From the NCBI GenBank assembly GCA_963750205.1, contig CAVVRJ010000016.1, forward strand, positions 163,400 to 227,399: 64,000 nucleotides of DNA. Reading direction: 5' to 3'. The notes below the pieces were generated by a model. It had not been told where the DNA came from and searched no databases. It was given only the letters and a program-made list of their open reading frames with translations. The stretch is from an uncultured Planctomycetota bacterium. GTDB lineage: Bacteria > Planctomycetota > Phycisphaerae > Sedimentisphaerales > Anaerobacaceae. This document shows positions 1 to 64,000 of the stretch, one piece after another (the stretch's first letter is position 1; the number at the start of each line of letters is the position of its first letter). The position numbers were made by a program, and so were the translations under genes.

Positions 1-35
1 GATTGCTTCGTCGCTGCGCTCCTCGCAATGACATG
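1..35. repeat. right arm of the GATTGCTTCGTCGCTGCG-CTCGCAATGACAT element (truncated by window edge)
   Basis: gattgcttcgtcgctgcgctcctcgcaatgacat matches 10705..10734 almost exactly. Confidence 0.55.
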
Positions 36-80
36 TGGATGTTCATTCTCTTAAAGGCGCTGAGATTCATAGCCACTCCT

Positions 81-1705
<1,625 letters not shown>

Positions 1706-1747
1706 AAGTCGAACTACGGCAACGCCGTGACGGTTAAGTGAGCCGGG

Positions 1748-4112
1748 CTACTCCTGCACGTAGAACACGGACGTAAGCGGCGGGAGAGCCAGGCGAGTAG
1801 TCGTTACGGGCTGACCGGCGGTCTCCGAAGTCGTGACGTCCGCCTTCTTCTGTTGGCCCGTGTGGGGGTCCCAGAGGGCCAGGTTCTTGCTGCCCCGCAG
1901 GACGACCGTGGCATCGACGGCGGCATCGGTGGAATTGGCGAAGAAGTAGATGTCGCGGCCGCTCTTGACTTTGTGGATGTAGGTCAACGCTCCGGCGTAA
2001 GACCGGTTCATCGGCACCGGCCATAGCCAGGGCGTCTGGACATCGACATCACGCACGGGCAAGGCCTCTTTCAGCACCGCGTCCACCATCTTCGGTTCCG
2101 GCCGAGGCAGGAAATAGGCCTTGCCGCCCGCCTGGTTGGGATGGGCGAAGAAGGTCTTGAAATCATCGGTGAAGGCGCGGATCGACGCGGTCATCGGGCC
2201 GTAAGCGGGAATGCCGAACACCTCGCCGACGATCTGCTGGACTTGCTTATCCTGCTTGAACTCGGCGGATCGGGTCGGCAGCTTGCTGGTGGCGATGACC
2301 GTTCCGCCGGCGCGGTAGAAAGTCGAGGATCTTCTGGGCCGTGGCGACGGAGATCGTGTTGCCGCCTGGGACGATCAGGACGCGGAACTCTTCGCGGTTC
2401 TCCTTGTTGTCGAGAATCAGCTTGTTGCCGGCGACGAGGCACTTGCTCTCCAGGATTTCGGGGTGCAGGTAGGTGAAGTCGATGCGCATGCCGCGAAACA
2501 GCATCTCGCCCAGATCCATGTAATCGTTCTCCGGGGCCAGGATGCCGCCTTCCAGGGCATAGTAGAAGCCGGGCTCGCCGCGACCGCGACTGCCGCCGGT
2601 GACGCGGCTCGACCGCCACGGGCTGCGCGAAAGCGTAGTCGGCCTGCAGGGCCGCGATGGGGTAGAGGATGGCGATATCCGCCACGTGCCGGCCGTGACG
2701 CAGCAGGTACTCCATCCGGCCGACGTAGCGGCCCATTTCCGCCGTGGCCGTGTCGCCGGGGCGACCGCCGATCTGGAGATTGACGCCCATGGCGTGCTGG
2801 TCCATCGCCGTGCGGTACACCCACTTGGCGGTCCGGTACTCCGGCTGGTAGGCGGCGTAGGTCTCGGCCATCATCAGGGGCCGGTCATAGTTGTACGCCG
2901 CCGAGGTGACGACCTTGTACGAGACGTTGGAGCGCCCCGTGAACCAGATGTCGTCAATGCCGGGGATTTGCTGGTGCTTGAAGATCTTCATCAGATCGCC
3001 CTGCGTCCCGACGGGATTACGCGACTCCTCCTGGTCCAAGTGGCCCGACATGGCGATGCCGTGCTTCTGGCACCAGGCGGCGATCCGGCCGATGAAGTTC
3101 TCCGCATACAGCTCCGTACGGAAGCCGTACAACGCATTGCGGGCCGCCGCGGTTTCGGGGCCGATGTCGTACCACAGGGCCGGATAGTATTTCATCGGGG
3201 AGTAGCCGAACTTCTTCTCAAAGGCGTCATTGTAGCCGGCGGTCCAGAGCCGGCCGCTGACGGCGTTGTGCAGCGACGGCTCGTCGTAGAACGACATCTT
3301 GATGACCTTCCCGAAATACTCCTTGAGATGGCCGTAATACTGGTCGTACATGACCTCGATCAACTCATCGACGGCCTTGGGATCGAGATAGTCGCAGATG
3401 CCCCGTCGGCGGGCCGGGTCGAGATAGAACACCATGACCTTCCAATTGCCGGCCGGGACCTGGCACGTGAATGTCGCCTTGTCCCGGCTGGTCTGGCCGC
3501 TGACATCGACACATTCGAGCGTGTCGAGGTTCATCATCGCGTGTGCCAATGTAGATCCCGTTGGCGATAGGCAGCGCCAGCTCCGCCTGCGCGGGCCCCG
3601 TCACATCCTTTTCGACTTTCTCCAAGCTCTTCTCGGCGTCATTGGGATACTTCGCATAGAACAGGCCCGCCCGCCATGCCGGTCGGGAACTGCTGCTCGT
3701 CATAGAGCACGTCCATCGGGAGATTGTTCTTCAATCCTTCCTCAATCGCCACTTTGTAGAGCCGGAAGAACTCCTCGTTGAGGTACGTGACGGGTGTGCC
3801 GCCGCTCGCCGCGCCGCTACCGCCTCCCCTGCCGCCGAACCCGCCGGAGGGCGTTATCATGAAGCCGCCGTAGGAGTCACTCTTAACAGCCTGCTGCACC
3901 ATCGCCCGGACGCGTTCTTCGTTCAGAGAGCCCAGGTTGAAGGTGAACCAGGCATGGCCCCGGTACTGGCGAGGCGGGTCCTTGAAGGCGGCATAATCGA
4001 CCGGGCCGCCGTTCGGGTCATTGGCCGCGATGGTCCCTACCTGATTTTGGGCCCCGGCGCTCAACGCCAGAGCCAGAATGAACACACCCAGAGATTTGTC
4101 TGCCCGACCCAT
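1748..4112 (-). pseudogene. secreted glycoside hydrolase (family not assigned), about 790 aa, split over >=4 frames
   Basis: Fragments 3639..4112 (signal peptide MGRADKSLGVFILALALSAGAQ, YDEQQFPTGMAGG), 3365..3703, 2191..3549 (FYDEPSLH, MAETYAAYQ, GHLDQEE), 2247..2519 and 1748..2221 are colinear on the minus strand and read as one protein when the frame is switched. Confidence 0.45.
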
Positions 4113-4141
4113 GGCCGACCATCCTTTCCGAATTCATCGAT

Positions 4142-5454
4142 TCACGGCTGCAGGTGCATCTGCATGAATTTCAGGAACACGGGCCAGTCCGCCGGAGCGG
4201 AGCCGTGGCCGCCCGGGTGCATATAGAAGCCGATCGTGTGCAGGATGGGCTCTCCGGCGGGAGGCATCTTATCCGTGTCCAGCCCCTGTTTGCCGAGCAA
4301 TTTGTAGACCGGTCCGGCGGCGACCGCGGCCAGGAACTCGCCATAGGGGTCCGACCATTTATCGGTGTAGCCCGTTTGGAGTAGCACCGGGCGCGGTGCG
4401 ATCAGGGCGATGAGCAGGTGCGCATCGACGGGGAACTCGTTGACCTTGTCCGCCCATTTCGCGTAGTTGCGCAGAATTGATACGGGAAACGCGTCGGGGC
4501 GACCAGATGCTTGATGGTCTCGCCGTAGTTGCGCCGGCTCAGGGCCGCGCCGCCCTCGCCGGAACAACTGGCAATCACCAGGGCGACGCGCGTGTCGTGG
4601 GCCCCCGCCCACAGCACGGTCTTGCCCAGCCGGGACACACCCATGATAGCGATCCGTTTGGCATCCACGTCCTTGTCCGTCTCGAAGTAATCGATCGCCC
4701 GGCTCAAGCCCCAGGCCCAGGCGGCAATGGAACCCCACTCGTCCGGCGCGGGCCCCGTCTGCCCCTCTTTCAGATATAGCTTCCGCACACCATAGGCGAC
4801 CGCCCCAAGAGCATCCGGATCGACGTCGGTATAGTTGAAAGTGGCGATGCCGAACCCCTTCTCCAGCACGGGCAGCACGTTCAAGCCCCCGAAGCCAGGT
4901 CGGGTCGCCGGCACTCTCCGGTTCTGCTTGCGGTCCCACGTGGTCCCGACCTTCACGTTGGGATCGTTCACCGCTGTATTGTTCGCGCCGAAACCCAGAT
5001 TCAGCAACAGCGGTACCGGTTTGCCGGCGCCGGCGGGCAGATAGACCAGCAGGTCCATCTTGGGACCGGCCTTATCCTTCGAGAAATAGATCGTCACTTG
5101 CCGGCGGGTGGCCTTGCCCTGGAAGGCCGGTGTCGCCTTCTCGAACACCTCGAAAGTCATGTCGGCAGGACGGCCCGGGCTGCGGCCGTACTGATTCTCC
5201 TCGAACAGTCTGACGATCTCCGGCCGGCGCTTCTCGAACCACGTGGCGGCGTCGCGCACCGGCGTGCCGTCGGCGAGTTTCAGCACCTCCGGCAGCGTAT
5301 ACTGCCCCACCTTCGCCTCCGTGTAGTTGACAGGAATGTTCGCGACGCTGGCGTCGGGCGAGTCAGCGATTTGGGCTTGGACGGCGTTACTCACGGACAA
5401 GAGGATCAGACAGCAACCGGCGGCTTTCATTTTATCTACCCTTCCAGAAGACAC
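4142..5454 (-). CDS. CE15-like glucuronoyl esterase / acetyl-xylan-esterase-like serine hydrolase (one apparent frameshift near 4500)
   Basis: ORF 4402..5454 has a signal peptide (MKAAGCCLILLSVSNAVQAQ) and a G-V-S-R-L-G nucleophile-elbow motif resembling the CE15 G-C-S-R-x-G. The C-terminus continues in ORF 4142..4939 (HPGGHG...). Confidence 0.45.
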
Positions 5455-5563
5455 GTTCGCTGACGGATTATAGCACCAAATCCTGCCAAATGAGCAATTT
5501 CCTTAGTTTGTTCGCGTCCCGAGCATATCAGATGTTGCAATTATGTGACTTTCCGCTATAATA

Positions 5564-6190
5564 ATGATGGAGTCTGCGGGTGCGATCCGCGTGGGAGTGT
5601 GTATCTCCCACTTGGCAGGCGGGGGTTGCTTTTGGTTGGGGCAACCGGTAGTGACAGAGGTTCAAGGAAATGCAAGGCCGGGCAGCGACGTGGTTGAAGC
5701 TGCGGCCGGGATTTTCGCCGAATACGGCGGTTTCATCCGTGCTGTCGTTGGTTTTCAGGCCCACAACAAGTCCGAGGAAGAGGATATCTTCCAAGCGTTC
5801 TTCCTCACCCTGATTCGTCGGCCCGTGCCGATAGACGTGCAGAACATCAAGAGCTATCTCTACCAGGCAATCACCAACCACATTCGAGATTTCGTGCGGC
5901 GACGAGCGAGGTACTGCGCCGCGGTGAAAAAATATGCGAGAGAAATCAGAATTCCCATCAACAATTGCCCGGCGGAAAACGTCTTAATAGAGGATACGGA
6001 GGAGAAAAACGCGATCATTGTCTCCTTCGCCCGGCACTTGCAGCAGCGGCAGGCCCAGGCCTTCTTGTTGCGGTATCGGGATCATTTCAGCATTCGCGAG
6101 ATCGCGGTGAAAATGGGCGTGAAAGGAAGGACAGTCAGCCGGTACTTGTCGGACAGTATCCGGACGCTCCGTAAGGTGCTGGCCACTTGA
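5564..6190 (+). CDS. ECF-type RNA polymerase sigma-70 family factor
   Basis: Sigma region 2 (FQAFFLTLIRRPVPIDVQNIKSYLYQAITNHIRDFVRRR) and region 4 HTH (FLLRYRDHFSIREIAVKMGVKGRTVSRYLSDSIRTLRK). The true start is probably an internal or alternative codon downstream of 5564. Confidence 0.7.
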   Translation: MMESAGAIRVGVCISHLAGGGCFWLGQPVVTEVQGNARPGSDVVEAAAGIFAEYGGFIRAVVGFQAHNKSEEEDIFQAFFLTLIRRPVPIDVQNIKSYLYQAITNHIRDFVRRRARYCAAVKKYAREIRIPINNCPAENVLIEDTEEKNAIIVSFARHLQQRQAQAFLLRYRDHFSIREIAVKMGVKGRTVSRYLSDSIRTLRKVLAT

Positions 6191-6202
6191 TGAGGGACGT
6201 CA

Positions 6203-7777
6203 ATGAGAGCCGATGAGGGAAACCGCCTGTGCCGGGAGGCGGAGGTTCATTATTACGATCTGCTCGGCCCGGATGAGGCAGCCGTGCCGGAGTCGATTTG
6301 TCGGCACGTAGCGGCTTGCCCTGCGTGCCAGGAGCAGATGCGCCGCCTGCGCGAAGCCCTGTTTGAGGCGGAGCGCTCGCGGGACGGTACTTGTTCTGGA
6401 GATGACGAGACCATCGAGGCCTTGGCCCAGCAGTTCCAACTGCTGGAGGAGTACGTCACGTGCGCCGAGGTCAAGCCCTTCCTCCCGAAGCTGGCACTGC
6501 CCGCACTGCAGATTCGGATTCCCACGCCGGTGACGGTCCATGTGGATCATTGCCCGCGCTGCGCCAAGGATTTGGTGGCGCTCCGGGCACTGGACCTCAC
6601 CACCGACCAGTTGCAGCGGCTCAGCCGGTTCTTCGCGTCAGGTAGTCGTGAGGATGTCCTTGGGGTCGAGAGCTTCCCTCTGGTCGAGAGTACCGATATT
6701 ACTTGCCGTGACGTATCCCGGGCCGATCTCTTCGATGCCGTGGTCCCCTATGGGGCGCCGCCGGACGACAGGCACCGAGCCATTATCTCGCACGTTCGTA
6801 CCTGCCGCACGTGCCGGAAGATGGCCCAAACGTTGCGGCAGCGGATCTGGGCTATCCTGGAGCGAGCGGATTCCGGGACAAGCACTATTTACCATGCCAA
6901 AGGTGACATCGAACACACTCCGGGGGAGGTCGAGAGCCCTTATCCGTACCCGATCGATGTGGAAGTTCAGCACGGCGCATCGACCTGTGGCGCCGGTCCG
7001 AGCGCGAGGGAAGAGAGAAGACACGCCCTTGCTTCCGCCGAGCGCAAAGACTTCCTCGCAAGAGCAACGAACGAGGGAACCGCAGAAGGTCCCCTTCTCG
7101 TCACGAGGCACCGGTCCCGAGCGGCGCTCGTGGCCGTGGGCTTGGCCGCCCTGCTGCTGCTGCGGTGGGCCAACACGCCCACGGCGTTCGGGACCGGCAT
7201 CGGCGACCTGCTCAAGCCCCTGGCCGGGGTCCGTAGCGTTCATGTCGTCAGCACGTACCGAAACAATGAGCGGCCGATCCAGCAGTTTTGGATCGCGTAT
7301 CATTCGAACAGACTGGTGGTGAACGGGGAGGAGCATTTCGACCTGTACGATCTCAACCACAATTGCGTGAGGAAGACGGAGCGGGGGATGAGGGCCGGTC
7401 CGCCCGTCAGACTGAGCAAGGCCCAGTGGGATGGGGCCAGAAGCCTCGTGAGCAACTACCTGCGGGATGTGATGACGTGCGTCTCCCCCGATACCAAACT
7501 GTCTCCGCCGATGGTCAATCCGGGCCGCGAGACGGCACAGAACCTCGCTGTCTATGAGACAAACTCGCTGTCGCGCACTGCGAGCCCATCTCTGCACAAC
7601 AAACGACGAGTGTATGTCGACCCGGCGACGGGATTGCCCCAAAGAACGGAAATCTACCGAGAGATACGCGACAAGACCGGCGGAACGTTCTGGGATCTCC
7701 TGACGACAACGGTATTTACATATCCCACCGAACTGGAAATGGATCGGGAGATTGCGACGATGTTTCCGGCCCAGTGA
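6203..7777 (+). CDS. anti-sigma factor, zf-HC2 type, single-pass membrane protein with large C-terminal extracytoplasmic domain
   Basis: Lies immediately downstream of the ECF sigma gene. Three H-x3-C-x2-C motifs (HVAACPACQEQM, HCPRCAKDL, HVRTCRTCRKM). Hydrophobic TM segment AALVAVGLAALLLLRW near residue 310. Confidence 0.6.
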   Translation: MRADEGNRLCREAEVHYYDLLGPDEAAVPESICRHVAACPACQEQMRRLREALFEAERSRDGTCSGDDETIEALAQQFQLLEEYVTCAEVKPFLPKLALPALQIRIPTPVTVHVDHCPRCAKDLVALRALDLTTDQLQRLSRFFASGSREDVLGVESFPLVESTDITCRDVSRADLFDAVVPYGAPPDDRHRAIISHVRTCRTCRKMAQTLRQRIWAILERADSGTSTIYHAKGDIEHTPGEVESPYPYPIDVEVQHGASTCGAGPSAREERRHALASAERKDFLARATNEGTAEGPLLVTRHRSRAALVAVGLAALLLLRWANTPTAFGTGIGDLLKPLAGVRSVHVVSTYRNNERPIQQFWIAYHSNRLVVNGEEHFDLYDLNHNCVRKTERGMRAGPPVRLSKAQWDGARSLVSNYLRDVMTCVSPDTKLSPPMVNPGRETAQNLAVYETNSLSRTASPSLHNKRRVYVDPATGLPQRTEIYREIRDKTGGTFWDLLTTTVFTYPTELEMDREIATMFPAQ

Positions 7778-8276
7778 CGATTACGCTCCGCCCCTCCGAA
7801 CGGCCGAACGCTTGCGCGTAGCCGTCACAATGGATGTGGACCATGGCCTTGGAGGCCGCGTCAAATACGACCACGACCATACCGCAGCCGCCATCGCACA
7901 CCCATGGGAATCCCACGTCCTTGTGCCCCTGACGAGGAGCAAAATGCAGTAGCGCTCGATCCCCTCCCATGCGATCCCAGCGGCCCCCCGAGCGAACACG
8001 AGGCCTTCCCAAGACTTCAACGGCCGATTTTATCGGACCCGCACCGAGATATCCTCTTCCTTCCTCTGGAATCACGTCACGGAGGGACGGAAGACGTCTG
8101 GCGCGGCTGGAAATCGTCGCAATGATTATCGGCCCAAGTGAAGAAAGGTTGCAGCCTTCTGCGCCCCAACCCGGTTTCGCCTTGACCAGCTTAAGGCAAT
8201 GACCCCACGTAGGCTTCTCGATGCACGTATGGGCCGGCGCGAAGAACACACACGCTTCACAGAGTTGCTGGCTCAT
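7716..8276 (-). CDS. hypothetical Cys/His-rich small protein (doubtful)
   Basis: The ORF sits in a lower-GC intergenic stretch. The N-terminus MSQQLCEACVFFAPAHTCIEKPTWGHCLKL is Cys/His rich, and there is no recognisable family. Confidence 0.15.
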   Translation of the reverse strand: MSQQLCEACVFFAPAHTCIEKPTWGHCLKLVKAKPGWGAEGCNLSSLGPIIIATISSRARRLPSLRDVIPEEGRGYLGAGPIKSAVEVLGRPRVRSGGRWDRMGGDRALLHFAPRQGHKDVGFPWVCDGGCGMVVVVFDAASKAMVHIHCDGYAQAFGRSEGRSVIVTGPETSSQSPDPFPVRWDM

Positions 8277-8497
8277 CCCGGTCAGTCTCCTACTCGAATT
8301 CTACGCTTGAACGCCAAGTTTCCGTTCGTCAACGACACCGGGTTTCCCGGTTCTGGCTGCGAATCTTCCCTTTCTTTTAGTAAGGCGATTCTCGACGCCT
8401 CACTGTTGATAGAGAAATGGAGCAAGCCTCAAGCAAATCCTCCAGGCGGTCGATGAAAGAGGACGCGGAGACCAAGAAGGGTTTCGATTCTTAACGA

Positions 8498-9238
8498 GTG
8501 TCCCTGGGCATCGGGGTGGATATGGGGCTCAAGACTTTGTACGCGAGAAGCGTGGTCACCACCACGACCCTCCGCGATTTCGAGATCGAGGGGGCCGCCG
8601 AAGTGGGCGAATGCACCGGGGCGCAGTCCTTTCGCGCCACCCGTCAGCGTGACGCCCAGCCGGTCCTGCTGCACAAGTTCCGGCCGGCCGAGTCTCTGCT
8701 CGAATTGGGACCGCTGGTCACCCATGAAGAGCCGCCCGATTTCACGAAGTCGTTCGTCACTCACTTCACTGACCTGTTCGTCGTCGCCGGCAGCGCCTAC
8801 CTGGTCGAGCCGCTGCCGCCCTGCTTTGCCTTGCGCGATCTGTGGCGGTACGTGCTGCAGAAGCGGCCCGACCAGGCGTATACCGTGATCGCCCTGGTGA
8901 TGCGCCAACTGCTTGCCATTCTCCGGCGGCTCACACGGCAGAGCCGCTACCACGGCGCCTTGAGCCTCGGGAACATCGTGCTGGCGCCGACGGCCCGTTT
9001 CGGCATCCTGGCCGGGCATCTGGCCTGCCAGGACGGCCGGCTCTGGCTCCGCAAAGACCCCGCAAGCCCTGTAGAGCCTGACTCTCATGCTCTCGCCGAC
9101 CTCTTGGGCACACTGCTCGACATCGAGGCCGAGGTCGCCACTCTCCAGAACGTGCCCACGCTCCTGCCCGCGGAGGCTCGCCACCGGATTCACGAGCTGC
9201 GGCGGGCCGTCCTGCAGGCCACGGCACAGACGATATAG
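8498..9238 (+). CDS. hypothetical protein with degenerate protein-kinase-like fold (pseudokinase-like)
   Basis: Diverse amino-acid composition, unlike the Arg/Gly-rich antisense ORF 8429..9331. Weak kinase-like landmarks: FEIEGAAEVGECTGAQSF (Gly-loop-like), VLLHKF, and VMRQLLAILRRL...YHGALSLGNIVLA (catalytic-loop-like with HRD replaced). Confidence 0.4.
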   Translation: MSLGIGVDMGLKTLYARSVVTTTTLRDFEIEGAAEVGECTGAQSFRATRQRDAQPVLLHKFRPAESLLELGPLVTHEEPPDFTKSFVTHFTDLFVVAGSAYLVEPLPPCFALRDLWRYVLQKRPDQAYTVIALVMRQLLAILRRLTRQSRYHGALSLGNIVLAPTARFGILAGHLACQDGRLWLRKDPASPVEPDSHALADLLGTLLDIEAEVATLQNVPTLLPAEARHRIHELRRAVLQATAQTI

Positions 9239-9457
9239 AATCACCAGCGACGCTCTTCGAACGACGGCCTTCCAAGGCAGCCCCAGGCCCAATTGGTCAG
9301 GCGGAATTCCCGACGAAGCTCTTTGAGCCAACGGGCCTGGACGTTACAATGGGCCTTTCGGCGCCGGAATCGAGGAAGCACGGTCAAACGAGTTTGGCTG
9401 TGCCACCCGTTTCGAGATGGACTGGCGCGGACGGGGTCTTGTACCACAGGATAGGAC

Positions 9458-10643
9458 ATGAAGACTTACGAACAGATCAACGATCGGATCGAGTCGGGCA
9501 AGGCCGTCGTGCTAACCGCCGACGAGATCATGGATTACGTCGATAAGAAGGGCGTGGCGGCGGCCGCGAAGGAGGTGGACGTGGTCACGACCGCCACCTT
9601 CGGGCCGATGTGCTCGTCAGGCTGCTTCCTGAACTTCGGGCACTCCAAGCCGCGGATTCGCATGTCGGAGGCGTGGGTCGAGGACGTCCTCGTCTACGCG
9701 GGCGTCGCGGCGGTGGACGTCTACCTCGGGGCGACGCAACTACGCCACGCCGACCCGGCGAACATGTACTATCCGGGCGAGTTCCGCTACGGCGGCGGCC
9801 ACGTCATCGAGGACCTCGTCGCGGGCAAGACGCTCCAGCTCTTTGCCCTCTCCTACGGGACGGACGAGTACCCGCGCCGCGAGATCCGCACGTACTTCAC
9901 GATCCAGGACCTCAACCAGGCGATCATGGTCAACCCGCGGAACTGCTACCAGAACTACAACGTGGCGATCAACGACTCGGACCGGACGATCTACACGTAT
10001 CTGGGCATCCTGGAGCCCCGCCGCAAGAACGCGACCTACTGCTCCGCCGGCCAGTTGTCGCCGCTGCTTGAACGATCCCTACTACGAGACCATCGGCGTG
10101 GGGACGCGCGTCTGGCTGGCGGGGGCCCAGGGGCACGTCTACGCCGAGGGGACCCAGCACGCCGGCGACTGCGAGCGGACCCCCAACGGCGTGCCGAAGG
10201 AAGGGGCGGGGACCTTGGCCCTGACCGCCGACATGAAGCAGATGCGGCCCGAGTTCGTCCGGGGCGTGAGCCTGCGCGGCTACGGCGTGTCGCTGGCCCT
10301 GGGCGTCGGCGTGCCCATCCCGATTCTCAATGAGCAGGTCCTCCAGCGCACCTGCATCCGGGACCGGGATATCCTCGCGCCCGTGACCGACTATAGCCAC
10401 GACTATCCCGAGAAGACCGGCCGGGTGATCCGCTACGCCAATTATGAGGAGCTGCGCAGCGGCCAGATCGACGTCGAGGGCAAGAAAGTCGAGGTCGGCT
10501 CGATGTCGTCCTACTACAAGGCCCTGGAGATCGCCAACCTGCTGGCCGACGAGATTCGCCGGGGCGATTTTCTGGTGAGCCGGCCGATCGCTCCGCTGCC
10601 CCGCAATACGAAAATGAAACCGTTGGTGATCAGAGAGAAGTGA
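9458..10643 (+). CDS. homocysteine biosynthesis protein, COG1900/DUF39 (L-aspartate-semialdehyde sulfurtransferase-like); one apparent frameshift near 10070
   Basis: N-terminus MKTYEQINDRIESGKAVVLTADEIMDYV...TATFGPMCSSGCFLNFGH in ORF 9458..10333 continues as NDPYYETIGVGTRVWLAGAQGHVY... in ORF 9843..10643. It is followed by a NIL-ferredoxin gene, which is the typical partner. Confidence 0.65.
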
Positions 10644-10658
10644 GAAGTCTCAGGCATG

Positions 10659-10734
10659 CCATTGCGAGCGAAGCGAAGCAATCTCCCCTGCCGAGGATTG
10701 AGATTGCTTCGTCGCTGCGTCCTCGCAATGACAT
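10659..10734. repeat. ~76-nt imperfect palindromic element (family GGATTGAGATTGCTTCGTCGCTGCGTCCTCGCAATGACAT)
   Basis: ccattgcgagcgaagcgaagcaatctc ...loop... gagattgcttcgtcgctgcgtcctcgcaatgacat. Lies 16 nt after the COG1900 gene stop. The right arm recurs at 1..35 and 47666..47727. Confidence 0.65.
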
Positions 10735-10737
10735 TCC

Positions 10738-11181
10738 TTGGACCCCTTTGGGAAACCTGATATGAGTCCGACCGTAACGAAGAAACTGATGCTTTTCTTC
10801 CCGAAATGCGAGTGTGAGAAACCGATCATTTATCACCTGGTGAAGGACCACAACCTCATCGTGAACGTCTACCGGGCGAGGGTGACGCCGGAGGAAGAGG
10901 GCTACCTGGTTCTGGACGTGACGGGAACGGAGCAGGACATCGAGGGGGCGATGGACTTCGTGCGGACCTTCAACGTCACGATCAACACCACCGGCAAAGG
11001 CGTGACGTGGGACGAGCATCGCTGCACGCATTGCGGCCAGTGCCTCCCCCGCTGCCCGACCGAGGCCCTGCACTTCGCCGACGCGGGCACGCGCCGGGTG
11101 GTCTTCGACGAAGCGGAATGCATCGAGTGCCTGGCGTGCATCCGGGTCTGCCCCTTCAGCGCCTGCGCCTCGGCCTTTTGA
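10738..11181 (+). CDS. NIL-domain / 2x[4Fe-4S] ferredoxin partner of COG1900
   Basis: The N-terminal NIL-like domain is followed by CTHCGQCLPRCP and CIECLACIRVCP cysteine clusters. Confidence 0.65.
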   Translation: MDPFGKPDMSPTVTKKLMLFFPKCECEKPIIYHLVKDHNLIVNVYRARVTPEEEGYLVLDVTGTEQDIEGAMDFVRTFNVTINTTGKGVTWDEHRCTHCGQCLPRCPTEALHFADAGTRRVVFDEAECIECLACIRVCPFSACASAF

Positions 11182-11323
11182 TCCGGACCTGTCATGCGTG
11201 TGTCTTGTCATCCCTTCGGCAAGCTCGGGGCAGGCTCTGAACGGAGCGAAGCGCAGGGAAGGATCTGGCACGCGTATTTAAAACTCCTCCCATTCGCCGG
11301 CCAGATCCTTCGCTGCGCTCAGG

Positions 11324-12046
11324 ATGACAGAACACGACCCTATGACTGACACTCGCAGACGAACCTACCGCACCTTCACGCATCACGAAGCGGTCCTCCG
11401 CGTCTGCTGCGACCAGTTCGACGTGGTCGTGGCGGAGATCGTCCGCCAGCGGCGGATTCTCGAAGAGTACATCGCGCGCCAGCCCGAGTTCAAAACCGCG
11501 TTCGTGCCACTCGACTTGCGGGCCGATGCGCCGGAAGTGGCCCGGCGCATGGCTTGGGCGGCCCGGAGAGCCAATGTCGGTCCGATGGCCGCAGTCGCCG
11601 GCGCGATGGCGCAGCTCGCCGCGGAGGCCGCTCTGGCCGCCGGGGCCGAAGAGGCCATCGTGGATAACGGCGGCGATATCTATCTCAAAGCCGTCGAGCC
11701 GGTGATCGTCGCTCTCGGCACGGGCACCGCCAGGTTGGCCGACCGGCTGGCCTTTTCGGTCGAGCCGCAGGAGACGCCGGTCTCGATCTGCTCCTCCTCG
11801 GGCAAGATGGGTCACTCGTGGAGTTTCGGCCTGTGCGACCTGGCGACGATCGTCGCGAAGGACGCCGCCCTGGCCGACGCCGCCGCCACGCAGGCCGGGA
11901 ACCTCGTCAAGACCATCCGCGACGTGGACGCCGCCCTGGAGCGGATCATCGCCATTGACGGAGTGGACGGCGTCATGCTCGTCAAAGACGACCGCGTCGG
12001 CCTCGCCGGCCACCTGCCCCGCTTGGTCAAGACCGCCGGTTTTTGA
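11324..12046 (+). CDS. UPF0280 family (ApbE-like) protein
   Basis: A 240-aa protein with IVDNGGDIY and SSSGKMGHSWSFGLCDLATIVAKDAALADAAATQAGN motifs typical of UPF0280. The antisense 297-aa ORF is Arg/Gly-rich shadow. Confidence 0.5.
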   Translation: MTEHDPMTDTRRRTYRTFTHHEAVLRVCCDQFDVVVAEIVRQRRILEEYIARQPEFKTAFVPLDLRADAPEVARRMAWAARRANVGPMAAVAGAMAQLAAEAALAAGAEEAIVDNGGDIYLKAVEPVIVALGTGTARLADRLAFSVEPQETPVSICSSSGKMGHSWSFGLCDLATIVAKDAALADAAATQAGNLVKTIRDVDAALERIIAIDGVDGVMLVKDDRVGLAGHLPRLVKTAGF

Positions 12047-12116
12047 CTTGGCGATCCGTCTCCCTTGCGTTATTCTCGGGCACACATGGTGAGAGCATAT
12101 TCGTCGTGGTTCTGCT

Positions 12117-13019
12117 TTGGGAGACGGGAAAATGGAGACGATGCAATTCGAGCCGATGTCGGTGGGCCGGATCTTCGACCGGGCCTTCGCAATCTACCGC
12201 AACAACTTCCTGCGTTTCGTCACCATCGTGGCGATCATCGAAGTGCCCCTGGCGCTGTTCTCGATTGCCACCAGCTCGTGGACGGAAACGAGAGGGACGC
12301 CTCATCAGACCTTCTTCGAGCGAATGAAAGCCCTACAAGAAGACCCTCGCGCTGCAGCCGAGCGAGATACTCGGGACGACAAGGCACCCAGCCCCCTCGG
12401 CTTCGTGGGCCGAGGCATTACGGTCCTGCTGACGATGGTGGGAACCATGCTCTGCCAGGCGGCCCTGATCAAGAGCGTCTCGGAGACGTATCTGGGCCAT
12501 GAAATCACGATCGGGCAAGCCTACCGATTTGCTCTCCCGAAGTCAGTGACGTTGGTCTTGGCCACCCTCTGCGTCGGCTTGGTGACCGGGCTTGGATTCC
12601 TGCTGCTCATCATCCCCGGCGTGATCTTCAGCTTGTGGTTCTACCTCACCGCACCGGCCATTGTCGTGGAGAATCACTCGGTTGGCAATGGGATGTCGCG
12701 TAGCAAGGCCCTGGTCGGGGGCAATCTGGGCAAGGTCTTTGGCGTCATGTTTCTGGCCGTCCTCATGAACTGGGTCATCTGGATCCTGTTCCTTCTCCCG
12801 GAAAGTTGGATTAACAGGATGCTGCCGGCCGATAGCGCGACGTTTCGGTCGTTCGTGAGCTACCTCGGCGGCACGGTCAGCACGATCCTGACGATGCCGA
12901 TCGGCGCCACCGCTTCCATCCTGCTGTACTACGATCTGCGCATTCGTAAGGAAGGCTTCGATTTGCAGATGCTCGCCCAGAGCATGACCGGGGAGCAAGG
13001 GGACTTGCGTGCGGCTTAG
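12117..13019 (+). CDS. polytopic membrane protein (GP-PDE-membrane-domain/DUF975-like)
   Basis: N-terminus FDRAFAIYRNNFLRFVTIVAIIEVPLALFSIA plus 5-6 further hydrophobic segments. Lies immediately upstream of the DUF4129 gene. Confidence 0.4.
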   Translation: MGDGKMETMQFEPMSVGRIFDRAFAIYRNNFLRFVTIVAIIEVPLALFSIATSSWTETRGTPHQTFFERMKALQEDPRAAAERDTRDDKAPSPLGFVGRGITVLLTMVGTMLCQAALIKSVSETYLGHEITIGQAYRFALPKSVTLVLATLCVGLVTGLGFLLLIIPGVIFSLWFYLTAPAIVVENHSVGNGMSRSKALVGGNLGKVFGVMFLAVLMNWVIWILFLLPESWINRMLPADSATFRSFVSYLGGTVSTILTMPIGATASILLYYDLRIRKEGFDLQMLAQSMTGEQGDLRAA

Positions 13020-13735
13020 CTTCGTCAGTGTTGGCGCAGCCCTTGTTCTGCTGCTGTGTGGCGTCGCGACCGCCGGGTCCCGGGGCCGAACAACATCGAC
13101 CTCCGCCTCGGCGGATTACGCGCGGGCGGATGCTGAGACGATCCGGGCGCACTTAGAGGGCATCCTCTCCGATCCGCGGTTTGCCGCGCATAAAACGTTC
13201 TGGGACTGGCTCAGGGAAAGACTGCGACGCTGGGGAGGCCCCCATCTGTCCCCCGAGTGGGGGAGGTTCATCGCCTGGGCGGTTGCGGCTTGGTGCCTTC
13301 TCTCGCTGCTGGCCATTCTTGGCGACCTCGGCTGGACGATCTGGCTGCTGGTCCGCCCGGAGAAACGCACCTCGATGGCAGAAGTGCCCGGTGGCTCGGA
13401 GAGGTATGAGAACGCGTCGTTCGAGCAGCTTTGGGAACGTTCCGCCGGGCTGGCCCGGGCCGGAGAGTTTCGCGGCGATTGGCGTCCTGCTGGTGGCGCT
13501 GCTGCGCCGGCTGGACGCCTTGAAGGTGCTACACTTCCACAAGAGCAAGACCAACGGCGAATACGTTCGTGAGTACCCGGGCGAGCGCGCGGGCCGACGC
13601 GAATTTGTGCAATTCATCACCGCGTTCGAGCACAGCATTTACGGCGGCTCCGAGGCGGCCGGACCCACTTACGATACCATGACCATCCTGGCGCAACAGG
13701 TCCTCCGCGATGCCTCCGAAAAACCCCAAATCTGA
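13009..13735 (+). CDS. DUF4129 domain membrane protein (one apparent frameshift near 13440)
   Basis: Signal/TM N-terminus plus second TM (FIAWAVAAWCLLSLLAILGDLGWTIWLL). The C-terminus in frame 13181..13735 carries LKVLHFHKSKTNGEYVREY...FVQFITAFEHSIYGG, which is DUF4129-like. Confidence 0.5.
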
Positions 13736-14987
13736 GTATACGATCCTGACCGTGCTGGGGTTGGTCACGGCCCTCGCGCTGGGGTGGATGGCCTGGCGCG
13801 GGATGCTGCGCGAGCAGCGCGAGGGGCGGACGGGCGTGCGCACGACGCGCTCTACCAGCGATGACGGCATGCTCATTGGCTACACGCTTTTCGAACGCTT
13901 GGGCCTGCCCGTAGAGCGCTCGAACCAGATGCTCCTGGCGGATCAGCTCGACGGCGTGGGAACGGTCTTCCTGATCGACCCGCTCGTGCCGGTCGGTGCC
14001 GTCGAGACGGAGGACCTGGGTGCATGGGTCGCGCACGGCGGCGTGCTGGTCACCACGGAACTCATCGCGAATCTGTCCCCCGCAACACGAAAGCTCGCCA
14101 AGGAGATACCGACGCCCTCCCCGCAACGTCACCGGCATCCGACCGAAGAGGGGCGCTTCACGAAGGTGCCTGAAGAGGCGAAATCGTTGCCTCTGGCGCG
14201 AGACGTCTCCGGCATCTTTGTCGAGACCAGCGACGTGCTTCCAGCACGCCCGCCGGACTCGAACGCCCCGACGAGCATCCTGGAGCCGCTCTTCACGGCG
14301 GGTACCGGCGTGCGCATCGCACAATGGGGAGTGGGCCGGGGCCGCGTCATTCTCCTTTCCGATAGCTCGTTCCTGGCCAACGTGAATACCGCCCAAGGCG
14401 ACAATGCCATCCTGGCAACCAATCTCGTCTCCTATGCGCAGGCTCAAGCGACAAGTCCACGAATTGTATTCAACGAGTTCCACTACGGCTCCGGCGGCTT
14501 CGGCCAGGGAATGGGCGTCCTGGCGGTCATGCTTTTCACCACCAGCCCCGGATGGGCGGTGCTCGCCTTGACGACCGCCGGCATCTTGTTTCTCTTTTAC
14601 CGAGGCCGGCAATTCGGACCCCGGCGGGATTTCGGCCGGCAGCGGCGTCGCTCGAAGCTGGAGTACGTGCGGGCAGTGGGCGCCACGTACCGCGCCGCCG
14701 GAGCGCATCACCTGACACTCCGGTTGATTTACACGTGGTTCCGCCAGCAATTGACGAATCGAGCCGGTTTGACTGCCAGTGCTTCGAACAGCCTCGTGGC
14801 CCAGGAGCTGGCGCGGTACGGCCGGTCCGAGGCGGCGGACTACGAGCAAATGCTGGATGAATGTGACGGGGTCCTGTCCCAACAGATGATATCGCAGCGG
14901 CAGCTCACCGCGACGTTGACGCAATTGGTACGCCTAGAGAAGGAGATTCTGCATGGATCTGGCAACGGCAAACAGCCTGGCCGGTAG
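13710..14987 (+). CDS. DUF4350 domain protein
   Basis: TM N-terminus followed by a DUF4350-like region (LGAWVAHGGVLVTTELIANL...RVILLSDSSFLANVN). Position between DUF4129 and MoxR is typical. Confidence 0.5.
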   Translation: MPPKNPKSEYTILTVLGLVTALALGWMAWRGMLREQREGRTGVRTTRSTSDDGMLIGYTLFERLGLPVERSNQMLLADQLDGVGTVFLIDPLVPVGAVETEDLGAWVAHGGVLVTTELIANLSPATRKLAKEIPTPSPQRHRHPTEEGRFTKVPEEAKSLPLARDVSGIFVETSDVLPARPPDSNAPTSILEPLFTAGTGVRIAQWGVGRGRVILLSDSSFLANVNTAQGDNAILATNLVSYAQAQATSPRIVFNEFHYGSGGFGQGMGVLAVMLFTTSPGWAVLALTTAGILFLFYRGRQFGPRRDFGRQRRRSKLEYVRAVGATYRAAGAHHLTLRLIYTWFRQQLTNRAGLTASASNSLVAQELARYGRSEAADYEQMLDECDGVLSQQMISQRQLTATLTQLVRLEKEILHGSGNGKQPGR

Positions 14988-15930
14988 TATAACGCAGGAG
15001 CTGGGCAAGGCCCTCGTCGGGCAGGAGAGGGTCTTGGAAGAAGCGGTGATCGCCCTGCTGGCCGGCGGGCATGCCCTGCTCGAAGGGGTCCCCGGGACGG
15101 GCAAGACCCTCCTCGGACGGGCCCTGGCCCGTGTCACGGGCACCCGCTTCCGGCGGATTCAATTCACGCCGGACCTCATGCCCTCGGACATCATCGGCGT
15201 CAATGTCTTCGATCTGGCGGCCAAGCAATTCGACTTCCGGCCCGGCCCCGTCTTCGGCGACATCGTCCTGGCCGACGAGATCAACCGCGCTCCCGCCAAG
15301 ACGCAAGCCGCTTTGCTGGAAGCGATGCAGGAGCGGCAGGCCACCGTGGACGGCAAGGCCTACCGGCTCTCCAACGTCTTCACTGTGTTTGCCACGCAAA
15401 ATCCGGTCGAGTTCGAGGGGACCTACCCCCTGCCGGAGGCCCAGGTGGACCGCTTCATGCTCAAGATCGTGATCGACTACCCGCAGGAGGCTGCCGAGGC
15501 CCAGATTCTGGACAAGGTGGAAGCGGGCTTCGACGCCGCCTTGGCCGGCTCGGAGGTCCAGCCCATGCTGGATGCCCAGAAACTCCTGGACCTTCGCGCG
15601 GCCACGCGAACCGTCCACGTCGAGGAGATAGTCCGCCGCTACGTGACGCGTGTGATTCGGGCCACACGATCCCGCTCCCAGATCACGCTCGGCGCCAGCC
15701 CGCGGGCCGGCGTCATGCTCATGCTCGCCGCCAAGGCCAAGGCCCTCCTGGCCGGCCGGGACTTCGTCAGTCCCGATGATGTCAAGGCGATGGCCCCGGC
15801 CGTGCTGCGGCATCGGATCCTGCTCTTGCCCGAGGTGGAGGTCGAGGGGCTTACTCCCGATGACTGCCTCAAAGAAATCCTCCTGGCGCGGAGGTGCCGA
15901 GGTAGAGCATGGTTCCATCCCCGCGTTTGA
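14953..15930 (+). CDS. MoxR-family AAA+ ATPase
   Basis: Walker A GVPGTGKT; FRRIQFTPDLMPSDIIG; Walker B ILADEINRAPAKTQAALLEAMQE; sensor FTVFATQNP. Confidence 0.85.
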   Translation: MDLATANSLAGSITQELGKALVGQERVLEEAVIALLAGGHALLEGVPGTGKTLLGRALARVTGTRFRRIQFTPDLMPSDIIGVNVFDLAAKQFDFRPGPVFGDIVLADEINRAPAKTQAALLEAMQERQATVDGKAYRLSNVFTVFATQNPVEFEGTYPLPEAQVDRFMLKIVIDYPQEAAEAQILDKVEAGFDAALAGSEVQPMLDAQKLLDLRAATRTVHVEEIVRRYVTRVIRATRSRSQITLGASPRAGVMLMLAAKAKALLAGRDFVSPDDVKAMAPAVLRHRILLLPEVEVEGLTPDDCLKEILLARRCRGRAWFHPRV

Positions 15931-17396
15931 TGATCCTGGTGATGGCGGCGGCGCCCCTGTTCCTGGCGGGCGCGCTCTACGAAGGGGCCGCGGCCGTCGG
16001 CGTGCTGTACGTGATCGTCCTGGCGTTGTACACGACTCTGGATGCCTTGCTGCTGCCCCGCCGCCGGCAGATCGTGGTGGCCCGAAGCCTTCCCGCGCGC
16101 ATCTCCGTTGGCTATCCGACCGCCCTGCGCTACACCGTGGAGAATCGCACGCGCCGACGCCTTCAGGTCCAACTGGCGGAGGACAATCCAGAGGAGATTG
16201 ACTTATCCTCGGCGCAAGACGATATCGTTCTCGATATACCACGCTCTCCTTTTGCTGGTATTCGAATGCTGGGTGGCAGCCTCAAGCGCAGCTTGGGGAT
16301 GGCCTACCCCGCAAACGGTAATCGGCCTGCAACCGGAGCCCAACCATCCCCAAGGCCTTCGGCCTTGAGGCTGCCACCCGGAAACTGCCGGCCTCTCACA
16401 TGTTCTCTGAATCCGGGTCAGTCGGCTGAACTCGAATGCCGTCTGACGGCGCATCAGCGCGGCACCCACCGGCTGGAACGCCTCTTCGTACGTGTGCTTC
16501 CCGCCGCGGGACTTCTGTACCGCCAGTTCACGCTGGACCTGCCGACGGAGATCCAGGTCTTTCCGAACCTGATGAACGTCCGCAAGACGGAGCTGCTGGC
16601 CCGCCGGGGCTCCAGTTACGAACAGGGACTGGCTCGACTGCGACATATCGGCCAGGGCTACGCGTTCGAGAGCCTCCGCCGCTACGTGCGGGGCGACGAG
16701 ATGACACGGATCGAGTGGAAGGTGACCGCCCGGCGGGGCGAGCTGATCGTCAAGAATTTCGAGCCGGAACGGCAGCAGAGCATCCTGGTGGCCCTGGATG
16801 TGGGCCGGGCCACGGCGGGCGAGTTCCAGGGCCTTAGCCGCGTCGATTACCTGGTCAATGCGACGCTCATGCTCGCCTTTATCGCCTTACGCCAGCGGGA
16901 CCTGTTCAGCCTGGTCGCCTTCAGCGACCGGATCGAGAGCTATCTGCCCCCGGTCTCCGGCGTCAAGAACATCGAGCAGGTCGCCCGGGCCCTGTTCCAG
17001 GTGCAGCCCCGCCTGGTCGAGTCCGACTACGACGGCGCCTGCCGTTTCCTCGGCCTGAAGAACCGCAAGCGCAGCCTGCTGTGCCTGATGACCGACGTGA
17101 TCGACCGCCAGGCCAGCGACGTGCTCCTCGCCTACATGGCCCGCTTCGCCCGGTACCATTTGCCGCTGGCTGTGACGCTGTCGAACCCGGAGTTGCAGCA
17201 AGTGGCCCATCAGCCGCTCGCCTCGTGTGAAGATCCCTACAGCAAAGCGGTAGCCCTGGACGTCCTGGCGGCCCGAGAGGAAGCACTGATATCAATGCGG
17301 CGCAAGGGCGTGTCCGTTCTGGACGTCCCCCCGAACCGCCTGACGCCGGAGTTGATCAACCGCTATACTGCCATCAAATCAATGCGACGGTTGTAG
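15909..17396 (+). CDS. DUF58 (vWA-like) protein, MoxR partner
   Basis: DUF58 signature LRRYVRGDEMTRIEWKVTARRGELIVKNFE; start overlaps the MoxR stop; N-terminal TM helices. Confidence 0.7.
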   Translation: MVPSPRLMILVMAAAPLFLAGALYEGAAAVGVLYVIVLALYTTLDALLLPRRRQIVVARSLPARISVGYPTALRYTVENRTRRRLQVQLAEDNPEEIDLSSAQDDIVLDIPRSPFAGIRMLGGSLKRSLGMAYPANGNRPATGAQPSPRPSALRLPPGNCRPLTCSLNPGQSAELECRLTAHQRGTHRLERLFVRVLPAAGLLYRQFTLDLPTEIQVFPNLMNVRKTELLARRGSSYEQGLARLRHIGQGYAFESLRRYVRGDEMTRIEWKVTARRGELIVKNFEPERQQSILVALDVGRATAGEFQGLSRVDYLVNATLMLAFIALRQRDLFSLVAFSDRIESYLPPVSGVKNIEQVARALFQVQPRLVESDYDGACRFLGLKNRKRSLLCLMTDVIDRQASDVLLAYMARFARYHLPLAVTLSNPELQQVAHQPLASCEDPYSKAVALDVLAAREEALISMRRKGVSVLDVPPNRLTPELINRYTAIKSMRRL

Positions 17397-17471
17397 AGAA
17401 ACACGTGGGTTAAGAACCCACCCTACACACTTCGGAGCTTGCCGATGGGGCGCAGGTGTGCATGGCACACT

Positions 17472-18445
17472 CTACACGCTGGAGCCTTCCCGACCGACGA
17501 GGAGCAAGTAGGTGAGCACGACGGCCGCGACCGTCAGGCCCAGGACGATCTTCACAACGCCGGACCAGTAGGAGGGCGTAATAAAACCTTCGATGAAGGC
17601 CGCGACGGCGAACATCGGGATCGTGCCCAGGACCAACAGCACGGCGTCCCGCGCGCGAGACGCAGAGAAGCCGAACGGGTCCGGAAGCCGGGGACCGCCA
17701 GTGAGAAGCCCAATCGCAGCCCGGCCGCCGCCGCAACCAGAATCGCAAAGATCTCCAGCGTGCCGTGCGGGAGGAGAAACGACCAAAGCGGATAGCTCAA
17801 GCCGTAATTCGTGAAATGTCCGGCAAAGCCACCCAGCATCATCGCGTTCATCAGCAGCATGTAGCAGGTCCCAATCCCGGCTGTGATGCCAAGGGCAAAA
17901 ACGTTGAACGCCACGGAGATGTTGTTGGCCACAATGCCCGCCGCCATCGGCGGGTTTGGCATGCGCCGGAACCGCTCGCTGACATCCTCGCTGGTGACGG
18001 CGCCCGGATCGCTGACATCCAGCCCGCGCGGCACGAACAGATAGGCATTCGCGGGCACCAGTCGCGTGGCCACGTAGGCGCCCATAGAGCCGACAAGGAA
18101 AATGGTGGTCGCCAGGGTCATATAGGGCCACAGCCGGCGAAACAGCCGAGGGTACTCCCATCGAAAGAACCGCCAGACGATACCCAGCTTGCGGGGGCTG
18201 GCGCGCCGGTACAACAACCCGTGTGCGGCAATGGCGAGCTGATTCATCCGTCGCTGGGTGCCGGAGTCCGCCTGGACCAGCCGGGCCCGGGCCACATCGA
18301 CGGCCGCCGCTGGATAGAGGCGGGTCAGCTCATGCAACTCGGTTTCCGTCAAACTCCGCAGGCCGCCTTTCTGGGCCTTGGCGACCAGCGCCCCGAGTCG
18401 GTCCCAGACGGCTCGTCGTGTCTCCGGAAAATGGCCGGCGGTCAT
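17472..18445 (-). CDS. SpoIIM/DUF95-family integral membrane protein (one apparent frameshift near 17700)
   Basis: ORF 17552..18445 (FNVFALGITAGIGTCYMLLMNAMMLGGF) continues in ORF 17472..18161 (LVLGTIPMFAVAAFIEGFITP), which is DUF95-like. Confidence 0.5.
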
Positions 18446-19266
18446 GTCTGCTCCTTCTCGATGAAATCAGGGCCCGCGGTATCGCGCGGAGCGGTGCGGG
18501 CCTGCCGCAGCAGTTCTTCAACGCGCCGCTCCAGCATCGGCAGCGTGTTCGCTTCCAGCGGCGTTCCGGTGCGTTCCAGGATGGGCCGCAACAGCTTCGG
18601 CAGCAGTTGCGCACGGGCCTCGAGGCTGAGCTGGTCCCGCCGGAGCCAGTAGTTGTACAGCAGACGATACTCCTGCGGCTTCAATTGTGCGGCCTCCAAG
18701 GCAGCCGGGGCCGGAGGGATTTCGTCCGGGACCGTCGCCTTCGTGTCAGGCTGGGCCGCATAATCCGGGATCTCCTCGGAGACGACCACCGTCCCGGCGG
18801 CCAAGTCACCCAGCCGCTGGACCTTGCGGGTCAGGAACATCACCACCCCCGCCACGGCGTACAGGCCCATCATATCCACCGCTCGCAGGAGGTTGCGGAT
18901 CGCGATAGCGTTGAAGGAAATCGCGCCCCCTTCCTGCTGAACGACGCGGATTCTCATGTACCGCTTGCCCGGCGTCTGACCGTTCAGCCAGGTTTCAAAG
19001 AGGACAAAGTAGCCCCAATAGATGAGAAAGAGCAGCACGAAGAATAGAGCGAGCACCCACGCGTCGGCCCGGCGCGCTGCGCCCGCGCCCAAGGTCACGA
19101 AGCTGACGCCGAACGCCAGAGCAAGAAGCCCCAAGACCAGCAACGCCGTGACGATCAGTACCGTATCCAGCAGACCCGCCAGAAAACGAGAGCCGATGCC
19201 GGCCAACCGCCGCTGCAAGTCGACATTCTCCGGCGTCTCGATAGTGTCGAACTCGTCCATCATCGC
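18442..19266 (-). CDS. RDD-family membrane protein
   Basis: GQTPGKRYMRIRVVQQEGGAISF within two TM helices. Probable start MMDEFDTIE near 19266; sequence upstream in the same ORF overlaps the adjacent gene. Confidence 0.6.
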   Translation of the reverse strand, partial: AMMDEFDTIETPENVDLQRRLAGIGSRFLAGLLDTVLIVTALLVLGLLALAFGVSFVTLGAGAARRADAWVLALFFVLLFLIYWGYFVLFETWLNGQTPGKRYMRIRVVQQEGGAISFNAIAIRNLLRAVDMMGLYAVAGVVMFLTRKVQRLGDLAAGTVVVSEEIPDYAAQPDTKATVPDEIPPAPAALEAAQLKPQEYRLLYNYWLRRDQLSLEARAQLLPKLLRPILERTGTPLEANTLPMLERRVEELLRQARTAPRDTAGPDFIEKEQT

Positions 19267-19267
19267 T

Positions 19268-20626
19268 TCAGAGAGTCCAGCCTTTGCGGTATTCGCGCCG
19301 GAGGAAGGCGTCCGCCTGGGAGCAGTTCGTCGCCTTGAGGGCCTTGGGGTCCCAAACGAGCTTTCGGCCCGTTCGCAGAGCGACGTTACACAACAGCGCC
19401 GCCTCGGTGAGGGCGCCGGAGTAGTCAAAGTTGCAGGTGGTGGCGCCGCCGGTCTTGCAGGCCTGGATCCATTCCTGATGATGGCCAATGGAGTTCGGAA
19501 TGAAAGGCTCGGGCCGCTGGAAGTCCGCGAACTTCTCCTGCGGCAGCAATTGATGCTTCGTGTAGTCGGCGATCAGCATCCCTTGGGACCCGAGGAACAG
19601 GACGGCGCTATTCCACTTGTCGGTGGGGATATTCTTCTCTCTGATAAAGGCCGGATACCCGCCGCCGTTGTACCAGGTGAGCGTCACGGGAGGCAGCTCA
19701 CCCCGCGCGGGGTACTCCTGCCTGGCGATCGTCCATTTCGCGGTGCTCTCCGGATGGACCGGTCCTTCGGCCTGAACTGTGGTCGGATACCGCAGCTTGA
19801 GCGCCCAGAACGCCAGATCGCAATAGTGGCAGAAGAAATCGCCGAGTTGGCCATTGGCGAAATTCCACCAGTAGCGCCACTGGAAGGGTGCGTATTGGGG
19901 GCTGTAGGGCCGGTAGGCGGCCGGGCCCAACCACAGGTCCCAATCGAGCGTCGGCGGCACGGGCAGTTGCTCTTTCGGCGCATCGGGCTGCGACATATCA
20001 GTTGGCTGGGCCGGGCCTTTGAAGTTGGCGCCCATCCACACGTGGACCTCACCGATCGAGCCGATGGCCCCGCTTTGCACGAGCTCCACGACCCGGCGGT
20101 AGTTGTTGTCGGCGTGGATCTGCGTGCCCATCTGCGTGACGAGCTTCTTGTCCCGAGCGACCTCAGCCATAACGCGGGCCTCGTACACCGTGTGAGCGAG
20201 CGGTTTCTCGCAATAGCAGTGTTTGCCGAGCTTCATGGCCATGACGGCCGCCGGGGCGTGCGTATGGTCCGGCGTGCCCACCACCACCGCGTCGATCTGG
20301 CCGTGCATCTCGTCCAGCATCTTGCGGAAATCCTTGTACCGCTTGGCCGCCGGGAACTTCTCAAATGTCCTGGCCGCGTGGGCGTCATCGACGTCGCACA
20401 GAGCCACGAGGTTTTCACTGGCCACGCCTTGGACATCGTCGCCCCCGCGTCCGGCCACGCCGATGGCGGCGATATTCAGCTTCTCATGGGCCGGCACACC
20501 ACGTACCGACCGTGGGTCTGATAAAATGATGAGACCGGAACCAGTCAAGGCCATCGTGCGAAGAAACGTGCGACGGGTCACGGGTCGAGACATCGGCCAC
20601 CGCTCCTTTCTGAGTGGCACGGGCAT
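19268..20626 (-). CDS. Gfo/Idh/MocA-family oxidoreductase with twin-arginine signal
   Basis: TAT motif RRTFLRTMALTGSG; Rossmann IAAIGVAGRG; EKP motif CYCEKPLA. Confidence 0.75.
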   Translation of the reverse strand: MPVPLRKERWPMSRPVTRRTFLRTMALTGSGLIILSDPRSVRGVPAHEKLNIAAIGVAGRGGDDVQGVASENLVALCDVDDAHAARTFEKFPAAKRYKDFRKMLDEMHGQIDAVVVGTPDHTHAPAAVMAMKLGKHCYCEKPLAHTVYEARVMAEVARDKKLVTQMGTQIHADNNYRRVVELVQSGAIGSIGEVHVWMGANFKGPAQPTDMSQPDAPKEQLPVPPTLDWDLWLGPAAYRPYSPQYAPFQWRYWWNFANGQLGDFFCHYCDLAFWALKLRYPTTVQAEGPVHPESTAKWTIARQEYPARGELPPVTLTWYNGGGYPAFIREKNIPTDKWNSAVLFLGSQGMLIADYTKHQLLPQEKFADFQRPEPFIPNSIGHHQEWIQACKTGGATTCNFDYSGALTEAALLCNVALRTGRKLVWDPKALKATNCSQADAFLRREYRKGWTL

Positions 20627-20800
20627 CCGGCTGTACTCCAGCCCGGGCGGGCGAGATGCTCATGCTCCTGGACATTTCTATCGACGGCCCCAAGTTATCC
20701 GACGTTTGTTCCGGAGTCAACGTGTCATCGGAAATGGGGCATCGAAAGACAGGATGGTCCCGCCCTCTTGACTTTCAGGCAAAGATAGGATATTATTATA

Positions 20801-21964
20801 ATGTCTGACCGCGAAGGGAAGACTGCACAGCAAGGAGGCGCGGGTGTTTCGTCTTCGCATTTCCCAAGCCCGATGATGCACGGAGCTCATCGGAGACGAC
20901 CAGGTGACTTGAGCTCAATGACGCCCGTAGAGAGAACATCGACCGCGGCACGATTGCCCTACCCTCCGGAACTGGACGAGCCCCACGTCTTGGCGGACCG
21001 GATGATTCCCCAGATGCCGACGGAGCCGGCGACGCTGGCCATGCCCGCGCAACGGGTGGCGAGCATCGATCTGCTGCGGATTGTGGCGGCCGTGGGAATT
21101 GTCTGGTTCCACACGGACGGAGCGCCGTATAGCCAGATCGGCTATGCGGGGCTGCCGGTCTTCCTGCTGATCTACTTTTCCCTGATCACGAAGCAAAGCG
21201 GGGTACACACCACCCGGGAGTTTCTGCAGCGGCGCTGGGATCGACTGCTCCAGCCGTGGCTGTTCTGGTGGGTCGTCTATGGTCTGGGCAAAGTGGTCAA
21301 AGCCGCCTACAGCATGGATTTGAGCCCGGTCGAACGCATGCTCTCGCTGCAGACTCTTTTGGCCGGCACGTGCATTCATCTGTGGTACTTGCCCTATGCG
21401 TTCGCCTCGGGATTCTTGCTCTACCAGCTTAATCGCCGGATCGTGAGAGCCAACGACACGCTGGTCATCTTCGTGGCCACGGCTGTCGGCGCGCTCACGC
21501 TGGTAGCGTGCACCGTCAGCCTGCAAGCTTTCCGGCTGGCGCCTCCGTGGCCACAGTGGGAGTTTGGGCTGGCCGCTATTCCCCTGGGGTTGGCCGTGGG
21601 ACGGTCTCTGGCGGCCCCGTCGCGCCGGGCGCAGATGGAGCGTCTGGCCGTGATCTCCGCCGTGACTATAGGAGTCTCTCTGGTTCTGATCTCCCGGGTC
21701 CCCACCTCCGCGGCGTTTCCTTACAGTCTGGCCCTCGTGCTGGTATGCCTCGCCTACGGTTGCCCAGTGAGCGGCAATGGTTTCATCGCCGCCGTGGCGC
21801 CGCTGACCCTGGGGATTTACCTTCTTCATCCGCTGGTCATTGTCGCCTTGACGCGTTTCCTCCCGGCTTCCGGGAATTACCCCGCCTTCATCCTCCTCGC
21901 GGCCCTTATTTCCGCCACCGTCACCTGGGTCCTGATGCAAACACCCCTACGAAGGTTTGTCTGA
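20801..21964 (+). CDS. acyltransferase family 3 (OatA-like) membrane protein
   Basis: IDLLRIVAAVGIVWFH N-terminal signature and about 10 TM helices. True start is likely near 21040. Confidence 0.6.
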   Translation: MSDREGKTAQQGGAGVSSSHFPSPMMHGAHRRRPGDLSSMTPVERTSTAARLPYPPELDEPHVLADRMIPQMPTEPATLAMPAQRVASIDLLRIVAAVGIVWFHTDGAPYSQIGYAGLPVFLLIYFSLITKQSGVHTTREFLQRRWDRLLQPWLFWWVVYGLGKVVKAAYSMDLSPVERMLSLQTLLAGTCIHLWYLPYAFASGFLLYQLNRRIVRANDTLVIFVATAVGALTLVACTVSLQAFRLAPPWPQWEFGLAAIPLGLAVGRSLAAPSRRAQMERLAVISAVTIGVSLVLISRVPTSAAFPYSLALVLVCLAYGCPVSGNGFIAAVAPLTLGIYLLHPLVIVALTRFLPASGNYPAFILLAALISATVTWVLMQTPLRRFV

Positions 21965-22110
21965 GAGACTCTGAACCAGGCTTATCACGCCAGAATGGTC
22001 AAGCGGCACGTTCGCGCTGCTCGTATCATTCACCCCTGATGTCCCATTGAGGAAAAAATGTGTCACAGGGCTTGCCAGCAGTGACAACCATTGGTACACT
22101 ATTGACATGA

Positions 22111-22821
22111 TTGCCCCAGGAGGGTCAATCGCTGGAGGTTTGTACCATGCTTTCGGTTCGTGAGGCCGCAGAAGTACTGGGAATTTCCCAGAAGACCGTC
22201 TATCGCTGGATTCAAGACGGCCGGTTGCCGTCCCACCGTCTGGGGGGACAGCACTTCCTGGAACGGTCCGAGGTGAACAACCTGGTGATCCGGGAAGGGC
22301 TGCGTCCCCTGCCCGACACGGCGGACCAGACGGAGGACAACGAGGACATTTCCCTGCACGACATGCTCGTCAAGGGCGGGGTTTTCTATCGGATTAGTGG
22401 CTCGACCAAGAAAGATATCCTGCAAAATGCCCTGAACATGGTCAAGGGGGTGGATGAGAGCGTCTCGGGCCCCCTGTTCCAGATGTTCGTCGCGCGGGAG
22501 GAGCTGGCTTCCACGGGTATCGGGGACCACATCGCGATCCCCCACGCCCGGGGGTCGCTGGTCGGCTACATCAGCCAGCCGATTCTCTCGTTGTCATTCC
22601 TGGAGACGCCGATCGACTACGGCGCCCTGGATGGCAAGCCCGTATACGCCCTGTTCCTGCTGGTGTCACCCAACGTCCGCACACACCTGCGCATTCTGGC
22701 GCAGTTGTCGTTCTGTCTGCACGATCCGGAATTCAAGCAAGCGGTCTTAAGCCAAGCCTCACGGGAGGCGATTCTAAGTACTCTCGCGCAGACGGAAGCC
22801 CGTCTGCGCCGAGATTCATGA
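22111..22821 (+). CDS. HTH (excisionase/MerR-like) - PTS EIIA type-2 (EIIA-Ntr/PtsN-like) fusion regulator
   Basis: N-terminus LSVREAAEVLGISQKTVYRWIQDGRLPSHRLGGQHF (HTH_17). The C-terminal EIIA-2 domain carries the phospho-His motif GDHIAIPHARG. RBS GGAGG at 22134; likely start ATG at 22147. Stop overlaps the next start (ATGA). Confidence 0.7.
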   Translation: MPQEGQSLEVCTMLSVREAAEVLGISQKTVYRWIQDGRLPSHRLGGQHFLERSEVNNLVIREGLRPLPDTADQTEDNEDISLHDMLVKGGVFYRISGSTKKDILQNALNMVKGVDESVSGPLFQMFVAREELASTGIGDHIAIPHARGSLVGYISQPILSLSFLETPIDYGALDGKPVYALFLLVSPNVRTHLRILAQLSFCLHDPEFKQAVLSQASREAILSTLAQTEARLRRDS

Positions 22822-24845
22822 AAGACCGCGGCATGGAAGTATTCATCCTGGGTTGCCTCATTCCGATTGTGCTGGGCGCCGGCGTTCTTGGCATCGGTCG
22901 TTCCAAGGCCGCCCCGTGGATCGCTGCCTTCGGCGTTTGGCTGGGCTGTGGGATCGTGGCGGTCCCAGTCATCGCGGCGTTCGCTGGGAGTGTCCCGGCG
23001 CCGCTGCGGGCCGCCTGGAACGTTCCCGGCGGATCGCTCACCTTCGCACTGGACGGGCTTTCGGCTTTCTTCTGCCTGCCGATTCTGGTCGTGTCACCGC
23101 TGGCGGCGCTCTACGGCTGCCAATACCTGGCTCACGAGAAGAAGCCTCTGGGGCCGGCGTCGCTCTTTTATAACGTGCTGACAGCCAGCATGCTCCTGCT
23201 CCTGGTCGCCCGCAATGGCCTGCTGTTTCTGGTCATTTGGGAGGTCATGGCGATCAGCTCGTTCTTCCTTGTCGTTTTCGACGATGAGCACGCCCACGTG
23301 CGTCAGGCGGGCTGGACCTACCTGATCGCCGCTCACGTTGGGACAGGGGCCCTGCTGGTGATGTTCGCTCTCTTGGGCGGGCAGGCGCACTCGCTGGATT
23401 TCGATCTGATGGCGAAGGCCGCCTTGTCCCCCACGATGGCCACCATCCTCTTCATCCTGGCCGTGATCGGGTTCGGCACAAAGGCCGGCTTCATCCCGCT
23501 GCACGTTTGGCTGCCGGAAGCGCATCCGGCCGCTCCGAGCCATGTCTCGGCGCTGATGTCCGGTGTGATGATCAAAACAGGCATCTATGGCCTGTTACGC
23601 ATCGTGACGATGCTGGGCCACCCCTCGGCGGCCTGGGGTTGGACGCTGGTAATTATCGGACTGGTCTCGGGCATCCTCGGCGTGGCCTTTGCCCTGGCCC
23701 AGCACGACCTCAAGCGGCTCTTAGCCTATCATAGCGTCGAGAACATCGGCATCATTGCCTTGGGCATTGGTGCAGGTCTCCTGGGAATCAGTTGGAACCA
23801 GCCTGCGCTGGCGGTGCTCGGCTTCGGAGGCGGCATCCTCCACGTGCTCAATCACGCGGTCTTCAAGAGCCTGCTCTTCCTCGGGGCGGGCGCGGTGGTC
23901 CACAGCACCGGCACGCGGGACATCGACCACCTCGGCGGCCTGATCAAGTCGATGCGCTGGACCGCCGTAACGTTCGTCATTGCCTCTGCGGCCATCTCCG
24001 GATTGCCCCCGTTCAACGGATTCATCAGCGAGTTCCTCATCTACGTCGCCGCTTTCACCGGCGTGCAGGCCGGAGCCGCCGGGACAGTAATCCTGGCCAT
24101 CGTGATCGGGGCCGGCCTGGCAATGATCGGCGGTCTGGCCGCGGCCTGCTTCGCCAAAGCGTTCGGCATCGTCTTCCTCGGCGAGCCGCGCAGCTCGCAT
24201 GCGACCCACGCCGAGGAGGTAGGAGCTGCGATGCGATGGCCCATGGCCGTACTCGCCGCGGCCTGCCTCGGCATTGGCCTGTTCGCCCCGGCCGTGGTGA
24301 AGATCGTTCTCCCCGCGGTCCGCGTCGTTTGTAGTGTGCCCCTAAGGGCATTTGAAGAAACGCCTGACGGCGTCACTACGGACGCGCCTGTGGCAACGGC
24401 CCTGGGGAGCTTGACCAGTATCGTGCATGTATCTGCTGCGTTGCTCTTGCTGGCGCTTGGGCTCCTGCTCGTCCGCCGCTATCTGCCGCGTGGCAAAGAG
24501 GAGACGGCCACGGGAACCTGGGACTGCGGCTACGCCCGGCCGACGCCGCGCATGCAATACACCGCCTCGTCCTTCGCACAACCCCTGACAGATCTGTTCC
24601 AGATCTTCCTGGGGACGCGCAAGCACGGCGCTGCCCTGAGCGGCTTCTTTCCGCCGCGGACGACGTTCGAGACCCACACACCGGATGCGGCCCGCGAGTA
24701 TCTGTTCGCCCCGCTGTTCAAGCTGATCGACCGGGCACTGTCCCCGATCCGCCGGATGCAGCATGGACGCATTCACGAGTACCTGCTCTATATTGCCCTG
24801 GTCCTGATACTGCTGCTCATCTGGAAGGCGGGAGGGCGATCATGA
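22818..24845 (+). CDS. NuoL/HyfB-like proton-translocating antiporter-type membrane subunit (EhrA/HyfB-like)
   Basis: A 675-aa polytopic protein with MrpA/NuoL signatures (GWTYLIAAHVGTGALLV..., HSVENIGIIALGIG). Confidence 0.7.
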   Translation: MKDRGMEVFILGCLIPIVLGAGVLGIGRSKAAPWIAAFGVWLGCGIVAVPVIAAFAGSVPAPLRAAWNVPGGSLTFALDGLSAFFCLPILVVSPLAALYGCQYLAHEKKPLGPASLFYNVLTASMLLLLVARNGLLFLVIWEVMAISSFFLVVFDDEHAHVRQAGWTYLIAAHVGTGALLVMFALLGGQAHSLDFDLMAKAALSPTMATILFILAVIGFGTKAGFIPLHVWLPEAHPAAPSHVSALMSGVMIKTGIYGLLRIVTMLGHPSAAWGWTLVIIGLVSGILGVAFALAQHDLKRLLAYHSVENIGIIALGIGAGLLGISWNQPALAVLGFGGGILHVLNHAVFKSLLFLGAGAVVHSTGTRDIDHLGGLIKSMRWTAVTFVIASAAISGLPPFNGFISEFLIYVAAFTGVQAGAAGTVILAIVIGAGLAMIGGLAAACFAKAFGIVFLGEPRSSHATHAEEVGAAMRWPMAVLAAACLGIGLFAPAVVKIVLPAVRVVCSVPLRAFEETPDGVTTDAPVATALGSLTSIVHVSAALLLLALGLLLVRRYLPRGKEETATGTWDCGYARPTPRMQYTASSFAQPLTDLFQIFLGTRKHGAALSGFFPPRTTFETHTPDAAREYLFAPLFKLIDRALSPIRRMQHGRIHEYLLYIALVLILLLIWKAGGRS

Positions 24846-25756
24846 ACGCGATGCGCTGGGCACTGCCGTTGACCGCCTGGGTTCTCGCGCCCCTGATGCT
24901 CGGCGATCATCAACCGGGTGAAGTCGTTCTTCGCCGGCCGCCGTGGCCCTTCCGTGTGGCAGCTCTACTACGATCTCTTCAAGCTGCTGCAAAAGGGCTC
25001 AGTCTACAGCCGCTCGACGAGCACCGTGATTCGCCTCGGCCCGTCGGTGGTGCTGGCGTGCATGGTCCTGGGCACAACGATGCTGCCCTGGGGCGAATTG
25101 CAGGCTCCTGTGACGTTCCTCGGGGACATCATTCTGTTGGCCTATCTCCTGGGCCTGGCCCGTTTCGTCACCGTGCTGTCGGCCCTCGACACGGGATCGA
25201 GCTTCGAGGGCATGGGCGCCAGCCGCGAGGTCCAATTCGCGGCCTTGGCCGAGCCGTCGTTCTTCCTGGGGATGCTGGTCCTGGTGCTCCATTTCGGGTT
25301 CTCGGGCCTGTCGAAAATGGTCTCGGAGATCTCGTTCGAGACCTGGCAGACCTCCGGCGTGCTCCTGATTCTGGTCGGCTGCTCCTGGTTCGTCCTGCTG
25401 CTGACGGAGAACTCGCGCATCCCGGTTGACGATCCCAACACGCACCTGGAGCTGACGATGATCCACGAGGTCATGGTGCTCGACTACGGCGGGCCGGACC
25501 TCGCGTTCATCCTGTACGCCGCATCGTTGAAAATGTGGATCTTCGCCGCCCTGGTCGTGAATCTCGTGGTCCCCATGCACTCCCTGACGCCCTGGCTGCA
25601 GCGCCGATCTTCCTGCTGGGCATGGTCTTCGTCATGGCCCTGGTGGGCGTCGTGGAGTCCATCTTGGCCCGGCTGCGACTGAACCAGATTCCGAAAATCC
25701 TGATCGGCTCGGCGCTGCTGAGCTTGGTCGCCTTGATCGTTCGTTTGATGGGTTAG
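24842..25756 (+). CDS. NuoH/HycD-like membrane subunit (two apparent frameshifts)
   Basis: KSFFAGRRGPSVWQLYYDLFKLLQKGSVYS matches the HycD/HyfC N-terminal signature. Frames 24842, 24918..25682 and 25535..25756 are colinear. Confidence 0.6.
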
Positions 25757-25762
25757 CCAACG

Positions 25763-26437
25763 ATGACTGTTATTTCCGTCCTGCTCATCCTCTCGTGTCT
25801 ATGGCTGCTGGCGTCCAGCCGCCTGCACGTCGCGATCCGCGTGGTGGCGATCCAGGGCGTGCTGCTGGGCGTGCTTCCGATCGTCCGGTCGATGGGGGAC
25901 ATCGGCCTGGGCGTCGGGCTTCTGGGGCTGACCACGATCATCTCCAAGAGCATCCTGCTGCCGTGGCTGATGAATACGTGTTTGCGGCTTTCGGGGCTGC
26001 GGCGGGAGATCGAGCCCTTCATCGGTTTTGGCCCTTCGCTGCTCTGCGGCACGGCCCTGCTCGGGCTGGCCGTCTGGATCACCGACCGCCTGCAACTGAC
26101 CCAGGCCCAGGCCCCGCTCGTCCTGCTGACCAGTTCCTTCTTCGCGATGCTCGTGGGCCTCTTTCTCATGGTCACCCGACGCAAGGCCATCACCCAATCC
26201 CTGGCCTACTTGGTCATGGAAAACGGCGTTTACGGCGTCGGCGTCAGCCTGAGCCTGGACTTCCCGTTCATCGTGGAGCTCGGCATCCTGCTGGACGTCT
26301 TTGTGGGCGTGTTCCTCATGGGCAACCTCCTGTTCCATCTGGATCGAGAGTTCGAGCATCTCGACACGGATAAGATGACCGAGTTGTCCGATCTCTCGAA
26401 GCCGGCCGCGGCGGCACCGCTGGAGGAGAAGGCATGA
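25763..26437 (+). CDS. HyfE-like small membrane subunit
   Basis: A 224-aa polytopic protein in an operon position equivalent to HyfE. Confidence 0.5.
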   Translation: MTVISVLLILSCLWLLASSRLHVAIRVVAIQGVLLGVLPIVRSMGDIGLGVGLLGLTTIISKSILLPWLMNTCLRLSGLRREIEPFIGFGPSLLCGTALLGLAVWITDRLQLTQAQAPLVLLTSSFFAMLVGLFLMVTRRKAITQSLAYLVMENGVYGVGVSLSLDFPFIVELGILLDVFVGVFLMGNLLFHLDREFEHLDTDKMTELSDLSKPAAAAPLEEKA

Positions 26438-27901
26438 TGCTTCTGCTGCTGACGATCCTGCTGCCGGCAGCCGCAGGGACGGCCTCGTATTTCATTCGCC
26501 CCCACCATTGGCGGCGTTTTCTTTGGGGGGCTGTCGCCGCGGCGCATTTCACGCTGGCCGTCACGGCGGCGCTGACGATCACCGCCCCGCCGCTGGACCA
26601 TTGGATCGGCATGGATGCGCTCAGCGCGATCTTTCTCGTGTTGACGAGTCTGCTTTTCCTGGGGGCCACCGTGTACGGGATCGGCTACGTGGCCCGCGAG
26701 CCCGTGGCCGGGCAGACGGACTCCGAAGACGGCAGCCTCTTCAAGAACGAGCCCGAATCCGTCTTCACCGGCGCCCTGCTCCTGCTGCTGGCCGCCATGA
26801 CGCTGGCCATCCTGAGCCGGCATCTGGCCCTGCAGTGGGTGGCGATCGAAGCCACGACACTGGCCAGCGCCCCGCTGATCTACTATCACCAGAACCGCCG
26901 GTCGCTGGAGGCCGCCTGGAAGTACCTGATGCTGTGCTCGGTCGGCATCGCCATCGCCCTGCTGGGGATCTTTTTCCTCCGCATGACGATCCAGGACGGT
27001 CCTCACGACCTGACCCTGACCGCCCTGCTGGAGCGGGCCGGCACGCTGAACCACAAGTGGCTCGGCACGGCCTTCATCTGCATGCTGGTCGGCTACGGCA
27101 CCAAGATGGGCTTGGCCCCGCTGCACACGTGGCTGCCCGACGCCCATAGCGAAGCGCCGTCGCCGGTCTCGGCGCTGCTCTCCGGGGCCCTGCTCAATTG
27201 CGCTTTTCTCGGTATCCTTCGCGTGCAACAGGTTTGTGCGGCGGCGGGCATGGCCTCCTTCGGCGGCGACCTGCTGATCCTGTTCGGCCTGCTGTCGATG
27301 GGACTGGCCGGCGGCGTTCATCCTCCGCCAAACCGACTACAAACGCATGCTGGCGTACTCCAGCGTGGAGCACATGGGCATTCTGGCGCTGGGTGTCGGC
27401 CTGGGCGGGCTGGGGCTCTTCGGCTCGTTCCTGCACGCGGTCAATCATTCCGTCGTCAAGGCGATGCTGTTCTTCACGGCGGGCAACATCCTGTCCCGCT
27501 TCCATACCAAGGACACGACGAAGATTCAGGGAGCGTGTGACGCCCTGCCGATTTCCGGGGCCTTGTGGATCGCGGGATTCCTGGCCGTGACGGGATCGCC
27601 TCCCTTCGGGACATTCATCAGCGAGTTTACGATCTTGCGGGCGACCCTCGACCAGGGCCGGTGGGTGATCGCCGTGCTTTACGTGCTGTTTCTGCTGCTG
27701 GCGTTCGCCGGGATGTCGGGGATCGTGCTGCGGATGGCGCTGGGCAAATCCGAGGTGAACCGGGTCCGCGAGCCGGTCACGGCGGTCCTGCCGCCCATCG
27801 TCTTGGCGGTGCTGGCGCTGCTGCTGGGCGTGTATCTGCCCGGCCCGCTGGCGGACCGGCTGCACGAGGCCGCCCAACTGCTGGGAGGGATGGCGAAATG
27901 A
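26434..27901 (+). CDS. NuoN/HyfF-like antiporter-type membrane subunit (one apparent frameshift near 27320)
   Basis: ORF 26434..27540 (WLPDAHSEAPSPVSALLSGALLNCAF) continues in ORF 27347..27901 (MLAYSSVEHMGILALG...HAVNHSVVKAMLFFTAG). Confidence 0.6.
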
Positions 27902-29414
27902 TCACACTGCCGCAACTCCATAACGGCCAGGCCCTGCCTTTGAAGGACATTCCGGAACTCGCCGTGCCGGACTTTCGCGGCCTGATTCTGGAGCGGGTCC
28001 GCCGGGGCAGGCGGATTTCGTCGCTCTTCGGCATGCCGGACGGCGACCAGATCATGATTCTGGCGGTGCTGGCCCATGACAGCCAGGGCATGCTGGAACT
28101 GTGCCGCACGCGGGTCCGCGACCGGTATCCGGCCCTGACCCCCGATGTCCCCCAGGCCCACTGGTTCGAGCGGGAAATCGCCGAGCAGTGGGGCATCGTG
28201 CCGGAGGGACACCCGTGGCTCAAGCCCATCCGGTTCCACACTTCCTATGTCCCGAATCGCGATGCGTGGAGCCGGGACAAGGCGATGCCGATCGAGCCGT
28301 GGCGTCACCAACTACTTCCGCGTCGAGGGCGAGGAGATTCACGAGGTCGCGGTCGGTCCCGTGCACGCCGGCATCATCGAGCCGGGCCATTTCCGCTTCC
28401 AATGCCACGGCGAGAACGTCCTGCACCTGGAGATCGAGCTCGGCTACCAGCACCGGGGCATCGAGCGGGCCCTGGTCGGCGGCCCCGGCCCGCGCACGAT
28501 CCACTACATGGAGACGCTGGCCGGCGACACCACGATCGGGCACGCCACGGCCTACGCTTCGATCCTGGAGGCCCTCGGCGATGTGACGCCTTCGCCGCGG
28601 GCCCAGGCGATTCGCGCCATCGCGCTGGAACTGGAGCGACTGGCGAACCACACCGGCGATCTGGGCGCTCTTGGCCGGCGACATCGGGTTTCTGCCCACC
28701 GCCTCCTACTGCGGCCGGTTGCGGGGCGATTTTCTCAATATCACCGCCCTGCTGTGCGGCAATCGCTTCGGCCGCAACCTCATCCGTCCCGGCGGCGTGC
28801 GGTTCGATCCGACGCCGCAAACCGCGGACGATCTCTTGACCCGCCTGCAGACGACCTTCGAGTCCGTGCAGAACGCCGTGGATTTGCTGTGGGAGACGCC
28901 GTCGGTCATGTCGCGATTCGACGGGACCGGGACCGTTTCCCGGCAGGATGCCGCCCGGCTCGGCCTCGTCGGACCGGCGGCCCGCGCCGCCGGCGTCGAG
29001 CGTGATGTCCGCAGCGACCTGCCCTGGGGCATCTACCAGTCGCACGAGTTGCCCTCGGTCACGCTGCAAACGGGCGATGTCGCCGCCCGGGCGTACGTGC
29101 GCTGGTTCGAGATGCAAAAGTCCGTCGAGTTCATCAGCGACGTGACCCGCGCCTTGCCGGCGGGACCCGTTTTGCAGGAGGTCCCCCCGCCGGCGCAAGA
29201 GCATCTGGCGGTCGCTCTGGTGGAAGGGTGGCGGGGAGAAATCTGCCACGTTGCCGTGACCAACGAGCACGGCCGGCTGCGGCATTACAAAGTTACGGAT
29301 CCGTCGTTCCACAACTGGTTCGGATTGGCGCTGGCCCTCCGCCGCCAGCAGATCTCCGATTTCCCGTTGTGCAACAAGAGCTTCAACCTGTCCTATTGTG
29401 GACATGATCTGTAG
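27898..29414 (+). CDS. group-4 [NiFe]-hydrogenase large-subunit-like / NuoCD-like catalytic subunit, apparently lacking the N-terminal Ni-ligating CxxC (two apparent frameshifts)
   Basis: Three colinear frames (27898.., 28145..29005, 28671..29414). Motifs: GPVHAGIIEPGHFRFQCHGENVLHLEIELGYQHRGIE (GPxHP...GYxHRGxEK). Where HycE/EchE have ERxCGxCxxAHSTAY this protein has ETLAGDTTIGHATAY. The C-terminus FPLCNKSFNLSYCGHDL does not match DPCxxCxxR. Confidence 0.6.
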
Positions 29415-29417
29415 AAA

Positions 29418-29495
29418 GAATGGAATATTGGAAAGCTGAAAACGTTGGGATGACAGGGCGACCTGCCCAGTATTCCATGATTCCACTATTCCCTT
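29418..29495. promoter_or_regulatory. intergenic inverted array of TGGAAT (x2) ... ATTCCA (x3) hexamers between the large-subunit-like gene and the Fd/small-subunit gene
   Basis: agaaTGGAATATTGGAAag...cagTATTCCATgATTCCActATTCCC within an AT-rich 110-nt gap. Confidence 0.45.
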
Positions 29496-29523
29496 ATTAC
29501 AATTTACCTTAGAGGTTTGCGTC

Positions 29524-30564
29524 ATGTTGAGAATACTGCGGGCCAGGCTCAAACAGGGGTACCGCACGATCCGGTTTCCGGACCAGCCGCCGGTCCTGCC
29601 GGAGCAGTACCGGGGCCGGCCCCAGTGGGACGCCGGCAAGTGCACGGGCGACTGCACGGCCTGTGTTCAGGCCTGCCCTACCGGAGCCCTGAGCAAATCG
29701 AACGGTGCCGTGACCATCGACTTGGGCCGGTGCCTGTTCTGCACGGATTGCACGGACGCCTGCCCGACCCAGGCCATCCAGTTCACCGCGGAGTATCGTC
29801 TGGCGACCCGCACCCGCGAGGCGTTGCTCGTGGACCATCGTCCTTACGCACTGGCCCAGGCCTTGGACGAGAAAGCCCGCAAGCTCTTCGGCCGCTCGCT
29901 CAAGCTGCGTCAAGTCAGTGCCGGCGGCTGCAACGCCTGCGAAGCGGACACCAACGTGCTCAACACCGTCGGATTCGATCTGGGCCGCTTCGGCATCCAG
30001 TTCGTGGCTTCGCCGCGCCATGCGGACGGTCTCCTCGTAACCGGCCCGGTCCCGAAGAACATGGAGCTGGCCCTCAAAAAGACCTACGATGCCACGCCCG
30101 CCCCCCGGCTCGTGATTGTGGTCGGCGCCTGTGCGATTTCGGGCGGCGTCTTCGCCGGCCATCCGGAAGTGAACAACGGGGCCACGTCGATCGTCCCCGT
30201 GGACCTCTTCATCCCCGGCTGCCCACCCCACCCCATCACCATCCTCGACGGCCTGCTCCGCCTGCTCGGCCGGATTGAATGGACGTCGCCAACAACCCGC
30301 GTTTGTAGCGTAGCCCAGTACATGGGCATGTCAAGAAACGCATGGAACGGACAGTCACTGCAAGACACCTGCGTTTCGAAATGTCATCTTGCTGTGGTCT
30401 GCCTCGGTGAATTTGCCGTAATAGAACTCGGCTTTCAGGCCCAGATGAGAAAGAAGGCGATCGAATACCGCCGCGATCCGGTCCATATCTACACCCGGGC
30501 GATCTCGGAGCTCCGATGCGGGTCCGTCAGAAAGCCGGGAATCTTCTCCGCGAGCAGCCGGTAG
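29524..30564 (+). CDS. fused 2x[4Fe-4S] ferredoxin (HycF-like) + NuoB/hydrogenase-small-subunit-like (HycG-like) protein
   Basis: CTGDCTACVQACP and CLFCTDCTDACP clusters, then GGCNACEAD...VGACAISGG...IPGCPP (NuoB/HycG N2-cluster cysteines). The last 90 aa or so are non-homologous and overlap a convergent gene, so the true stop is probably near 30290. Confidence 0.6.
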   Translation: MLRILRARLKQGYRTIRFPDQPPVLPEQYRGRPQWDAGKCTGDCTACVQACPTGALSKSNGAVTIDLGRCLFCTDCTDACPTQAIQFTAEYRLATRTREALLVDHRPYALAQALDEKARKLFGRSLKLRQVSAGGCNACEADTNVLNTVGFDLGRFGIQFVASPRHADGLLVTGPVPKNMELALKKTYDATPAPRLVIVVGACAISGGVFAGHPEVNNGATSIVPVDLFIPGCPPHPITILDGLLRLLGRIEWTSPTTRVCSVAQYMGMSRNAWNGQSLQDTCVSKCHLAVVCLGEFAVIELGFQAQMRKKAIEYRRDPVHIYTRAISELRCGSVRKPGIFSASSR

Positions 30565-30868
30565 TAGATGCAGTCCTCGTGGTTGATCAGCACGGCCCGC
30601 TGACCGAGGGAAAGGCCCGGTGGATCAGCTCGAGCCGGTCCTTCATGAACTTGAATTCCTTGGGCAACCTCTCGGGATAGGCCAGCGCCCCCGCCCCGCC
30701 CCCTACGACCGTAGGAATGTACTGCCCCTTGGCCAAGCCCAGCTCGTTCTCGATGAACGGGACGAACGCCGTCTGAAGCCGGGGGTCGCCACAGTAGACC
30801 ACGGCCGCCTCCGGGTGGACATGCGGCAGCGCCTCGTACACGTTCGTGTTCCCTCCCGACTCGGACAT
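30489..30868 (-). CDS. hypothetical protein (about 126 aa, one apparent frameshift near 30610)
   Basis: MSESGGNTNVYEALPHVHPEAAVVYCGDPRLQTAFVPFIENELGLAKGQYIPTVVGGGAGAL... continues in another frame as GQRAVLINHEDCIYYRLLAEKIPGFLTDPHRSSEIARV. No family recognised. Confidence 0.3.
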
Positions 30869-31048
30869 AGCCCGGCCCTTTCAGGAGCCCGTCTGTCTCA
30901 TCGTCGTTATCTGGGTGGCCGCCAAGCCGGAAGGTCTTGGCGATGGCCTCTGCTTCGTGGCGACGGCGTCGGCCCTTGCGTCGCGAGGCCATCTTGGCCT
31001 CGCCTTATCCGCCTGTGGCATGTTTACCGCCCGAACAGCAAGGGCCAG

Positions 31049-31084
31049 GGTCCCCAAACGCAATCAGTTCGCGTTTGGGAACCC
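31049..31084. repeat. palindromic REP-like element, family CCCAAACGCG-N6-8-CGCGTTTGGG (copy 1, intergenic between convergent genes)
   Basis: ggtccccaaacgcaatcagttcgcgtttgggaaccc forms a perfect 9-bp stem. Confidence 0.7.
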
Positions 31085-31172
31085 ACGATGCCTTCGCCAC
31101 GAAGGAGCCGTCAGGCTTTCTTGCCGTCAAAAGGAGAGGCGGATTCTTCTTCAACAGGCGGCCGGGGCGACT

Positions 31173-32828
31173 TCAGTTCCACCGATTTGACTGCCGCCGG
31201 CTTGGTCTCGGCGATTTCGTGGTCAGGAGTTGCTCCAGCTCTTCGAGGCTGATCCCCAGCTTGCCCAGTAGCGGCTTGAGGTCGATGCCCTGGACCTTCA
31301 GGGCCGACAGGAACTTGAAGACGGTGTTGGGCACGATCGAGCTGAACTGGTCGAGTCCCCGGCCGTTGCCGCCCATGTCGATGATTCGCACCTCGTCGAT
31401 CTGGCCCAGCGGCGCCGCCACGCTCGAGAAGACCGAAGTCGCGACCTTGCTCATCGCATCGCCGCCGCGATCGAGCAGCAAGGGCAGCCGGTCGAGGATC
31501 AGGATCATCTTCGCGTCGGCCGACATCTTGGCCAGCGCCTCGGCGAGTTGCTTGGTGCCCTCGGCCTCCGCCTTGAGGACCATGCCCTTCTTGGCGGCCT
31601 CGCCTTCGGCCTGGGCCACCAGGGCCTGCTTGGTCTTGGCCGCTTCGCCTTCCGCCTGGGCGAGCATCACGGCCTTGGTCTTCGAGGCCTCGCCTTCGCC
31701 TTCGTAGACGCGGGCTTGTCTCTCGCCTTCCGCCCGGCGGATCGCGGCTTCCTTGGCCGCCTCGGCGTTGGTCACCGCCACCATCTTCGCGGCCTCCGCG
31801 TCGATCACTTGCTTGGACCGGTTGGCCTGGGCCAGCTTGACCACCGTGGCATCGAGCTCCTGCTCCTTGCGGGCGGCCTCTTTGCACTGGACCTCGATCT
31901 GGGCCTCCTTCTCCGCGGCGTCGCGCTCGGCCTGGCGAACCTTGAGCGTCTTTTCCTGCTCGGCCAGGGCAATGCCAAACGCCTGCTCGGCTTTGGCTCT
32001 TTCCGTGTCGGCGATAGCTTTGAACTGAGCCCTTTTCACGTCCCGGTCCCGCTCGGCCTGGGCCACTTGCACCGCGTTGCTGGCGACCTGGATATCCGCC
32101 TCGCGCGTGGCGTCGCTGACCTTCTTCTTGGTCTCCGCCTCGGCTTGGGCCGTCTTGATGTTGGCGTCCCGGATGGCCTCGGCGACCGACTGCTTGCCGA
32201 GGGCGTCAATGTAGTGAAACTCGTCCGTCACTTCCTGGATCACCAGCGTGATGATCTGGATGCCGAGCCGCCGGAGCTCTTCCGTGGATTCCTCGACCAC
32301 CTTCTTGTTGAAGGCATCCCGGTCCCGCAGAATCTCACTGATGTTCAGCTTGCCGATGATCGACCGCAAATGGCCCTGGAGGATGTTCCGGACGATCCGC
32401 GCCAGCTCGTCCTCGGTCTTGCCGAGGAAGGCGGCGGCCGCATTGTGGAGCGATTCCTGCGTCGTCTCGATCTTGTACGTCGCCACGCCCCGGGCGCTGA
32501 TCTTCACGTTGTCCTTGTTCGGGATGTCGTGCTCGTCGATCTCGACCTGGGAGACGCCCGTGGACATCGGCTGAAAATGCTCGACGATCGGCCACAGCAG
32601 CGCGCCGCCCCCGGCGACGACCCGGAAGCCCCGGTGCTGCATCTTCCCCTCGGCGTCCAGGTACTTGTACTTGCGGCCATAGAAGATGCCCACCTGGTTG
32701 GGCGGGATCTTCTTGTAGCGGCTGGCCATCGCCCAGACGACCACGATAAAGGCCACCGCGATCAGAAGGATCATCCCCGCGATCAACACGGAGCCACTCG
32801 TTTCGGCTATCAGCGGCAATGCGTTCAT
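31173..32828 (-). CDS. flotillin / SPFH (band-7) domain protein (YqiK/FloT-like)
   Basis: N-terminal TM segment, SPFH domain (QVGIFYGRKYK...) and a long Ala/Glu/Lys-rich coiled-coil. Confidence 0.8.
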   Translation of the reverse strand: MNALPLIAETSGSVLIAGMILLIAVAFIVVVWAMASRYKKIPPNQVGIFYGRKYKYLDAEGKMQHRGFRVVAGGGALLWPIVEHFQPMSTGVSQVEIDEHDIPNKDNVKISARGVATYKIETTQESLHNAAAAFLGKTEDELARIVRNILQGHLRSIIGKLNISEILRDRDAFNKKVVEESTEELRRLGIQIITLVIQEVTDEFHYIDALGKQSVAEAIRDANIKTAQAEAETKKKVSDATREADIQVASNAVQVAQAERDRDVKRAQFKAIADTERAKAEQAFGIALAEQEKTLKVRQAERDAAEKEAQIEVQCKEAARKEQELDATVVKLAQANRSKQVIDAEAAKMVAVTNAEAAKEAAIRRAEGERQARVYEGEGEASKTKAVMLAQAEGEAAKTKQALVAQAEGEAAKKGMVLKAEAEGTKQLAEALAKMSADAKMILILDRLPLLLDRGGDAMSKVATSVFSSVAAPLGQIDEVRIIDMGGNGRGLDQFSSIVPNTVFKFLSALKVQGIDLKPLLGKLGISLEELEQLLTTKSPRPSRRQSNRWN

Positions 32829-32984
32829 GCTTGTCTCTCCTATGCAGATTCTCGTTTATCGTCCCAAGGTGCGCGGCTCGTCTCATTGGTTCGGCGTTCC
32901 GCGTTTACGCGGGTCGGACCGGTCTTTCCCGCCTGAAGGCGGAACTCCGAACGAGCGTCGCAACCGCCCTCGCTCCACGATTAT

Positions 32985-33587
32985 TCAGCCTTGGCCGGCA
33001 TCGACCGTGAGGACCGAGCCCGACACATCGACGATCCGCACGGCATGCCCTTTGCACGCCGTGTTCGGGCCTTGCAGGCGCGCCGGGTACGTGCGGTATT
33101 CGCCCCCGACACTGACGCCGATCTCGCCGACGCTGTCCCGATTGATCGGCACGGTCACGGTGCCCGTGCAGCCAAGGAGAGCGTCGGCGGCAATGACGGA
33201 GTTGGCCTGTTGCTCGGTGAACAACAGGATAATACCGTACATGAGGGTGGCCAGCACGATGCCGGCCGCCACGCCGATGAGGGAAGCGAGGGGGTAGCCG
33301 GTGCCGTAGAACTGCGCGATGGCTCCCGCCGCTCCGAATCCCATGATGAAGGTGAAAATCACCTTCGTCGAGAAAATGCCGACGATCCCATGCGTGTCCG
33401 GACCGGCCTCATGGCTGAAGTCGTGGTCGAAATCGCCGCCGAGATCGTGGTCATGGCCGAACAGGAACGCCCCGGCTATCACGATGAACGCCGCCAGTGC
33501 TATCGCCACAAAGATAGTCATAGCCGTCTCCTTTCGTAGCACGGGTACGAGATCCCCAGCGCGACCTATCGCGTTTGGGAACTCCAT
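32985..33587 (-). CDS. NfeD-like (YqiJ-like) membrane protein
   Basis: Likely start MTIFVAIALAAFIVIAG near 33521. TM helices plus a C-terminal OB-fold (GTVTVPINRDSVGEIGVSVGGEYRTYPA...AVRIVDVSGSVLTVD). Lies immediately upstream of the flotillin gene. Confidence 0.65.
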   Translation of the reverse strand: MEFPNAIGRAGDLVPVLRKETAMTIFVAIALAAFIVIAGAFLFGHDHDLGGDFDHDFSHEAGPDTHGIVGIFSTKVIFTFIMGFGAAGAIAQFYGTGYPLASLIGVAAGIVLATLMYGIILLFTEQQANSVIAADALLGCTGTVTVPINRDSVGEIGVSVGGEYRTYPARLQGPNTACKGHAVRIVDVSGSVLTVDAGQG

Positions 33588-33814
33588 CTTGCCCGTGGTT
33601 GAGAATCCATGAGCGAGACGCCCATGCTACTTAGATAGACGCGGACACCGGTCCCGTACTTCATTCGAATTGTCGAGAAATATACCCATTTTCCCGAAGC
33701 CTGTCTACCGCCGTCCGGGTCCTTTTTTGTCTCGACTTGTCGCTCCCGACAGGGCACAATTACCATATGATCCGGGAAATCCGGGTAGCTTGGGCAATGA
33801 ACAGAATCGGAGTG

Positions 33815-33910
33815 CTGGAATAATGGAATACTGGAACGATGGAATGCTGGGATTCCTGGCTCTTCACCCATTATTCCAAGATTCCAATGTTCCATTATTC
33901 CAATTCCTTA
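33815..33910. promoter_or_regulatory. divergent-promoter region containing 5x TGGAAT (8-10-nt period) followed by 5x ATTCCA, a large imperfect palindrome of the same hexamer as at 29418
   Basis: ctGGAATaaTGGAATacTGGAAcgaTGGAATgcTGGGAttcctgg...ccATTATTCCAagATTCCAatgTTCCATTATTCCAATTCC. Lies between the NfeD-like (-) and ydcF-like (+) genes. Confidence 0.45.
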
Positions 33911-33932
33911 TCCCCTGCGGAGAGCTTGAGTT

Positions 33933-34719
33933 ATGGCTGTAGTGAAATCGTTGGCCACGCCGATGGTCTGGGTCCTGGTGCTGCTGGTGCTGGGCTTGGT
34001 CTTGACGCGCAAGAGTCGCCGCCGGGATCCGCAACCTTGTGGCTCGCGGAGATTAGGGCGACTTCTACTGCTGATTGGCGTCGTGCTGCTGGCCACCCTG
34101 AGCTCCAAACCGATCGCCAACGGTCTGACGTACCCGCTGGAATCTCAATACCGACCACCCCCGGCGGAGGCCCTGGACGGGCTCGACGTCGTCGTGGTCC
34201 TGGGGGGCGGCCTATATCCCTCGGGGGGATTGCGGCAGGAGGCGGAGTTGGGCCGGCACACGTATCCGCGCTTTTATCATGGCGTGCACATTTTCCGAGA
34301 TCATCACGCCGGTCTGCTGGCTTTCTGCGGCGGTCCGCCTCGCCCAGGGACCGAGAGCGAGGCCCAAATCATGAAGACCATGGCCGTGCGCCTGGGCATT
34401 CCCGAGGACAAAATCCTGGCGGAGACGACGTCGCGGACCACGTTTGAGAACGCGGCCAACCTGGCCCGCTTGCTGCCGGCCGGACAGGGCCGACGCCTTG
34501 GTCTGGTCACCTCCGCCACGCACATGTGGCGGTCCTACCGGACCCTCGCCAGCCAATTCCCGCACGACACGATCGTGCCCATCCCGGTCCATTACACCTA
34601 CGATCCGAATCGGCTGGCGCCCGGACACCTTCGTGCTTTCCGCCGGCAATCTCGAACAAAGCACGCTGGCCCTCCATGAGTGGGTCGGGCTGCTGTGGTA
34701 CGATTTGCGCCATCGATAG
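33933..34719 (+). CDS. YdcF/DUF218 (SanA-like) family protein (one apparent frameshift near 34640)
   Basis: TM N-terminus, DVVVVLGGG motif and LGLVTSATHMWRS. Confidence 0.55.
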
Positions 34720-34746
34720 AGTTTTCCGGGAGAATGGAAGAATGTC

Positions 34747-37700
34747 TTGCGGAGGGTCGAAATGAAATTGATGAACTGTCCAACCGGACTCTCTCGATTC
34801 ACGGTGCGCCTCGGCGTATTCGCGCTGCTCTGGGCGCTGGCCCCGCTCGCACAGGGCCAGTCGGTCGTGATCAATGAGTTCCTCGCCTCCAACCACCACG
34901 GCCTGCTCGACGGCGACGGGAATGCCTCGGACTGGATCGAGCTGTACAATGGCAGTTCGACAACCGTCGCTCTGGAGGGCTGGCACCTGACGGACGACGC
35001 GCGTAACCTGCGAAAATGGACCTTCCCGGCCGGCACGTCCCTGCCGACCGGCCATTACTTGGTCGTTTTCGCGTCGGCCCACGTGTCGCCCACCGGCGTC
35101 TACGTGGACCCCAAAGGCTATCTCCACACCAACTTCTCTCTCGACAAAGACGGCGAATACCTGGCCCTGGTTGCCCCCGACGGCACGGTCGTGCACGAGT
35201 ACGCCCCCAGTTTCCCGCCGCAGCAGATGGATGTTTCCTACGGGCTCTGGCAACGTGCGTACCGCTACTTCTCGCCCCCGACGCCGGGACAGCCCAATGG
35301 CGCGGGGTTCATCGGCCTCGTGGAGCCGACGACTCACAGCCGCCAGCGCGGATTCTACGATCAGCCCTTTGCGGTGCAGATATCCTGCAGCACACCCGAC
35401 GTACAGATTCGGTACACCCTGGATGGATCGGAACCGACGGAACAACGCGGCACCCTGTACGCCCCGAGCACGTCGATTCCTATCACGACCACCACGCTCC
35501 TGCGGTCCGTCGCTTTCAAGACCGGCTGGAAGACCGCGAGTGTTACGACGCACACCTATGCCTTCGTAAATGACGTCGCCCATCAGCCGGCCAATCCGCC
35601 CGGCTGGCCCAGCGACTGGGGCTACGATTCCGAGGTTCATGGCACCGTCCCGGCCGACTACGCCATGGACCCGCGCGTCGTCAACAACACGCTGCCGGGC
35701 TACTCCATCCGCACCGCCCTTCTCGATGTTCCCACGGTCTCGATCGCAATGCTGCCCGACGATTTCATCAGCCGGACCACCGGCATCTGGACCAATCCCC
35801 TCAGCCGTTGGGACCGCAAATGCTCAGTCGAATACATCCTGCCGGGAACCGGAGGACAGACGACAGAGGACGGAGGACGGACACCGGCTGGCGACGCTGC
35901 CCTCAGTTCTCCGTCTTCCGTCATCCAGAATGAGGGCTTCCAGTGCGACTGCCAGATCAAGATCCACGGCAATTCCAGCCGCCGACCCTACCGCATGCAG
36001 AAACACTCGTTCGCCCTGACCTTCACCAGCCTCTACGGCCCGGCGAAGCTCCACTACCCCCTGTTTCCCGGCTCGGACGTGGATGAATTCAACGAGCTCA
36101 TCCTCCGCGGCGGCTTCACCGATTCCTGGGCCCTCGTCTCGTGGGATGTCACGCGCTACCGCCCCAATGACGCCCAGTACATCCGCGACACCTGGATAAA
36201 GGAGAGCCTACGCGACATGGGCCAACCTTCCAGCTACGGCTCGTTCGCCCACCTTTATGTCAACGGCCTCTATTTCGGTCTCTACAACCTCACCGAGCGC
36301 GTGGACCAGGACTTCGTGGCCAGCCATCTCGGCGGAACACCCGAGGACTGGGAAATCAACGAGGACTTCGCGACCCCCGGCCCCCGCTGGAACACGATGA
36401 TGGCCCTCGATCCTTCCACCCGCGCCGGCTATACGCAGATGCAGCAGTATCTCGACCTGGAGAATTTCGCCGACTACTTCCTCCTGCACCTCTACGGCGA
36501 CGCGGAAGACTGGCCCTTCCACAACGGGTACGCCGCCGCCAACGCCAAGAGCGGCGACGGGAAGTTCCGGTTCTTTGCCTGGGACCAGGAGATCGTCCTG
36601 GATTATCACGGCCGGGCCGCCCAGCGCATCGACTCCACGGGCGGAGCCGGCGATGTCTTCCTGAAACTGCGGACCAGCGCGGAGTTCCGCCTCCTCTTCG
36701 CCGACCGGGTCTACAAGCATTGTTTCAACGACGGCGCCCTGAGCGTCGGCGTGTCGCAGCAGCGCGACCGCGAACGTCGCGAGCTGGATCGACAAGGCCA
36801 TCGTGGCGGAGTCCGCCCGCTGGGGCGACGTCAAGATGACCACGCCCTACGGCAGCACACTCCAGCAGCCCAACCCGCTCACCGACATCGACAACATCCT
36901 CTACCCGCCCGTCCCGCACGGTCCCAACTACTATTTCACGCGGGAAGACTCCTGGGTCGTCGAGCGGGATAACGTCATCAATAACTACATTCCCGCCATC
37001 CACAATACGGCCAACTCTTACGCCCTGATCCGGCTCCTGCGCACCAAGAACCTCTATCCGGACCTCGATCCGCCGACGCTGCTGGCCAACGGCGCGCGCA
37101 GCACGGGGGGCCGATCGTCGCGGGCGCCGTGTTGACGCTCGCCAATCCCAACGGGCGAGGCATCATCTACTACACCCTCGACGGCAACGACCCGCGTCCC
37201 TCCGGGGGCACTGCCGCCCCAGACACGACCAACACGTTCGTCGCCGAGCAGGCGGCCAAACGGGTTCTCGTCCCGACGAGCGACATCGGCTCCGCCTGGA
37301 GAAACGTCACCTACAACGACACGCTCTGGACCAGCGGCACCGGCGGCGTCGGGTACGACCAAGGGGTGGGTTATCAACCGTATTTCAGCATGGACGTCGG
37401 GTCGCAGATGTACGGCGTCAACGGCAGTTGCTACATTCGTATCCCGTTCACCCTGACCGCCGGCAACCTGCAGAACCTGACCACTTTGATCCTGCGGGTG
37501 CGATATGACGACGGCTTCGTCGCTTATCTCAACGGCGTCGAGGTGGCCCGGGACAAGTTCCTCGGAACGCCCCTGTGGAATTCCTTGGCCAATGACAGTC
37601 ACGCCCGCGAGGAGGCGGTGAGCTTCGTGGATTTCGATATCGCCCCCTTCATCGGTCTGCTCCACGCGGGTAACAATCTCTTGGCGATCCACGGCTTGAA

Positions 37701-37914
37701 CGCTTCCACGACCAGCTCCGATTTCCTGATCTCCGTGGCCCTGGTCAAGTCCGTGAGCGTTCCGAAAAGCGATCCGAGCCTCTCCCCCGACGCGGTCCTC
37801 TATACCGGCGCCGTCCCCTTGACCCAGACCACGCGGATCAAGACGCGCATCCTGGACAATGGCCAGTGGAGCGCATTGAACGAGGCGGTGTACGAGGTGT
37901 CGGCCCAGAACTGA
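34747..37914 (+). CDS. secreted CotH-family (atypical kinase-like) protein with N-terminal lamin-tail domain and C-terminal Fn3/CHB_HEX_C-like domain (two apparent frameshifts near 36790 and 37120)
   Basis: Signal peptide. LTD signature VINEFLASN...DWIELYN...LEGWHLTD. CotH-like core (CSVEYILPG...IKIHGNSSRRPYRMQKHSFALTF). Colinear continuation in frames 36803..37135 and 37129..37914. Confidence 0.55.
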
Positions 37915-39506
37915 GAACCGTGCCTGGACATGGTAAAGGGACAGATTGCATGACAAGATGCAGGATCGCATTATTCGTGGGACTCGTTCTAACGGGCGTC
38001 CGTCCCGGCGCATCGAAGTCCTTGTCACCGAGCGATTACTTCGCCATCGAGGTGGTGGACGAGCAGACCGGCCGGGGCGTCCCGATGGTAGAGCTGCAGA
38101 CGACCAGCAGCGTCCGCTACTACACCGACTCGAATGGCTTGATCGCGTTTGACGAGCCGGGACTGATGGACAAGAAAGTCTGGTTCGGCGTCTCCGCCCA
38201 CGGCTATGAATTCCCGCCGGACGGCTTCGGCATCCGCGGCGTCAGCCTCCAGACCACACCCGGCGCCGGTGCCAAGCTCAAGATCAAACGCCTCAACATC
38301 GCCGAGCGGCTCTACCGCATCACGGGCCAGGGAATCTACCGCAACACGGTCCTGCTCGGCCGCAAGCCGCCCATTGCGGAGCCACTCCTCAATGCCCAAG
38401 TGACCGGCCAAGACGGCATCTTGACCGCGATCTATCGCGGCAAGCTCTATTGGCTCTATGGCGACACGAACCGACTATCTTATGCCCTGGGCGGTTTCGC
38501 CATGACCGGGGCCACGACCGAACTACCCGAGAAGATCGACCCGTCCATCGGGATCGATCTGCGGTACTTCATCGGCCCCGATGGTTTCGCCCGGCCGATG
38601 GCTCCCATGAAAGGTGAGGGTGTAGTCTGGTTGGCGGGCCTGGTCGTTCTGCCCGACGAATCGGGCCGGGAGCGCATGCTGGCTTGGTTCCAGAGACGCC
38701 AAGGCTTGGGAGCTGTTCTCGAGAACAGCTTCGTCGTCTACAATGACGAGAAGGACATGTTCGAAAAGCTCAAGGTGGTGGACGTGGACCCGCCGCTCGT
38801 GCCCACCGGCTACCCTTTCCGTGCTAAGCAGGAGGACGGAGCCGAGTACATCTACTTCACCGCCCCCTATCCGGCGCTCCGCGTCAAGGCCGAATGGAAG
38901 TCCTACCTCGACCTCTCCTCGTACGAAGGCTACACCTGCCTGGCCCCGGGCACACGCTACGGCGGCAAGGATAAGGTCCAGCTCGACCGCGACGCCGCCG
39001 GCAAGCTCAGGTGGGCGTGGAAGAAGGGCACGCCCCCCCTGAGCGCCAAGGACCAGGAGGAGTTGGTCGACGCCGGCAAGATGGAACACACGGAATCGCC
39101 GCTGCGTCTGCAAGACGCCGAGAACGGCAAGAGGATCGTGCTCAGCAACTGCTCCTGCTTCTGGAACGACTATCGCCGGCAGTACATCATGATCGCCTCA
39201 GAGGTCCTCGGCGCTACTGTGCTCGGGGAGGTCTGGTACAGCGAAGCCGACCGGCCCGAAGGCCCGTGGGTCCAGGCGCACAAGATCATCACCCACGCCA
39301 ACAAAAAAGGCGACGCCCACGACTTCTACAACCCGACCCAACACCCTTTCTTCGATCAGGCCCGCGGCCGCGTGATCTACCTCGAAGGCTCTTACGTCAA
39401 CACCTTTTCCAGCAACCCGCACCCGACCCCCTACTACGAATACAACCAGATCATGTACCGCCTCGACCTCGCCGACCCGCGGCTGAAGTTTGTAGTGACG
39501 CCGTAA
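37866..39506 (+). CDS. hypothetical secreted protein
   Basis: Likely start MTRCRIALFVGLVLTGVRPG (signal peptide) near 37947. A 500-aa protein with diverse composition and no family recognised. Confidence 0.45.
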   Translation: MERIERGGVRGVGPELRTVPGHGKGTDCMTRCRIALFVGLVLTGVRPGASKSLSPSDYFAIEVVDEQTGRGVPMVELQTTSSVRYYTDSNGLIAFDEPGLMDKKVWFGVSAHGYEFPPDGFGIRGVSLQTTPGAGAKLKIKRLNIAERLYRITGQGIYRNTVLLGRKPPIAEPLLNAQVTGQDGILTAIYRGKLYWLYGDTNRLSYALGGFAMTGATTELPEKIDPSIGIDLRYFIGPDGFARPMAPMKGEGVVWLAGLVVLPDESGRERMLAWFQRRQGLGAVLENSFVVYNDEKDMFEKLKVVDVDPPLVPTGYPFRAKQEDGAEYIYFTAPYPALRVKAEWKSYLDLSSYEGYTCLAPGTRYGGKDKVQLDRDAAGKLRWAWKKGTPPLSAKDQEELVDAGKMEHTESPLRLQDAENGKRIVLSNCSCFWNDYRRQYIMIASEVLGATVLGEVWYSEADRPEGPWVQAHKIITHANKKGDAHDFYNPTQHPFFDQARGRVIYLEGSYVNTFSSNPHPTPYYEYNQIMYRLDLADPRLKFVVTP

Positions 39507-39531
39507 GGCGTTTCTGCGCAAGTGTCAGATT

Positions 39532-39601
39532 GGTAGGGTGTGCATCGCACACCAATAAAAGGTCCTGGTAACGAGAGGTGGTGTGCGGTGCACACCCTAC
39601 C
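39532..39601 (+). terminator. long perfect hairpin (22-bp stem GGTAGGGTGTGCATCGCACACC / GGTGTGCGGTGCACACCCTACC), candidate intrinsic terminator and repeat-family member
   Basis: Lies 26 nt after the stop of the 37866..39506 gene. It shares stem termini GTAGGGTG...CACCCTAC with the element at 50444. Confidence 0.5.
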
Positions 39602-39883
39602 ACCTGAAACTCGCTTCTATGCCCATGCAGACACACTGCTTCTCGGGTGGATGACCAAACAGCGGCAGCAAGACCGGTCCTACGCGTTTGTCGCTTTCCG
39701 GGTACCAACGGAGAGTTGGCGGGACGTAACCACAAGGACAGACGGGGTGTGGCGGCGCGAGGAACCGGGTGAGGCCCCCACGCACGCCATGTCACAACTG
39801 CCCGTCCCTGGCATCCCCTGATTCACTAATTGTTAAGTTGAGGGCGGGCCCTCTGAGTCCCCACCCGTGCCGGGGCCGCCACT

Positions 39884-41181
39884 TCATTCCCCGTTTGATT
39901 CCTTGTCTTGAAACTTCACCATGACAACCGAATGACCATTCACCAAGGTGTCGAAGTGATTCGAATATGTTCCCAGATCCGTATGCAGCCACAGATCACG
40001 TGCCGTAACCGACTGTGTCTCCGAAAGCCCGATCTCTGACCAGGTCACTGTCATTGCCAGGGTATCTTCTCCCCGGTTGAGAAATGCGACACAGTGGCTG
40101 CCATCCTCCAGCTCCTTCATCCAAATGTCCTTGTCACCATCGAGTTTGAGGCGGTGTCCTTGTTTTCCCAGGGGATCCTGATCGACCGCGATCACTTCCC
40201 GGTTAGTCAGAATCTCTTGAATCTCCGGGGACATGTTTCGAAGATCGTTTCCGGCCACTGAGGCGCGGCCAGAATCGCCCACAGGCTGAAGTGGGCCTGG
40301 TATTCTTTGATCGTCATGCCGCCGTTTCCCACCTCCAGCATATCCGGATCATTCCAGTGCCCGGGACCCGCATACTTCGCCAGGTCTTCCTGCTTGTCCA
40401 GGATCTGCAAAAATCCCAGCCCCATGGAAATAGGTGATGGGCCACCCTGTCCACCTCCAGGCGGAGGACCGCCCGCTCCTCCGGGTGGAGGTCCCTGCGG
40501 AGATCCTCCACCCCCCGCCGGCGAGCTCATTCCACCTCCTGCGTTGCTCCAGGCATCGGTAATATCCCCTGTGGTCCGCCAAAGGTTTCCGACATCCTGT
40601 GCCCAGGTCCAGGGCTCGGATAATCCCCACTCACAGATACTGAAGACAATGGGTTTTCCCGCCGCTTCCAGGGCGTCCCGCATGACGGTGTAGGATTCCT
40701 TGGCGTCCTGGCCCGCGGTGTTGCACCAGTCATATTTCAGGTAATCCACCCCCCATTCGGCGTATTGCAGGGCGTCTTGAACCTCGTAACCTTTGCTGCC
40801 GGGGCGACCCTGGCAGGTCTGCGTACCGGCATCGGAATAGAGACCGAACTTCAGACCTCTGGAATGGATATAATCAGCCAGGGCCTTCATTCCTGAGGGA
40901 AAACGATCCGGAGCGGCCATAATGCGGCCGTCCGAATCGCGACCCACCTGCCAGCAATCATCGATAACGATGTACTGGTATCCGGCGTCCTTCATGCCCG
41001 CATGGACCATGGCGTCGGTCATTTCCATGATCAGCGTCTCGTTGACGTCACAACCAAAACTGTTCCAACTGTTCCATCCCATAGGCGGCGTTCTCGCCAA
41101 TCCATTTTCCAGGGCGCTGGCCGTGGATATGGTCAGAAGTAGAAGAACGGCCATGACCGTGAATCTGCTGTTTGATATCAT
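39884..41181 (-). CDS. alpha-galactosidase, GH27 (melibiase), with Gly/Pro-rich low-complexity insertion; one apparent frameshift near 40250
   Basis: Signal peptide. Motifs GWNSWNSFGCDVNE, IVIDDCWQ, YLKYDWC, PGHWNDPDMLEVGNGGMT and the C-terminal beta-sandwich. G+C is visibly lower than surrounding genes. Confidence 0.8.
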
Positions 41182-41479
41182 CTGATAACTCCTTCTGGTA
41201 CATGGTCATAGAAATCAACGTTATCTATACTCCGATCGCAGTGAAGACCGTCGTTGGGTTTCCCAACTGCGACGCGCCGTCTTTGGGCACCCTTCTCCCC
41301 GTGTCGTGGTTTCATCATGGTCGTTTCCCTTTCAAACTGTTGGGACGATTGCCTTCTGGAGACATTCCAGCATGGCTTTCGTCAGCACATTATGCCCACG
41401 ACGGGCATTATCGAATAATGTAAAGGGTGGAACCTTAAGACAACGTGAAGGACACTGCCCGGGGGGCTTCGCAGGGCCG

Positions 41480-41560
41480 GGGGCTTCGCAGAGCCTGCCC
41501 TCAAACTGGCAATCAGCGGGAAGTGTTCCCTTGGGAATTCCGGGAGCGCCATACCTATTT
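41480..41560. repeat. diverged/partial copy R1 of the ~120-nt element (with internal duplication of GGGGGCTTCGCAG)
   Basis: gggggcttcgcagggccgggggcttcgcagagcctgccctcaaactggcaatcagcggg aligns to the 5' 70 nt of R2/R3. Lies upstream of the ABC-F gene. Confidence 0.6.
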
Positions 41561-41717
41561 CGGGAGTGAGTTTGGTGTCCGTGAATTCACAGTGGCCCGC
41601 GAGGGCCGGTCGTGGGAGGCAGGAATTGCGTTGGGGCGGCGGGCGTGGTAGGATAATAGAGGGGTATGGTCGCTGACGGAACCCTGGAATCGACATGATG
41701 CGGGATGGTTCTATACG

Positions 41718-43613
41718 ATGGCCTTGGTATCGCTGCAAGAGATCAGTATCGCCTTTGGCGGGCCCCCGCTGCTGGAGAGGGTCAATCTGCAAATCGACAA
41801 GCACCAGCGGATCGGTCTGCTGGGCCGCAACGGGACCGGCAAGTCGACGCTGATGAAGATCCTCGCCGGACAGGTCGTCCCGGATGCGGGGACCGTGCAG
41901 GCGGAAGCGGGACTGAAGATCGCGTACTTCTCGCAGACGATCCCGCAAGACCTCGAGGGCTCGGTCTTCGAGATCATCGCGCGCGGCCTGGGCCAACGCG
42001 GCGAATTGATGGTGCGCTACCATCGCGAGGAAGCGCGGCTGGCGGCGCATCGGGATCCCGACCACCGCCGGCTGCACCAGTTGCACGAACAACTGGACGC
42101 CCATCGGGCGTGGTCGGTGCTCGAAGAAATCGCGAGCATCACGACCCGCATGGGCCTGGACCCCGACGGGGATTACCCGGCCCTTTCGGGCGGTCAGAAG
42201 CGGCGGGTGCTGCTGGCGGCGGCGCTGGTGTGCGAGCCCGACCTGCTCCTGCTGGATGAGCCGACGAACCACCTGGATATCGACGCGATCGCCTGGCTGG
42301 AGAACTATCTGCTCGGGATGGGCAAGACGCTCTTGTTCGTCACGCACGACCGCCTGCTGCTGCGCCGGCTGGCCACGCGGATCATCGAGATCGACCGGGG
42401 GCAGTTGTTCGACTGGTCGTGCGACTACGACACGTTCCTCGCACGCAAGCAGGCGACGCTCGAGGCCGAGGAGAAGGAGTGGGAACGCTTCGACAAGAAG
42501 CTGGCCCAGGAAGAGGTCTGGATTCGCCAGGGCATCAAGGCCCGGCGCCACCGCAACGAAGGGCGCGTGCTCGCCCTGCAGAAGATGCGCGCCGAGCGTC
42601 AGGCCCGGCGCGAAAAGCTGGGGACCGCCCGGTTGAAGCTGGGCGACGCCCAGAGCTCGGGCGCGATGGTGCTGGAGGCCAAGGGCGTCGGCTATAGCTA
42701 TGACGACCAGCTGCTCATCCGGGATTTCGACGCGCTGGTCACGCGGGGGGACAAGATCGGCATCATCGGACCCAATGGGTGCGGCAAGACCACGCTGGTG
42801 CGGCTGCTGCTGGGCGAGCTGACGCCGCAGACGGGCACGGTCCGGCAGGGAACGCAACTGTCGATCACCTACTTCGACCAGTTGCGCCGCAAGCTCGACG
42901 AGGATAAGAGCGTCTGGGAGAACGTGCTGCCCAACGGGAGCACCGTGACCATCGACGGCAAGAGCAAGCACATCATCGGCTATCTCCAGGACTTTCTGTT
43001 CACGCCGGAGCGGGCCAAGACGCGCGTCCGCTACCTCTCCGGCGGGGAACGCAACCGACTGCTGCTGGCCCAGCTCTTCACCCAACCCGCCAACCTCCTG
43101 GTCCTCGACGAGCCGACCAACGATCTGGACAGCGAGACGCTGGAACTGCTCGAAGAGCTGCTGGTCAACTTCCCGGGGACCGTGCTGCTGATCTGCCACG
43201 ACCGGGCGTTTCTCGACAACGTCGTCACCAGCACCTGGGTCTTCACGGGCGCCGGCGCGATCGCAGAGTACGTCGGCGGCTACCAGGACTGGCGCCGGCA
43301 GCAGAGCCAGGAAGCGCCCGCGCCCGAGAAGCCCCAGGTTGACAAGAAGAAGCTCTACCAGGAAGCCCGCAAGGCCCGCCAAACGCGGAAGCTCTCGTTC
43401 AAGGAGTCCCGGGAGTTGGAGTCGTTGCCGGCGCTGATCGAGTCGCTGGAAGGCGAGCTGGCCGTCCTGCACCAACAACTGGCCGACCCGGCGTTCTATC
43501 GCCACCCCGACAACGTCATCCTCGCCACGAAGCGCCTGGCCGAGCTCGAAGCCCAACACGCCCAAGCCTTCGCGCGCTGGGAGCACCTCGAATCCATCGC
43601 CGCGGCATCCTGA
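41718..43613 (+). CDS. ABC-F family ATPase (two ABC domains, Uup/YheS-like)
   Basis: Two Walker A motifs (GRNGTGKST, GPNGCGKTT), two LSGG signatures, and an inter-domain linker. The 791-aa antisense ORF is a shadow. Confidence 0.85.
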   Translation: MALVSLQEISIAFGGPPLLERVNLQIDKHQRIGLLGRNGTGKSTLMKILAGQVVPDAGTVQAEAGLKIAYFSQTIPQDLEGSVFEIIARGLGQRGELMVRYHREEARLAAHRDPDHRRLHQLHEQLDAHRAWSVLEEIASITTRMGLDPDGDYPALSGGQKRRVLLAAALVCEPDLLLLDEPTNHLDIDAIAWLENYLLGMGKTLLFVTHDRLLLRRLATRIIEIDRGQLFDWSCDYDTFLARKQATLEAEEKEWERFDKKLAQEEVWIRQGIKARRHRNEGRVLALQKMRAERQARREKLGTARLKLGDAQSSGAMVLEAKGVGYSYDDQLLIRDFDALVTRGDKIGIIGPNGCGKTTLVRLLLGELTPQTGTVRQGTQLSITYFDQLRRKLDEDKSVWENVLPNGSTVTIDGKSKHIIGYLQDFLFTPERAKTRVRYLSGGERNRLLLAQLFTQPANLLVLDEPTNDLDSETLELLEELLVNFPGTVLLICHDRAFLDNVVTSTWVFTGAGAIAEYVGGYQDWRRQQSQEAPAPEKPQVDKKKLYQEARKARQTRKLSFKESRELESLPALIESLEGELAVLHQQLADPAFYRHPDNVILATKRLAELEAQHAQAFARWEHLESIAAAS

Positions 43614-43806
43614 GGACCCCGCGCCAATCCCGGGAAGACCAGGGCTGCACAGAACAGGACTGTCGGAAGCGTTTGGCGCTTTACGGGTGCAAGCGGGGAG
43701 AGGAGTGGGGCCCGCCCGGTGGCTCTTGCCGTCTCCAAATGGTAGCCTCGGGGACACCTCGAATATCTTCCTGCATGTGCCTCACCTTAATTTGTATCTT
43801 GAGGGC

Positions 43807-43855
43807 TGACCCTCGAAGTTCCCTCGAAGTTCCCCCTGACCCTCGAAGTTCCCCT
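43807..43855. repeat. three tandem copies of (TGA)CCCTCGAAGTTCC immediately upstream of the candidate promoter
   Basis: tgaccctcgaagttcc ctcgaagttccc cctgaccctcgaagttcccc. Confidence 0.6.
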
Positions 43856-43886
43856 TCGTCGCCTGGGGGTATTGAAGTTGTTGGGT

Positions 43887-43915
43887 TTGACAATCTCGCC
43901 GCGTGGTGTCATACT
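43887..43915 (+). promoter_or_regulatory. candidate sigma-70 promoter for the TolB-like gene
   Basis: TTGACA, then a 17-nt spacer (atctcgccgcgtggtgt), then CATACT. Lies 77 nt upstream of ATG 43992. Confidence 0.4.
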
Positions 43916-43955
43916 GATGCTTGCGCGGGCCGGTGGCGTAGCCGGTCGTTGGTAA

Positions 43956-45344
43956 ATGGAAAGTGCCGACCAGAGTCGCCGGAGGCACCCGATGCAAACT
44001 CAGACGAAGACTCTCATTTCAATCCCACTCGTTATTGCCGGCCTGCTTGTGCTCGCGCACGCTGTTGACAGCCCTTCCTCATCGACTCGTTCTGCCGACC
44101 AAAGCCCAGGCAAGGACAGCAATTCTGTTGCTGCGTTCCGCCAACGTATAACTGCCAAAGTCGAGCTGGTGAAGGAGGGTGTGCAAACATGGGCATCCAA
44201 GGGGCGCGATCCGTCGGCCATTGTGAAGACGCTTCAAGAGACGATCAAACCTCTGATCGATGCTGGTAAAGCTATCGAAGCTGAGGCTGAGTTGGATCGT
44301 CTGCTCGAACAACTAAAGCAGCCCGCGCCAGCTCCGAGTGACGGCCGGCCAGCTCGCGAGAAGTCTCTGGGCAACAAGATCAGAATAGACCCAACCGATC
44401 ATTTCAGCGTCTGGGTCTCCAAAATGGATGGCAGTGACCGAGGACTGATCCTAAGCGATCCTAAACGGCAGATCACTCACACGCGTGTATCCCCGGATCT
44501 GAAATGGATCGTTTTCACAACCTACAACAATCCTGGCAAGGACGGATTGGCAGTAGAAGGCAAGGGCTATGCGAACACCGAGATAGGTCTCTTCCAGCTT
44601 GGTGGAACTGAAACCAGAACCATCGCCGGTCCAGTGCCTGGGGAAGTCAATGCCAATGCCAGCTTTTCGTCAGATGGGAAACGTATCATCTTTGCATCCA
44701 CCCGCTCGGGCAAAGGAGCCCACCTCTATTGGTATGACGTCGAGACCGGATTGACCACCCAGGTTCCCACGCCACCTTCGCTGCATCAACTGTCGGACCC
44801 GCACGAAGTAGGGAACAAGATCGTGTTCCCCTCGAATCCAGGACCCCGCGGCGGCTTGCAGGGTATTTGGCTGATGAACCGGGATGGCTCTAACGCCCGC
44901 CAAATCACTTTTCCGCAGAAGGCCGCGGACGCTCCATCGGAGAGCATCAGCCAGGGAGACTATGATCCCCGGCTTTCCCCCGATGGCTCCCGCTTCACCA
45001 TTTTGCGGAATGTAGGCGGGGCCTTTCACGTTGTGTTGGCTGACGCGGCCTCGGGGCAGGAAAAAGACTTGACCGAGCCCCTTTTTCCCGACCGAAAGCA
45101 AACCGCGGAAGGAGTGGCCGCCTGGTCAAGTGATGGGAATTTGCTCGTCTTTCGCCATATTGCCCTGCCCCGGGAAGGCCCTCGGGGGGTCGGCATTTAC
45201 ATCATGAAACCAGATGGAAGCGGGCGAAAGAAGATCCCCATCGCGAAAGGAGAATTCCCTCACGTTCAGCCTGAGTTCTTTCCTGAGGGATCGGGTCCCG
45301 AGACTCGGGTAATTTATCAAACGGAGAAGAACCCGCTATTTTGA
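43956..45344 (+). CDS. TolB-like WD40/PD40 beta-propeller repeat protein, secreted
   Basis: Likely start MQTQTK at 43992 with RBS GGAGG at 43979. PD40 repeats (SPDGKRIIFASTRSGKGAHLYWYDVETG; SPDGSRFTIL). Lower G+C than the flanking DNA. Confidence 0.65.
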   Translation: MESADQSRRRHPMQTQTKTLISIPLVIAGLLVLAHAVDSPSSSTRSADQSPGKDSNSVAAFRQRITAKVELVKEGVQTWASKGRDPSAIVKTLQETIKPLIDAGKAIEAEAELDRLLEQLKQPAPAPSDGRPAREKSLGNKIRIDPTDHFSVWVSKMDGSDRGLILSDPKRQITHTRVSPDLKWIVFTTYNNPGKDGLAVEGKGYANTEIGLFQLGGTETRTIAGPVPGEVNANASFSSDGKRIIFASTRSGKGAHLYWYDVETGLTTQVPTPPSLHQLSDPHEVGNKIVFPSNPGPRGGLQGIWLMNRDGSNARQITFPQKAADAPSESISQGDYDPRLSPDGSRFTILRNVGGAFHVVLADAASGQEKDLTEPLFPDRKQTAEGVAAWSSDGNLLVFRHIALPREGPRGVGIYIMKPDGSGRKKIPIAKGEFPHVQPEFFPEGSGPETRVIYQTEKNPLF

Positions 45345-45364
45345 GGTGGGGATACTGGGGGGGC

Positions 45365-45487
45365 GGGCTTCGCAGGGCCTGCCCTCAAATTAGCAATTAG
45401 CGGGGAGTGTTCCTTGGTGGGGACTACGAGGATCAGCCCTCAAATCAGCGCTTAGCAGATCGAGGGGCCAAAGGGGCAGGCGCTGTA
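45365..45487. repeat. ~120-nt repeat element copy R2 (imperfect terminal inverted repeats CGCAGGGCCTGCCC / GGGCAGGCGCTG)
   Basis: Near-identical to 46282..46400 and partially to 41480..41560. Lies between the TolB-like gene and vapB. Confidence 0.8.
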
Positions 45488-45549
45488 GAATCTCTCCTCG
45501 CACACTTTCTGCGGCCTTCGCGGGATTTGCTCTTGATCCACACACCTCC

Positions 45550-45777
45550 ATGTGTTATGCTTTGTGTGGAAAGGAGCTGATTATGGCTACGAATCTGGCC
45601 CTGGACAATCGCCTGATCGAGGAAGCCCAAGCTGTGGGCGGCCACAAGACCAAGAAGGAAGCCGTCACGGCGGCCCTGAAAGAGTACGTCGCCCGGCGCG
45701 AGCAACTCGGCGTGCTGAAGCTCATCGGCAAGATCGAGTTCGATCCCGCCTACTGCTATAAGGACGCCCGGAGATGA
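45550..45777 (+). CDS. vapB: type II antitoxin, VapB family
   Basis: Likely start MATNLALDNRLIEEAQAVGGHKTKKEAVTAALKEYVARRE at 45583. Stop overlaps the vapC start (ATGATGA). Confidence 0.65.
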   Translation: MCYALCGKELIMATNLALDNRLIEEAQAVGGHKTKKEAVTAALKEYVARREQLGVLKLIGKIEFDPAYCYKDARR

Positions 45778-46180
45778 TGAGGGTCCTCATCGACACCTGC
45801 GTCTGGTCGAAGGTGCTGCGGCGCAAGCGCCGGACAAGGACCTCGCGGCCTTGATTGAGGACCTGATCCGGGAGGGGCGTGTCGTGTTGATCGGGCCGAT
45901 CCGACAGGAGCTTCTCTCCGGCGTGCCCAACGCGGCGCAGTTCGAGATTCTCCGCAAGGTGCTCGATCCCTTCGAGGAGATCTCCCTGAGAACGGAACAC
46001 TTCACGCGAGCCGCCGAATTCAGCAACCAATGCCGCCGCAAGGGTGTCCAAGGTTCAACCATCGATTTCCTGATCTGTGCCGTGGCCGCCCTCGAAGAAC
46101 TCCAGATCCTGACCACCGATTCCGACTTCCTCCGCTACGCCAAGCACCTCCCCATCAACCTCTGCGGCATCAGCACCTGA
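45774..46180 (+). CDS. vapC: PIN-domain toxin VapC (one apparent 1-nt deletion near 45835)
   Basis: MMRVLIDTCVWSKVLRRKR runs into a stop. The same PIN domain continues in ORF 45851..46180 (DLAALIEDLIREGRVVLIGPIRQELLSG...ILTTDSDF). A CCC->CC change would restore the frame. Confidence 0.6.
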
Positions 46181-46281
46181 TCTCGGGGTAGGAATTCCGC
46201 GGCTGTCTGCGGGGTCGTTGCTCAAGGCAACAGCCGTTGCAGCTTCTTATACAGCTCTGCGCCCCACCCAAGCGTGGAGCG

Positions 46282-46400
46282 GGGCTTCGCAGGGCCTGCC
46301 CTCAAATTAGCAATTAACGGGGAGTGTTCCTTGGTGGGGACTACGAGGATCAGCCTCCAAATCAGCAATTAGCAGATCGAGGGGGCAAAGGGGCAGGCGT
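46282..46400. repeat. ~120-nt repeat element copy R3
   Basis: About 95% identical to R2 over roughly 118 nt and lies immediately after vapC. Together with R2 it brackets the vapBC module as direct repeats. Confidence 0.8.
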
Positions 46401-46563
46401 TGGGCAAAGGGGATTGCCGCCCAGCCTGTCACGGCATCGTCTCCGGTCACCATGCTCCCGCCCCAAGCTTGTCCCCCCGCAGGCGGGGAGCGGTAAACCT
46501 CCCCCGCACGACCGCCGGGGGCGTGCCCGGCTTCACCGGATGCCGGCAGCCACAGGCGTTCTT

Positions 46564-46600
46564 GGGTTCCCAAACGCGATACGTCGCGTTGGGGAGACCC
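46564..46600. repeat. palindromic REP-like element, same family (copy 2)
   Basis: gggttcccaaacgcgatacgtcgcgttggggagaccc. Confidence 0.7.
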
Positions 46601-46660
46601 TCTCGTCCCTAGCGTGACTCGCTTCGTTTCCTGCCCCGATTCCCAGCAATGAATTGCTGG

Positions 46661-46696
46661 GCTATGGCCTGGGTTCCCAAACGCGAAACTCTGCGT
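46661..46696. repeat. palindromic REP-like element, same family (copy 3)
   Basis: gggttcccaaacgcgaaactctgcgtttggggtccc. Confidence 0.7.
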
Positions 46697-46942
46697 TTGG
46701 GGTCCCTCTTTCGCCCTCCGGGCTGGACTGGCTTTAGGGATGAGCATTTCTCCCGTATTTTGGGTTTTTGTATAACATACAGACATCGAGAGACGTCTAT
46801 TATAGAGTGCGGCTGCCGCTGGAGGGGGCCGCGACGATGCGCGGGGTCAGGGACTCCGCGGAGGGGACGGGAGCAAAGAAACGTCCATCGGGGAGAAGTG
46901 GCAGGTGGGAAGTTGGAAGTGTCAAGCCAAGAGGGGCTCCGA

Positions 46943-47442
46943 GGGGAACCCGGTCGGTGGTACAAACAAAGCCAATTGGAAGAGAGTTTCAAGTTGGAGG
47001 TGTCAAGTGTCAAGAGGGCAAGGCAGTGGTCCGTGGTCCGAGCTTCAAACTTCACACTCCACACGGCAAACTCGGCCGACGGCCATTCGCGCGAAACGAA
47101 GCCAATCGAGCGCCCCGACTCCGCGTTTGGTGGTTCCTCCGTCCGCCAGAAACGCCTGGCGGCGTCACTACGAACGAGGCGACCGTGCCAAACAAAGCCA
47201 ATTCCCGGCCGGGCCCGCCGTCCGCTTTGGCCGCCCGCCCCTGGGGTCGGGAGTCTGCCGCACACCAAAGATGCGAAACAAAGCCAATTTGCCGCGAGGA
47301 CGTAATGACGGCCAATCGGGAGATTGGCGGTCCCAGGAAATATGCGAAACGAACCCAATTTCCGGGGGAGGGTGCGGACTGGCCCCGGTCGGCCAAGGCG
47401 GGCAGACCCCCGCTGGGGTTGGGCGTGCGAAACAAAGCCAAT
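46943..47442. repeat. array of six ~19-nt direct repeats (consensus rTGCGAAACAAAGCCAATTy) with irregular 50-110-nt spacers, in a 1.1-kb ORF-free region
   Basis: Copies at 46943, 47091, 47186, 47272, 47343 and 47425. Each spacer contains its own short hairpin (for example CGCCAGaaacgcCTGGCG, GCCAATCgggaGATTGGC). The overlapping multi-frame ORFs here are Arg/Gly-rich shadows. Confidence 0.7.
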
Positions 47443-47665
47443 TCAGGAGGAGTCTCAAGTGGAAAGTGTCGAGTTTGAAGTGCGGCGTTTGAAGCCGGAG
47501 GGCTTGCCGGCGGTTCTGCTTGCTTGACCCTTGAAACTCCAAACTTGACACTTCGCGCAAACGTATGGTTCTGCGAACGAGCTTGCCAACCTTGCGTTCC
47601 GCCGGTATAGTTCTGCCCACGTGCAGGATGCATTGTGAGCGAACCCAAGCGATCTCTCATCCGGT

Positions 47666-47727
47666 GGATTGAGATTGCTTCCCCTGCCTTCGCAGGGGCA
47701 GGCGTTGCGCGGTCCTCGCAATGACAT
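47666..47727. repeat. variant copy of the GATTGAGATTGCTTC...CCTCGCAATGACAT element with an internal CCCCTGCCttcgCAGGGGCAGG palindrome
   Basis: Lies 48 nt upstream of ettA. A further copy is truncated by the window start at 1..35. Confidence 0.6.
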
Positions 47728-47774
47728 GCGGGGCGTTTGTCTCGTTGGCTCTGATCCGATGATGGGGATTCTGC

Positions 47775-49487
<1,713 letters not shown>

Positions 49488-49568
49488 TTTGTGATTCCAG
49501 ATTTACAGATCGACACTGCAACCAGCGACACTTCGCACATTATGTAGTCAGCTTAAAGGGGAGAAATC

Positions 49569-50447
49569 ATGTCGATGAAGATTCTACCGCAGCAGTCTCG
49601 TTCTTATGGCTCTTTCGTCGGTCCAGGCGCAGGAGCAGAAGACGCCGGCCGCCGATACGGGCGATGCCTCGTACAAGCTCGTCTGGGCGGATGAGTTCAA
49701 CTACAACGGTGTGCCGGACCCCAATAAATGGACCTACGAGCGCGGTTTCGTGCGTAACCGAGAGCTGCAATGGTATCAGCCGGAGAACGCCCGGTGCGAG
49801 AACGGCATGCTCATCATCGAGGCCCGGCGCGAGCGCAAGCCGAATCCCGGACGCCCAGGCCGACGCTGGGAAGCGCCGCGGGAGCCGGGAATCCGCCGAG
49901 TACACCTCCGCGAGCGTGACCACGAAGGGTCTGCACAGTTGGCAGTACGGCCGGTTCGAGATGCGGGCGCGGATCGACACGCGGCCCGGTCTGTGGCCCG
50001 CCTTCTGGACGGTGGGCGTCGCAGGCCGCTGGCCCCAGGGCGGCGAGATCGACATCATGGAATACTACAGGGGCATCCTCTTGGCCAACGTCGCCTGGGG
50101 CTCCAAGCAGCCCGGGACGGCCAAATGGCATCGACAGCAAGAAGCCCCTCACGGAGTTCGGCGATCCTGATTGGTCCAAGAAGTTCCACGTCTGGCGGAT
50201 GGACTGGGACGAAAAGAGCATCAAGCTCTACGTGGACAACCTGCTGCTCAATTCCACCGACCTCAAGGACACCGTCAACGAGGACGAAGAGGCCAAGAAC
50301 CCCTTCCACCAGCCCCACTACATCATCCTGAATCTCGCCATCGGCGGCACCTCCGGCGGCGATCCCTCCGCCACCGAGTTCCCCGCCCGGTTCGAAGTGG
50401 ATTACGTGCGCGATCTATCAGAGGCAGACGCAATAGAGACGGCGTAG
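49569..50447 (+). pseudogene. GH16 beta-glucanase (laminarinase-like), >=3 apparent frameshifts
   Basis: Signal peptide MSMKILP... Fragments 49606..50331 (KLVWADEFNYNG...), 49484..50170 (WPAFWTVGVAGRWPQGGEIDIMEY, catalytic ExDxxE) and 50199..50447 (KFHVWRMDWDEKSIKLYVDN). Confidence 0.65.
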
Positions 50448-50511
50448 GGTGGGGCTTGCCCCACCGACACGGCGAATGCGCAGGAATTCGGTGGGGCAAG
50501 CCCCACCCTAC
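50444..50511 (+). terminator. long hairpin (GTAGGGTGGGGCTTGCCCCACC ... GGTGGGGCAAGCCCCACCCTAC), candidate terminator and repeat-family member
   Basis: It begins at the TAG stop of the GH16 gene. The stem is 22 nt and the loop 24 nt. Confidence 0.5.
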
Positions 50512-50530
50512 ATGCGCGTGGTCTGCGTAG

Positions 50531-51796
50531 CTACCGGCGCGTGGTCGCGGAAGGCGGGTGATCCAATATGGGGCCGATGTCGAGGACGTACATCTGCCGG
50601 CCCAGGCCCTCGTGAGTGGCATCGATGGAGACGATCCGGCTATTCCGGCTAAGCCTCGGATGCAGGTCTACTCGGAAGATGCCGTCCGGGGCGGTGGATT
50701 TGAGCTTGGCCAGCAGCACGAACCGTTTGCGTCGGCTTGTGGAACAGGAACAGGTACTGGTAGCCCTTGATGGCGTAGGTGTCGGAGATGAGCCAGTCGC
50801 CGCCGGGACCGGGGATCGAGCTGGCGTGACCGTTGTACGAGGATTGAAGAGCCGGCCCTGCGCCTTGCCAGTCCCGTCGTCCCGATAGAGATAATAGCCG
50901 CGGCCGTCCAGAAGGGTCTGGTCGTCCTGCCACTCGTGATGACTCGGCTGGTCGTACAGGAAGCGAACGTCCGTGCCATCGGCCTTCAGGGAGTAGGCTT
51001 TGTCAAAGTTGTTCTGGGGGTCTTTGACGAACGCGATGAAGCGCGACCCGGAGAGGTTCCAGCCCTCGCGGAAGATGTAGAGACAGCCGGAGGAGGGCGG
51101 GCCTTGGGGATAGGCGATCCGGGCCATCTTCTCCAGGCTCAGCAGGAGCACGGCGTCGCCCGTATTCAGGTCCATTTTCCAGATGCCCGTTTCCTTGGGA
51201 GCGTACTGGTCCGCGTACTTGTCCTTGATCCCGACATAGGGGGTGCCGCCATGCTTCATCCGCTCGAAATCGTGCGTCAGGGCGCAGGTGCCATCGGGCG
51301 ACAGCGTGTAGATGGGCCGGGGCAAGGTTCGTCTCGCCCCCGTCTTGAAGTTGTACACCCGGCACACGTAGCCGGCGCCATCGTCCGAGCGGTCATTCCA
51401 CAGGATTTCCTCCGAGCCGGGCCGCCATTGCAGGCGGGCGCCCTGCTGCCAGTTCCACGCCGTCGTCGCGCCGATCTGGGTCCATTTGTACCCGTCTTGC
51501 AGATCGATGACGCCGATCTCTGCACAGTCGGTCGGGCGAACGTCGCGGTTCTGACAATGGACTCTCATGCCGAGGATGTACCGGTCCGTCGGATCGAATT
51601 GCAGGCACTGATAGAAGAAGAAGCCGGTGTAGATCGGGTTCTCGCTCGTTCCCGGCTCGGAGACGCGGATGAGCTTCGGATACCGGGCATTCTCGCCTGC
51701 CATCAACTCCGCGAAGCTGCCGTAGGTCGTGTACGGCGGACCGTCCTGCGCCGCGACCGCCGCCGACACAACCAAAGCCGCCAGCAATACGGGCAT
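50531..51796 (-). CDS. hypothetical secreted beta-propeller-like protein (oligogalacturonide-lyase-like?), two apparent frameshifts
   Basis: Signal peptide MPVLLAALVVSAAVAAQ. The out-of-frame patch at about 50650-50940 is restored by frame 50649..50933. Confidence 0.3.
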   Translation of the reverse strand: MPVLLAALVVSAAVAAQDGPPYTTYGSFAELMAGENARYPKLIRVSEPGTSENPIYTGFFFYQCLQFDPTDRYILGMRVHCQNRDVRPTDCAEIGVIDLQDGYKWTQIGATTAWNWQQGARLQWRPGSEEILWNDRSDDGAGYVCRVYNFKTGARRTLPRPIYTLSPDGTCALTHDFERMKHGGTPYVGIKDKYADQYAPKETGIWKMDLNTGDAVLLLSLEKMARIAYPQGPPSSGCLYIFREGWNLSGSRFIAFVKDPQNNFDKAYSLKADGTDVRFLYDQPSHHEWQDDQTLLDGRGYYLYRDDGTGKAQGRLFNPRTTVTPARSPVPAATGSSPTPTPSRATSTCSCSTSRRKRFVLLAKLKSTAPDGIFRVDLHPRLSRNSRIVSIDATHEGLGRQMYVLDIGPILDHPPSATTRR

Positions 51797-51833
51797 CTTC
51801 CAGATCTGCGTGCATCTTCATCTTCTCTCTTCG

Positions 51834-54800
51834 CTACCAGCGGAAGAACCGATACGGATCGTCCCATTCCTGGGGCTGGTCGAGGTAGAGGCCATTCGAC
51901 CAACGCCTTTCCGGCTTCGCCGTGTCTACGGGCTGGTGGAAGCGGTCCAGCAGCGGCGTCGAGCCCGAGACGCCCAGATTCGCCAGCAGCCGCGAAACCA
52001 GGAAGGACACATGCCGGTGCGTCCGGCGGAGGTTGGACGTCGAGCCGTCGAACTGCCAGGGCGCAAGCTGGCAGAACACGACATTCGCTCCTTCCGCCTG
52101 GGCGAGGACGCCGTCCCCCACGACTTGGGCCCCCGCCGTGACCAGAGGCAATTGGCGCGGGTCGCGGTTGTGAACATCCGCCGGCCCGACCCCGGCCAGC
52201 GGCGAATCCATGCCCGAGGGCTCAAAGTAGGCCGCGATGTGCTCCGCTTTCTTCATGGTGACTTTGAAAGGCAGCCACGCATTCGTGTCCGCTTCGTCCA
52301 GTCCGAGGGTCAGGACGCTGCCGCCCGTTTTGATCCAGTCCGCGACCTGGGCCGCCAATTTCGGTCCGCCGCCCGGACCCACGATGAGGACTTGATGGGG
52401 CGACAGGCTCCCGCCTTCATAGGAACACAGAGATACGCCGGTGGATTCGAGATAGCTCTTGCCCGCAGGGTCGCCGACGTAGACGGCCTCGCGGCGTGGG
52501 GCCGGCTTCCAAGCCGATACGTACCGCAGGAGATTGCGGACCAGTGCATCCGCCGCTGGCTCCGCCTCGGTGCGTCCCGTCACGTCTATCTGGCAGAAGA
52601 GCATCATGCCTTTGCCTTCGCGGTACTCCAGGAGCGGGCTGTACTGGAGGGCAAAGCCGCCATCAAGGATCGGCAGGAAGTCGCCGCAGGCGGGCTTTTC
52701 GATCAGGACGGAGGCGACGTTGCCTTGGTTTCCGCAGCGCCATACCTGCGTAACCGGAATGTCACACCATTGAATAGTCGGCCCATAGCGTGGCCGCATC
52801 TCGTACTTCAGTCGTGGTGGCTGGATCGTCGCCGCGCCGCGCCAATCGTGCAGATGCTGGGCAGCGAGTCCCGCCACCAGAGGATGGTCCGGCACGCGGG
52901 CAAAGACCTGCCGCAGCCCATATTGCGCCACGCGGAAGCCGAACCGCTGTTCCAGAACCTCGGGTGTCTGCTCGAACATGATTACTTTCAGGCCGTCGCG
53001 CACCCGGCTGGATATCCGGCGCCGGCCCTCTGACCGACAAGGCGGCCTTGCCCACGATCAGAGTATCATAGGTGGACAAATCGGCGTCCGGCTCCACGGA
53101 TCGAGCCGGGACGCCGAGCTTACTCAGTAATGTGCCGGTCTCCCCTTTGGGGTCGAACAAGGCGATCTTTCCGGCCTGTCGGCACCGCCGCCGTCGGCAG
53201 CGGCAGGATATCAATGGGGAGACTGTCTGTCTGGGTCTCGCCGGTGCTGAATTGGAACTGGGCCTGGTAGCACATAGCTCCCGGGCGCCAGCGTGGTCGG
53301 CAGCTCGAAGCGCAGCCGAATGCGCTCCGCGTTGGCCGGTGGCGACAACCGCCGTGGCGTTGCCGGCCATCGCTTGTGGGAAGTTGCAGCGACCATTGGT
53401 GCAATCTGCACGACAGTCACGTCTCACGAGAGTTGTTGATGACGACAATCTGCTTCTCGACGATGTCGCCGGGGCGGAAGATGTGGTCCTTGCTGGTGAA
53501 GCGGGCGGGCTTGCCGGCGATGTAGGCCAACAGCGGCTGGTTGTTGCGGATCAGGGCTTGGGCGGCCTCGGTCGCGATCCAGTCGGAGACGTTGTAGGCC
53601 AGGTCCATCCGCTCGTACCGCTGATCGCTGTAGTCCGGACTGAATCCCGGCCGCTGCAAGGCGTCCCAATCCACCTTGAAGTTCCTGGCGGCGCCGGTCC
53701 ACGCCGGGACGCAGCTTCCAGTAGTGCCCGCACTCCCACGGCGAGATCGCGGACACGCCCCACGTGCGGAAGGCCCGCCAGTTGTCCGTGAGATACTTGG
53801 CGAAGACCGGGTAGCGCTCGTCGAACTGCGTGGAGCCCACCTGGACGGGATAGTCCCAGCGGTGCCAGACCCGGCCGGCCTGGAACTGTTTCGCCTCCCA
53901 GCGCAGGTCGGTCTTCTCCGCCTCGCTGATCTGGAAGGCCTTGTCGCCGAAGAACTGGGCGTTCCACTCGGCGATGCAGAACTCCCACGGCACGACGGCA
54001 CTGCCGAACTCGCGCTGGCCCTTGTACCAGCCGCGATACATCGTCCAGTCCCAGGTGAACGGGGCGCCATACTCGCACATGAACGCCGGCTTGACGCCCT
54101 ACCGTCGCCCAGTGCTCGAACCAGTCGGACAATTCCTGGATCGGGACGAAGTTCGGGTAGAAGTTGATCGGGTGCATCGAGCCGAGATTGCCCGAGGCGT
54201 GGTGATAGACGATCCGGCTGGGGTCCATGTGCTTCACGATCGCCTCGGCCCGCAAGGCGAGCTTCACGTTCCGCATGCCCCATTGGTCGCGGTCGTCGTG
54301 AATGCCGTCGATCATGTCCGGGTTCATGTCCTCGCTGTAGCCGCGTGGCGTTGTGGCTCATCGCGTACATCACGACGGAAGGATGGTTCTGGGCGGCGCG
54401 CACGTAGAATTCCGCATGGCGGGCATAGCCGTTATTGCGGTCGGCGTCGGCGGCTTGCCACTCGTAGTGACTGAAATGCGGCTGCGAGAACGAGACGAGC
54501 ATCCCTACGTCGTCCGCGGCCCGCAGAATCTCGGCAAAGCCCAGGTGCGAGCCCGGATCGCAGCCGTAGTTGTGGGTGTAGACAAAGTTGATGCCGATGC
54601 TCTTGAGACGCTTGAGGCTCTCGCGGGCGGCGTCGTAGGTGGAGAGCGCCGCGCTCACGCCGGCATTATCCACCGGCAGGGCACAAAGGAAGATGCGCGT
54701 GCCGTTGAGGTAGAAGTCCCGGCCGTCGATCCACAGCTCGCGGAACCCGAACCGGACCGGTCCAGGTAGTGTCGAGGGCGTCCTTGTGTCGCCGGCGTCC

Positions 54801-55765
54801 ACCAGCGAGACCTCCAGATCGAATTGGTTCTGGGGCGTGTGGATGTCCCAAAGCTGGTCGGGCATCCATTTCTCGGTCGTCGCGATGCGGCCTTCCTTAA
54901 GGTCGCTCGCCTGGAACGGCTTTGCTCGTGAATTCCTTGATCGTGCGGCCCGTCCTTCATGATCCGCGCGCGAAAGGCGTACTGTGCATCCGCTGCGAGT
55001 CCTTCAACCGCCGCATCGAGCGTGATCTCCTGCTTCCGCACCGAGGTGTCCACCCGCACGTCCGCGATGTGCGGCCCGGAGGGCGTGCTCACCAGGTAGA
55101 CGTCGCCGCACAGGCCCCGCCGGGCGACGGAGCCCTTCACTTCCCGGGCCGAGGCGCTATCGGTGTAGGAGAGCATGACGCCTTTGAGCGGCAGGGCCAC
55201 TACGAGCAGACTGAGCCGATAGGTGCCGCCCGGACGGCAGACCGACCGTGAGGTCCACCGCGCCGCCCGGAAACCGGGTTTCGCCCGCCTTGGCGCCGTC
55301 GAGGTACACGGCCGCGAAGGAATTCAGGTATTCCATGCTGAGCGCCACGCGACGGCCGGCCCAATCGGCGGGGATCGCGATCTGGCGCTCGTACCAGGCC
55401 GCCGTGATGCCGCCGAGCCGGCGGTCCTTCCAGCTCGGATGACGTGTAGAGCGTCTGGCAGTCTTTCTGCATATAGTCGCCGATGCCGGGCCAGCACGCC
55501 GGGACCTTGAAATAGCCCCAGTTCGCCGTGGGCGTCTGCTCCGCTTTGGCCTCCGCCGGCTGCCACCGCCAAAGTCCGTTGATGCAGATCCGCTCCCGGG
55601 TGGGCGTCGTCTCGTGGTACGCCTTGCCCAGGTCCCAAACCGCCTTCACACCCGCCGGCAAGTCCACCGCGGATGGCGGCGGCGTTTGGGCCTGCAGATT
55701 CGCAATTCCCGAGGTGCCGGTCGCCAGCGTGGCGACCACGGCGATGGATCAGCTTCTTCATATTA
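51834..55765 (-). pseudogene. very large secreted glycoside hydrolase (GH2-like jelly-roll + TIM-barrel architecture), >=7 apparent frameshifts
   Basis: Colinear minus-strand fragments 55324..55899 (MKKLIH...), 55200..55739 (signal peptide plus TANWGYFKVPACWPG), 54655..55200, 53417..54865 (ELWIDGRDFYLNGTRIFL...GINFVYTHNYG), 53551..54327, 53424..54080, 52762..53448 and 51834..53003. Confidence 0.4.
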
Positions 55766-56075
55766 TGGTGCTCCTTAAAGATCGCGACAACAGTATACAC
55801 TCCCTTCGCGCCTGCCGTAGAGCAAGACGGCGGCAGATATGCGGTATGGCAGGAATGTCGCCCCCTTGCTCCGGCAGACAAGAAAAAGCCTAGCGACACC
55901 TTCTCCAGGTTGAATTATCTGACCCTCGGGATATTAACCTCTGGAGCTTTTTTGGTATAATACGTGAAGGGTAAAGGAGTTCCCGGGTTTGCTCTGGGCA
56001 AGCCAGAGGGTGGAGGTGTGCCACCAGCGTCACGATCATGAGAATACGGGTGTCGGGTGTCTTTGAGAGGGTCTG

Positions 56076-59000
56076 ATGATGAGCCGATCGATCAAGAGTC
56101 TGATGGGCGTTCTCGTCGTACTGCTGGCGGCGCACAGCTGCCCGGGCAGAGCTGAAACTGGTAGCGAATTTCGATGGCATGACGGGCAATCCGGACGGCC
56201 AGGCCTGCAACGGCGTCCTGGGCGGTACCTTGGATACCGAGAGCGAAGCCACCGGCAACGCCTCCCTCCCCACGCAGGATGGAAGCGTCACCCTGAGTGT
56301 CATTGGTCATAGCTCCGGCACCCTGGCCCGCGCCATCGGGTTCAACGGCATCACCAACCCGATCGATAAGGGCGAGACGGGCATCGGGTTCTTCCGGTTC
56401 ATGATGCCTACGGGCGGCACGGTGCGTTCCCACATGGGCTTGATCGCCGATGCGACGACCAATCCCATCAACAGCACGAACACCGCGGACCCGAAGACGG
56501 TGGCGGCGGGATTCCGTCTTGTGGATAACGGGACTGGGTACGACCTGCTGACCACGGATGGCGCGACCACCCTTACTACCGGTTTGGCCCGCAGCCAATG
56601 GTACAACGTCTGGATCGTGGCGGACCATGCGGCCAAGACGTTCGACCTGTATGTCAGCAAGGCGGCGGGACCGGCGGGCGCGCCCACGCTGCCCACTGCG
56701 GCGGACCTTGTGAAAGGTGGCATACCGTTCGCAACGGCGGCGACAGGCTCCCTGAACGGCATGATCTTTGCCTGTCCCATCAGTCCCACGGGGTCCGGCC
56801 AAGCCACCCGCATCTACGTCGATGAAATCTGGTGGGATGGAGATCAGGGGCTGTCCAAACCGACCACGGCCAAAAATCCCGGTCCCGGCGACAAAACGCA
56901 GGACGTGGCCCAGGACGTGGTCTTAAGCTGGACACCAGGACTGACGGGGGCCAAGCATGACGTGTATTTCGGGGCTTCCCTGGACGACGTCAGCAACGCC
57001 GACAGAACCAAGCCGCTGGCCGTTTTGGCCGGTCAGGCCCAGGACGCCAACACGTTCGATCCGGCCGGCCTACTCGCGTTCGGCCAGACCTATTACTGGC
57101 GCGTCGACGAAGTCAACGCCGCGCCGAGCACCACGATTTTCAAGGGCAACGTCTGGTCCTTCACCGTCGAGCCGTATGCCTATCCGATCCAGAAGGTCAC
57201 GGCCACCGCGTCGAGCGCCAGCTGATGGAATGGGACCGGAGAAGACCATCGATGGCTCGGGTCTGAACGCCAGCGATCAGCATGCGACGGATCCGACGCA
57301 GATGTGGCTCAGCGCCACGGTGCGGCGCAGCCGGCGTGGATTCAGTACCAGTTTGACGCCAGTCTATAAGCTCGATCGACCTGCTGGTCTGGAATTCCAA
57401 CCAGTTGCTGGAGTCGGTCCTCGGCTTCGGGGCCAAGAGCGTGACGGTGGAGTACTCCACCGATGCCGCCACCTGGACGAAGCTGGGCGATTTTGAGTTT
57501 GCCCGGGCCTACAGGTGCCGCGACTTACACAGCCAACACCACGGTGGATTTCGCCGGCGCCAGTCGCCAAGTACGTCCGGCTGACGATCAACAGCAACTG
57601 GGGCGGCGTGCTGGCCCAATACGGCTTGAGCGAGGTGCGGTTCTACTATATTCCGGTTCTGCCGCGGGCGCCGCTCCCGGCGGTCGGCCCAGACGGGCGT
57701 CGCCCTCGATACCATGCTGAGCTGGCGGCCCGGTCGGGAGGCGGCCTCGCATCAGGTCTACTTCAGCACCGACAAGCAGGCGGTGGCCAATGGCACAGCC
57801 CCGCGTCAAGACGGTCAGCAGCGATAGCTTCAATCCCGGCCCGCTGAACCTGGGAACCACCTACTACTGGAAAGTCGCCGAGGTCAACAACGCCAAGACG
57901 CCCAACACCTGGACCGGCGACGTCTGGAGCTTCACCACGAAGGAATACCTCGTCGTGGAGGACTTCGAGAGCTATAACGACGATGACAACCGCATCTACG
58001 ACACCTGGATCGACGGCTACGAGCGACAGGCAGCAGCGGCTCGGCCGTCGGCTACCTGGCGGCCCCGTTCGCCGAGCAGAAGATCGTCCACGGCGGCAAA
58101 CAGTCGATGCCGTTGGAATACAACAACGTCAAGACGCCCTATCTACAGCGAAGCCAGCACGGACTTCACCCCCGTCCAGAACTGGACCGTGGATGGGGCC
58201 GACACGCTCTCGCTGTACGTGCACGGCCAGCCGGTCGGCTTCACGGAGACCTCTGGGGGTCATATGGTGATGAGCGGCACGGGCACGGACATCTACAACA
58301 CGGCGGACCAGGGCCGGTTCGTCTACAAGCAGCTTACCGGCGACGGCACGATCATCGCCCAGGTCGATAATCTCACCAACACCAACGCCTGGGCCAAAGC
58401 CGGCGTCATGATCCGCCAGAGCCTGGACGCGGGCTCGTCCTGGGCCTATTCGCTGGCCAGCACCGGCAACGGCGTGCACTTCCAGGCCCGGCTGCTCGCC
58501 GCTGGGGCCGCCACGAGCGACACGACCCTGACGCTGCCGACCTCGCAGACCACCGCTCCCGATCCCGGTGTGGGTCAAGCTCGAACGCAAGGGCAATCAG
58601 TTCAACGCCTACTACTCGACCGACGGGACTACTTGGACGCCGAATCCGTGGAACCCGCAGACGATTACGATGGGCGCCAACGTCTACATCGGCTTGGCCG
58701 TGACCAGTCACCAGTCCGGAGCGGTGACCGCAGGCGGAGTTCTCCTCCGTCGCCACCACAGGCACCGTCACCGGCGCCTGGCAGTCGGTCTCGCTGGGCA
58801 TTGCACAGCCCGCCGGCAACACGCCGGATACGCTCTATATCGCCGTACAGGACAGCAGCGGTCACAAGGCCACGGTGACCTATCCCGATTCGTCTATTCT
58901 CACGACGGACGATTGGACGCAGTGGAGCATTCCGCTGAGCAAGTTCACCGCGGCGGGCGTCAAGACCAGCAGCATCAAGAAGCTGAGCATCGGTATTGGC

Positions 59001-59081
59001 GACAAGACGAAATCCGCTCCAGGCGGCGCCGGCCTGATCTTCATCGACGACATCGCCTTCGGCCATCCGGCGGGGCAGTAA
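56076..59081 (+). pseudogene. large secreted multidomain protein (repeated beta-sandwich modules, discoidin-like and ConA/LamG-like domains), >=5 apparent frameshifts
   Basis: Signal peptide MMSRSIKSLMGVLVVLLAAHS. The module G(Q)TYYWRV/KV(D/A)EVNxA...VWSFT(V/T) occurs 3 times. F5/8-type-C-like segment NWGGVLAQYGLSEVRFYY. Lectin-like segment RFVYKQLTGDGTIIAQVDNLTNTNAWAKAGVMIRQSL. Fragments 56179..57225, 57790..58878 and 58568..59134. Confidence 0.4.
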
Positions 59082-59258
59082 TACGGACCGTGCTTAGGTC
59101 GTGTGCCCCGTTTGTCATCCTGAACGGAGCGTAGCGGAGTGAAGGATCTGGGCATCGAACGGGAGAAACCTCCCCTTCGGTGGCCGGATCCTTCGGCTTC
59201 GCCTCAGGATGACAGAGTGGAAAGTGCCGCACGAACTCCTGCGAATCCGTGGGAGAAT

Positions 59259-61529
59259 CTACTGAGCAGGCGCCAGTTCGAGGATTTCCTGGCCGTACAC
59301 CGACAGCGTCAGTTCCACGCCCGCAGATTGCAGTTGGCGGCCCGTGAACTCACCAAGCCGCCGCTCGCCGAAGCAGGCGGTCACGACGTACCGCCGCTCG
59401 GGCCGGACCCACGGAACGTTGATCGCCCGGCGTTCGGCGCCGCCGCTGCCGCGCACCACGACGACCGCGCCGCAGCCGTCGTCGTTCAGCTTGCCCCACC
59501 AATGCCAATCGTCGTCGTTCGGGGCGGGCACCCCGCTGAATTGAAAGTGGTGATAGATGTCCCAGGATCGATGCAAGCGGTTGACCAACGCAAAACGCTT
59601 CTGATAGTGCGCCAGGTGCTCATCGGAAAGCGTGCTCAGGTCGCCCGAGAAAACCAGCGGGGCGCCGAGCAGCCAACTGACGACCTGCCGATCCTGGACC
59701 TCCGGGGTCAGGCTGCCCTGGTGATCCTCCGTGGCCGCCCCGTAGAATTCGAGGCAATACAGCGGCAGGCCACGATGCGAGTAGAAGATCTGCCGGGCCT
59801 GGTAGCAGGCGGCGATCAATTCCGCCCGCAGCTTTTTCGGGTCCACGACGGGCGCGGGCTGGCCCGGCCGGGCACGCGGGGCGAGGCCGCGGCAGGCATT
59901 GGGCGAGACGTGATAGCGGGCCGCGTGCTTCAACGCAGCCAAGTCGCATGGGGCCCCGGGGGTATCCCAGTAAATCTCGTGGGTCATCTCGTTCATCACG
60001 CCGGGCGCGAGGGCCCGGAGACGGTCCTGAGCCTCCAGCAATCCCCGCAAACCGCGCAGAACCGACTCCTTCCTCGTGCGATTGGGATGACCTTCGGCCA
60101 GGTCGCCGTAGATGACGTTGCTGAAGTCCTGCTTGAAGTAGACGGCACCGTAACGCTCGTGCAGCCGGGCCAGGTCCTGGGCATAGAACTCGCGCCAGGG
60201 CGTGGTGAAGCTCATCGCGACGCCACCCAGCCGGGTGACCACAGGCAGCGAGCGAGCGTCGGGCATGGCTTTGCGGTCGGGCGAATTCGGATCGCGAAAG
60301 CAGGAAAGCCACAGCCCCAGCTTGAGACCACGAGAACGAACGTAATCCGCGGTGGCCGCGAAATCCGGAAATCGGGCCGGGTTCGGCTCCGTGCCGAGCC
60401 GGTCCCGCTGCCAGCCGTCGTCCATGAGGAATTGCACGAAACCCGGCCCGGGCCGCACGGTCGGCCTGTCGGCGGATCATCTTGTCGTTGAGGTCCGGAC
60501 CGAACGTGGCCCACGTCAGCCACTGCGGAGCATCACACGACAGCCGCGGGCCGATGATGCCGATGTGCTGCGATAAGAAGTCCTGGAAAGGACCTTCGAC
60601 GGTGCGGTCCAGGGGCGTCGAGCGGGCCGAGATCGTCTGCTCCACCGGGCCGCTGAAAGCATAGAGGAACACCGGCTCCGAGACGAATCGTTCGCCCGGT
60701 CCCAGCACCCACTCGAAGATCGCCGGGTGATAACCCGTGGCCCCGTGCCGGCGATCGTCCGCAGCCCCGAGGGGATCTCGCTGGCCACAATCACACCGAA
60801 AGCGCCGTCGGCCGAGGTGCAGCCGACCATGCTCGTCGGAACCCCATAGCCGTCGGGAGTCAGCGGCACGCGTTCGGAAACGCTCGGAGCCAGCGCAAAG
60901 TCATCGATCGTCAACTTCTCGATCTTGCGCCAAACACTGCCCTCATTGACAACCTCCACCCACTTGCGCACGACCGGCGCGCCGCGATAGACCTCATAGA
61001 TGACCGTGAGGCCCAGTCCGTCCAACGCACTCTCTCTTCGAGCACGCGCATGGACGGTCAACCGAGACACATCGGGAGCCGGCGTAGAGACTTCGGGCGT
61101 TGCGAGCAGGAAGGTATCCGCCCATTGACTGGCGCCCACGCGCATCGGCTCGACCCAGCGGGTCGTCTGGCCGAGGGCCGTGTCATCGTACGTGGCGGGA
61201 TCGTTATGGTGGCCCGGATAGGGATTGAAGGTCTTCACACTGTCGATGGTGCCACCTTCACCCGGCTCGAGCCCTTTCGGCTTGCCGTTCGGCTCGGCCC
61301 GCGTGACGGTGAAGCTTACTTCGGTGGCCGGCCCCGTCAGCAGATCATGTCCATCGACGTGCAGGTGCGTCGTGCTCAGATTCCCGTTCGTCAGATCGAT
61401 CATGCGCTCCAGGATTCCCGCCGAGACGCGTACCTGGTGATCGGAAACCTCGATCGGTTGAGCGGCACGGGTTCGAACCGGCAGGCACACCAGCAAAACC
61501 GAGACCAGTAAAAACAGCAGGCTCTTCAT
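59259..61529 (-). CDS. alpha-galactosidase-like glycoside hydrolase (clan GH-D, GH36-like), >=2 apparent frameshifts
   Basis: Signal peptide MKSLLFLLVSVLLVCLPVRTRA in ORF 60516..61598. Catalytic-domain signature FLMDDGWQ in ORF 59259..60458. An intermediate frame 59620..60708 bridges the two. Confidence 0.45.
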
Positions 61530-61680
61530 ACAGACCCCTTCGATGACGTTCCTTTGGATGAACACGGACATCGTATGGTCGCGACTTGTTTTGGGCAAGC
61601 ACTATGGTAGACTGGTGTACGATGTATCGCCCCCGAGGCAAGGGGCAGCACACGGTTTGTGACAGTCTGAGGAGACCTCC

Positions 61681-64000
61681 AATGAGAGTAAGACGATCCT
61701 GCAGTCTCGTGTCGGCGCTGTTGGTCTGCGCGGGGTTCGGTGGGGCAAGCCCTGCCCTGCACGCCCAGACCACCTCCGGCGGCCTCAATCTCGCCGTCGT
61801 GGCCAAGCCTTCCTGCTCCTACGTCTCCGGCGACACCACGCCGGCGGCCCTCAATGACGGCTACGATCCGCGCAGCTCGCGCGACAACCGCCGGGGGTCG
61901 TACGGCAACTGGCCCCGCAGAGGCACGCAATGGGTGCAGTACGATTGGAGCCAGTCCATCAGCACCAATAAGATCGACGTGTACTGGTGGGACGACCAGC
62001 AAGGTGTTCGTCTGCCCAAGGTCTCGCGTCTGCTCTATTGGAACGGCGACGCCTTCGTCCCCGTGACCAACGCCTCCGGGCTCGGCGTGGCGGGTAACCG
62101 CTACAACACTACGACCTTTGACGAGGTCCAGACGGCCAAGCTCCGGCTGGAGATCGACGCCAACGATGCCTATTCGACCGGTATCCTCGAATGGAAGGTC
62201 TACGATTCCGGCAAGTCGCCCGACTTCCCCCCGATGGTCACGGCCGGCATCGACCGCGACACGGTGCTGGGAGGCAAGACCTATTTGTCCGGGACGATCA
62301 AGGCGCTCAAAGGCGACGCCGGAACGGTGACTTGGAGCAAGGCCTCCGGGCCCGGCACAGTCACGTTTGAGGACGCCAAAGCGGCAGTCACGACGGCCAC
62401 GTTTTCCGAGAAGGGCACGTACGTCCTGCAATTGACAGCAGAGAAGAACTCTGGTGGGGCAAGCGGGACCCCAAACGCGAACGATTCGCGTTTGGGAGCC
62501 CGACCCACCCTACGTGCCTCGTCCACGCTGCTCGTTAAAGTGGTCTCTCCGCCGCCGGCGGACCGCCTGGATGTGGTCTACACGAAGGAATACCAGATCG
62601 ACAGCCCCCTGTGGAATTCACGGGCCAAGGCCCTGATCGTCCACTGGATTCCCCATTGCATCGACCAGATCAACGACCCGAATCTCCGGCAAGGCCAGGG
62701 CGGGATCGACAACTTCATCGAAGCGGCCAAGGCCCTCCGCGGCGAGGCCCACGGGCGTCACAAGGGCTATGTCTTCTCCAACGCCTGGGTGCATCAGACG
62801 GTGGAGTCGATGTGCCTGGCGCTGATGGTCGATCCGCGCGGCGATCCGGAGATCATCAAGGCCCAGGAGAGGATGAAGGCCACTCTGGAGGACTGGATCC
62901 CCAAGATCCTGGCCGCCCAGGAACCCGACGGCTACCTCCAGACGGCATATACGCTCTCCGACCGCAATCGCTGGCCCCAGCGCTGGAACCCGCCGCAGCG
63001 AGGCAACCACGAGGGGTACGTCGCCGGCTACTTCATCGAGTCGGCCATCAATCATTACACGCTGACCAACGGCACGGACAAGCGCCTGTACAACGCCGCC
63101 AAGAAGCTGGCCGATTGCTGGGTCGCCAACCTCGGCCCGGGCAAGAAAGACTGGTACGACGGTCACCAGGAAATGGAGCAGGCCCTGGTGCGGTTCGGCC
63201 GATTCGTCAACGACATGGAAGGCCCGGGCAGCCACGGCGATAGTTACATCAAATTGGCCAAGTTCCTGCTCGACAGCCGCAAGGGCGGCAGCGAATACGA
63301 CCAGAGCCACGTCCCGGTCCAGCAACAGTACGAGGCCGTCGGGCACGCGGTCCGGGCCTCCTACACCTATTCGGGCATGGCCGACGTGGCTGCCGAGACG
63401 CACGATGTCGATTACCAGAGCGCCGTCATGAGCCTCTGGGACAACATGGTCAACAAGAAGTATTACGTCACGGGCGGCATCGGCAGCGGCGAGACCTCCG
63501 AAGGCTTCGGCCCCAATTACTCGCTGCGTCAGAGCGCCTACAACGAGTCCTGTTCGACCTGCGGCCTGATCTTCTTCCAATACAAAATGAACCTCGCCTA
63601 CCACGACGCCAAGTACGCGGACCTGTATGAGGAGTCGCTCTATAACGCCCTGCTCGGCTCGATCGATCTGGAAGGCAAGAACTTCTATTACGACAACCCG
63701 CTGGACTCGCGCGGCCCCCGCTATGACTGGCACGTTTGCCCGTGCTGCGTGGGCAACATCCCGCGCACGCTGCTGATGATCCCCACTTGGACCTACGTCA
63801 AGGGCAAGGACGGCCTCTACGTCAACCTGTTCATCGGCAGCACGATCAACGTGGAGAAGGTCGCGGGCACCAACGTCCAAATGGTGCAGCAGACCGATTA
63901 CCCCTGGAGCGGCAAGGTCGCCATTACTGTCAACCCCGAAAACGCCAAGCGGTTCTCGATTTACGTGCGCGTGCCCAACCGCACGACGAGCGAGTTGTAC
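61681..64000 (+). CDS. GH127 beta-L-arabinofuranosidase (DUF1680) with N-terminal discoidin-like domain; 3' end beyond window
   Basis: Not in the ORF track because there is no stop within the window; I translated it myself from ATG 61681. Signal peptide MRVRRSCSLVSALLVCAGFGGA. GH127 Cys cluster DWHVCPCCVGNIPRT. A roughly 60-nt palindromic repeat lies in frame at about 62455-62515. Confidence 0.7.
62455..62515. repeat. composite palindromic element inside the GH127 CDS, in frame
   Basis: The right half of the GTAGGGTGGGGC...GGTGGGGCAAGC...CCACCCTAC family carries an embedded copy 4 of the CCCAAACGCG family: ggtggggcaagcGGGACCCCAAACGCGaacgattCGCGTTTGGGAGCCCGacccaccctac. It encodes SGGASGTPNANDSRLGARPT, which sits between the discoidin-like and GH127 domains. 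Confidence 0.65.

Follow-up and report, generated by a model that had tools for sequence, protein, structure and literature searches.

The closest described counterparts of the locus reported here come from Desulfovibrio vulgaris and Methanosarcina acetivorans. In the former, methionine rescues mutants in the DUF39, NIL/ferredoxin, and COG2122 genes, homoserine dehydrogenase is dispensable, and the COG2122 gene DvMF_0044 is needed for homocysteine synthesis, its fitness profile correlating with that of DUF39 at r = 0.98 (PMC5764234). The adjacency of COG2122 and DUF39 had already been noted in 2014 (PMC4045070). [quoted passage not shown] Cys131 of MA1821 is non-essential, and a regulatory CBS domain has been described at the C-terminus of the methanogen L-ASSTs.

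Within the window—by which term we mean the whole stretch of 64,000 nucleotides analyzed—positions 9458–12046 very probably constitute, by analogy with those systems, a three-gene operon for sulfide-dependent homocysteine synthesis, that is, an L-ASST system, in a Phycisphaerae-like planctomycete, the extra C in the HcyBio gene being a probable consensus error. The genes lie on the plus strand in the order HcyBio (DUF39/COG1900), NIL plus 2x[4Fe-4S] ferredoxin, and UPF0280/COG2122, with the following features:

9323..9350, plus strand: candidate sigma-70-like promoter, TTGAGC-16 nt-TACAAT, from a consensus scan, some 108 nt ahead of the HcyBio start codon
9458..10066, plus strand: HcyBio/DUF39/COG1900a, codons 1–203, catalytic subunit of the L-ASST, including Cys52 (PF01837, E 3.4e-80, profile positions 1–211)
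10067, plus strand: additional C causing a +1 shift in the HcyBio frame, absent from L001 and L085–L093 and present in L083 (the second assembly)
10068..10643, plus strand: HcyBio codons 204–394 and stop, in the next frame (PF01837, E 8.8e-58, profile positions 184–348)
10647..10743, no strand assigned: long palindromic (REP-like) hairpin in the HcyBio–ferredoxin spacer (inverted repeat; fold −51.9 kcal/mol, z = −4.75)
10762..11181, plus strand: NIL domain and 2x[4Fe-4S] ferredoxin, MA1822-like, presumed electron-donor subunit (PF09383 NIL, E 2.2e-10; Fer4_7, E 4e-14)
11250..11319, no strand assigned: second palindromic hairpin with 28-nt arms, directly before the UPF0280 start codon (inverted repeat, fold)
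11324..12046, plus strand: UPF0280/COG2122 (PF27030, DVU1097/2o34-like, ApbE-like fold), presumed sulfur-relay component (NCBIfam PRK04334, E 4e-65; alternative start at 11342)

The preliminary description had placed three co-oriented genes at these coordinates, which arrangement was borne out, the profile matches lying well outside the range of chance; it overlooked the extra C at 10067, by which HcyBio is not a single open frame, and the gap between ferredoxin and UPF0280, given there as 143 nt, measures 142 nt from the ferredoxin stop. The same array occurs in the relatives L001 and L085 with HcyBio intact, at 394 and 395 aa, respectively.

Over the whole span of 9458–10643 the two HcyBio fragments jointly cover the full length of PF01837 (positions 1–211 plus 184–348 of 349), with an amino-acid identity to the intact L001 ortholog of 96% in the first half and 91% in the second. 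The product after frame repair has 394 aa, which length agrees with that of the bacterial relatives; Pfam yielded PF01837 alone on HcyBio, the C-terminal CBS domain being absent. Cys52, in the motif GPMCSSG, is the equivalent of MA1821 Cys54 and was invariant in all 52 homologs compared, the Methanosarcinales orthologs among them, whereas the column of MA1821 Cys131 is occupied by Glu137 in the window and by Cys, Glu, or Asp in 35, 9, and 8 of those same homologs. The ferredoxin is MA1822-like in that a NIL domain precedes two [4Fe-4S] motifs of the form CxxCxxCxxxCP (CTHCGQCLPRCP and CIECLACIRVCP) and is encoded beside DUF39, as the NIL domain is in most of the related loci; its ATG start is supported by the public record, which contains a product of exactly these 139 aa.

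For UPF0280 the match to NCBIfam PRK04334, at 220 bits, fell below the strict equivalog cut-off of 271, and PF27030 is precomputed on a protein (P0001) identical to that of the window. The family profile matched PDB 2o34 with an E of 8e-62, and the AF2 model (pLDDT 94.1) gave a Foldseek TM of 0.83 to 2o34_A (E 1e-18, 36% identity). All the residues invariant among 58 diverse members of the family are present in the window, namely G86, P87, A92, G93, N115, G116, G117, D118, C156, S158, G163, G169, D185, A188, and G229; Cys156 is the sole invariant cysteine.

The linkage of the two genes recurs widely. Of 80 loci drawn from many phyla of bacteria and archaea, 54 have HcyBio no more than 2.3 kb from UPF0280; the same 54 remain if only the 72 informative loci, whose upstream sequence extends over 2 kb or more, are considered. 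HcyBio nearly always precedes UPF0280 on the same strand, usually in the order seen in the window; the co-occurrence of UPF0280 with COG1900 in other genomes, which had been set beforehand as a check, was thus upheld. The three genes of the window are probably carried on one transcript from the predicted sigma-70-like promoter at 9323–9350, the motif and flanks of which are conserved in L083, L001, and L085. The HcyBio–ferredoxin spacer is only about 6 nt in most relatives. An element related to the hairpin at 11250–11319 is found at about 59106–59207. No riboswitch, of the SAM class or any other, was recovered ahead of the operon: an Rfam search of the whole window returned nothing at the gathering threshold, the hits with an E of at most 1 over 9150–11400 being hairpin noise alone.

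The biochemical roles of the three planctomycete proteins are inferred from the published orthologs (PMC5764234, PMC12068725). On that analogy, UPF0280/COG2122 would take up sulfide on the invariant Cys156 and pass the persulfide on; DUF39/COG1900a would bear the sulfur on Cys52 and add that sulfur to the aldehyde of aspartate semialdehyde; and electrons from the NIL-ferredoxin would reduce the adduct to homocysteine, in which route homoserine would be no intermediate. Two other assignments deserve consideration. The COG1900 family includes MMP16/ComF, which the L-ASST may partly replace (PMC12068725), and a partial match to TIGR03287 (E 6e-40) might suggest some other aldehyde sulfurtransferase reaction, of the type of the coenzyme M synthase, instead of homocysteine synthesis; that match, however, scored 137 bits where the cut-off is 364, which places HcyBio outside the MMP16/ComF family, its COG1900 domain has no inserted ferredoxin domain (no Fer4 match in the HcyBio fragments), its partner is a separate NIL-ferredoxin like MA1822, and its nearest homologs bear the names homocysteine biosynthesis protein or L-ASST, so that we consider the probability of that alternative close to negligible. 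The preliminary description had envisaged UPF0280, then held to be a gene of unknown function, as a possible third component engaged in flavin or Fe-S delivery. The first part of that view, the membership, agrees with the published genetic requirement, and the qualification as unknown is outdated in light of the adjacency (PMC4045070) and the demonstration of that requirement in D. vulgaris (PMC5764234); the second part fared less well. That UPF0280 matures the ferredoxin or the DUF39 subunit, as a flavin transferase of the ApbE type or by delivering Fe-S, might be proposed from the ApbE-like fold (TM 0.5–0.6 to Ftp/ApbE structures), from the GGD and ADAxAT motifs that align weakly with ApbE, and from the sub-threshold ApbE matches in 24 of the 58 family members. 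[quoted passage not shown] What has been proposed in the literature is that COG2122 takes part in modifying DUF39 and SepCysS with persulfide, and that it traffics sulfur for the L-ASST (PMC5764234, PMC12068725); the family's only invariant cysteine suits a sulfur relay, and none of the three proteins is expected to carry a known flavinylation target motif. A flavin or Fe-S role is therefore very improbable, and we retain the sulfur relay as the presumed function.

The frame of HcyBio is interrupted by a single base. The ORF 9458–10333 leaves the frame after profile position 211, the ORF 9843–10643 continues in the next one, and the alignment to the intact 394-aa ortholog of L001 reveals one additional C, GCCGCTG[C]TTGAAC, the variants of the junction within 10040–10095 being GCTGCTTG versus GCTGTTG. 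The extra base is absent from the ten relatives compared (L001 and L085–L093, at 84–93% identity); all eight JGI contigs that match the flanks of the junction lack it. The identical insertion is carried by L083, an independent and noisy assembly of a different strain, with an identity of 98% over the three-gene array and of 94–97% elsewhere and with synonymous-biased differences from the window; and for both contigs the public record contains the 191-aa fragment beginning with TTG 10068. An intact copy of HcyBio at 98% amino-acid identity or more was absent from the collections searched, the closest intact copies being at 97%. At least nine further indels of 1–2 nt break conserved genes in the window, and all the comparable ones are private to it: in a three-way census over 16.2 kb the C at 10067 was the sole clearly shared indel, with about 11 found in the window alone and about 55 in the second assembly alone. 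The inserted base resembles those private errors in being a single pyrimidine in a G+C-rich, non-homopolymer context. In a k-mer comparison directed at a deterministic error, the 9- and 10-mers at the insertion proved unique, and the 8-mer GCTGTTGA is present uncorrupted three times.

We judge it very likely that the extra C arose as a context-specific consensus error, the assembly being indel-rich and probably long-read, and is not a biological lesion. The purifying selection on both halves of HcyBio and the position of the junction in a strongly conserved motif also speak for an artefact. The assembly is regarded as indel-rich because of those nine or more other indels in the conserved genes of the window, and the error is assumed to be systematic because independent random errors would coincide in this manner only about 1% of the time. 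One such systematic source, a nanopore error linked to Dam/GATC, was rejected: the 119 small indels that distinguish the window from L083 lay within 10 nt of a GATC in 13% of cases, versus 14% for random positions. An introduction of the frameshifts into the window after deposition was likewise ruled out, since the frameshifted fragments are publicly recorded and the repaired proteins are absent from the record. If, alternatively, the extra C were real and ancestral to both strains, the enzyme might still arise through a +1 ribosomal frameshift at CUU-G (CUG-CUU-G) or as two polypeptides, the second starting from TTG 10068. A real insertion with the enzyme still being produced would explain how two distinct strains have a common lesion while both halves of HcyBio are under purifying selection. 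In the downstream half—that is, in the shifted frame—we counted 14 synonymous and 3 non-synonymous changes versus L083, all three conservative (pN/pS 0.07; neutrality rejected, P = 1.2e-6), with a dN/dS of 0.12 versus L001; the out-of-frame stop at 10331–10333, moreover, is not conserved in L083, which loss fits selection on the shifted frame alone. The insertion also yields CTT, a rare Leu codon (4%), ahead of G, and we take the resulting CUU-N to be similar to the +1 slippery sites of prfB and Ty1. After the CUU, however, there is neither an in-frame stop nor an obviously slow codon (GAA accounting for 29% of the Glu codons); a Shine-Dalgarno-like stimulator is not present upstream of the junction, nor is a ribosome-binding signal evident ahead of TTG 10068; the junction falls within the motif that the family conserves most strongly (G198, L200, P202, L203, D206, P207); both assemblies are full of indels; and the base is missing from all ten other relatives. 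These considerations make a genuine insertion unlikely. A true pseudogene, with which the lineage would have lost the DUF39 route to homocysteine, would account for the broken frame in both deposited records, and is hardly credible when since the split of the strains the downstream half has gained the synonymous and conservative changes just enumerated, and when the NIL-ferredoxin and UPF0280 are intact and under selection (dN/dS 0.07–0.22).

With the extra C taken as a consensus error, the homocysteine pathway is almost certainly intact in the source organism despite the broken HcyBio frame, which distinction matters in indel-rich long-read MAGs, where such a broken gene would lead automated tools to call a methionine auxotrophy. 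If, in contrast, the frameshift at 10067 were real, the locus would be a rare instance of a core biosynthetic enzyme whose gene is recoded or split, and a +1 ribosomal frameshift at CUG-CUU-G would be previously undescribed. Among about 50 ORFs of the window scanned with Pfam, none belonged to the Cys_Met_Meta_PP, HTS, or MetX-like families. The NCBI and JGI records already name proteins of the three-gene system. The literature already covers the components, their clustering, and what COG2122 does; the planctomycete copy is ordinary and leaves the known biology of the DUF39 pathway unchanged.

Compared with the known families, the UPF0280 protein shares with the ApbE/Ftp FAD:protein FMN transferases (PF02424) the core of the fold, but differs from them in an identity of 10–16% and in being about 80 residues shorter. 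HcyBio, for its part, has in common with MMP16/ComF (COG1900d, TIGR03287, coenzyme M synthase) the COG1900 domain and an analogous aldehyde-to-thiol chemistry, whereas the ferredoxin domain inserted in MMP16 is a separate NIL-ferredoxin in the window and the conserved cysteines are positioned differently. In M. acetivorans, MA1821–MA1822 (the L-ASST) together with MA1715 (COG2122) represent the same three protein families, with the Cys54 of MA1821 corresponding to the Cys52 of the window's GPMCSSG, a NIL-ferredoxin as a separate small subunit, and a UPF0280 with the family-invariant Cys; in contrast, MA1715 is unlinked there, while the three genes are contiguous in the window, whose HcyBio lacks the C-terminal CBS domain and has Glu137 in place of Cys131, and whose host is bacterial. 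In D. vulgaris Miyazaki the same families are represented by DvMF_1464 (DUF39), DvMF_0262 (NIL/ferredoxin), and DvMF_0044 (COG2122), each genetically required there (PMC5764234), and the UPF0280 model superposes on the DVU1097 of the Hildenborough strain (PDB 2o34); the Desulfovibrio genes, however, are dispersed and those of the window clustered, with the planctomycete proteins being known from sequence. The clustering itself is matched in Dehalococcoides, where DET0921–DET0919 form a three-gene cluster (PMC5764234), and in the Dehalococcoidia loci L040, L047, L051, and L080, which have the order HcyBio, NIL-ferredoxin, UPF0280 of the window; the HcyBio identity to Dehalococcoides is about 55% at the amino-acid level, and the spacers of the window are enlarged by the palindromic elements.

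Three genes lie in the same orientation at 9458-12046 (+ strand), as the preliminary description had recognized, although a frameshift that breaks the frame of the first of them had there been overlooked; the spacer before the third gene, given as 143 nt, measures 142 nt, a figure thus essentially borne out. The features are:

9458-10333, +: 5' part of HcyBio (DUF39, COG1900), an ORF matching PF01837 profile positions 1-211 (E 3e-80), its end being out of frame
9843-10643, +, next frame: 3' part of HcyBio, an ORF matching PF01837 positions 184-348 (E 9e-58)
10762-11181, +: NIL-ferredoxin of 139 aa, a NIL domain and, after it, two CxxCxxCxxxCP [4Fe-4S] motifs
11324-12046 (alternative start 11342), +: UPF0280 (COG2122) protein of 240 aa (NCBIfam UPF0280 models, E 4e-65)

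On the window HcyBio the MMP16/ComF model scores 137, below its cut-off of 364, from which score we take the protein, as judged by sequence, to be of the COG1900a type, that of the L-aspartate semialdehyde sulfurtransferases (L-ASST). No CBS domain was found in it, and its close homologs are named "homocysteine biosynthesis protein" (NCBI) or, in some instances, "L-aspartate semialdehyde sulfurtransferase" (JGI). Cys52 (GPMCSSG), present in 52/52 HcyBio homologs, aligns with the cysteine of Methanosarcinales orthologs that is equivalent to Cys54 of the Methanosarcina acetivorans protein MA1821, which residue is essential in vivo (PMC12068725); in contrast, the second, non-essential cysteine of MA1821, Cys131, corresponds to Glu137 in the window, Glu occurring there in 9 of the 52 homologs.

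The UPF0280 gene gave nothing above threshold in our local Pfam copy, and PF27030 "AbpE_bact" is annotated on a public protein identical to it. The family comprises 1826 representatives at 50% clustering, and across 58 diverse members 15 residues are invariant, a single cysteine among them (C156, in ICSSSG). The family profile retrieved PDB 2o34, the structural-genomics "hypothetical protein" DVU1097, at E 8e-62, and ApbE chains at E about 0.3 only; the AlphaFold model (pLDDT 94) superimposed on 2o34 with a TM of 0.83 and on ApbE/Ftp structures with 0.5-0.6; and the Pfam ApbE score, 15.7 bits, fell below the cut-off of 25.6. These values place UPF0280 outside the ApbE family, as a distant, shorter relative of it.

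As to the broken frame, an intact HcyBio of 394 aa occurs in the same three-gene array of L001, a JGI metagenome contig of ~85-90% nt identity, against which the window carries exactly one extra base, the C at 10067 (GCCGCTG[C]TTGAACGATCC), whose removal yields 394 aa again, reading ...SPLLNDPYY.... At least nine other 1-2-nt indels split conserved genes in the window, within 81-5454, 13470-13515 and 24842-29414:

81-5454 region: split carboxylesterase (COesterase) and GH106 rhamnosidase genes
about 4469: split glucuronyl esterase gene
about 13471: split DUF4129 gene
24904 and 25601: single-base indels in the NADHdh/HyfC-like gene, intact in L001
27312: single-base indel in a Proton_antipo_M gene, intact in L001
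28300 and 28669: single-base indels in the 30/49-kDa fusion gene, intact in L001

These indels lie outside homopolymers and are unlinked to GATC sites. Public records contain the frameshifted fragments, in one 228,844-nt NCBI/ENA contig, but none of the repaired proteins, so that the errors belong to the deposited sequence.

The C at 10067 has a peculiarity of its own, in that the identical base is found in ENA ERZ25039519 contig_35734 (L083, L094), which represents a different strain (94-98% identity, the differences being strongly biased to synonymous sites). It is missing in 10/10 other relatives (84-93% nt identity), and no intact HcyBio at ≥98% aa identity appeared in the collections searched. 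Every other comparable window indel is window-private. When the indels in 16.2 kb of coding sequence were compared three ways, ~11 proved private to the window and ~55 to the second assembly, and 10067 alone was clearly shared, a coincidence of a kind expected from independent random errors at about 1%. A true pseudogene is effectively excluded: between the two strains all 11 changes in the gene upstream of the shift are synonymous, and those downstream of it comprise, in the shifted frame, 14 synonymous against 3 non-synonymous ones, the latter conservative (neutrality rejected, P = 1.2e-6), from which bias it follows that the downstream half is still a selected coding sequence. L083 does not keep the out-of-frame stop of 10331-10333.

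That the insertion is real, and either bypassed by recoding or the mark of a split gene, would agree with its presence in two strains; yet we hold this to be improbable, because the base resembles the window's private errors in character, no frameshift-stimulating signal is present at the junction, and the junction falls within the family's most conserved motif (G198, L200, P202, L203, D206, P207). For these same reasons we favour as likely a consensus error that depends on the sequence context and that one technology produced on two occasions, and the sharing of the C is the sole residual curiosity of the operon. In L083 a further private extra G at 8426 (window 9751) lies in the first half, so that the gene is broken twice there.

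A candidate sigma-70-like promoter at 9323-9350 is kept in relatives, and no riboswitch was detected upstream of or within the operon region. Both spacers hold long palindromic hairpins (10647-10743 and 11250-11319), REP/MITE-like (-52 kcal/mol, z = -4.75), and are much shorter in most relatives. Related palindromes recur at about 47637-47656 and about 59106-59207 of the window and at 9297-9399 and 10817-10918 of L001, once inverted. The L001 30/49-kDa gene (18374-20005) bears, at the equivalent of window 28477, a 117-nt in-frame insertion, a G+C-rich palindrome (GGCGAGGGCGTCCCGCCCTTGCA...TGCAAGGGCGGGACGCCCTCGCC) that looks like a palindromic element inserted into coding sequence.

Upstream, at 5564-7777, the window encodes an ECF-type sigma factor and an anti-sigma-like protein of 524 aa; both are syntenic in L001, in L083 and in a further related locus, L085, and poorly conserved (39-62% aa identity). 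Between the operon and the Hyf-like cluster described next lies a ~7-kb block (12117-19488), with DUF7847/UPF0259, DUF4129, DUF4350, a MoxR AAA+ ATPase and DUF58 on the + strand and SpoIIM and RDD proteins on the opposite one; in L085 the + strand genes likewise come after the operon, the contig stopping short of the Hyf-like region, and the block is missing from L001 and from locus L084. The complex at 22818-30564, earlier called hydrogenase-like, is a membrane complex of the Hyf/Mbh type, and in L001 and L084 it follows the operon after no more than 2-3 kb. The stretch 22111-30564 encodes two Proton_antipo_M proteins, NADHdh, 'hydrogenase-4 component E', the 30/49-kDa fusion and Fer4 plus Oxidored_q6, and an HTH plus PTS-EIIA regulator precedes the complex. 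The large-subunit homolog matches Complex1_49kDa only, and by eye no CxxC pairs stand at its expected [NiFe] ligand sites; to judge from sequence, the complex may be hydrogenase-related rather than a true hydrogenase.

The ~50 window ORFs scanned include no canonical methionine-pathway family. Scanning of genome contigs with the UPF0280 alignment gave 80 loci, from Planctomycetota, Spirochaetota, Chloroflexota, Bacillota, Desulfobacterota, Omnitrophota, Methanosarcinales, Methanocellales, Asgard archaea and others; in 54 of these (54/72 of those informative, which extend at least 2 kb upstream) tblastn located HcyBio no more than 2.3 kb away, in nearly every case upstream of UPF0280 and in the same orientation, and usually with a NIL domain between. 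The co-occurrence on which the preliminary description had made its case depend is thus real. Loci lacking a nearby HcyBio belong mainly to Desulfobacterota and Omnitrophota, which agrees with the published finding that the genes are dispersed in Desulfovibrio.

What the analysis establishes for the window is domain content, conserved residues, fold and gene linkage. By analogy with orthologs, UPF0280 would take up sulfide, probably on Cys156, and hand the persulfide to HcyBio Cys52; the sulfur would then join the aldehyde carbon of aspartate semialdehyde, and the NIL-ferredoxin would give two or four electrons to yield homocysteine. The homocysteine route proposed for the COG1900/NIL-ferredoxin pair was in its core correct, as was UPF0280 as third component, yet the latter had already been published and the three-gene system is a known one. 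DUF39 orthologs often adjoin a ferredoxin and COG2122 (Kuehl et al., 2014; PMC4045070); in D. vulgaris Miyazaki, mutation of DUF39, NIL/ferredoxin or COG2122 leads to methionine auxotrophy, the fitness of COG2122 follows that of DUF39 (r = 0.98), homoserine is not an intermediate, and the clustered Dehalococcoides genes DET0921-DET0919 are cited (Price et al., 2018; PMC5764234). Work by Rauch, Perona and colleagues, as relayed in PMC5764234 and PMC12068725, has MA1821 carrying a persulfide and MA1822, the NIL-ferredoxin, probably supplying electrons; in the account of the same two papers MA1715 (COG2122) traffics sulfur and is required if sulfide is to be assimilated efficiently, and this published role we favour over the flavin or Fe-S delivery suggested earlier for UPF0280.

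Follow-up and report, generated by a model that had tools for sequence, protein, structure and literature searches.

Gene content and boundaries of the locus

The locus lies on the plus strand of the window, by which we mean the whole 64,000-nt stretch analysed here, taken from what is probably a Planctomycetota genome, and comprises seven genes in the order R, ehrA, ehrB, ehrC, ehrD, ehrL, ehrS. This order and the domain content, both anticipated by the original prediction, were borne out by Pfam and NCBIfam profile searches. The first gene, R (22147..22821), encodes a protein of 224 aa with an HTH_17 domain and a PTS EIIA type 2 (PtsN-like) domain, the phospho-acceptor histidine of which sits in the motif GDHIAIPHARG. 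A TTG at 22111 is unlikely to be its start, because GGAGG precedes the ATG at 22147 by 8 nt and the proteins of relatives also have 224 aa. Four genes encode membrane subunits: ehrA (22833..24845), antiporter-type and NuoL/HyfB-like (Proton_antipo_M, 5.6e-52); ehrB (24842..25756), NuoH/HycD-like (NADHdh, 1e-26); ehrC (25763..26437), HyfE-like (NCBIfam "hydrogenase 4 membrane subunit", 8.5e-20) and 57% identical to its homologue in the related locus L005; and ehrD (26434..27901), antiporter-type and NuoN/HyfF-like (Proton_antipo_M). They are followed by ehrL (27898..29414), a fused NuoC+NuoD-type large subunit (Complex1_30kDa and Complex1_49kDa), and, after a spacer of 109 nt (29415..29523), by ehrS (29524..30279), in which a NuoI/HycF-like 2x[4Fe-4S] domain is fused to a NuoB/HycG-like small subunit (Oxidored_q6 and Fer4 families).

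The tight packing of these genes had been described as a series of ATGA overlaps. Such overlaps are present at 24842, 26434 and 27898, whereas the junction at 25756/25763 is a 6-nt gap. The coupling proposed between R and ehrA at 22818 is ambiguous: an alternative in-frame ehrA ATG does exist there, but the conserved NuoL-like N terminus (MEVFILGC...) begins at 22833, 11 nt past the R stop. The overlap is not conserved in relatives, and the matching ATG in close relatives opens only a 4-codon ORF (MKDR and a stop). Co-translation of R with the complex, which had been stated as a fact, is better worded as a possibility, since in relatives anything between about 0 and 130 nt separates R from ehrA. 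The spacer between ehrL and ehrS measures 129 nt in the close relative L009 but shrinks to about 3-11 nt in other clades; in the window it has no significant fold (z = -0.5), no Rfam match and no promoter-like site.

Three of the genes, ehrB, ehrD and ehrL, are not intact ORFs, and the earlier description overlooked five single-base frameshifts and one lost stop codon. Alignment with two relatives places an extra nucleotide at about 24905 and a missing one at about 25600 in ehrB (frame changes also seen in tblastn), an extra one at about 27312 in ehrD, and extra ones at about 28301 and 28669 in ehrL. In ehrD, the Proton_antipo_M profile is accordingly split across two ORFs, covering positions 1-162 and 174-288. 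The ehrS ORF reads on to 30564 because its stop, TAG in L009 and L001, is TGG in the window (30277-30279); the part homologous to the proteins of relatives ends at 30276, and the coding signal at 30275. Once corrected for the indels, ehrB, ehrD and ehrL encode 304, 488 and 504 aa without stops.

An Ehr complex without Ni-Fe ligands

The sequence identifies the locus as an Ehr (energy-converting-hydrogenase-related) cluster, a kind of complex that is already known. Its large and small subunits are homologous to those of group 4 [NiFe]-hydrogenases and to NuoD and NuoB, and the membrane arm is built from a NuoH-like subunit, a HyfE-like subunit and two antiporter-like subunits (Proton_antipo_M). 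The membrane subunits match the HyfB, HyfE and HyfF models of NCBIfam, with ehrA scoring 633 bits against "hydrogenase 4 subunit B", just below the cut-off of 667. In EhrA and EhrD one can read the motifs WE... and G(T)K...PLH.WLP(E/D)AH, which we take to be the TM5 Glu and TM7 Lys motifs of NuoL/M/N.

The best solved relative of EhrL is HycE (7z0s_E, 1.5e-49), yet the four positions of the HycE NiFe ligands carry the changes C>A, C>T, C>S and C>G. The corrected protein reads ETLAGDTTIGH, and NLSYCGHDL at the C terminus, so that both Ni-Fe CxxC motifs are lost. None of 75 relatives has a cysteine at any of these positions, which are occupied by A/S/G, T/S/A/V, S and G. EhrL also lacks the canonical quinone-site residues: Tyr87 and His38 of Thermus thermophilus Nqo4 align with Gly209 and Ile160, both family-invariant. 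In EhrS, the four cysteines of the proximal cluster align with those of MbhJ (1.9e-32) and HycG (1.3e-27), and the N-terminal domain is HycF/NuoI-like (NCBIfam; HycF, 4.9e-17). We found no fdh, hycB, hyp, hycI or PTS gene among the roughly 40 larger ORFs scanned in the window, which agrees with the prediction that formate dehydrogenase, HycB and hyp genes are missing, and no electron-input gene or hyp, hycI, fdhF or hycB homologue is a conserved neighbour across 80 flanks. With non-cysteine residues at 4/4 NiFe positions and no FdhF, HycB or hyp nearby, the proposal that this is an Ehr-type complex and not a classical formate hydrogenlyase holds.

The name Ehr was reportedly given by Coppi in 2005 and Marreiros in 2013. 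Compared by gene names, the order ehrA-B-C-D-L-S and the subunit set are those of Geobacter sulfurreducens ehrA-1, B, C, D, L and S (GSU0739-0745; PMC7894505, supplement). The loss of the NiFe ligands is also shared with the Geobacter-type Ehr cited in PMC7894505, PMC6349859 and PMC12342949, and EhrL is 55-65% identical to its Geobacteraceae and Geomonas homologues. There are differences: many Desulfuromonadales have two NuoL-like genes (ehrA-1 and ehrA-2) where this copy has one, and R, which comes first and on the same strand here, is sometimes divergent together with ehrA in Geobacter-type metagenome-assembled genomes (L037, L040, L079). Formate hydrogenlyase and hydrogenase-4 of Escherichia coli (HycCDEFG, HyfBCEFGHI; 7z0s) have in common with this locus the EPGHFR motif and the types of membrane subunits, but the locus lacks the NiFe cysteines and, nearby, FdhF, HycB, HyfA and maturation genes, and its HycF-like and HycG-like parts are fused into a single protein. 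The subunits are likewise homologous to the Q-module of respiratory complex I (NuoB, C, D, H and I, with NuoL and N), and the NuoB-type cluster ligands and the antiporter Glu/Lys motifs are kept, whereas no NuoE, F or G is found near the cluster.

The HTH-EIIA protein R and the region upstream

The prediction of an HTH-EIIA(Ntr)-type regulator as first gene stands, as both domains of R exceed their Pfam cut-offs of 27 bits (HTH_17, 53.2 bits, 3.7e-14; PTS_EIIA_2, 86.8 bits, 1.8e-24). The N-terminal domain is an excisionase/MerR-like HTH, scoring 53 against a cut-off of 28.8 with the NCBIfam model TIGR01764 ("excise"). The C-terminal 140 aa share with PtsN/EIIA(Ntr) the fold signature of PTS_EIIA_2 and the histidine in the (A/G)IPH motif, and the closest solved structures are those of PtsN (3urr, 4gqx, 2a0j, 1a6j). 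R differs from these proteins in its additional HTH_17 and forms a distinct two-domain family; it stays below the cut-offs of the PtsN equivalogs TIGR01419 (67.9 vs 138.7 bits) and NF008145 (46 vs 221), and a fructose-type EIIA model scores it equally well. We found 651 homologues, the nearest 94% identical, and the two-domain family has at least 122 clusters at E<=1e-30. In all 51 R proteins examined the full HTH_17 and EIIA domains are kept, and the phospho-acceptor histidine is conserved in at least 95% of them. A distant R-like paralogue precedes a SulP transporter gene.

Upstream of R, at 22072..22100 (plus strand), we predict a sigma-70-like promoter, TTGCCA-17 nt-TACACT with a TG-extended -10 box, 47 nt from the R start. 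No other promoter-like match occurs between 21800 and 31200, whichever strand is scanned, and the -35/-10 arrangement aligns in L001, L002, L004 and L009. An inverted repeat, ATTGAC-17 nt-GTCAAT (22101..22129), separates the -10 box from the ribosome-binding site. Its GAC...GTC core is kept in the same four relatives, and its flank shows one compensatory change (T-A in the window, G-C in L004). The repeat is a candidate operator for R and could equally be an RNA hairpin of the 5'-UTR. Both the window and L009 have the hexamer TGACAT at -44. Across 36 regions upstream of R, the hexamers TGTCCA/ATGTCC are about 8-fold enriched (z ~12), and 16 of the 34 tandem TGTC[CAT]-N5-6-TGTC[CAT] sites in 3.1 Mb are near an R start, fixed at -43 and -53. 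These tandem TGTCC boxes are absent from the window's own clade.

R accompanies Ehr in many phyla

The same 7-gene cluster was found in 9 metagenome loci and 80 GTDB loci, and R is the only gene consistently linked to it. R adjoins the cluster or sits inside it in 43 of the 57 informative loci (75%), with 10 or more phyla represented. It leads the cluster at 33 of these loci, takes an internal position at 7 and is divergent at 3. The predicted adjacency of the HTH-EIIA gene and hyfB (here ehrA) thus survives the comparison with relatives. The idea that the arrangement is a local rarity does not, as a large family in public genomes, a cultured Geomonas among them, has this arrangement as its standard form. 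The literature yielded no description of the link between R and Ehr. The internal arrangements are A-R-A-B-C-D-L-S, in Verrucomicrobiota, and D-R-L-S; an R inside the operon, as in these lineages, is unusual for a classical repressor. In the three divergent cases the R-ehrA pair is oriented away from the remaining genes, and one locus, L083, has two copies of R.

Discussion

We give a probability of about 0.6 to the following combined reading: the locus is an Ehr cluster for ion-coupled electron transfer to something other than hydrogen, R is its dedicated, PTS-switched regulator, and the indels are assembly errors. Electrons from a low-potential donor would travel along three Fe-S clusters and reach, where EhrL, EhrS and EhrB meet, a site for an acceptor other than hydrogen. 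EhrA and EhrD would translocate ions in a manner coupled to this transfer, and the reverse direction of the reaction is also conceivable. Ferredoxin is only the simplest guess for the donor, because no conserved electron-input partner adjoins the cluster. R would act as a transcription factor, probably autoregulatory. Repeats close to the promoter would be the targets of its HTH, namely TGTCC-type tandem boxes in most phyla and, in the window's clade, the inverted repeat ATTGAC/GTCAAT. The binding of R to DNA may be switched when HPr/NPr~P phosphorylates the conserved histidine of the EIIA domain, which could tie Ehr expression to PEP/pyruvate or to the carbon-nitrogen state. HPr/NPr~P is a putative phosphodonor only, because searches with hand-entered query sequences found genes for HPr/NPr or EI neither in the window nor in the 80 flanks. 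A bolder extension, which we regard as tentative and less likely than not, is that R, switched by phosphorylation, places a complex-I-like ion-translocating oxidoreductase under direct PTS control in at least 10 phyla and might also physically gate its NuoL-like subunit, much as EIIA(Ntr) acts on K+ transport.

R could instead be mainly a partner of EhrA that gates ion translocation or assembly by protein contact, with a secondary role for the HTH. EIIA(Ntr) of E. coli, which binds TrkA and KdpD, offers a parallel. Such a contact would fit the position of R, which is nearly always immediately upstream of the antiporter-like A gene, remains paired with it when the two are split off divergently, lies inside the operon in Verrucomicrobiota and is present twice in L083; the short R-A spacing at many loci also favours stoichiometric co-expression. 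Yet the HTH_17 is complete in 51 of 51 R proteins, the DNA repeats upstream of R are conserved and fixed in position, and a paralogue in front of a SulP transporter is what one expects of a family of transcription factors. We therefore consider a primarily protein-contact role unlikely, while noting that acting as a transcription factor and acting as a protein partner are compatible.

The interruptions could also mean that the operon is a decaying, non-functional pseudogene cluster, its five frameshifts and its stop loss being real mutations. All six lie within 8.4 kb, most of the indels are insertions and fall outside long homopolymers, and the 5.8 kb of flanks comparable with L009 have only one indel. 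The density in the operon (5 in ~8 kb) is about twice that in the rest of the window, with a hand-estimated Poisson p of about 0.07-0.2. Against decay, frameshifts also split no fewer than six unrelated genes of the window outside the operon (a carboxylesterase, GH106, CE15, HcyBio, a CotH-like and a GH36-like gene), and similar fragmentation is seen in other long-read-style assemblies of the family (L001, L021, L027, L077). Removing five bases restores full-length proteins with all family-invariant residues and no stops. The dN/dS is 0.09-0.19 across all operon genes, and in the interrupted ones it is 0.09-0.13 (ehrB 0.12, ehrD 0.11), which does not differ from the intact genes or the flanks; low values of 0.09-0.12 in interrupted genes do not fit with decay. 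Since unrelated genes are split too and dN/dS is low, the five frameshifts and the lost stop are, judging from these comparisons, most likely errors of an error-prone assembly, and decay seems improbable.

Least credible of all, to the point of being nearly negligible, is a genuine group 4 [NiFe] hydrogenase (Hyf/FHL-2-like) with partner genes elsewhere in the genome: the large subunit has its closest solved relative in E. coli HycE, the subunits present are together equivalent to HyfB, C, E, F, G and H+I, and JGI annotates relatives as "Ni,Fe-hydrogenase III large subunit", but the Ni-Fe cysteines are missing at all four positions in 75/75 relatives, hyp, hycI, fdhF and hycB are absent from the window and not conserved in the 80 flanks, and such complexes are treated as non-hydrogenases in PMC6349859 and PMC12342949.

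As an ordinary member of the Ehr group, the locus adds nothing new to the enzyme itself. What the comparison adds is the linkage of R, its kept phospho-acceptor histidine and the position-fixed repeats upstream. For no Ehr has an activity, a donor or an acceptor been established (PMC12342949, PMC10284858), and the physiological role is reported as unknown (PMC12342949, PMC10284858, 10.1101/765248). If R responds to PTS phosphorylation, the conditions that induce Ehr would become predictable and testable in tractable Geobacteraceae, which would narrow the search for the substrate; the R-Ehr pairing and the TGTCC operator would then be a first experimental handle on this role. The locus also illustrates that apparently clean descriptions of operons can conceal frameshift-ridden long-read assemblies. 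Ehr complexes occur in Geobacter, Nitrospira, Planctomycetota, Verrucomicrobiota, candidate phyla and many other lineages.

Gene order and junctions of the operon

The operon comprises seven genes, all on the + strand, from 22147 to approximately 30279, and their assignment with Pfam and NCBIfam agrees with the gene order originally proposed. The first one, R (22147-22821), encodes a 224-aa protein combining a helix-turn-helix with a PTS-EIIA domain (HTH_17, 3.7e-14; PTS_EIIA_2, 1.8e-24). It is followed by the NuoL/HyfB-like ehrA, ending at 24845 (Proton_antipo_M, 5.6e-52; NCBIfam "hydrogenase 4 subunit B," 633 bits), the NuoH/HycD-like ehrB (24842-25756), the HyfE-like ehrC (25763-26437), the NuoN/HyfF-like ehrD (26434-27901), and ehrL (27898-29414), encoding a large subunit that fuses NuoC and NuoD. 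The last gene, ehrS, starts at 29524 and encodes the small subunit, with an N-terminal half of the NuoI/HycF type carrying two [4Fe-4S] clusters and a C-terminal half resembling NuoB/HycG. The 109-nt spacer between ehrL and ehrS has no significant fold (z = -0.5) and no promoter-like site, and Rfam has no match anywhere in the window, which speaks against a structured RNA or an internal promoter in this spacer.

The sequence bears out ATGA overlaps at three junctions (24842, 26434, and 27898) and a 6-nt gap at a fourth (25756/25763). The ATGA at 22818, from which co-translation of the regulator with the complex had been proposed, is also there, but it is poorer evidence of coupling than claimed: in close relatives its ATG opens only a 4-codon ORF (MKDR*), and comparison with them places the start of the conserved NuoL-like N terminus at 22833, 11 nt past the R stop. 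At this junction (22818-22835 in the window; 10672-10689 in the related locus L009; also in L001, another close relative), the mini-ORF of the relatives reads ATG AAG GAC CGC TGA, overlapping the R stop and abutting the ehrA start. Its stop is replaced by GGC in the window, giving an in-frame fusion to ehrA. The mini-ORF may be a termination-reinitiation device.

Interrupted reading frames

The original prediction overlooked five frameshifts and a lost stop codon. In the ORF list, each of ehrB, ehrD, and ehrL is broken into two or three frames. Using tblastn with an intact homologous set and nucleotide alignment to L009 (intact, 83% identical) and L001, we located the breaks at ~24905 (+1 nt) and ~25600 (-1 nt) in ehrB, ~27312 (+1 nt) in ehrD, and ~28301 and ~28669 (both +1 nt) in ehrL. 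The stop of ehrS (30277-30279) reads TGG in the window and TAG in both relatives, a substitution without indel, and it is solely because of this loss that the ORF extends to 30564. The read-through adds 95 codons and enters the 3' end of a convergent gene (30489-30992).

Are these lesions errors or signs of decay? A model of GC content by codon position detects each of the five operon frameshifts and also predicts comparable switches of frame in other parts of the window. Translations and Pfam show that unrelated genes are split too: a carboxylesterase (81-1705), a GH106 enzyme (1748-3549), a CE15 glucuronyl esterase (4142-5454), an HcyBio gene (9458-10643, with one extra nucleotide at 10068 compared with L009 and L001), a CotH-like protein (34747-37914), and a GH36-like protein (59259-61598). 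A glycosidase-like gene (53417-54921) is putatively split, judging from overlapping ORFs in different frames rather than from Pfam. Correcting five bases yields stop-free proteins of 304, 488, and 504 aa; in the restored large subunit, each position checked carries the residue invariant in the family. The dN/dS relative to L009 is 0.09 to 0.13 in the interrupted genes, the same as in the intact operon genes and flanking genes, and family assemblies L001, L021, L027, and L077 are similarly fragmented. Because of these window-wide frameshifts, restorable frames, low dN/dS, and equally fragmented relatives, we treat the lesions as probable assembly or sequencing errors; the first and third of these observations led us to reject operon-specific pseudogenization as the main reading. 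A recent and real inactivation may still have occurred, since the frameshift density in the operon is about twice the window average (a hand estimate, p ~0.07 to 0.2). The window as a whole is either an error-prone assembly or part of a genome with many recent frameshifts.

An Ehr complex lacking a NiFe site

Among solved structures, Escherichia coli HycE (7z0s_E, 1.5e-49) is closest to the large subunit, followed by Thermus thermophilus Nqo4 and Pyrococcus furiosus MbhL. The four Ni-Fe cysteines of HycE align with Ala, Thr, Ser, and Gly in the window, and across 75 large subunits, drawn from many phyla, all four positions are free of cysteine. Unlike complex I, the Ehr large subunit also lacks the canonical quinone-site residues: Tyr87 and His38 of Nqo4 correspond to an invariant Gly and an invariant Ile. 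The small subunit retains all four cysteines of the proximal [4Fe-4S] cluster. Conserved motifs with the TM5 Glu and the TM7 Lys are readable in both antiporter-like subunits, EhrA and EhrD. On these sequence grounds, the complex has every definable Ehr feature. Ehr complexes have been described as non-hydrogenases of unknown function (PMC6349859, PMC10284858, PMC12342949, 10.1101/765248). Ehr subunits are reported to be more abundant on formate in Geobacter (PMC7894505), and the supplement of that study lists GSU0734 as ehrA-2 and GSU0736 as an mRNA interferase in G. sulfurreducens. The G. sulfurreducens order ehrA-1, B, C, D, L, S is identical to that of the window.

Across the 75 large subunits, five to six cysteines are invariant or nearly so (C169, C271, C286, C449, C491, and C500, in L009 numbering). 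None corresponds to a NiFe ligand, and HycE lacks cysteine at all of these sites; C500 sits between the two positions that held the C-terminal ligands. Invariance extends to G209-D210, H156, H164, and H215. These residues could point to a cofactor or redox-active site of another kind. Two loci have a second, more divergent A-B-C-D-L-S set directly beside the Ehr cluster (L040, 13236-20563; L062, 2193-9974), with large-subunit scores of ~350 versus ~780, which could be a tandem paralogue or else a genuine group 4 hydrogenase.

Association of R with Ehr across phyla

R has 651 detectable homologues, mostly two-domain proteins of 224 to 229 aa, and a full scan returned at least 122 R clusters at E <= 1e-30 with full-length alignment. 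In all nine metagenome loci, including a 3.4-Mb Cloacimonadaceae contig, R (56-94% identity) precedes the same six genes. Scanning GTDB with a large-subunit alignment, one genome per species, gave 80 loci from Verrucomicrobiota, Planctomycetota, Desulfuromonadales/Geobacterales, Acidobacteriota, Spirochaetota, Cloacimonadota, Elusimicrobiota, Omnitrophota, Riflebacteria, Hydrogenedentota, Fibrobacterota, and others. The position of R, scored with local HMMs, was informative in 57. It leads the cluster on the same strand in 33, among them that of cultured Geomonas limicola (locus L059, R-A-A-B-C-D-L-S), and is internal in 7 (A-R-A-B-C-D-L-S, Verrucomicrobiota), on the divergent strand with an extra ehrA in 3 (Geobacter type), and absent in 14 (Geothrix/Holophagaceae, Riflebacteria, Elusimicrobia, and others). 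The adjacency is thus conserved in related genomes, and the HTH-EIIA leader is no peculiarity of the window, since R adjoins or sits within the cluster in 43 of the 57 loci. Both domains are kept in all arrangements, and at least 95% of 51 R sequences retain the (A/G)(I/L/M)PH histidine, which is phosphorylated in PtsN (EIIA-Ntr).

As a genomic object the locus is ordinary, typical of a family that is known and widespread; the R-Ehr association occurs in hundreds of public sequences. The literature searched for EIIA or PTS linked to Ehr contained no paper describing it. We regard this link as a lead of moderate interest, open to testing, on what has long been a puzzle.

Some arrangements are unusual. 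One Verrucomicrobiia locus (L083) has two R copies, at 3401-4282 after the first ehrA and at ~9270-9950 between ehrD and ehrL. In another locus, L016, R (3-881) lies immediately upstream of ehrL, and a SulP transporter that carries a fused P-II-like domain (10323-12368) lies ~7 kb from the Ehr genes. Distant R-like proteins on two short contigs are followed by a SulP transporter in one case and a convergent gene in the other; the former (L092, 172-1100, 34% identity) overlaps, by stop and start codons, the next gene, for a SulP-family anion transporter. Ion-transport modules other than Ehr may also answer to R-type regulators.

Possible regulation and mechanism of the operon

A sigma-70-like site, TTGCCA-17-TACACT (22072-22100), lies 47 nt upstream of R, is the only match in 9.4 kb, and has boxes that align in close relatives. 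Directly downstream is an inverted repeat, ATTGAC (22101-22106)/GTCAAT (22124-22129); members of the window's clade share its GAC...GTC core. Other phyla have instead, at the corresponding position, tandem TGTCC boxes one helical turn apart, e.g., AATGTCCAAAAATGTCCAA. These boxes, TGTCC(A)-N4-5-(A/T)TGTCC, are spaced by 10-11 nt and lie 40-60 nt upstream of R in several phyla (L011, L012, L018, L019, L020, L025, L044, L047, L049, L063, and other loci). In 36 R-upstream regions, TGTCCA and ATGTCC occur 26 to 27 times versus 3.5 expected (z ~12), at fixed positions -43 and -53 from the start codon, and the 3.1 Mb of sequence examined contain 34 tandem sites, 16 of them beside an R start. Such repeats would look like a putative autoregulatory operator.

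R-ehrABCDLS is a self-contained module with an Fe-S wire (two [4Fe-4S] clusters and a NuoB-type cluster) and intact antiporter-type motifs. We consider a ferredoxin-to-ion-translocation complex under a PTS-switched R the most likely mechanism. A ferredoxin-type donor would pass electrons to an acceptor site at the EhrL/EhrS/EhrB interface, and this transfer would be coupled to ion translocation, or the reverse. R would bind the repeats near the promoter, and HPr/NPr~P, by phosphorylating the EIIA histidine of R, could switch expression with PEP/pyruvate or carbon-nitrogen state. A conserved neighboring electron-input partner (Fdh, NuoEF, PFOR) was rejected after clustering 607 flanking ORFs from the 80 loci, where the largest family, a generic PAS histidine kinase, occurs in only 9; apart from R, no neighbor of the cluster is conserved. 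Searches with query sequences found no HPr/NPr genes in the window or the 80 flanks.

The main rival is that R might act on the complex itself, by analogy with PtsN acting on TrkA and KdpD. Its persistent pairing with an ehrA gene and its internal operon positions would fit such a role, whereas the universally retained HTH and the DNA repeats upstream of R argue against it. Transcriptional control and direct action on the complex could both be true.

Other features of the window

An HcyBio (PF01837) gene followed by a NIL+ferredoxin gene (9458-11177), ~11 to 12.7 kb upstream of the R start, shares synteny with L001 and L009; we take the two to be a methanogen-type homocysteine biosynthesis pair. 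The region 12117-19488 carries a DUF7847, DUF4350, MoxR-type AAA_3 ATPase, and DUF58 cluster on the + strand and SpoIIM-like and RDD-family membrane proteins on the - strand; L009 has a Ser/Thr-kinase-WD40 gene in its place. Two ABC-F type ATPase genes (double ABC_tran plus ABC_tran_Xtn) lie less than 6 kb apart, at 41718-43613 and 47775-49487.

Follow-up and report, generated by a model that had tools for sequence, protein, structure and literature searches.

An Ehr-type operon of an uncultured Planctomycetota bacterium encoding a conserved large subunit with all four NiFe-ligating cysteines substituted

INTRODUCTION

[quoted passage not shown] The original description of the complex came from Geobacter sulfurreducens (Coppi 2005; Marreiros et al. 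2013; both as cited in PMC7894505, PMC6688271 and PMC4758237). All of its subunits were found there by proteomics, and they were more abundant on formate than in hydrogen-containing conditions (PMC7894505). The HydDB classification leaves Ehr out as not metabolising H2 (PMC5037454). In Mycobacterium tuberculosis, the genes Rv0082-Rv0087 (“hyc”, regulated by DosR/Rv0081) encode an EHR-type complex, and the host reportedly lacks NiFe maturation genes (PMC6728331).

Ehr, a widespread membrane complex with nickel-iron hydrogenases as its ancestors, forms a very large and deeply conserved branch of the complex-I/group-4-hydrogenase superfamily, and it is sometimes dismissed as a collection of non-functional hydrogenase relics. 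A preliminary description of the DNA analysed here called the reaction of Ehr unknown. This is largely right, apart from a genetic claim of an H2:quinone “endo-hydrogenase” for the distant rhizobial Hyq (PMC2650096, PMC3357923). Here, we analysed the Ehr-type locus of one 64,000-nucleotide stretch of DNA (the window), focusing on its large subunit, EhrL.

RESULTS

Gene content of the locus

EhrL is encoded within a seven-gene module that opens with an HTH-EIIA regulator, continues with four membrane subunits (HyfB-, HyfC-, HyfE- and HyfF-like) and closes with the large and the fused small subunit. This composition agrees with the published ehrABCDLS and hyqRBCEFGI operons (PMC7894505, PMC6688271, PMC2650096). 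The features are as follows (positions in the window):

22147..22821, forward strand: regulator with an HTH_17 and a PTS EIIA-2 domain, the latter with the active-site His motif IAIPH (Pfam PF12728, PF00359)
22818..24845, forward strand: EhrA, HyfB-like antiporter-type membrane subunit, 675 aa (Pfam Proton_antipo_M)
24842..25756, forward strand: EhrB, HyfC/NuoH-like membrane subunit, with frameshifts at ~24900 and ~25605 (Pfam NADHdh)
25763..26437, forward strand: EhrC, HyfE-like membrane subunit, 224 aa (NCBIfam “hydrogenase 4 membrane subunit”, 1e-19, below cut-off)
26434..27901, forward strand: EhrD, HyfF-like antiporter-type subunit, with an extra base at 27312 (Pfam Proton_antipo_M, split over two ORFs)
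27898..29414, forward strand: EhrL, large subunit, NuoC-like N-terminal domain followed by a NuoD/HycE-like domain (Pfam Complex1_30kDa, Complex1_49kDa)
29420..29492, no strand assigned: small palindromic element of GGAATAnT units in the EhrL-EhrS spacer, not part of the enzyme
29524..30283, forward strand: EhrS, small subunit, HycF/NuoI-like 2x[4Fe-4S] domain fused to a NuoB/HycG-like domain, 252 aa (Pfam Fer4 families, Oxidored_q6)

Two loci served as references: L001, a 95%-identical JGI metagenome contig, and L002, an orthologous locus of 84% identity. The tblastn match of the L002 regulator begins at 22147. EhrA scored 634 bits against the NCBIfam model “hydrogenase 4 subunit B”, slightly under the cut-off of 667, and its top PDB matches were HycC (7z0s_C) and MbhH. 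By our reading, its WEVMA (Glu), GTKAG (Lys) and HAVFK (Lys) segments would carry the charged residues of antiporter helices TM5, TM7 and TM12. The intact 304-aa EhrB of L002 aligned by tblastn in frame 3 and then in frame 2, its N-terminal 21 aa lying in the ORF that starts at 24842. EhrC is collinear with its L002 orthologue. In EhrD, the single-base insertion was seen against L001, and the tblastn alignment switches from frame 1 to frame 2; in EhrS, an extra G at ~30282, also seen against L001, destroys the TGA stop.

The two halves of EhrS are matched by the NCBIfam models for NuoB and for “formate hydrogenlyase complex iron-sulfur subunit”. Its 12 cysteines (40, 44, 47, 51, 70, 73, 76, 80, 136, 139, 203 and 233) are each at least 97% conserved among 62 orthologues, and the proximal-cluster ligands C136, C139, C203 and C233 reach 98-100% in the same set. 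Because all 12 iron-sulfur cysteines are conserved, three clusters are kept in EhrS.

The complete R-B-C-E-F-G-I order was found in 51/81 related loci, most of the others being cut by contig ends. A regulator homologue lies directly 5' of the HyfB-like gene in 49/54 related loci with enough upstream sequence, and the ferredoxin-NuoB fusion is present in 75/75. Genes for Hyp proteins, proteases, formate dehydrogenase or NuoEFG are not conserved within ~10 kb of 80 related loci, and the neighbouring window ORFs scanned included no Hyp protein. No gene beyond the seven recurs consistently in these 80 loci (a Rex gene and one for a 150-aa protein appear in just 6-8 of them), nor is any sulfur-metabolism or partner oxidoreductase gene conserved beside the module among related loci. 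The predicted fold of the palindromic spacer element is not significant (z = −1.1), and a scan of the window found no Rfam families. At L002, the EhrL-EhrS spacer is merely 10 nt long.

Reading frame and selection

As assembled, the EhrL gene is broken by two single-base insertions:

28300..28300, forward strand: extra T shifting the EhrL frame (L001 alignment, GCCGTGGCG vs GCCG-GGCG)
28670..28670, forward strand: extra C shifting the EhrL frame (L001 alignment, GCTCTTGG vs GCT-TTGG)

Dropping the T restores PIEPGVTNYF, in agreement with the family consensus, and dropping the C restores GDLGALAGDIGFL. Once both bases are removed, EhrL has 504 codons plus the stop, aligns without gaps to two orthologues and is 97% identical to the intact 504-aa protein P0001.

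The preliminary description had noticed two frameshifts flanking the motif region. They are real in this sequence but not specific to the gene, as assembly errors run through the whole window. Indeed, because unrelated genes in other parts of the window, namely a carboxylesterase (81-1705) and HcyBio (9458-10643), are broken by similar frameshifts, we read the frameshifts as assembly errors, in an assembly with frequent single-base indel errors of what looks like a Sedimentisphaerales-like Planctomycetota genome.

The dN/dS of EhrL is 0.049 against L001 and 0.127 against L002. The substitutions described below are conserved under strong purifying selection and are therefore not sequencing artefacts, which upholds the earlier view that the cysteine loss is genuine and not an indel artefact. 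The EhrL gene is almost certainly intact and under selection, and neither a pseudogene nor a NiFe hydrogenase gene.

Substitution of the four NiFe ligands

The ligand positions were located by phmmer against E. coli HycE (PDB 7z0s_E) and in a MAFFT family alignment. The two former ligand regions are:

28511..28555, forward strand: former L1 NiFe motif, ETLAGDTTIGHATAY (phmmer alignment to HycE)
29358..29411, stop to 29414, forward strand: EhrL C-terminal tail, DFPLCNKSFNLSYCGHDL (phmmer and MAFFT family alignment)

The HycE ligands C241, C244, C531 and C534 correspond to A208, T211, S498 and G501 of EhrL. At L1, phmmer places drvCgiCgfaH of HycE over etlAgdTtigH, so that C241 becomes Ala208 (28520-28522) and C244 becomes Thr211 (28529-28531); the loss of the N-terminal Ni-ligating cysteines, already claimed in the preliminary description, is thus borne out. 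At L2, sldpCy lies over fnlSy, with Ser498 (29391-29393) in place of C531. In the extended phmmer alignment and in the MAFFT family alignment, Gly501 (29400-29402) stands opposite C534, and the final Leu504 opposite the R of DPCxxCxxR. EhrL thus ends at the residue aligned to the maturation-cleavage Arg of HycE, with no C-terminal extension.

Compared with the L1 motif of group 4 [NiFe]-hydrogenases, RxCGxCxxxH, EhrL reads ETLAGDTTIGH and keeps just the Gly and the His; at L2, it reads NLSYCGHDL, which does not match (D)PCxxCxx(H/R). The Cys in NLSYCGHDL is one position out of register and is Ser or Ala in 38/85 representatives of the family. The corrected protein has cysteines at residues 69, 169, 271, 286, 449, 491 and 500 only, with none near L1 and none between residues 170 and 270. 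A CxxC pair lying a few residues away or hidden by the frameshifts, which the preliminary description had named as a finding that would overturn it, is excluded, as the corrected EhrL aligns without gaps to its orthologues.

Two further points of that description need amending. The C-terminus was called non-canonical, which holds for the L2 cysteines, replaced by Ser and Gly, but the tail is not idiosyncratic: its scaffold NKSF(N/E)L-x-Y-x-x-x-D-(L/R) is common to EhrL and the nearest true four-cysteine hydrogenases, which read ...NKSFELCYSCxDR. The flanking GHATAY was taken as hydrogenase-like rather than NuoD-like; this argument is weak, because Nqo4 likewise has H..AY there.

Taken together, EhrL is almost certainly the large subunit of an Ehr (Hyq-like) complex, encoded in an operon regulator-ehrA-B-C-D-L-S. 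The earlier assignment to Ehr finds agreement in the substitution of all four ligands, the missing C-terminal extension and the published operon composition.

Conservation and phylogeny

Relatives of EhrL are numerous: the search yielded 978 clusters at 50% identity (E <= 1e-30), and matching stretches in the GTDB species-representative genomes number at least 566. Among 120 close homologues of at least 64% identity, the cysteine-less motifs are nearly invariant: the substituted residues are shared by 120/120 and CNKSFNLSYCGHDL is present in 115/120. The pattern [ASC]-G-D-[ST] ... S-Y-x-G extends over ~85 diverse representatives of 50%-identity clusters. On sequence grounds, the ligand replacement is far beyond chance, because identical residues occur in 120/120 close homologues and in ~85 diverse representatives.

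Among the cysteine-less representatives, S498 is found in 81/85, G501 in 84/85, D503 in 85/85 and L504 in 79/85, and Glu161 of IIEPGHFR is retained in 77/85. D210 is present in 79/85, the five hydrogenases aligned (HycE and four 4-Cys proteins) having I, V or A there, and D467 is conserved in 79/85 as well. The cysteine-less clade is set apart by D210, D467, P468, S498, G501 and L504.

The tree was built from the 50%-identity representatives, and its named Ehr/Hyq protein is that of Rhizobium johnstonii pRL11, a proxy for Hyq following Ng et al. 2009. In this rough neighbour-joining tree, which carries no support values, the 85 cysteine-less proteins all group together, with the four 4-Cys hydrogenases as their sister group, and the pRL11 Hyq-type protein falls inside this clade with EhrL, apart from the 4-Cys proteins. 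As far as a rough tree can tell, the cysteines appear to have been lost once, long ago, with strong purifying selection acting since.

The cysteines C169, C286, C491 and C500 co-occur in the sub-clade of EhrL, all four being present in 27/85 representatives and none in 14/85. A new cysteine-based metal site common to the whole family was considered and dropped, as C491 and C500 are replaced in many representatives. Such a site may be confined to the sub-clade of EhrL, where the correlation is confounded by phylogeny.

Structure and homology searches

The best PDB sequence match of EhrL was HycE (7z0s_E, 3e-49), the match to MBS (6u8y_L) being much weaker (1e-18). Foldseek, which returned just HycE and NuoCD, gave 7z0s_E as the best structural match (TM 0.77) and complex I NuoCD at ~0.7. 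The AlphaFold2 model of P0001, built on a 22-sequence alignment, had a mean pLDDT of 81.6 and a pTM of 0.85. Because the pocket elements (residues 134-183 and 485-504) have pLDDT <50, the model is uninformative on a metal or quinone cavity.

In Nqo4, the quinone head-group ligands are His38, in the beta1-beta2 loop, and Tyr87, in MDYLH. In the phmmer alignment to Nqo4 (2fug_4), His38 corresponds to Ile160 of EhrL and the Tyr of MDYLH to Gly209. The NuoD family models scored 182 bits against a cut-off of 360 (NF004739) and 136 against 459 (TIGR01962).

DISCUSSION

Proposed mechanism

The explanation that we find best overall joins the Ehr identity, an electron-wire mechanism and a quinone acceptor, and we give it a probability of about 0.6. 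A low-potential donor, most plausibly ferredoxin, would dock on the HycF/NuoI-like domain of EhrS, and electrons would cross its two [4Fe-4S] clusters to reach the NuoB-type proximal cluster. The acceptor site would lie at the EhrL/EhrS/EhrB interface, in the former NiFe pocket, presumably rebuilt as a polar and acidic site in which Asp210 and Asp467 are new, Glu161 has been kept and Ala, Thr, Ser and Gly stand in for the cysteines. Turnover could then drive H+ or Na+ translocation via EhrB, which is NuoH-like, and via EhrA, EhrC and EhrD, which are antiporter-like. The complex would act like the Q and P modules of complex I, or like FHL/MBH without the H2 chemistry.

Considered as a whole, this mechanism, in which a three-cluster wire supplies an acceptor site without NiFe and ion pumping is coupled to the electron flow, stands in our inference at even odds. 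The deletion genetics of Azorhizobium caulinodans, which ascribes both H2 uptake and H2 evolution to the distant Hyq homologue, speaks against it (PMC2650096, PMC3357923). The weakest step is the acceptor, for which a membrane (mena)quinone is a doubtful candidate. Both complex-I quinone ligand positions are occupied in EhrL by other residues (Ile160/Gly209), and the NuoD models score far under their cut-offs. A complete pathway for quinone biosynthesis is also reportedly missing from Ehr-bearing Riflemargulisbacteria (PMC6349859), against a quinone acceptor.

Alternative explanations

The complex could instead be a redox enzyme whose acceptor is neither quinone nor protons, such as sulfane or polysulfide near the proximal cluster, as proposed for Pyrococcus furiosus MBS, or a soluble partner encoded elsewhere. 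MBS, a cysteine-depleted relative with different chemistry, is indeed among the PDB homologues of EhrL, and the quinone-binding Tyr and His are absent from EhrL in the phmmer alignment. The report of some Ehr lineages without a full quinone pathway (PMC6349859) points in the same direction. On the other hand, the MBS match is much weaker than that of HycE (1e-18 vs 3e-49) and no conserved sulfur-metabolism or oxidoreductase gene lies beside the module, so that we regard this acceptor as unlikely.

Another explanation is that the complex is mainly an ion transporter. Its iron-sulfur chain would then sense the redox state for, or gate, an Mrp-like H+/Na+ antiporter that serves pH or ion homeostasis, and EhrL would not reduce any substrate on balance. 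The upstream regulator has an EIIA(Ntr)-type domain, from a domain family that other bacteria link to K+ and ion homeostasis. The Mrp/HyfB-like membrane arm has charged residues that we read as intact, and a role in pH homeostasis has been suggested for the ehrABCDLS genes of Methylacidiphilum (PMC6688271). This is nonetheless quite unlikely: 12 iron-sulfur cysteines, a NuoC-NuoD-NuoB-NuoI arm and an invariant pocket (D210, D467, S498, G501) under strong purifying selection are more than a sensor seems to need.

With a similarly small probability, the former NiFe pocket may have been rebuilt as a new redox-coupled site, holding another metal or substrate by the proximal [4Fe-4S] cluster and carrying out neither H2 nor classical quinone chemistry. 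This reading leans on the gain of D210 and D467 (79/85) and on C169, C286, C491 and C500 of the EhrL sub-clade. If true, it would mean a novel reaction in a complex present in hundreds of bacterial species.

That the complex is still a hydrogenase, the cysteine-poor EhrL site or the proximal cluster interconverting H2 and H+ in a quinone-coupled reaction as claimed for A. caulinodans Hyq, is very unlikely. The hyqRBCEFGI genes do share the gene order and a 504-aa large subunit with this locus, and deleting them affected both the recycling and the evolution of H2 in vivo (PMC2650096, PMC3357923). The Hyq-type large subunit of R. johnstonii pRL11 is itself cysteine-less (SGDS ... SYSG) and in the same clade, and the proton-relay-type Glu of IIEPGHFR is retained in 77/85 representatives. 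However, EhrL lacks all four metal ligands and the C-terminal extension, hyp or protease genes do not recur around the 80 loci, and the rhizobial protein is just ~35% identical to EhrL. Moreover, any catalytic site in HyqG was called speculative by its own authors (PMC3357923), HydDB does not regard Ehr as H2-metabolising (PMC5037454), and M. tuberculosis, with its Ehr-type locus, reportedly has no NiFe maturation genes (PMC6728331).

Finally, a decaying pseudogene operon, in which the cysteine loss would be part of the degeneration of this copy, is barely credible despite at least six frame changes in ~8 kb across ehrB, ehrD, ehrL and ehrS, given that the cysteine-less motifs go back to the ancestor of a huge, conserved clade, the dN/dS of EhrL is 0.05, single-base removal brings back perfect collinearity with orthologues, and the carboxylesterase (81-1705) and HcyBio (9458-10643) genes are split alike, which points to assembly error.

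Significance

The Ehr family has been known since 2005, and EhrL adds another member. The three-cluster electron wire and the pump subunits appear intact in the Ehr clade, and D210, D467, P468, S498, G501 and L504 mark where to seek new chemistry. In practice, metagenomic surveys should leave cysteine-less Ehr genes out of their hydrogenase counts, and the frameshifts in the present assembly need polishing before annotation.

Comparison with known systems

Compared by description, the Geobacter Ehr agrees with this locus in its six structural genes and their order (NuoL/HyfB-like, HycD-like, HyfE-like, HyfF-like, large, small), and has a large subunit without the NiFe cysteines. In the clade of this locus, a 2x[4Fe-4S] HycF-like domain and the small subunit form one fused protein, and the operon is preceded by the gene of an HTH-EIIA regulator.

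The Hyq of A. caulinodans resembles this locus in its seven-gene R-B-C-E-F-G-I operon and its 504-aa NuoC::NuoD large subunit (PMC3357923), and the R. johnstonii 3841 pRL11 Hyq is cysteine-less (SGDS ... NCSYSGHDL) and in the same clade as EhrL. The rhizobial proteins differ in their ~35% identity to EhrL, in a 177-aa NuoB-only small subunit with no ferredoxin domain, where we found a 252-aa fusion, and in a 98-aa HTH regulator without EIIA, where we found HTH_17 plus EIIA. In addition, Hyq belongs to the NifA regulon of aerobic diazotrophs, with a claimed H2 turnover.

With E. coli FHL and hydrogenase-4 (HycE/HyfG, HycG/HyfI, HycF/HyfH, HyfBCEF; group 4a [NiFe]), the complex shares the NuoC-like N-terminal domain of the large subunit, the IIEPGHFR and GYxHRGxE blocks and Hyf-like membrane subunits. 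Unlike FHL, EhrL has neither the four NiFe cysteines nor the maturation extension, the counterparts of HycF and HycG are fused, and no FdhF, HycB, HyfA, HyfD, Hyp or HycI genes lie nearby. Complex I (NuoCD/Nqo4 with NuoB, NuoI, NuoH and NuoL/M/N) offers the same fold and the same arrangement of iron-sulfur wire, interface pocket and antiporter-like pumps, with no NiFe site. The Ehr locus differs from it in having no N-module and no NuoA/J/K set, and in the Ile and Gly at the quinone His and Tyr positions. The M. tuberculosis Rv0082-Rv0087 locus is presumably similar to this locus in subunit set and sizes, with the small subunit placed first and unfused and with a different regulator.

The nearest relatives that keep the four cysteines (P0238, P0243, P0250 and P0252, from Ca. 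Wujingus and Desulfotomaculum, named “hydrogenase large subunit” at NCBI) are ~36-39% identical to EhrL and form the sister group of the cysteine-less clade in the neighbour-joining tree. They share the tail scaffold DFPL-x-NKSF-x-L-x-Y-x-x-x-D with EhrL but keep RxCGxCxxxH and CY(S/A)CxD(R/L), and have V/A and S at the positions of D210 and D467. These relatives are probably group 4f hydrogenases, the group said in PMC10284858 to be closest to Ehr.

The large subunit has lost the four NiFe ligands

The operon of the window follows the order R-B-C-E-F-G-I (regulator, HyfB-, HyfC-, HyfE- and HyfF-like subunits, large subunit, small subunit), with these features:

22147-22821, + strand: regulator, HTH_17 plus PTS EIIA-2 (Pfam)
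22818-24845, + strand: HyfB-like subunit (matches "hydrogenase 4 subunit B" at 634 bits)
24842-25756, + strand: NuoH/HyfC-like subunit (Pfam; tblastn with orthologous locus L002)
25763-26437, + strand: HyfE-like subunit (NCBIfam)
26434-27901, + strand: HyfF-like subunit (Pfam; tblastn with L002)
27898-29414, + strand: large subunit (EhrL), NuoC-like and NuoD/HycE-like domains (Pfam, phmmer)
~28404, 28757, 29370, 29397, + strand: C169, C286, C491 and C500 of EhrL (family alignment)
29524-~30283, + strand: small subunit (EhrS), 252 aa, HycF/NuoI-like 2x[4Fe-4S] fused to a NuoB/HycG domain (Pfam, NCBIfam)

The frameshift-corrected EhrL was compared with the PDB sequences by phmmer, and the best match was E. 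coli HycE (7z0s_E, E = 3e-49). In the L1 region, which reads directly as ETLAGDTTIGHATAY (28511-28555), HycE drvCgiCgfaHstay aligned with EhrL etlAgdTtigHatay, and in the L2 region HycE sldpCy aligned with EhrL fnlSy. Given the offset of 12 between the chain numbering and native HycE, C241, C244 and C531 are Ala, Thr and Ser in EhrL. The MAFFT family alignment replaces C534 with Gly and the Arg of DPCxxCxxR with the terminal Leu of EhrL. Thus, the two alignments together show that all four NiFe ligands are substituted, which confirms the preliminary description. Its interpretation, a genuine loss in an Ehr complex, is also correct, considering the substituted positions, the purifying selection and the Ehr gene order in the literature. 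The C-terminal end, DFPLCNKSFNLSYCGHDL followed by the stop (29358-29414), had been called non-canonical, which holds only for the two missing cysteines: the rest is the normal scaffold DFPLxNKSFxLxYxxxD, common to cysteine-less and four-cysteine proteins. EhrL ends where mature HycE ends, without a C-terminal extension.

Frameshifts and assembly quality

Locus L001 (a JGI metagenome contig, 95% identical DNA) carries an intact 504-aa ortholog, P0001, 97% identical to EhrL. One surplus base relative to L001 is present at each of four positions, 27312, 28300 (T), 28670 (C) and ~30282, the last of which abolishes the TGA stop of the small-subunit gene; two more frame changes in the NuoH-like gene emerged from tblastn with the intact proteins of L002 (84% identical). 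Deleting 28300 and 28670 restored a reading frame of exactly 504 codons and a stop, which aligns with both orthologs without gaps. The corrected gene differs from L001 by 72 synonymous and 12 non-synonymous changes, hence a dN/dS of 0.049; against L002 the value was 0.127.

The GC3 phase scan revealed numerous same-strand phase switches over the entire 64 kb. On the basis of Pfam, the carboxylesterase at 81-1705 is divided between two overlapping ORFs and the HcyBio at 9458-10643 is split (profile positions 1-211 in one ORF, 184-348 in the next); further examples are at 24842-25756, 26434-27901 and 53417-55003. Because unrelated genes are broken likewise, we attribute the ehr frameshifts to assembly errors rather than to decay of the operon. 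The source looks like a low-accuracy assembly, resembling unpolished long reads, and any ORF-based reading of the window therefore calls for caution. Just 3' of the small-subunit gene (30282-30364), single-base insertions against L001 are unusually crowded, about a dozen in all, through either a local burst of assembly errors or genuine intergenic divergence.

Conservation of EhrL and of the operon

A word-indexed search returned 8,000 candidates, none with E above 1e-10. The top 120 of the 8,000 were ~500-507 aa long and 64-97% identical to EhrL; essentially all of them carried [AS]GD[TS]xxGH, and 115/120 ended in CNKSFNLSYCGHDL. Scanning the GTDB species genomes gave at least 566 matching stretches, in Planctomycetota (the closest in Sedimentisphaerales), Verrucomicrobiota, Cloacimonadota, Methylomirabilota, Desulfobacterota, Binatia, Hydrogenedentota, Lentisphaerota, Omnitrophota and Acidobacteriota.

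Searching 1.84 billion 50%-identity representatives exhaustively with HMMER, we identified 6,644 matches, 978 at E <= 1e-30. We aligned 86 full-length representatives with EhrL, P0001, HycE and two plasmid-encoded homologs. Four representatives (P0238, P0243, P0250 and P0252) kept RxCGxCxxxH and CY(S/A)CxD(R/L), and members of their clusters, which come from Ca. Wujingus and Desulfotomaculum, bear the NCBI name hydrogenase large subunit. All the others were cysteine-less at the ligand positions (x-G-D-[ST] and S-Y-[CSA]-G) and formed one clade, sister to the four-cysteine group, in a crude NJ tree rooted on HycE and lacking support values. D210, D467, P468, S498, G501 and L504 are conserved at >=90% in this clade and differ in the aligned hydrogenases, while H156, E161, R166, H185, E189, D369, R371, D393, R397 and D503 are common to both.

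C491 and C500 are not conserved among the family representatives. In the window's sub-clade they co-occur with C169 and C286, and the four are (nearly) invariant among close homologs. All four are present in 27/85 representatives and none in 14/85 (pairwise Fisher p down to 1e-7, confounded by phylogeny).

The order R-B-C-E-F-G-I was complete in 51/81 fetched loci, the remainder being mostly interrupted by contig ends, and the ferredoxin-NuoB fusion was found in 75/75. In the small subunit, the 12 FeS cysteines are all conserved at >=97% among 62 orthologs. The regulator fuses an excisionase/MerR-like HTH_17 to PTS EIIA-2, with the active-site motif IAIPH; this domain, and the fact that an HTH-EIIA gene immediately precedes the ehr operon in 49 of the 54 loci with room, suggest that the complex is controlled by PTS(Ntr)-type phosphorylation. 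The HyfB-like subunit aligned best with HycC and MbhH, and its Glu and Lys motifs are presumably the antiporter residues of TM5, TM7 and TM12.

All-ORF clustering of 80 loci found no recurrent neighbor beyond the seven-gene operon; hyp and protease genes did not recur, nor did those of formate dehydrogenase or NuoEFG. In 6-8 of the 80 (L018 and 5-7 others, mostly named Verrucomicrobiota), a gene for a Rex-type redox-sensing repressor (by eye) and one for a 150-aa protein lie just downstream of the small-subunit gene; this may be a link to NADH/NAD+ status or lineage-specific synteny.

Immediately downstream of the window's operon (31173-33587, - strand), a Band 7/SPFH gene (flotillin-like, 551 aa) adjoins a gene for a 200-aa membrane protein, NfeD-like by eye and without a Pfam match. 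The pair is syntenic with L003 (a Planctomycetota MAG, 84% DNA identity) and not conserved beside ehr in other lineages. Two intergenic spacers (29420-29492 and 33806-33902) contain palindromic elements of tandem 8-nt GGAATAnT units followed by inverted copies (8 matches; chance expectation 2.1), without Rfam matches, which resemble a small repeat of the REP/MITE type. For the 33.8-kb copy, the fold is a long hairpin (-44.7 kcal/mol, z = -5.7); the shorter ehrL-ehrS copy has no significant fold (z = -1.1). The ehrL-ehrS spacer has more units in L001 and is only 10 nt in L002.

Structure model and possible mechanism

The AlphaFold2 model of P0001 (mean pLDDT 81.6) best matched HycE (TM 0.77), then E. 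coli NuoCD; its pLDDT falls below 50 at residues 134-183 and 485-504, exactly the pocket elements. The PDB copy searched held no Ehr structure.

Overall, the three-cluster FeS wire and the pump-type membrane subunits are intact and every NiFe ligand is lost; the former NiFe pocket is conserved and more acidic, the gene is under strong purifying selection, and there are no conserved partner genes in the 80 loci. Electrons could enter the HycF-like domain of the small subunit from ferredoxin or another soluble donor of low potential; they would then reach the pocket at the interface of the large, small and NuoH-like subunits, and turnover would drive ion translocation. The weak point is the acceptor: judging from the analogies with complex I and the Hyq model, the most parsimonious guess is quinone. 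However, EhrL has Ile and Gly where the quinone ligands align, NuoD family models score far under their cut-offs, and a complete pathway for quinone biosynthesis is reportedly missing from some lineages with Ehr (PMC6349859). Rival readings are that the complex uses another acceptor, as in MBS, performs non-canonical H2 chemistry, or works as a redox-gated antiporter.

Comparison with known Ehr and Hyq systems

Such complexes have been named Ehr (Ech- or energy-converting-hydrogenase-related), with gene order ehrABCDLS (PMC7894505, PMC6688271); they are relatives of group 4 (4f) hydrogenases, without CxxC motifs and of unknown function (PMC10284858, PMC6349859), and HydDB explicitly leaves them out as non-H2-metabolizing (PMC5037454). 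The M. tuberculosis Rv0081-87 locus was termed EHR-type (PMC6728331). In G. sulfurreducens, proteomics detected every Ehr subunit, more abundant in formate- than in hydrogen-containing conditions (PMC7894505); a 2026 paper terms this complex non-functional (PMC13194489). The window protein belongs to an already known family of unsolved function, on an error-rich assembly, and the remaining novelty is the family's chemistry rather than the locus.

The hyqRBCEFGI operon of A. caulinodans has the same gene order and a 504-aa large subunit; Hyq was reported as a bidirectional H2:quinone "endo-hydrogenase" from deletion genetics, and its authors considered any catalytic site speculative (PMC2650096, PMC3357923). 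On Variovorax sp. PBL-E5 plasmid 3 (NZ_LR594673.1), two Ehr-type operons are adjacent (3920-11204 and 14616 onward), so at least two can coexist in one replicon. In one of them, the small subunit is a 4Fe-4S/NuoB fusion and the identity to the window protein is 40%; the other starts with an annotated hyfB, and its small subunit lies outside the fetched stretch.

The R. johnstonii pRL11 Hyq-type operon, named orthologous by Ng et al., also encodes a cysteine-less large subunit (SGDS ... NCSYSGHDL), but one only ~35% identical to the window protein. Its small subunit is a 177-aa NuoB-only protein, whereas that of the window is the fused 252-aa form, and its regulator is a 98-aa HTH-only protein instead of HTH-EIIA. 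Judged by these last two sequence differences, the window's clade, with its fused small subunit and HTH-EIIA regulator, is a distinct Ehr subtype.

Follow-up and report, generated by a model that had tools for sequence, protein, structure and literature searches.

The closest described counterparts of the element discussed here include three groups of repeats. Cyanobacterial STRRs include hairpins of 7-nt units located between hupS and hupL of uptake hydrogenase operons, which were suggested to stabilize the transcript or to couple translation (PMC2670836). Direct repeats of the heptamer TAACTGA are present in Beggiatoaceae, Cyanobacteria, and Bacteroidetes, just upstream of start codons (MacGregor 2015, PMC4679880), and were noted to give stops in all reading frames (PMC4679880). 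The REP/BIME palindromes carry a GTAG or CGTC tag, are RAYT-associated, and have been proposed to play a structural role in mRNA (PMC3733652). Here, two arrays of octamers with a TGGAAT core are compared with these systems. They are located in a stretch of 64,000 nt, called the window below, of which the closest protein relatives are found in Planctomycetes/Phycisphaerae MAGs. A literature search for the repeat sequence returned unrelated primers only, and general searches on octamer or octanucleotide repeats gave no description of the element.

Architecture and gene context of the two arrays

A first-pass annotation of the window had reported the hexamer TGGAAT as direct repeats followed by inverted repeats at two intergenic sites, and period-8 arrays are indeed present at both places, namely at 29413-29501 (site 1, 89 nt) and at 33808-33907 (site 2, 100 nt). 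Both share the plan (TGGAATRN)n, TGGG-loop-CCCA, (NYATTCCA)n. The phasing, previously put at about 8-10 nt, is exactly 8 nt according to both the repeat search and Tandem Repeats Finder, which returned period 8 at 29467-29498, 33816-33845, and 33868-33904 with 3.8-4.6 copies per arm. The earlier count of 5 + 5 copies at site 2 is about right, as each arm has four exact and one to two degenerate units. The 5' arm of site 1 consists of two exact and about two to three degenerate 8-nt units and its 3' arm of two exact and about two degenerate ones. The end sequences are ...AGAA-TGGAAT and ATTCC-TTAT. The parts of the two elements and the nearby promoter-like block are given below; probable indel errors in the window are a caveat for single-base detail of the array units.

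29413-29452, no strand assigned: site 1, 5' arm, AGAAAGAA TGGAATAT TGGAAAGC TGAAAACG TTGGGATG
29453-29465, no strand assigned: site 1, loop or spacer, ACAGGGCGACCTG
29466-29501, no strand assigned: site 1, 3' arm, CCCA GTATTCCA TGATTCCA CTATTCCC TTATTACA
33732-33760, + strand: putative sigma-70-type promoter of the DUF218 gene, outside the repeat, TCGACT-17 nt-CACAAT (alignment A1)
33808-33855, no strand assigned: site 2, 5' arm, CGGAGTGC TGGAATAA TGGAATAC TGGAACGA TGGAATGC TGGGATTC
33856-33866, no strand assigned: site 2, loop, CTGGCTCTTCA
33867-33907, no strand assigned: site 2, 3' arm, CCCA TTATTCCA AGATTCCA ATGTTCCA TTATTCCA ATTCC

The arrays are real, and chance is excluded. Eight period-8 pairs of TGGAA/TTCCA were counted in the window against 0.097 expected, and the maximum in 300 dinucleotide shuffles was one. 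In a relaxed scan of the window (three units, at most three mismatches) sites 1 and 2 were the only matches, and none was obtained in the shuffles. The bare hexamer occurs 32 times against 23 expected; as this excess is mild, the significance rests on the clustering.

Site 1 is located in a 109-nt gap between a NuoC/NuoD-like fusion gene and a gene for a NuoB plus ferredoxin-like (NuoB/4Fe-4S-like) protein, as assigned by Pfam and by a syntenic relative. The 5' arm begins inside or directly after the TAG (29412-29414) of the former, and the array ends 22 nt before the ATG (29524) of the latter. Both genes are members of an Ehr/Mbx-like membrane complex operon, and the site 1 array would necessarily be part of a polycistronic transcript. 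Site 2 is flanked by NfeD on the - strand (start near 33521) and by a gene of DUF218/YdcF type on the + strand (ATG 33933), and its array ends 25 nt before the start codon of the DUF218 gene. The gene context given earlier for both sites agrees with Pfam and with the comparison with a syntenic relative. Downstream of both arrays an SD-like sequence is left free, AGAGG at 29511-29515 and GGAG at 33919-33922. Both hexamers of the putative DUF218 promoter are kept in five relatives, with a variable spacer (alignment A1), and this conserved promoter-like block would place the site 2 array in the 5' UTR, at about +40 to +140.

In the Ehr-like operon and among the adjacent genes (window 24900-34720), almost no gene is free of splitting by frameshifts when compared to the intact proteins of a related genome (L121), with about one indel per 0.5-1 kb; examples are found near 25601-25607, 27312-27317, 28299-28304, 28671, 30243, 30522-30602, 31206-31209, and 34616-34618. 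These frameshifts look like indel errors of long-read assembly and not like pseudogenization. Exact-protein look-ups of two window proteins gave no match, probably because of the many frameshifts. Other repeats are present in the same region: The flotillin/Band_7 gene contains a tandem repeat of 45 nt at 31589-31698 (2.4 copies, 75 % match), and a further palindromic family (GTTCGGAGTTCCGCCTTCAGGCGGGAAAGACCGGTC-like) is found between the flotillin and NfeD genes at 32889-32952, with a related copy 3' of the NuoB-like gene in L121 (about 8868-8900).

Turnover of the arrays in related genomes

Syntenic loci were taken from Planctomycetota relatives, which at 59-91 % on the amino acid level are too diverged for exact insertion junctions. 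Two genomes, that of the window and L121 (88 % aa), have a TGGAAT array in the site 1 slot, which runs from the nuoCD-like stop to the nuoB-like start. The left junction, TAG-ARAGAA-TGGAAT, is the same in both; the number of units and the loop differ, a counterpart of the window's loop being missing from the L121 copy. The slot is occupied by GTAG-tagged REP hairpins (CACGGGCATCTTGCCCGTG, GTAGCATGGGCGTCCCGCCCATG) in L122, L123, L126 (91 % aa), and L128/L129, that is, in five loci from four distinct relatives. In L127 (366-500) it contains a hairpin of which the arms are built from 7-nt tandem units, TTCGAAA (Tandem Repeats Finder: period 7, four copies), and hairpins armed with tandem repeats of other cores and periods thus exist in the clade. 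The slot was empty in none of the eight relatives. Since three unrelated hairpin families occupy one and the same slot, any function at site 1 would reside in the structure and not in the TGGAAT sequence, and the interchange of TGGAAT array, REP, and 7-nt-unit hairpin supports this for any local role.

The window has GTAG REPs of its own, of the family that fills the site 1 slot in L122, L123, L126, and L128. They are present as inverted pairs of palindromes at 39531-39602 (TGGTAGGGTGTGCATCGCACACCA...) and 50444-50511 (GTAGGGTGGGGCTTGCCCCACCGA..., 24/24 complementary). A single REP-like hairpin, CATGAGCGAGACGCCCATGCTAC, is located as a remnant at 33583-33630, upstream of nfeD.

In alignment A1 of the site 2 region, the conserved TCGACT-17-CACAAT block is followed by a conserved leader. 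In two relatives (L167 and L168), no insert separates ...CTGCCGC from the SD sequence GAGGA. At this same point, the window carries the array (about 33805-33912), L122 a GC-rich insert of 57 nt (about 12470-12530), and L123 an insert of roughly 170 nt (about 12560-12740). With three unrelated inserts in three genomes and two genomes empty, the point between the DUF218 leader and the SD sequence is an insertion hot spot. A lineage with a rearranged upstream region (L166/L169) has a TGGAAT array 23 nt before the ATG:

L166/L169, 23 nt 5' of the ATG: array of TGGAATGG TGGATGGCCCACCCA ATATTCCA TCATTCCA ATATTCCA ATGTTCCA

The patterns at both slots are those expected of intergenic repeats that come and go at permissive spots and not of a selected operator.

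Occurrence across phyla, folding, and signals

When one genome per species was scanned for runs of four TGGAA-N3 units, at least 120 stretches (L001-L120) were obtained, a sample that is biased by its TGGAA seed. Several features beyond the seed recurred among the matches listed: Units have a T in position 6 and a purine in position 7, and the arms are closed by TGGG...CCCA. Another such feature is an inverted second arm that follows 15-130 nt downstream and that gave at least 46 two-arm elements. Carriers among the matches listed are Desulfobacterales and other Desulfobacterota, Planctomycetota (L051, L062), Verrucomicrobiota, Lentisphaerota/Victivallales, and Bacteroidota. Several copies per genome are present in several MAGs, as they are in the window. 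The element of L051, another Planctomycetota MAG, has a near-perfect 31-bp helix (-61.4 kcal/mol, z -9.3). Among the matches listed, conservation is strong in the 6-nt core, and unit positions 7-8 are variable. In 48 arrays the TGGAA arm is located 5' of the TTCCA arm, against three with the opposite order (matches listed; the exceptions are in L023 and L076). Because a TGGAA-then-TTCCA arrangement reads alike on both strands, this polarity is a genuine property of the element, and its near-invariance exceeds what a plain hairpin requirement explains.

By a crude ORF heuristic, applied to loci many of which are MAG contigs, only two of the 46 elements among the matches listed are inside ORFs, the rest being intergenic; with the same heuristic, the gaps of these elements are co-directional, convergent, and divergent in 26, 9, and 3 cases, close to the 274, 88, and 57 background gaps of the same loci. 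Many of the listed elements touch the stop codon of the ORF in front of them or overlap with it. The neighbours identified in a few loci are unrelated, both by N-terminal sequences (MurG-like, MTAP-like) and by Pfam (ABC-3 permease, oxidoreductase, ECF sigma factor, OEP). With gaps resembling the background and these neighbours unrelated, there is no positional bias to promoters among the listed elements, which is essentially the pattern that the first-pass annotation had itself named as speaking against its regulon. An autonomous element between distant pairs of arrays was considered and rejected, as L016 and L078 hold ordinary genes there (lectin-like protein, OEP, ABC-3 permease, pyridine-nucleotide-disulphide oxidoreductase, and ECF sigma factor). 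No transposase, and thus no RAYT, the IS200/IS605-type Y1 transposase of REP systems, was found among the 39 window ORFs using Pfam, nor between the array pairs in L016 and L078.

Other cores also form period-8 arrays in some of the scanned genomes, in which octamer and heptamer SSRs of many motifs occur. In a number of Desulfobacterales MAGs (L033, L056, L061, L091, L113, L104, L114, L022, L052, L077, L084, and L097) the arrays are located within a larger conserved repeat with the flank GAACTTAGTTCGCTTCGCTCACAAT and a GCGAAGC motif, the known sequence of an ultra-stable DNA mini-hairpin. About 60-70 nt downstream, a conserved box, TTGTAGAAATTCCGAGACGTnTAATTA, directly precedes the start codons of genes that are unrelated to one another (MurG-like, MTAP-like), an arrangement that may represent a mobile promoter or leader module. 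TGGAAT octamer arrays were also found in 36 viral contigs, several of which belong to giant-virus MAGs; nearly all of these arrays are perfect SSRs running in one direction. The IMG/VR contigs L132, L139, L141, L145, L153, and L164, some of them giant-virus MAGs, carry long perfect runs of this one-directional kind, either (TGGAATCA)n or (TGGAA)n-mixed. The viral-contig arrays are a different, SSR-like phenomenon with a common TGGAAT core; an association with phages was rejected, as the viral contigs were few and mostly held one-directional SSRs.

Folded as RNA, site 2 has a predicted energy of -44.7 kcal/mol (z -6.1) and site 1 of -25.0 kcal/mol (z -2.9), and the opposite strands of both sites fold equally stably. 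The predicted stems consist of 6-bp TGGAAU/AUUCCA helices with small internal loops between them, so that the hairpins are imperfect. When the order of the units within the arms was shuffled, the fold was undiminished (mean dE +0.16 kcal/mol over 27 elements), and 14 of 30 such shuffles of the window elements folded as well as the real order. Since shuffled and real unit orders fold alike, positions 7-8 do not covary between the arms. For the 25 elements with co-directional flanking genes, sense and antisense folds differed by 0.08 kcal/mol on average (11 versus 13, Wilcoxon p = 0.79). Neither the unit-order shuffles nor the sense-antisense comparison thus gave a signature of selection on an RNA helix, and RNA-level selection is not supported, the sense strand having no advantage and register-specific complementarity being absent. 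The lack of arm covariation and the equal folding of both strands make the constraint look DNA-level or motif-level, and the conservation of core motif and polarity points either to such a constraint or to descent of the copies from one spreading element.

Several known types of signal were considered for the arrays. Intrinsic terminators were rejected because the stems are A+T-rich, neither is followed by a T-run, and the terminator scan lists neither array. The promoter/terminator scan reported no extra promoter at the arrays. No sigma-54 -24/-12 element adjoins either array, and the window-wide number of matches to it is at chance level; a sigma-54 enhancer was rejected for lack of such an adjacent site. 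A search of the window against Rfam at a permissive threshold returned just mir-791 (E = 8.9), a chance match, and no Rfam match was obtained at the gathering threshold for the arrays in ten other loci. A module providing stops in six frames is not supported in the window, since several frames of the two copies are without a stop. In the family consensus, unit positions 6-8 are most often TGA or TAA, which at a period of 8 would lead to stops in all frames as a tendency of that consensus. Binding of CsrA, S1, or CSP to the GGA/UCC units was considered by analogy with the TAACTGA repeats (PMC4679880); these motifs are mostly sequestered in the stem.

Origin and possible role of the element

The window element resembles STRRs in being built of short tandem units, in being intergenic and capable of forming a hairpin, and in its position, which is intercistronic in an operon of hydrogenase type or close to a gene's 3' end. 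STRRs, in contrast, have 7-nt units of other sequences and have been described for filamentous cyanobacteria only, whereas the window element has an 8-nt unit, TGGAATRN, two inverted arms of fixed polarity, and a Planctomycetota-like host. Broadly defined (noncoding, head-to-tail units of 5-11 nt), short-unit tandem repeats include the window element, which falls outside the STRRs in the strict sense. With the TAACTGA repeats it shares the use of one short unit in tandem arrays in distant phyla, the mostly intergenic location with unrelated downstream genes, the position a few to tens of nucleotides 5' of starts or overlapping upstream stops, and stop triplets in the family consensus unit. TAACTGA arrays are, however, 7-nt direct repeats with one indirect case, whereas the TGGAAT element is an inverted hairpin pair of which the window copies do not provide a stop in every frame. 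In unit length, core, host range, and two-arm inverted design, the element thus differs from both STRR and TAACTGA arrays.

Like REP/BIME sequences, the arrays are small, dispersed intergenic palindromes presumably transcribed in operons, and GTAG REPs fill the site 1 slot in sister genomes. Unlike REPs, they have no GTAG or CGTC tag, are about 90-100 nt long instead of 20-40 nt, have periodic arms, and are strand-symmetric; tag and short-palindrome length place them outside the REP family. A RAYT was not seen among the 39 window ORFs. With MITEs, they have in common that they are short and noncoding, with inverted arms and an insertion-like pattern of presence and absence. They differ from these in having no target-site duplication (no direct repeat flanks either window copy) and no conserved unique termini; no related autonomous IS was identified in the window or the L016/L078 intervals.

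Taken together, both sites probably represent a dispersed palindromic repeat that is strand-symmetric, has arms of tandem octamers, and is similar to STRRs and REPs; it would be transcribed inside mRNAs, and any effect would most likely be structural. This reading builds on the observed architecture, non-randomness, turnover among relatives, and cross-phylum occurrence. The element, with 5' (TGGAAT-R-N)n and 3' (N-Y-ATTCCA)n arms closed by TGGG...CCCA, would belong to the class of short-tandem-repeat hairpins or REP-like intergenic palindromes. Copies may arise by insertion, or by slippage combined with inverted duplication, and are quickly gained, lost, resized, or replaced at permissive slots that either follow directly on a stop codon or immediately precede a Shine-Dalgarno sequence. 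They would be cotranscribed with the flanking genes, intercistronically at site 1 and presumably in the 5' leader at site 2, and the transcript could fold into the long imperfect hairpin of 6-bp TGGAAU/AUUCCA helices. By analogy with the systems described above, an effect, if there is any, would most likely be structural: an exonuclease barrier, a processing site, or uncoupling or attenuation of the downstream cistron. Against a purely structural explanation, the occurrence of the TGGAAT core across phyla with fixed polarity points to a sequence-specific constraint. In addition, the never-empty site 1 slot in eight relatives and the acquisition of TGGAAT arrays in the DUF218 leaders of two lineages could reflect local selection.

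It is improbable that the arrays are operators or enhancers, at which a multimeric DNA-binding regulator (RHH, response-regulator, or Fur-like polymerizing) would bind the TGGAAT units on double-stranded DNA and control the adjacent genes as a regulon. The interpretation as a multimeric regulator array, enhancer, or regulon, put forward earlier, is not supported by the comparison of orthologous sites, at which the arrays are not conserved: In close relatives with an otherwise conserved promoter and leader, they are absent or replaced by unrelated hairpins. One array is intra-operonic, 6 nt after a stop codon, and the other is located 3' of the conserved promoter block; an enhancer would need a sigma-54 promoter, which neither has. 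Moreover, the neighbours identified are functionally unrelated, the listed elements show no promoter bias, and the gene for the operon's HTH_17-EIIA regulator is also present in array-less relatives. What does speak for an operator is the strong conservation of the 6-nt core next to variable positions 7-8, the fixed two-arm polarity (48 versus 3 among the matches listed), and the absence of arm covariation and of a strand preference in folding, which fits recognition of a DNA motif better than an RNA helix. Tandem operators of 7-8 bp, moreover, exist for RHH proteins, as in the metboxes of MetJ and the omega heptads, and provide a precedent. Less likely still is a contingency locus, that is, simple-sequence arrays formed by in-place replication slippage, in which changes in unit number would phase-vary the downstream genes. 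With only three to five units in each arm, heterogeneous at positions 7-8, the arrays are ill suited to slippage at high frequency, the adjacent genes are of housekeeping type and not surface or antigenic, and slippage alone leaves the inverted arm, the fixed polarity, and the cross-phylum core unexplained. Such a locus would agree with the different unit numbers of the window and L121 at the same site and with the octamer and heptamer SSRs of many motifs in some of the scanned genomes. SSR arrays as a class are known (Mrazek 2007, in the summary given in PMC4679880), and SSRs in 5' UTRs can control expression (PMC12721329).

The small mobile palindromic element proposed in the first-pass annotation stands in part. 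Presence, absence, and replacement at the slots fit it; for the window copies, neither a target-site duplication nor defined termini nor a transposase could be found, and mobility is what we infer from the pattern. In its full form, a nonautonomous MITE- or REP-like element of which the TGGAAT units are the sites of a widely distributed transposase or HUH-type enzyme and which spreads by transposition and cross-phylum transfer, this explanation is unlikely, though less so than an operator. Unit, TGGG/CCCA closure, and arm polarity recur in at least four phyla, the hot spots are also used by REPs, several genomes including that of the window hold multiple copies, and the strand symmetry is a trait of TIR-type elements. 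The Desulfobacterales copies even have conserved termini (GAACTTAGTTCGCTTCGCTCACAAT) and the GCGAAGC motif, as in a defined repeat family. The window copies, on the other hand, share no termini outside the arrays, no transposase or RAYT is present in the window or between the L016 and L078 array pairs, viral-contig matches are few and mostly one-directional SSRs, and the difference in unit number between orthologous copies means that slippage at least contributes. A related proposal can be made tentatively, as one of the less probable readings: The TGGAAT-octamer hairpins would form a previously unrecognized cross-phylum palindromic family, REP/RAYT-like with a periodic code, of which core, closure, and polarity are maintained by a sequence-specific protein. 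This protein could be a transposase or HUH-like mobilizing enzyme or a conserved DNA- or single-strand-binding factor. In this ranking, the regulator array retains a small probability because of the motif conservation, and a mobile element with its enzyme a larger one.

In conclusion, a dispersed palindromic repeat remains the preferred reading of the two arrays, and a false lead has been removed: They mark no regulon, are interchangeable intergenic hairpin inserts, and should be annotated as repeats. The finding in the window is itself ordinary, and the cross-phylum pattern of one core with one polarity is moderately interesting. Prior short-unit tandem-repeat hairpins were mainly the 7-nt STRRs of cyanobacteria and the TAACTGA arrays of a few lineages. 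Here, one 8-nt unit of fixed polarity occurs in several unrelated phyla and shares intergenic slots with GTAG REPs as a competitor. Should the element be maintained by a dedicated protein, this would be a new repeat/enzyme system; if not, the arrays would provide a clean case for studying the turnover of intercistronic hairpin "slot fillers" and the need of operons for them.

Follow-up and report, generated by a model that had tools for sequence, protein, structure and literature searches.

The window, the whole stretch of 64,000 nt analysed here, has a GC content of 62.8% and not the ~65% that the first-pass annotation had taken as background. Rough gene calls across it yield a median GC3 of 0.78 (sd 0.085). 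Between 39.8 and 46.4 kb, genes for a GH27 alpha-galactosidase, an ABC-F ATPase, a TolB-like (PD40) beta-propeller protein and the VapBC pair alternate with copies of a short repeat (Table 1). Pfam confirmed all these gene identities. GH27 contains one frameshift, located near 40250-40282. In vapC, positions 23-119 of the PIN profile are found in one frame and the N-terminal MMRVLIDTCVW in another. The PD40 gene probably starts at 43992. Upstream of uup, a leader of ~110 nt is conserved. The backbone on the right-hand side of the island is the stretch from 46403 to 47774, which is dense with other short repeats.

Table 1. Features between positions 39826 and 47774 of the window, from left to right.
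Feature	Position	Strand	Evidence
R-a, diverged copy of the 38-nt core	39826..39862	-	nhmmer E=7.7e-6; 27-30 of ~40 positions match R1-R3
GH27 alpha-galactosidase, signal peptide	39884..41181	-	Pfam Melibiase_2 and Melibiase_C, split over two frames
R1: tandem 17-nt GGGGGCTTCGCAGRGCC, then core, then 12-nt extension common to R2 and R3	41462..41530	+	
uup-type ABC-F ATPase, native backbone gene	41718..43613	+	Pfam
R-b: diverged core, then three tandem GGGAACTTCGAGGGTCAG-type units	43787..43857	-	nhmmer, weak (E=0.26)
Sigma-70-like promoter consensus (TTGACA, 17 nt, CATACT, upstream TG), precedes PD40	43887..43915	+	consensus match only
Secreted PD40/TolB-like beta-propeller	43956..45344	+	Pfam
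R2, full 121-nt form: core, second half-unit 55 nt on, 12-nt terminal inverted repeat	45362..45485	+	
vapB antitoxin	45583..45777	+	Pfam VapB_antitoxin, E=4.6e-17
vapC PIN-domain toxin, frameshift near 45825-45850	45774..46180	+	PIN profile
RNase D-like 3'-5' exonuclease remnant, last ~16 codons, 57 nt	46219..46275	-	blastn, 89% identity to the terminal part of the intact L013 gene
R3, full 121-nt form	46279..46402	+	
Gene-free stretch, 1.37 kb, upstream of an EttA-type ABC-F gene; patchwise conserved with L010	46403..47774	.	

GH27 and PD40 are compositionally foreign. As had been noticed before, their codons contain more A and T: GC3 is 0.59-0.65 for GH27 and 0.60 for PD40, below the median of the window. 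The lower-GC island described in the first-pass annotation is real for these two genes and does not extend to vapB and vapC, whose GC3 of 0.80-0.81 is near-normal, or to uup (GC3 0.89). The ABC-F gene between GH27 and PD40 is the native uup gene, and, therefore, the 'island' consists of two low-GC segments. GC content changes stepwise from segment to segment (GH27 0.557, uup 0.652, PD40 0.566, vapBC 0.600), and the steps coincide with repeat copies. The earlier view that the region is mosaic, with accessory DNA interrupted by repeats, is supported. The nearest homologues of GH27 display 74-75% nucleotide identity and reside on contigs of ~52% GC, where their GC3 (0.62-0.63) is like that of GH27 itself. 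At the protein level, the best homologues, exact self-matches set aside, are 79% identical for PD40 and 74% for GH27; the relatives of uup reach 93-94%. In one other genome, a homologue of PD40 stands last in an ECF-sigma operon. Nucleotide similarity of PD40 to its homologues ends at the stop codon.

The unit common to all repeat copies is a sharply bounded core of 37-38 nt, GGGGCTTCGCAGGGCCTGCCCTCAAATTAACAATTA(A)G. In a small sample gathered by exact-match seeding (~15 copies, 14 of them from 9 contigs aligned), the boundaries are sharp at both sides, the first bases are GGGG in 9 of 14 copies (GGG or diverged in the rest) and TAAG is last in four. Three copies of ~120 nt with imperfect terminal inverted repeats had been reported. 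R2 and R3 correspond to this description: They are 121 nt long and 94% identical; both carry terminal inverted repeats of 8-12 nt and, internally, a direct repeat whose period is 55 nt. R1 shares just the first ~56 nt of this form and carries a tandem 17-nt duplication. Terminal inverted repeats are confined to R2 and R3, and two diverged copies in reverse orientation, R-a and R-b, had been overlooked. The extension that R1, R2 and R3 have in common is lineage-specific and suggests local amplification. Core copies occur in both orientations. At all five copies in the window, the GGGG end is directed toward accessory DNA: R-a, ~20 nt past the GH27 stop codon, and R1 both face GH27 with this end, and R-b faces the PD40 gene. 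R2 begins 18 nt past the PD40 stop. The 14-copy alignment reveals no conserved secondary structure (-3.1 kcal/mol, no covariation), and single-stranded DNA of the elements folds no better than shuffled sequence (z -0.3 to -0.7; overall folding tests -0.3 to -1.8). No target-site duplication was found around any copy or copy pair.

The repeat is rare and local. The motif CCCTCAANTNNNNANTTAG with at most two mismatches has seven matches in the window (0.45 expected), all at 39.8-46.4 kb, and the matches of an nhmmer profile of the core in the window are confined to the same interval. In ~87 kb of relatives' DNA that had not been selected for the repeat, nhmmer detected one further weak copy. Among 185,579 species genomes, an exact 21-mer of the core occurs in three Planctomycetota MAGs only, apart from two chance matches in coding sequence and one Anaerolineae MAG that matches partially; in addition, five real metagenome contigs carry it. 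That the element is an abundant genome-wide REP, which had been named as the observation that would refute the first-pass reading, was not borne out in the DNA scanned (the window, relatives and databases), where it is rare. In other Planctomycetota, the core is sporadic (Phycisphaerae and Pirellulales MAGs), and most of these copies are solitary. Pirellulales and Phycisphaerae MAGs share the core with 95-100% identity, yet very few genomes have it, a pattern for which horizontal spread is a better fit than vertical inheritance of a housekeeping signal.

Comparison with related genomes revealed breaks in gene order. Close relatives have uup alone in common with the window: In L013, L014 and L015, 94% nucleotide identity is limited to this gene (41535/41612-43625/43634, blastn), and GH27 and PD40 are absent from the locus. 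The L014 match starts at 41535, right after R1, so that homology begins at the R1 end opposite to GGGG. L010 matches EttA and the adjoining intergenic stretch up to the GGGG end of R3; past the equivalent point, L010 encodes a higBA-like pair and a lipoprotein. Truncated genes directly adjoin the GGGG end in four or five loci. In the window, this is the exonuclease remnant at R3 (translation ...GWGAELYKKLQRLLP vs. ...WVGREVYQKLQLLLP of the intact gene). The others include a 3' fragment of rpiB (L004), an IS481-type transposase fragment (L003) and a 5'-truncated IS110 transposase (L002). In L003, a nucleotidyltransferase fragment is located ~28 nt past the other end of the core. Repeat-free breakpoints were observed, too, for instance ~20 nt downstream of the uup stop codon and 3 nt downstream of that of the exonuclease gene, and gene order is poorly kept everywhere in the group. 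This means, some of the co-location of repeats and breakpoints may be coincidence. Three transposase families, HNH genes and a group II intron were found as neighbours of the repeat. They indicate that the repeat lives in mobile-DNA junk regions, and do not point to an acting enzyme.

The region at 39.8-46.4 kb is best read as a variable locus that surrounds a conserved uup gene in a Sedimentisphaerales-type Phycisphaerae genome, into which three accessory pieces were spliced: GH27 from a lower-GC donor, PD40 with its own promoter-like site, and the vapBC module. This is ordinary genome plasticity plus a small new repeat family, and the 38-base repeat, of which every junction zone has a copy, is previously undescribed. 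As to mechanism, we infer, with about even confidence, that insertions and rearrangements built the locus at copies of a repeat that is non-autonomous and resembles a transposon end. The core would be a mobile-element end (a terminal inverted repeat, or else a non-autonomous derivative acted upon in trans). As a binding site of a transposase or recombinase, it would have caused the rearrangements instead of being their mere neighbour. Its GGGG tip would be joined to target DNA, deletions and rearrangements beside the tip would follow at gene boundaries or within genes, and recombination between copies would have given rise to the R2-vapBC-R3 bracket. In favour of this explanation, the core is a defined, unstructured, rare and local unit with which gene-order breaks and cut-off genes coincide, it resembles a known kind of transposon end, and the accessory genes are foreign or strain-specific. 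Against it counts that no transposase with such ends was seen in any locus examined and that target-site duplications are lacking. The cut-off genes that adjoin GGGG point to this end as the true outer tip. The two low-GC genes then lie outside the repeat pairs and extra steps are needed; tip-adjacent deletions, trimmed by selection, are candidates.

Tn3-family inverted repeats comprise 38 bp with a GGGG start and a TAAG end pattern (PMC5736529, PMC6920998). The core resembles solo terminal inverted repeats or miniatures of this family (e.g. TIMEs; one-ended transposition, adjacent deletions) in its 38 bp, sharp boundaries and GGGG start, the TAAG end of some copies and the conservation of sequence rather than structure. 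Furthermore, unrelated or truncated DNA adjoins its GGGG tip, copies are single or in inverted pairs, and their occurrence is sporadic across distant hosts. By contrast, core copies lack a 5-bp target duplication, neither a Tn3-type transposase nor a resolvase is encoded in any core locus examined, TAAG is restricted to the 4 of 14 copies mentioned above, and the tip region is often tandemly duplicated (17-28 nt). To our knowledge, this family is not known from Planctomycetota. The resemblance is a lead rather than proof of membership.

Alternatively, the repeat could be a passive intergenic word, a module of a REP/BIME-like mosaic and maybe a 3'-UTR or protein-binding element, without a role in the movement of genes. 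Unrelated recombination would have brought in the accessory genes, and the repeats would occupy junctions for no other reason than that, in genomes so shuffled, any intergenic region is one. REP/BIME repeats are known sites of rearrangement and insertion-sequence insertion. Like them, the core is intergenic and often placed right after stop codons: Four sense copies follow stops at 13-30 nt (GH27, PD40, a metallo-beta-lactamase-fold gene in L004, a BlaR1-like gene in L012), and an antisense copy in L013 does so at 6 nt. It is combined with other short repeat words, in which the intergenic DNA is rich (GGGTTCCCAAACGCGA palindromes, GAATTCCGGGGACGCC-type hairpins, Acido-Lenti-1-like hairpins), and the repeat-free breakpoints agree with a passive role. 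However, the core is neither palindromic nor structurally conserved, does not reach hundreds of copies in the DNA scanned, adjoins truncated coding sequences in independent loci and differs very little from class to class within the phylum, for which horizontal spread is the better fit. A RAYT-type transposase was not seen in the DNA scanned. We know of no classical extragenic repeats that directly abut truncated coding sequences, and consider the passive role rather unlikely.

It is improbable that GH27 and PD40 each form a mobile insertion cassette, i.e. one passenger with its own promoter between ~38-bp inverted repeats with TTAG/TAAG outer tips, moved by a transposase in trans (proposed units 39826-41518 and 43787-45401). 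Both low-GC genes do lie between inverted copies, which have the same relative orientation in the two cases, and the low-GC segments correspond to the bracketed units; the PD40 unit includes the promoter-like site, and neither unit encodes a transposase (Pfam). MITEs and mobile insertion cassettes, too, are small non-coding elements with short terminal inverted repeats, as in R2 and R3, or inverted copies around single passenger genes without a transposase. But the repeats of each pair are just ~65-70% identical, target-site duplications are absent, and the terminal repeats of R2 and R3 exclude the conserved GGGG end. Such repeats are missing from the homologues closest to GH27 and PD40, whose similarity ends with the coding sequence. 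Cut-off genes adjoin the GGGG end, which would be interior in an insertion cassette, solitary copies prevail in other genomes, and no second context was seen for the same cassette. Of the MITE-mediated mobilisation considered in the first-pass annotation, the mobile-element origin of the repeat is favoured here, and the MITE form agrees poorly with the missing duplications and the short terminal repeats in R2 and R3 only.

A recombination-site system, be it a chromosomal integron, a CALIN (attC cluster without integrase) or a comparable site-specific system not described so far in which circles of gene plus repeat insert at an existing repeat, is very improbable, and the integron cassettes (gene plus attC) proposed earlier were rejected: The repeat has no R''/R' or L boxes (no RYYYAAC...GTTRRRY pair at 39400-47900 on either strand), no conserved hairpin with extrahelical bases on either strand and mixed orientations, and in the ~60 ORFs that cover the window we detected no integrase, in agreement with the first-pass annotation, and no tyrosine recombinase, transposase or Y1 transposase domain. 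The likeness lies in 121-nt repeats after genes, without an evident promoter inside, in sense-oriented copies closely trailing several genes, and in R2 and R3 as direct repeats around a toxin-antitoxin module. Toxin-antitoxin modules are typical integron cargo, and L010 has a different one beyond the GGGG end of the orthologous repeat. R2 and R3 indeed bracket vapBC, though not exactly: The bracket also encloses the remnant of a neighbouring chromosomal gene, the exonuclease, and rearrangement, therefore, fits better than a clean cassette. Among the other repeat words, the GGGTTCCCAAACGCGA palindromes are scattered over the whole window, and GAATTCCGGGGACGCC-type hairpins lie beside the repeat in several loci.

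The region from 39.8 to 46.4 kb harbours five copies of the repeat R (R-a, R1, R-b, R2 and R3; see the table). They are interspersed with genes in the order R-a(<-) GH27(<-) R1(->) uup(->) R-b(<-) PD40(->) R2(->) vapBC(->) exonuclease remnant(<-) R3(->), where arrows on repeats lead from GGGG to TTAG and arrows on genes give the direction of transcription. A degenerate core motif matches seven times in the window (0.45 expected), always within 39.8-46.4 kb, and a 12-copy nhmmer profile has no significant match in the window outside this region. The density of R amounts to five sites in 6.6 kb and zero in the remaining 57 kb. All five GGGG ends point towards accessory DNA. The orientations along the window are -, +, -, +, +, R2 and R3 alone being co-oriented. 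The first-pass annotation had described three copies of ~120 nt. This applies to R2 and R3 but not to R1, and two further diverged, inverted copies are present. R2 and R3 are internally repeated in direct orientation with a period of 55 nt and have terminal inverted repeats of 8-12 nt (12 nt at 92% in R2, 8 nt perfect in R3), both beginning within the conserved core; R1 has none. Similarly, the supposedly exact bracketing of vapBC was correct insofar as R2 and R3 flank the module, but the exonuclease remnant also sits between vapC and R3. R1, R2 and R3, the + strand copies, share an extension, CGGGRAGTGTTCC, that is missing elsewhere, which points to local amplification. None of the five window copies is flanked by direct repeats indicative of a target-site duplication. 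A terminator or promoter role for R was dropped because no consensus site for either is present inside any copy.

Repeats, genes, repeat-bounded units and dispersed palindromes in the window
Feature	Position	Strand	Remarks
R-a	39826-39862	minus	diverged copy, reverse orientation
GH27 alpha-galactosidase	39884-41181	minus	Pfam
R1	41462-41530	+	only ~56 nt in common with R2/R3; starts with a tandem 17-nt duplication
uup-type ABC-F ATPase	41718-43613		Pfam
R-b	43787-43857	minus	diverged copy, reverse orientation
PD40/TolB-like beta-propeller	43956-45344		Pfam
R2	45362-45485	+	121-nt form, 94% identical to R3
vapB antitoxin	45583-45777		VapB_antitoxin, E=4.6e-17
vapC PIN-domain toxin	45774-46180		PIN, E=1.4e-9
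R3	46279-46402	+	121-nt form, 94% identical to R2
EttA-type ABC-F gene	start 47775		second ABC-F gene of the region
GH27 unit	39826-41518		repeat pair matching at 27/40 positions
PD40 unit	43787-45401		repeat pair matching at 28/41 positions
GGGTTCCCAAACGCGA...TCGCGTTTGGGAACCC palindrome	31048-31084
GGGTTCCCAAACGCGA...TCGCGTTTGGGAACCC palindrome	33548-33584
GGGTTCCCAAACGCGA...TCGCGTTTGGGAACCC palindrome	41256-41287
GGGTTCCCAAACGCGA...TCGCGTTTGGGAACCC palindrome	46563-46600
GGGTTCCCAAACGCGA...TCGCGTTTGGGAACCC palindrome	46670-46705
GGGTTCCCAAACGCGA...TCGCGTTTGGGAACCC palindrome	62465-62501

An alignment of 14 copies defines a core of 37-38 nt that is sharply delimited at either end, GGGGCTTCGCAGGGCCTGCCCTCAAATTAACAATTA(A)G. 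It starts with GGGG in nine of the 14 copies (GGG or diverged in the rest) and ends with TAAG in four, the others having TTAG plus one further base. No conserved secondary structure of the core was found in this alignment (-3.1 kcal/mol, without covariation). Sharply bounded, unstructured and conserved in sequence, the core looks like a transposon end or a recombinase site. When 185,579 species genomes were scanned for exact matches, the 21-mer CTTCGCAGRGCCTGCCCTCAA was detected in two contigs of the Lac Pavin Phycisphaerae MAG JAPLMX01 and, as tandem copies, in the Pirellulales MAG CAYHAJ01. An Anaerolineae MAG yielded a partial match and Firmicutes two chance matches in coding sequences. A metagenome scan, also by exact match, added five more real contigs. 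In ~87 kb of DNA from relatives, a single weak site was observed, and with exact-match seeding no more than three copies were seen in any GTDB genome. R2 has no match in plasmid and phage collections; the consensus core has only an 18-nt chance match in plasmids. Viral contigs yielded no match. In the literature, neither the core sequence nor MITEs in Phycisphaerae were found to be reported.

At four loci, the GGGG end directly abuts a truncated coding sequence. In the window this is the exonuclease remnant, in L004 a duplicated rpiB 3' end, in L003 a fragment of an IS481-type transposase and in L002 a 5'-truncated IS110 transposase. In L003, a nucleotidyltransferase fragment is located ~28 nt past the other end of R. 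Further neighbours of R are an IS4-like transposase and a group II intron (L012) as well as HNH genes (L009, L011). The duplicated rpiB 3' end in L004 had raised the idea of an integrated island, which was rejected: Between the duplicates lies the housekeeping gene rsgA without an integrase, and the locus is therefore read as a rearrangement. A mobile unit composed of R and an HNH gene was likewise discarded. L009 and L011 share both, but have little in common between them, and the Anaerobaca HNH gene is found without R.

The group II intron in L012 (1190-1460, minus strand) matches Rfam group-II-D1D4-6 with 175 bits. Intron sequence shared with L010, a contig of a relative, begins ~4 nt past the TTAG end of R, the Rfam match ~50 nt further in. 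As the same intron fragment occurs in L010 (3802-3997) without an adjoining R, targeting of R by the intron was rejected, and the adjacency in L012 is treated as a coincidence within junk DNA.

The first-pass observation is confirmed in part: The cassette-like mosaic is real. Each of the relatives examined has other DNA on either side of uup, and breaks in gene order fall at the repeats. The uup protein is 87% identical to that of Anaerobaca lacustris and 93-94% to metagenome proteins, which places the window in the Phycisphaerae/Sedimentisphaerales. Contigs of the closest relatives are 94% identical to the window at the nucleotide level, only from 41535/41612 to 43625/43634, i.e. over uup and its leader. 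In L014, homology sets in directly after R1 and ends ~20 nt past the uup stop codon. L013, L014 and L010 derive from ERZ27247683, ERZ27250635 and JGI 3300029286, respectively. Upstream of uup, relatives carry a sulfatase gene, a pectate-lyase-like gene, HNH/ParE genes or murB. Downstream, variable inserts, among them an MNT/HEPN toxin-antitoxin pair, precede a conserved 107-aa gene that the window does not have. The second break is seen in L010, where EttA and a 1.37-kb intergenic stretch are ~84% identical to the window as far as the GGGG end of R3; beyond it, a higBA-like pair and a lipoprotein gene take the place of vapBC. The R3 counterpart in L010 is a shorter, one-unit form, so the 121-nt form, and hence R2, arose in the window's own lineage. 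What remains of the exonuclease gene, which is RNase D-like, are its final ~16 codons, cut off at R3. In L013, this gene is intact and located 1.3 kb downstream of uup.

The uup flanks are an insertion hot spot in relatives. They contain the MNT/HEPN pair with two unknown genes in L022 (12279-15270), ParE, Vsr and HNH genes upstream of uup in Anaerobaca (L016, 8021-9466) and 650 nt of short repeats in L013 (7190-7840).

The alleged low-GC island has to be narrowed down. The window has a GC content of 62.8% and, with rough gene calls, a median GC3 of 0.78 (sd 0.085). GC3 is 0.59-0.65 for GH27 and 0.60 for PD40, but 0.89 for uup, 0.87 for EttA and 0.80 and 0.81 for vapB and vapC. When the region is cut at the repeat copies, the GC contents of the segments are 0.557 (GH27), 0.652 (uup), 0.566 (PD40) and 0.600 (vapBC). 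This means that the claim is true of two genes only, GH27 and PD40, with a native gene between them. Exact self-matches, presumably from the source assembly, set aside, the best database homologues share 79% (PD40) and 74% (GH27) protein identity. The nearest GH27 relatives are found on contigs of 52-53% GC with a GC3 of 0.62-0.63, equal to the window copy, and the named ones belong to Steroidobacteraceae and Acidobacteriota. These comparisons provide good evidence that GH27 was acquired from a donor of lower GC content. Homologues of PD40 have a patchy distribution, with representatives in Verrucomicrobiales, Spirochaetota and Omnitrophica MAGs; one of them is encoded at the end of an ECF-sigma operon. 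Nucleotide similarity of PD40 to its homologues stops at the stop codon.

vapB and vapC overlap by 4 nt and, with a VapB gene overlapping a PIN gene in the Pfam search, constitute a type II toxin-antitoxin module. GH27 and vapC have one frameshift each. These were rejected as evidence for gene decay because at least four further window genes, core metabolic ones included, are split in the same way, so that assembly indels are the probable cause. The split ordinary genes (81-1705, 9458-10643, 27565-29414, 56869-59069) encode a carboxylesterase, HcyBio, a complex-I/hydrogenase large subunit and a large secreted protein, which points to an assembly with frequent indel errors and not to an abundance of pseudogenes. 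A database entry has the same truncated 324-aa GH27 product. It presumably derives from the source assembly and, if so, the GH27 frameshift is present in the deposited sequence. GH27 also has a Gly/Pro-rich low-complexity insert, GGGMSSPAGGGGSPQGPPPGGAGGPPPGGGQGGP, at residues ~213-250 (40390-40540) within the catalytic domain. Its closest homologues are of similar length (420-433 aa vs ~390 aa for most).

In the DNA examined, the core is rare and sporadic between classes of the phylum, and one particular end of it adjoins DNA that is unrelated or truncated. Replicative transposons are known both for solitary ends joined to target DNA and for deletions beside the tip. In the favoured reading, non-autonomous copies of such an end, acted on in trans, would account for the junctions, and recombination between copies would have produced the R2-vapBC-R3 bracket. 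The reading as a transposon end has several weak points. Target duplications are lacking at the window copies, a matching transposase was not found in the window or at the R loci, and GGGG as the outer tip puts the low-GC genes between outer tips. Gene order is generally poor, hence some co-location of repeats and breakpoints may be due to chance. If the reading holds, R is an undescribed repeat family of a known kind of element, consisting of mobile-element relics and near-unchanged between Phycisphaerae and Pirellulales MAGs. It would mark the places where anaerobic Planctomycetota, which have received little study, exchange accessory genes (glycoside hydrolases, envelope proteins, toxin-antitoxin modules). 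In practice, the 38-nt core is of modest value, as a marker of variable loci and rearrangement junctions. R bears on no long-standing open question.

Inverted repeats of ~38 bp that start with GGGG and end with TAAG are a hallmark of the Tn3 family (PMC5736529, PMC6920998). R resembles them in length and, in part of its copies, in the GGGG start (nine of 14) and the TAAG end (four of 14). A 5-bp target duplication, typical of this family, is lacking at the window copies, and a DDE Tn3-type transposase between inverted copies was not found in the window or at the R loci. The transposase fragments adjoining R are IS481-, IS110- and IS4-like.

Alternatively, GH27 and PD40 could be mobile insertion cassettes, i.e. 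passenger genes without a transposase between inverted repeats. Both units show this arrangement (see the table). The same bounded unit with target duplications was not found elsewhere: The loci of the closest GH27 and PD40 homologues (L017-L021) lack any copy of R. Target-site duplications, absent from the window copies of R, would also be expected for a MITE, the second mode of mobilisation considered in the first pass.

R might also be a passive intergenic word. As in REP/BIME mosaics, the core is joined with other extragenic motifs; GAATTCCGGGGACGCC-type hairpins follow it in R1, L003, L004, L008 and L012. Unlike a REP, which is a short imperfect palindrome, it lacks a conserved stem. The dispersed REP-like repeat of the window is the GGGTTCCCAAACGCGA palindrome, not R: Half-sites of GGGTTCCCAAACGCGA...TCGCGTTTGGGAACCC match 11 times throughout the window vs 1.0 expected.

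A cassette-type site-specific system is the third alternative. In its known form, the integron cassette (gene plus attC) proposed in the first pass, this alternative is rejected. With the attC/CALIN criteria of Cury et al. 2016 (PMC4889954), a regex search found no R''/R' pair (RYYYAAC...GTTRRRY, 50-150 nt apart) in 39400-47900 on both strands or in R1, R2 and R3, folding of R2/R3 as ssDNA revealed no attC-type hairpin (z -0.34 to -0.66 vs shuffles, both strands), RNA folds gave z -0.9 to -1.8, neither strand of R1-R3 folds better than shuffles, and an array of co-oriented attC-like sites with one site per cassette ORF is not seen, orientations being mixed. As stated in the first pass, the window lacks an integrase: Pfam detected no integrase, transposase or RAYT domain in the ~60 ORFs covering it and no Phage_integrase hit. 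A tRNA or tmRNA as integration target is not present in the window. It appears improbable that the core is the recognition site of an undescribed Planctomycetota gene-capture system, in which a recombinase or transposase encoded elsewhere would join the GGGG end to incoming DNA, and fixed positions in the chromosome would serve for the exchange of single-gene units and toxin-antitoxin modules. One such position would be that ahead of EttA, with vapBC in the window vs the higBA-like pair in L010. If true, such a system would be a functional analogue of the integron without attC hairpins. The pattern of a gene followed by a repeat is in itself insufficient for calling integron cassettes.

Several smaller features were observed beside R. 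The window, L013, L014 and Anaerobaca (L016) have the uup leader of ~110 nt (41620-41717) in common. Within it lies a 10-codon upstream ORF (ATG 41666 to TGA 41698, MVADGTLEST*), which may attenuate translation of the ABC-F gene. In the window, GCGAAACAAAGCCAATT is confined to 46961-47443, where six copies on the same strand (6 matches vs 0.05 expected) are spaced by 71-130 nt, each with a different GC-rich or hairpin sequence behind it. They resemble an irregular array of repeats and spacers whose dimensions are not CRISPR-like. GCGAAACAAAGCCAATT is found again in L008 and, in L010, upstream of EttA.

Rfam yielded no match at gathering score in the window. A permissive search of 39.5-47.8 kb revealed a weak match to Acido-Lenti-1 (RF01687) outside the repeats (46642-46674; 26 bits vs a gathering score of 37). 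In L008, Acido-Lenti-1 reaches the gathering score at 5296-5339 and 5499-5542, within 89-nt direct repeats flanking R. A long hairpin, GGTAGGGTGTGCATCGCACACC...GGTGTGCGGTGCACACCCTACC, is located downstream of a 546-aa gene (39537-39597), and its repeat word is also present in L009 and L013; a mir-652 match to this hairpin in the permissive search was dismissed as spurious. Finally, a 51-nt repeat, CATTGCGAGCGAAGCGAAGCAATCTC...GAGATTGCTTC, occurs at 10660-10710 and 47631-47681 (82% identical) and also in L002, the copy at 47631 lying just upstream of EttA.
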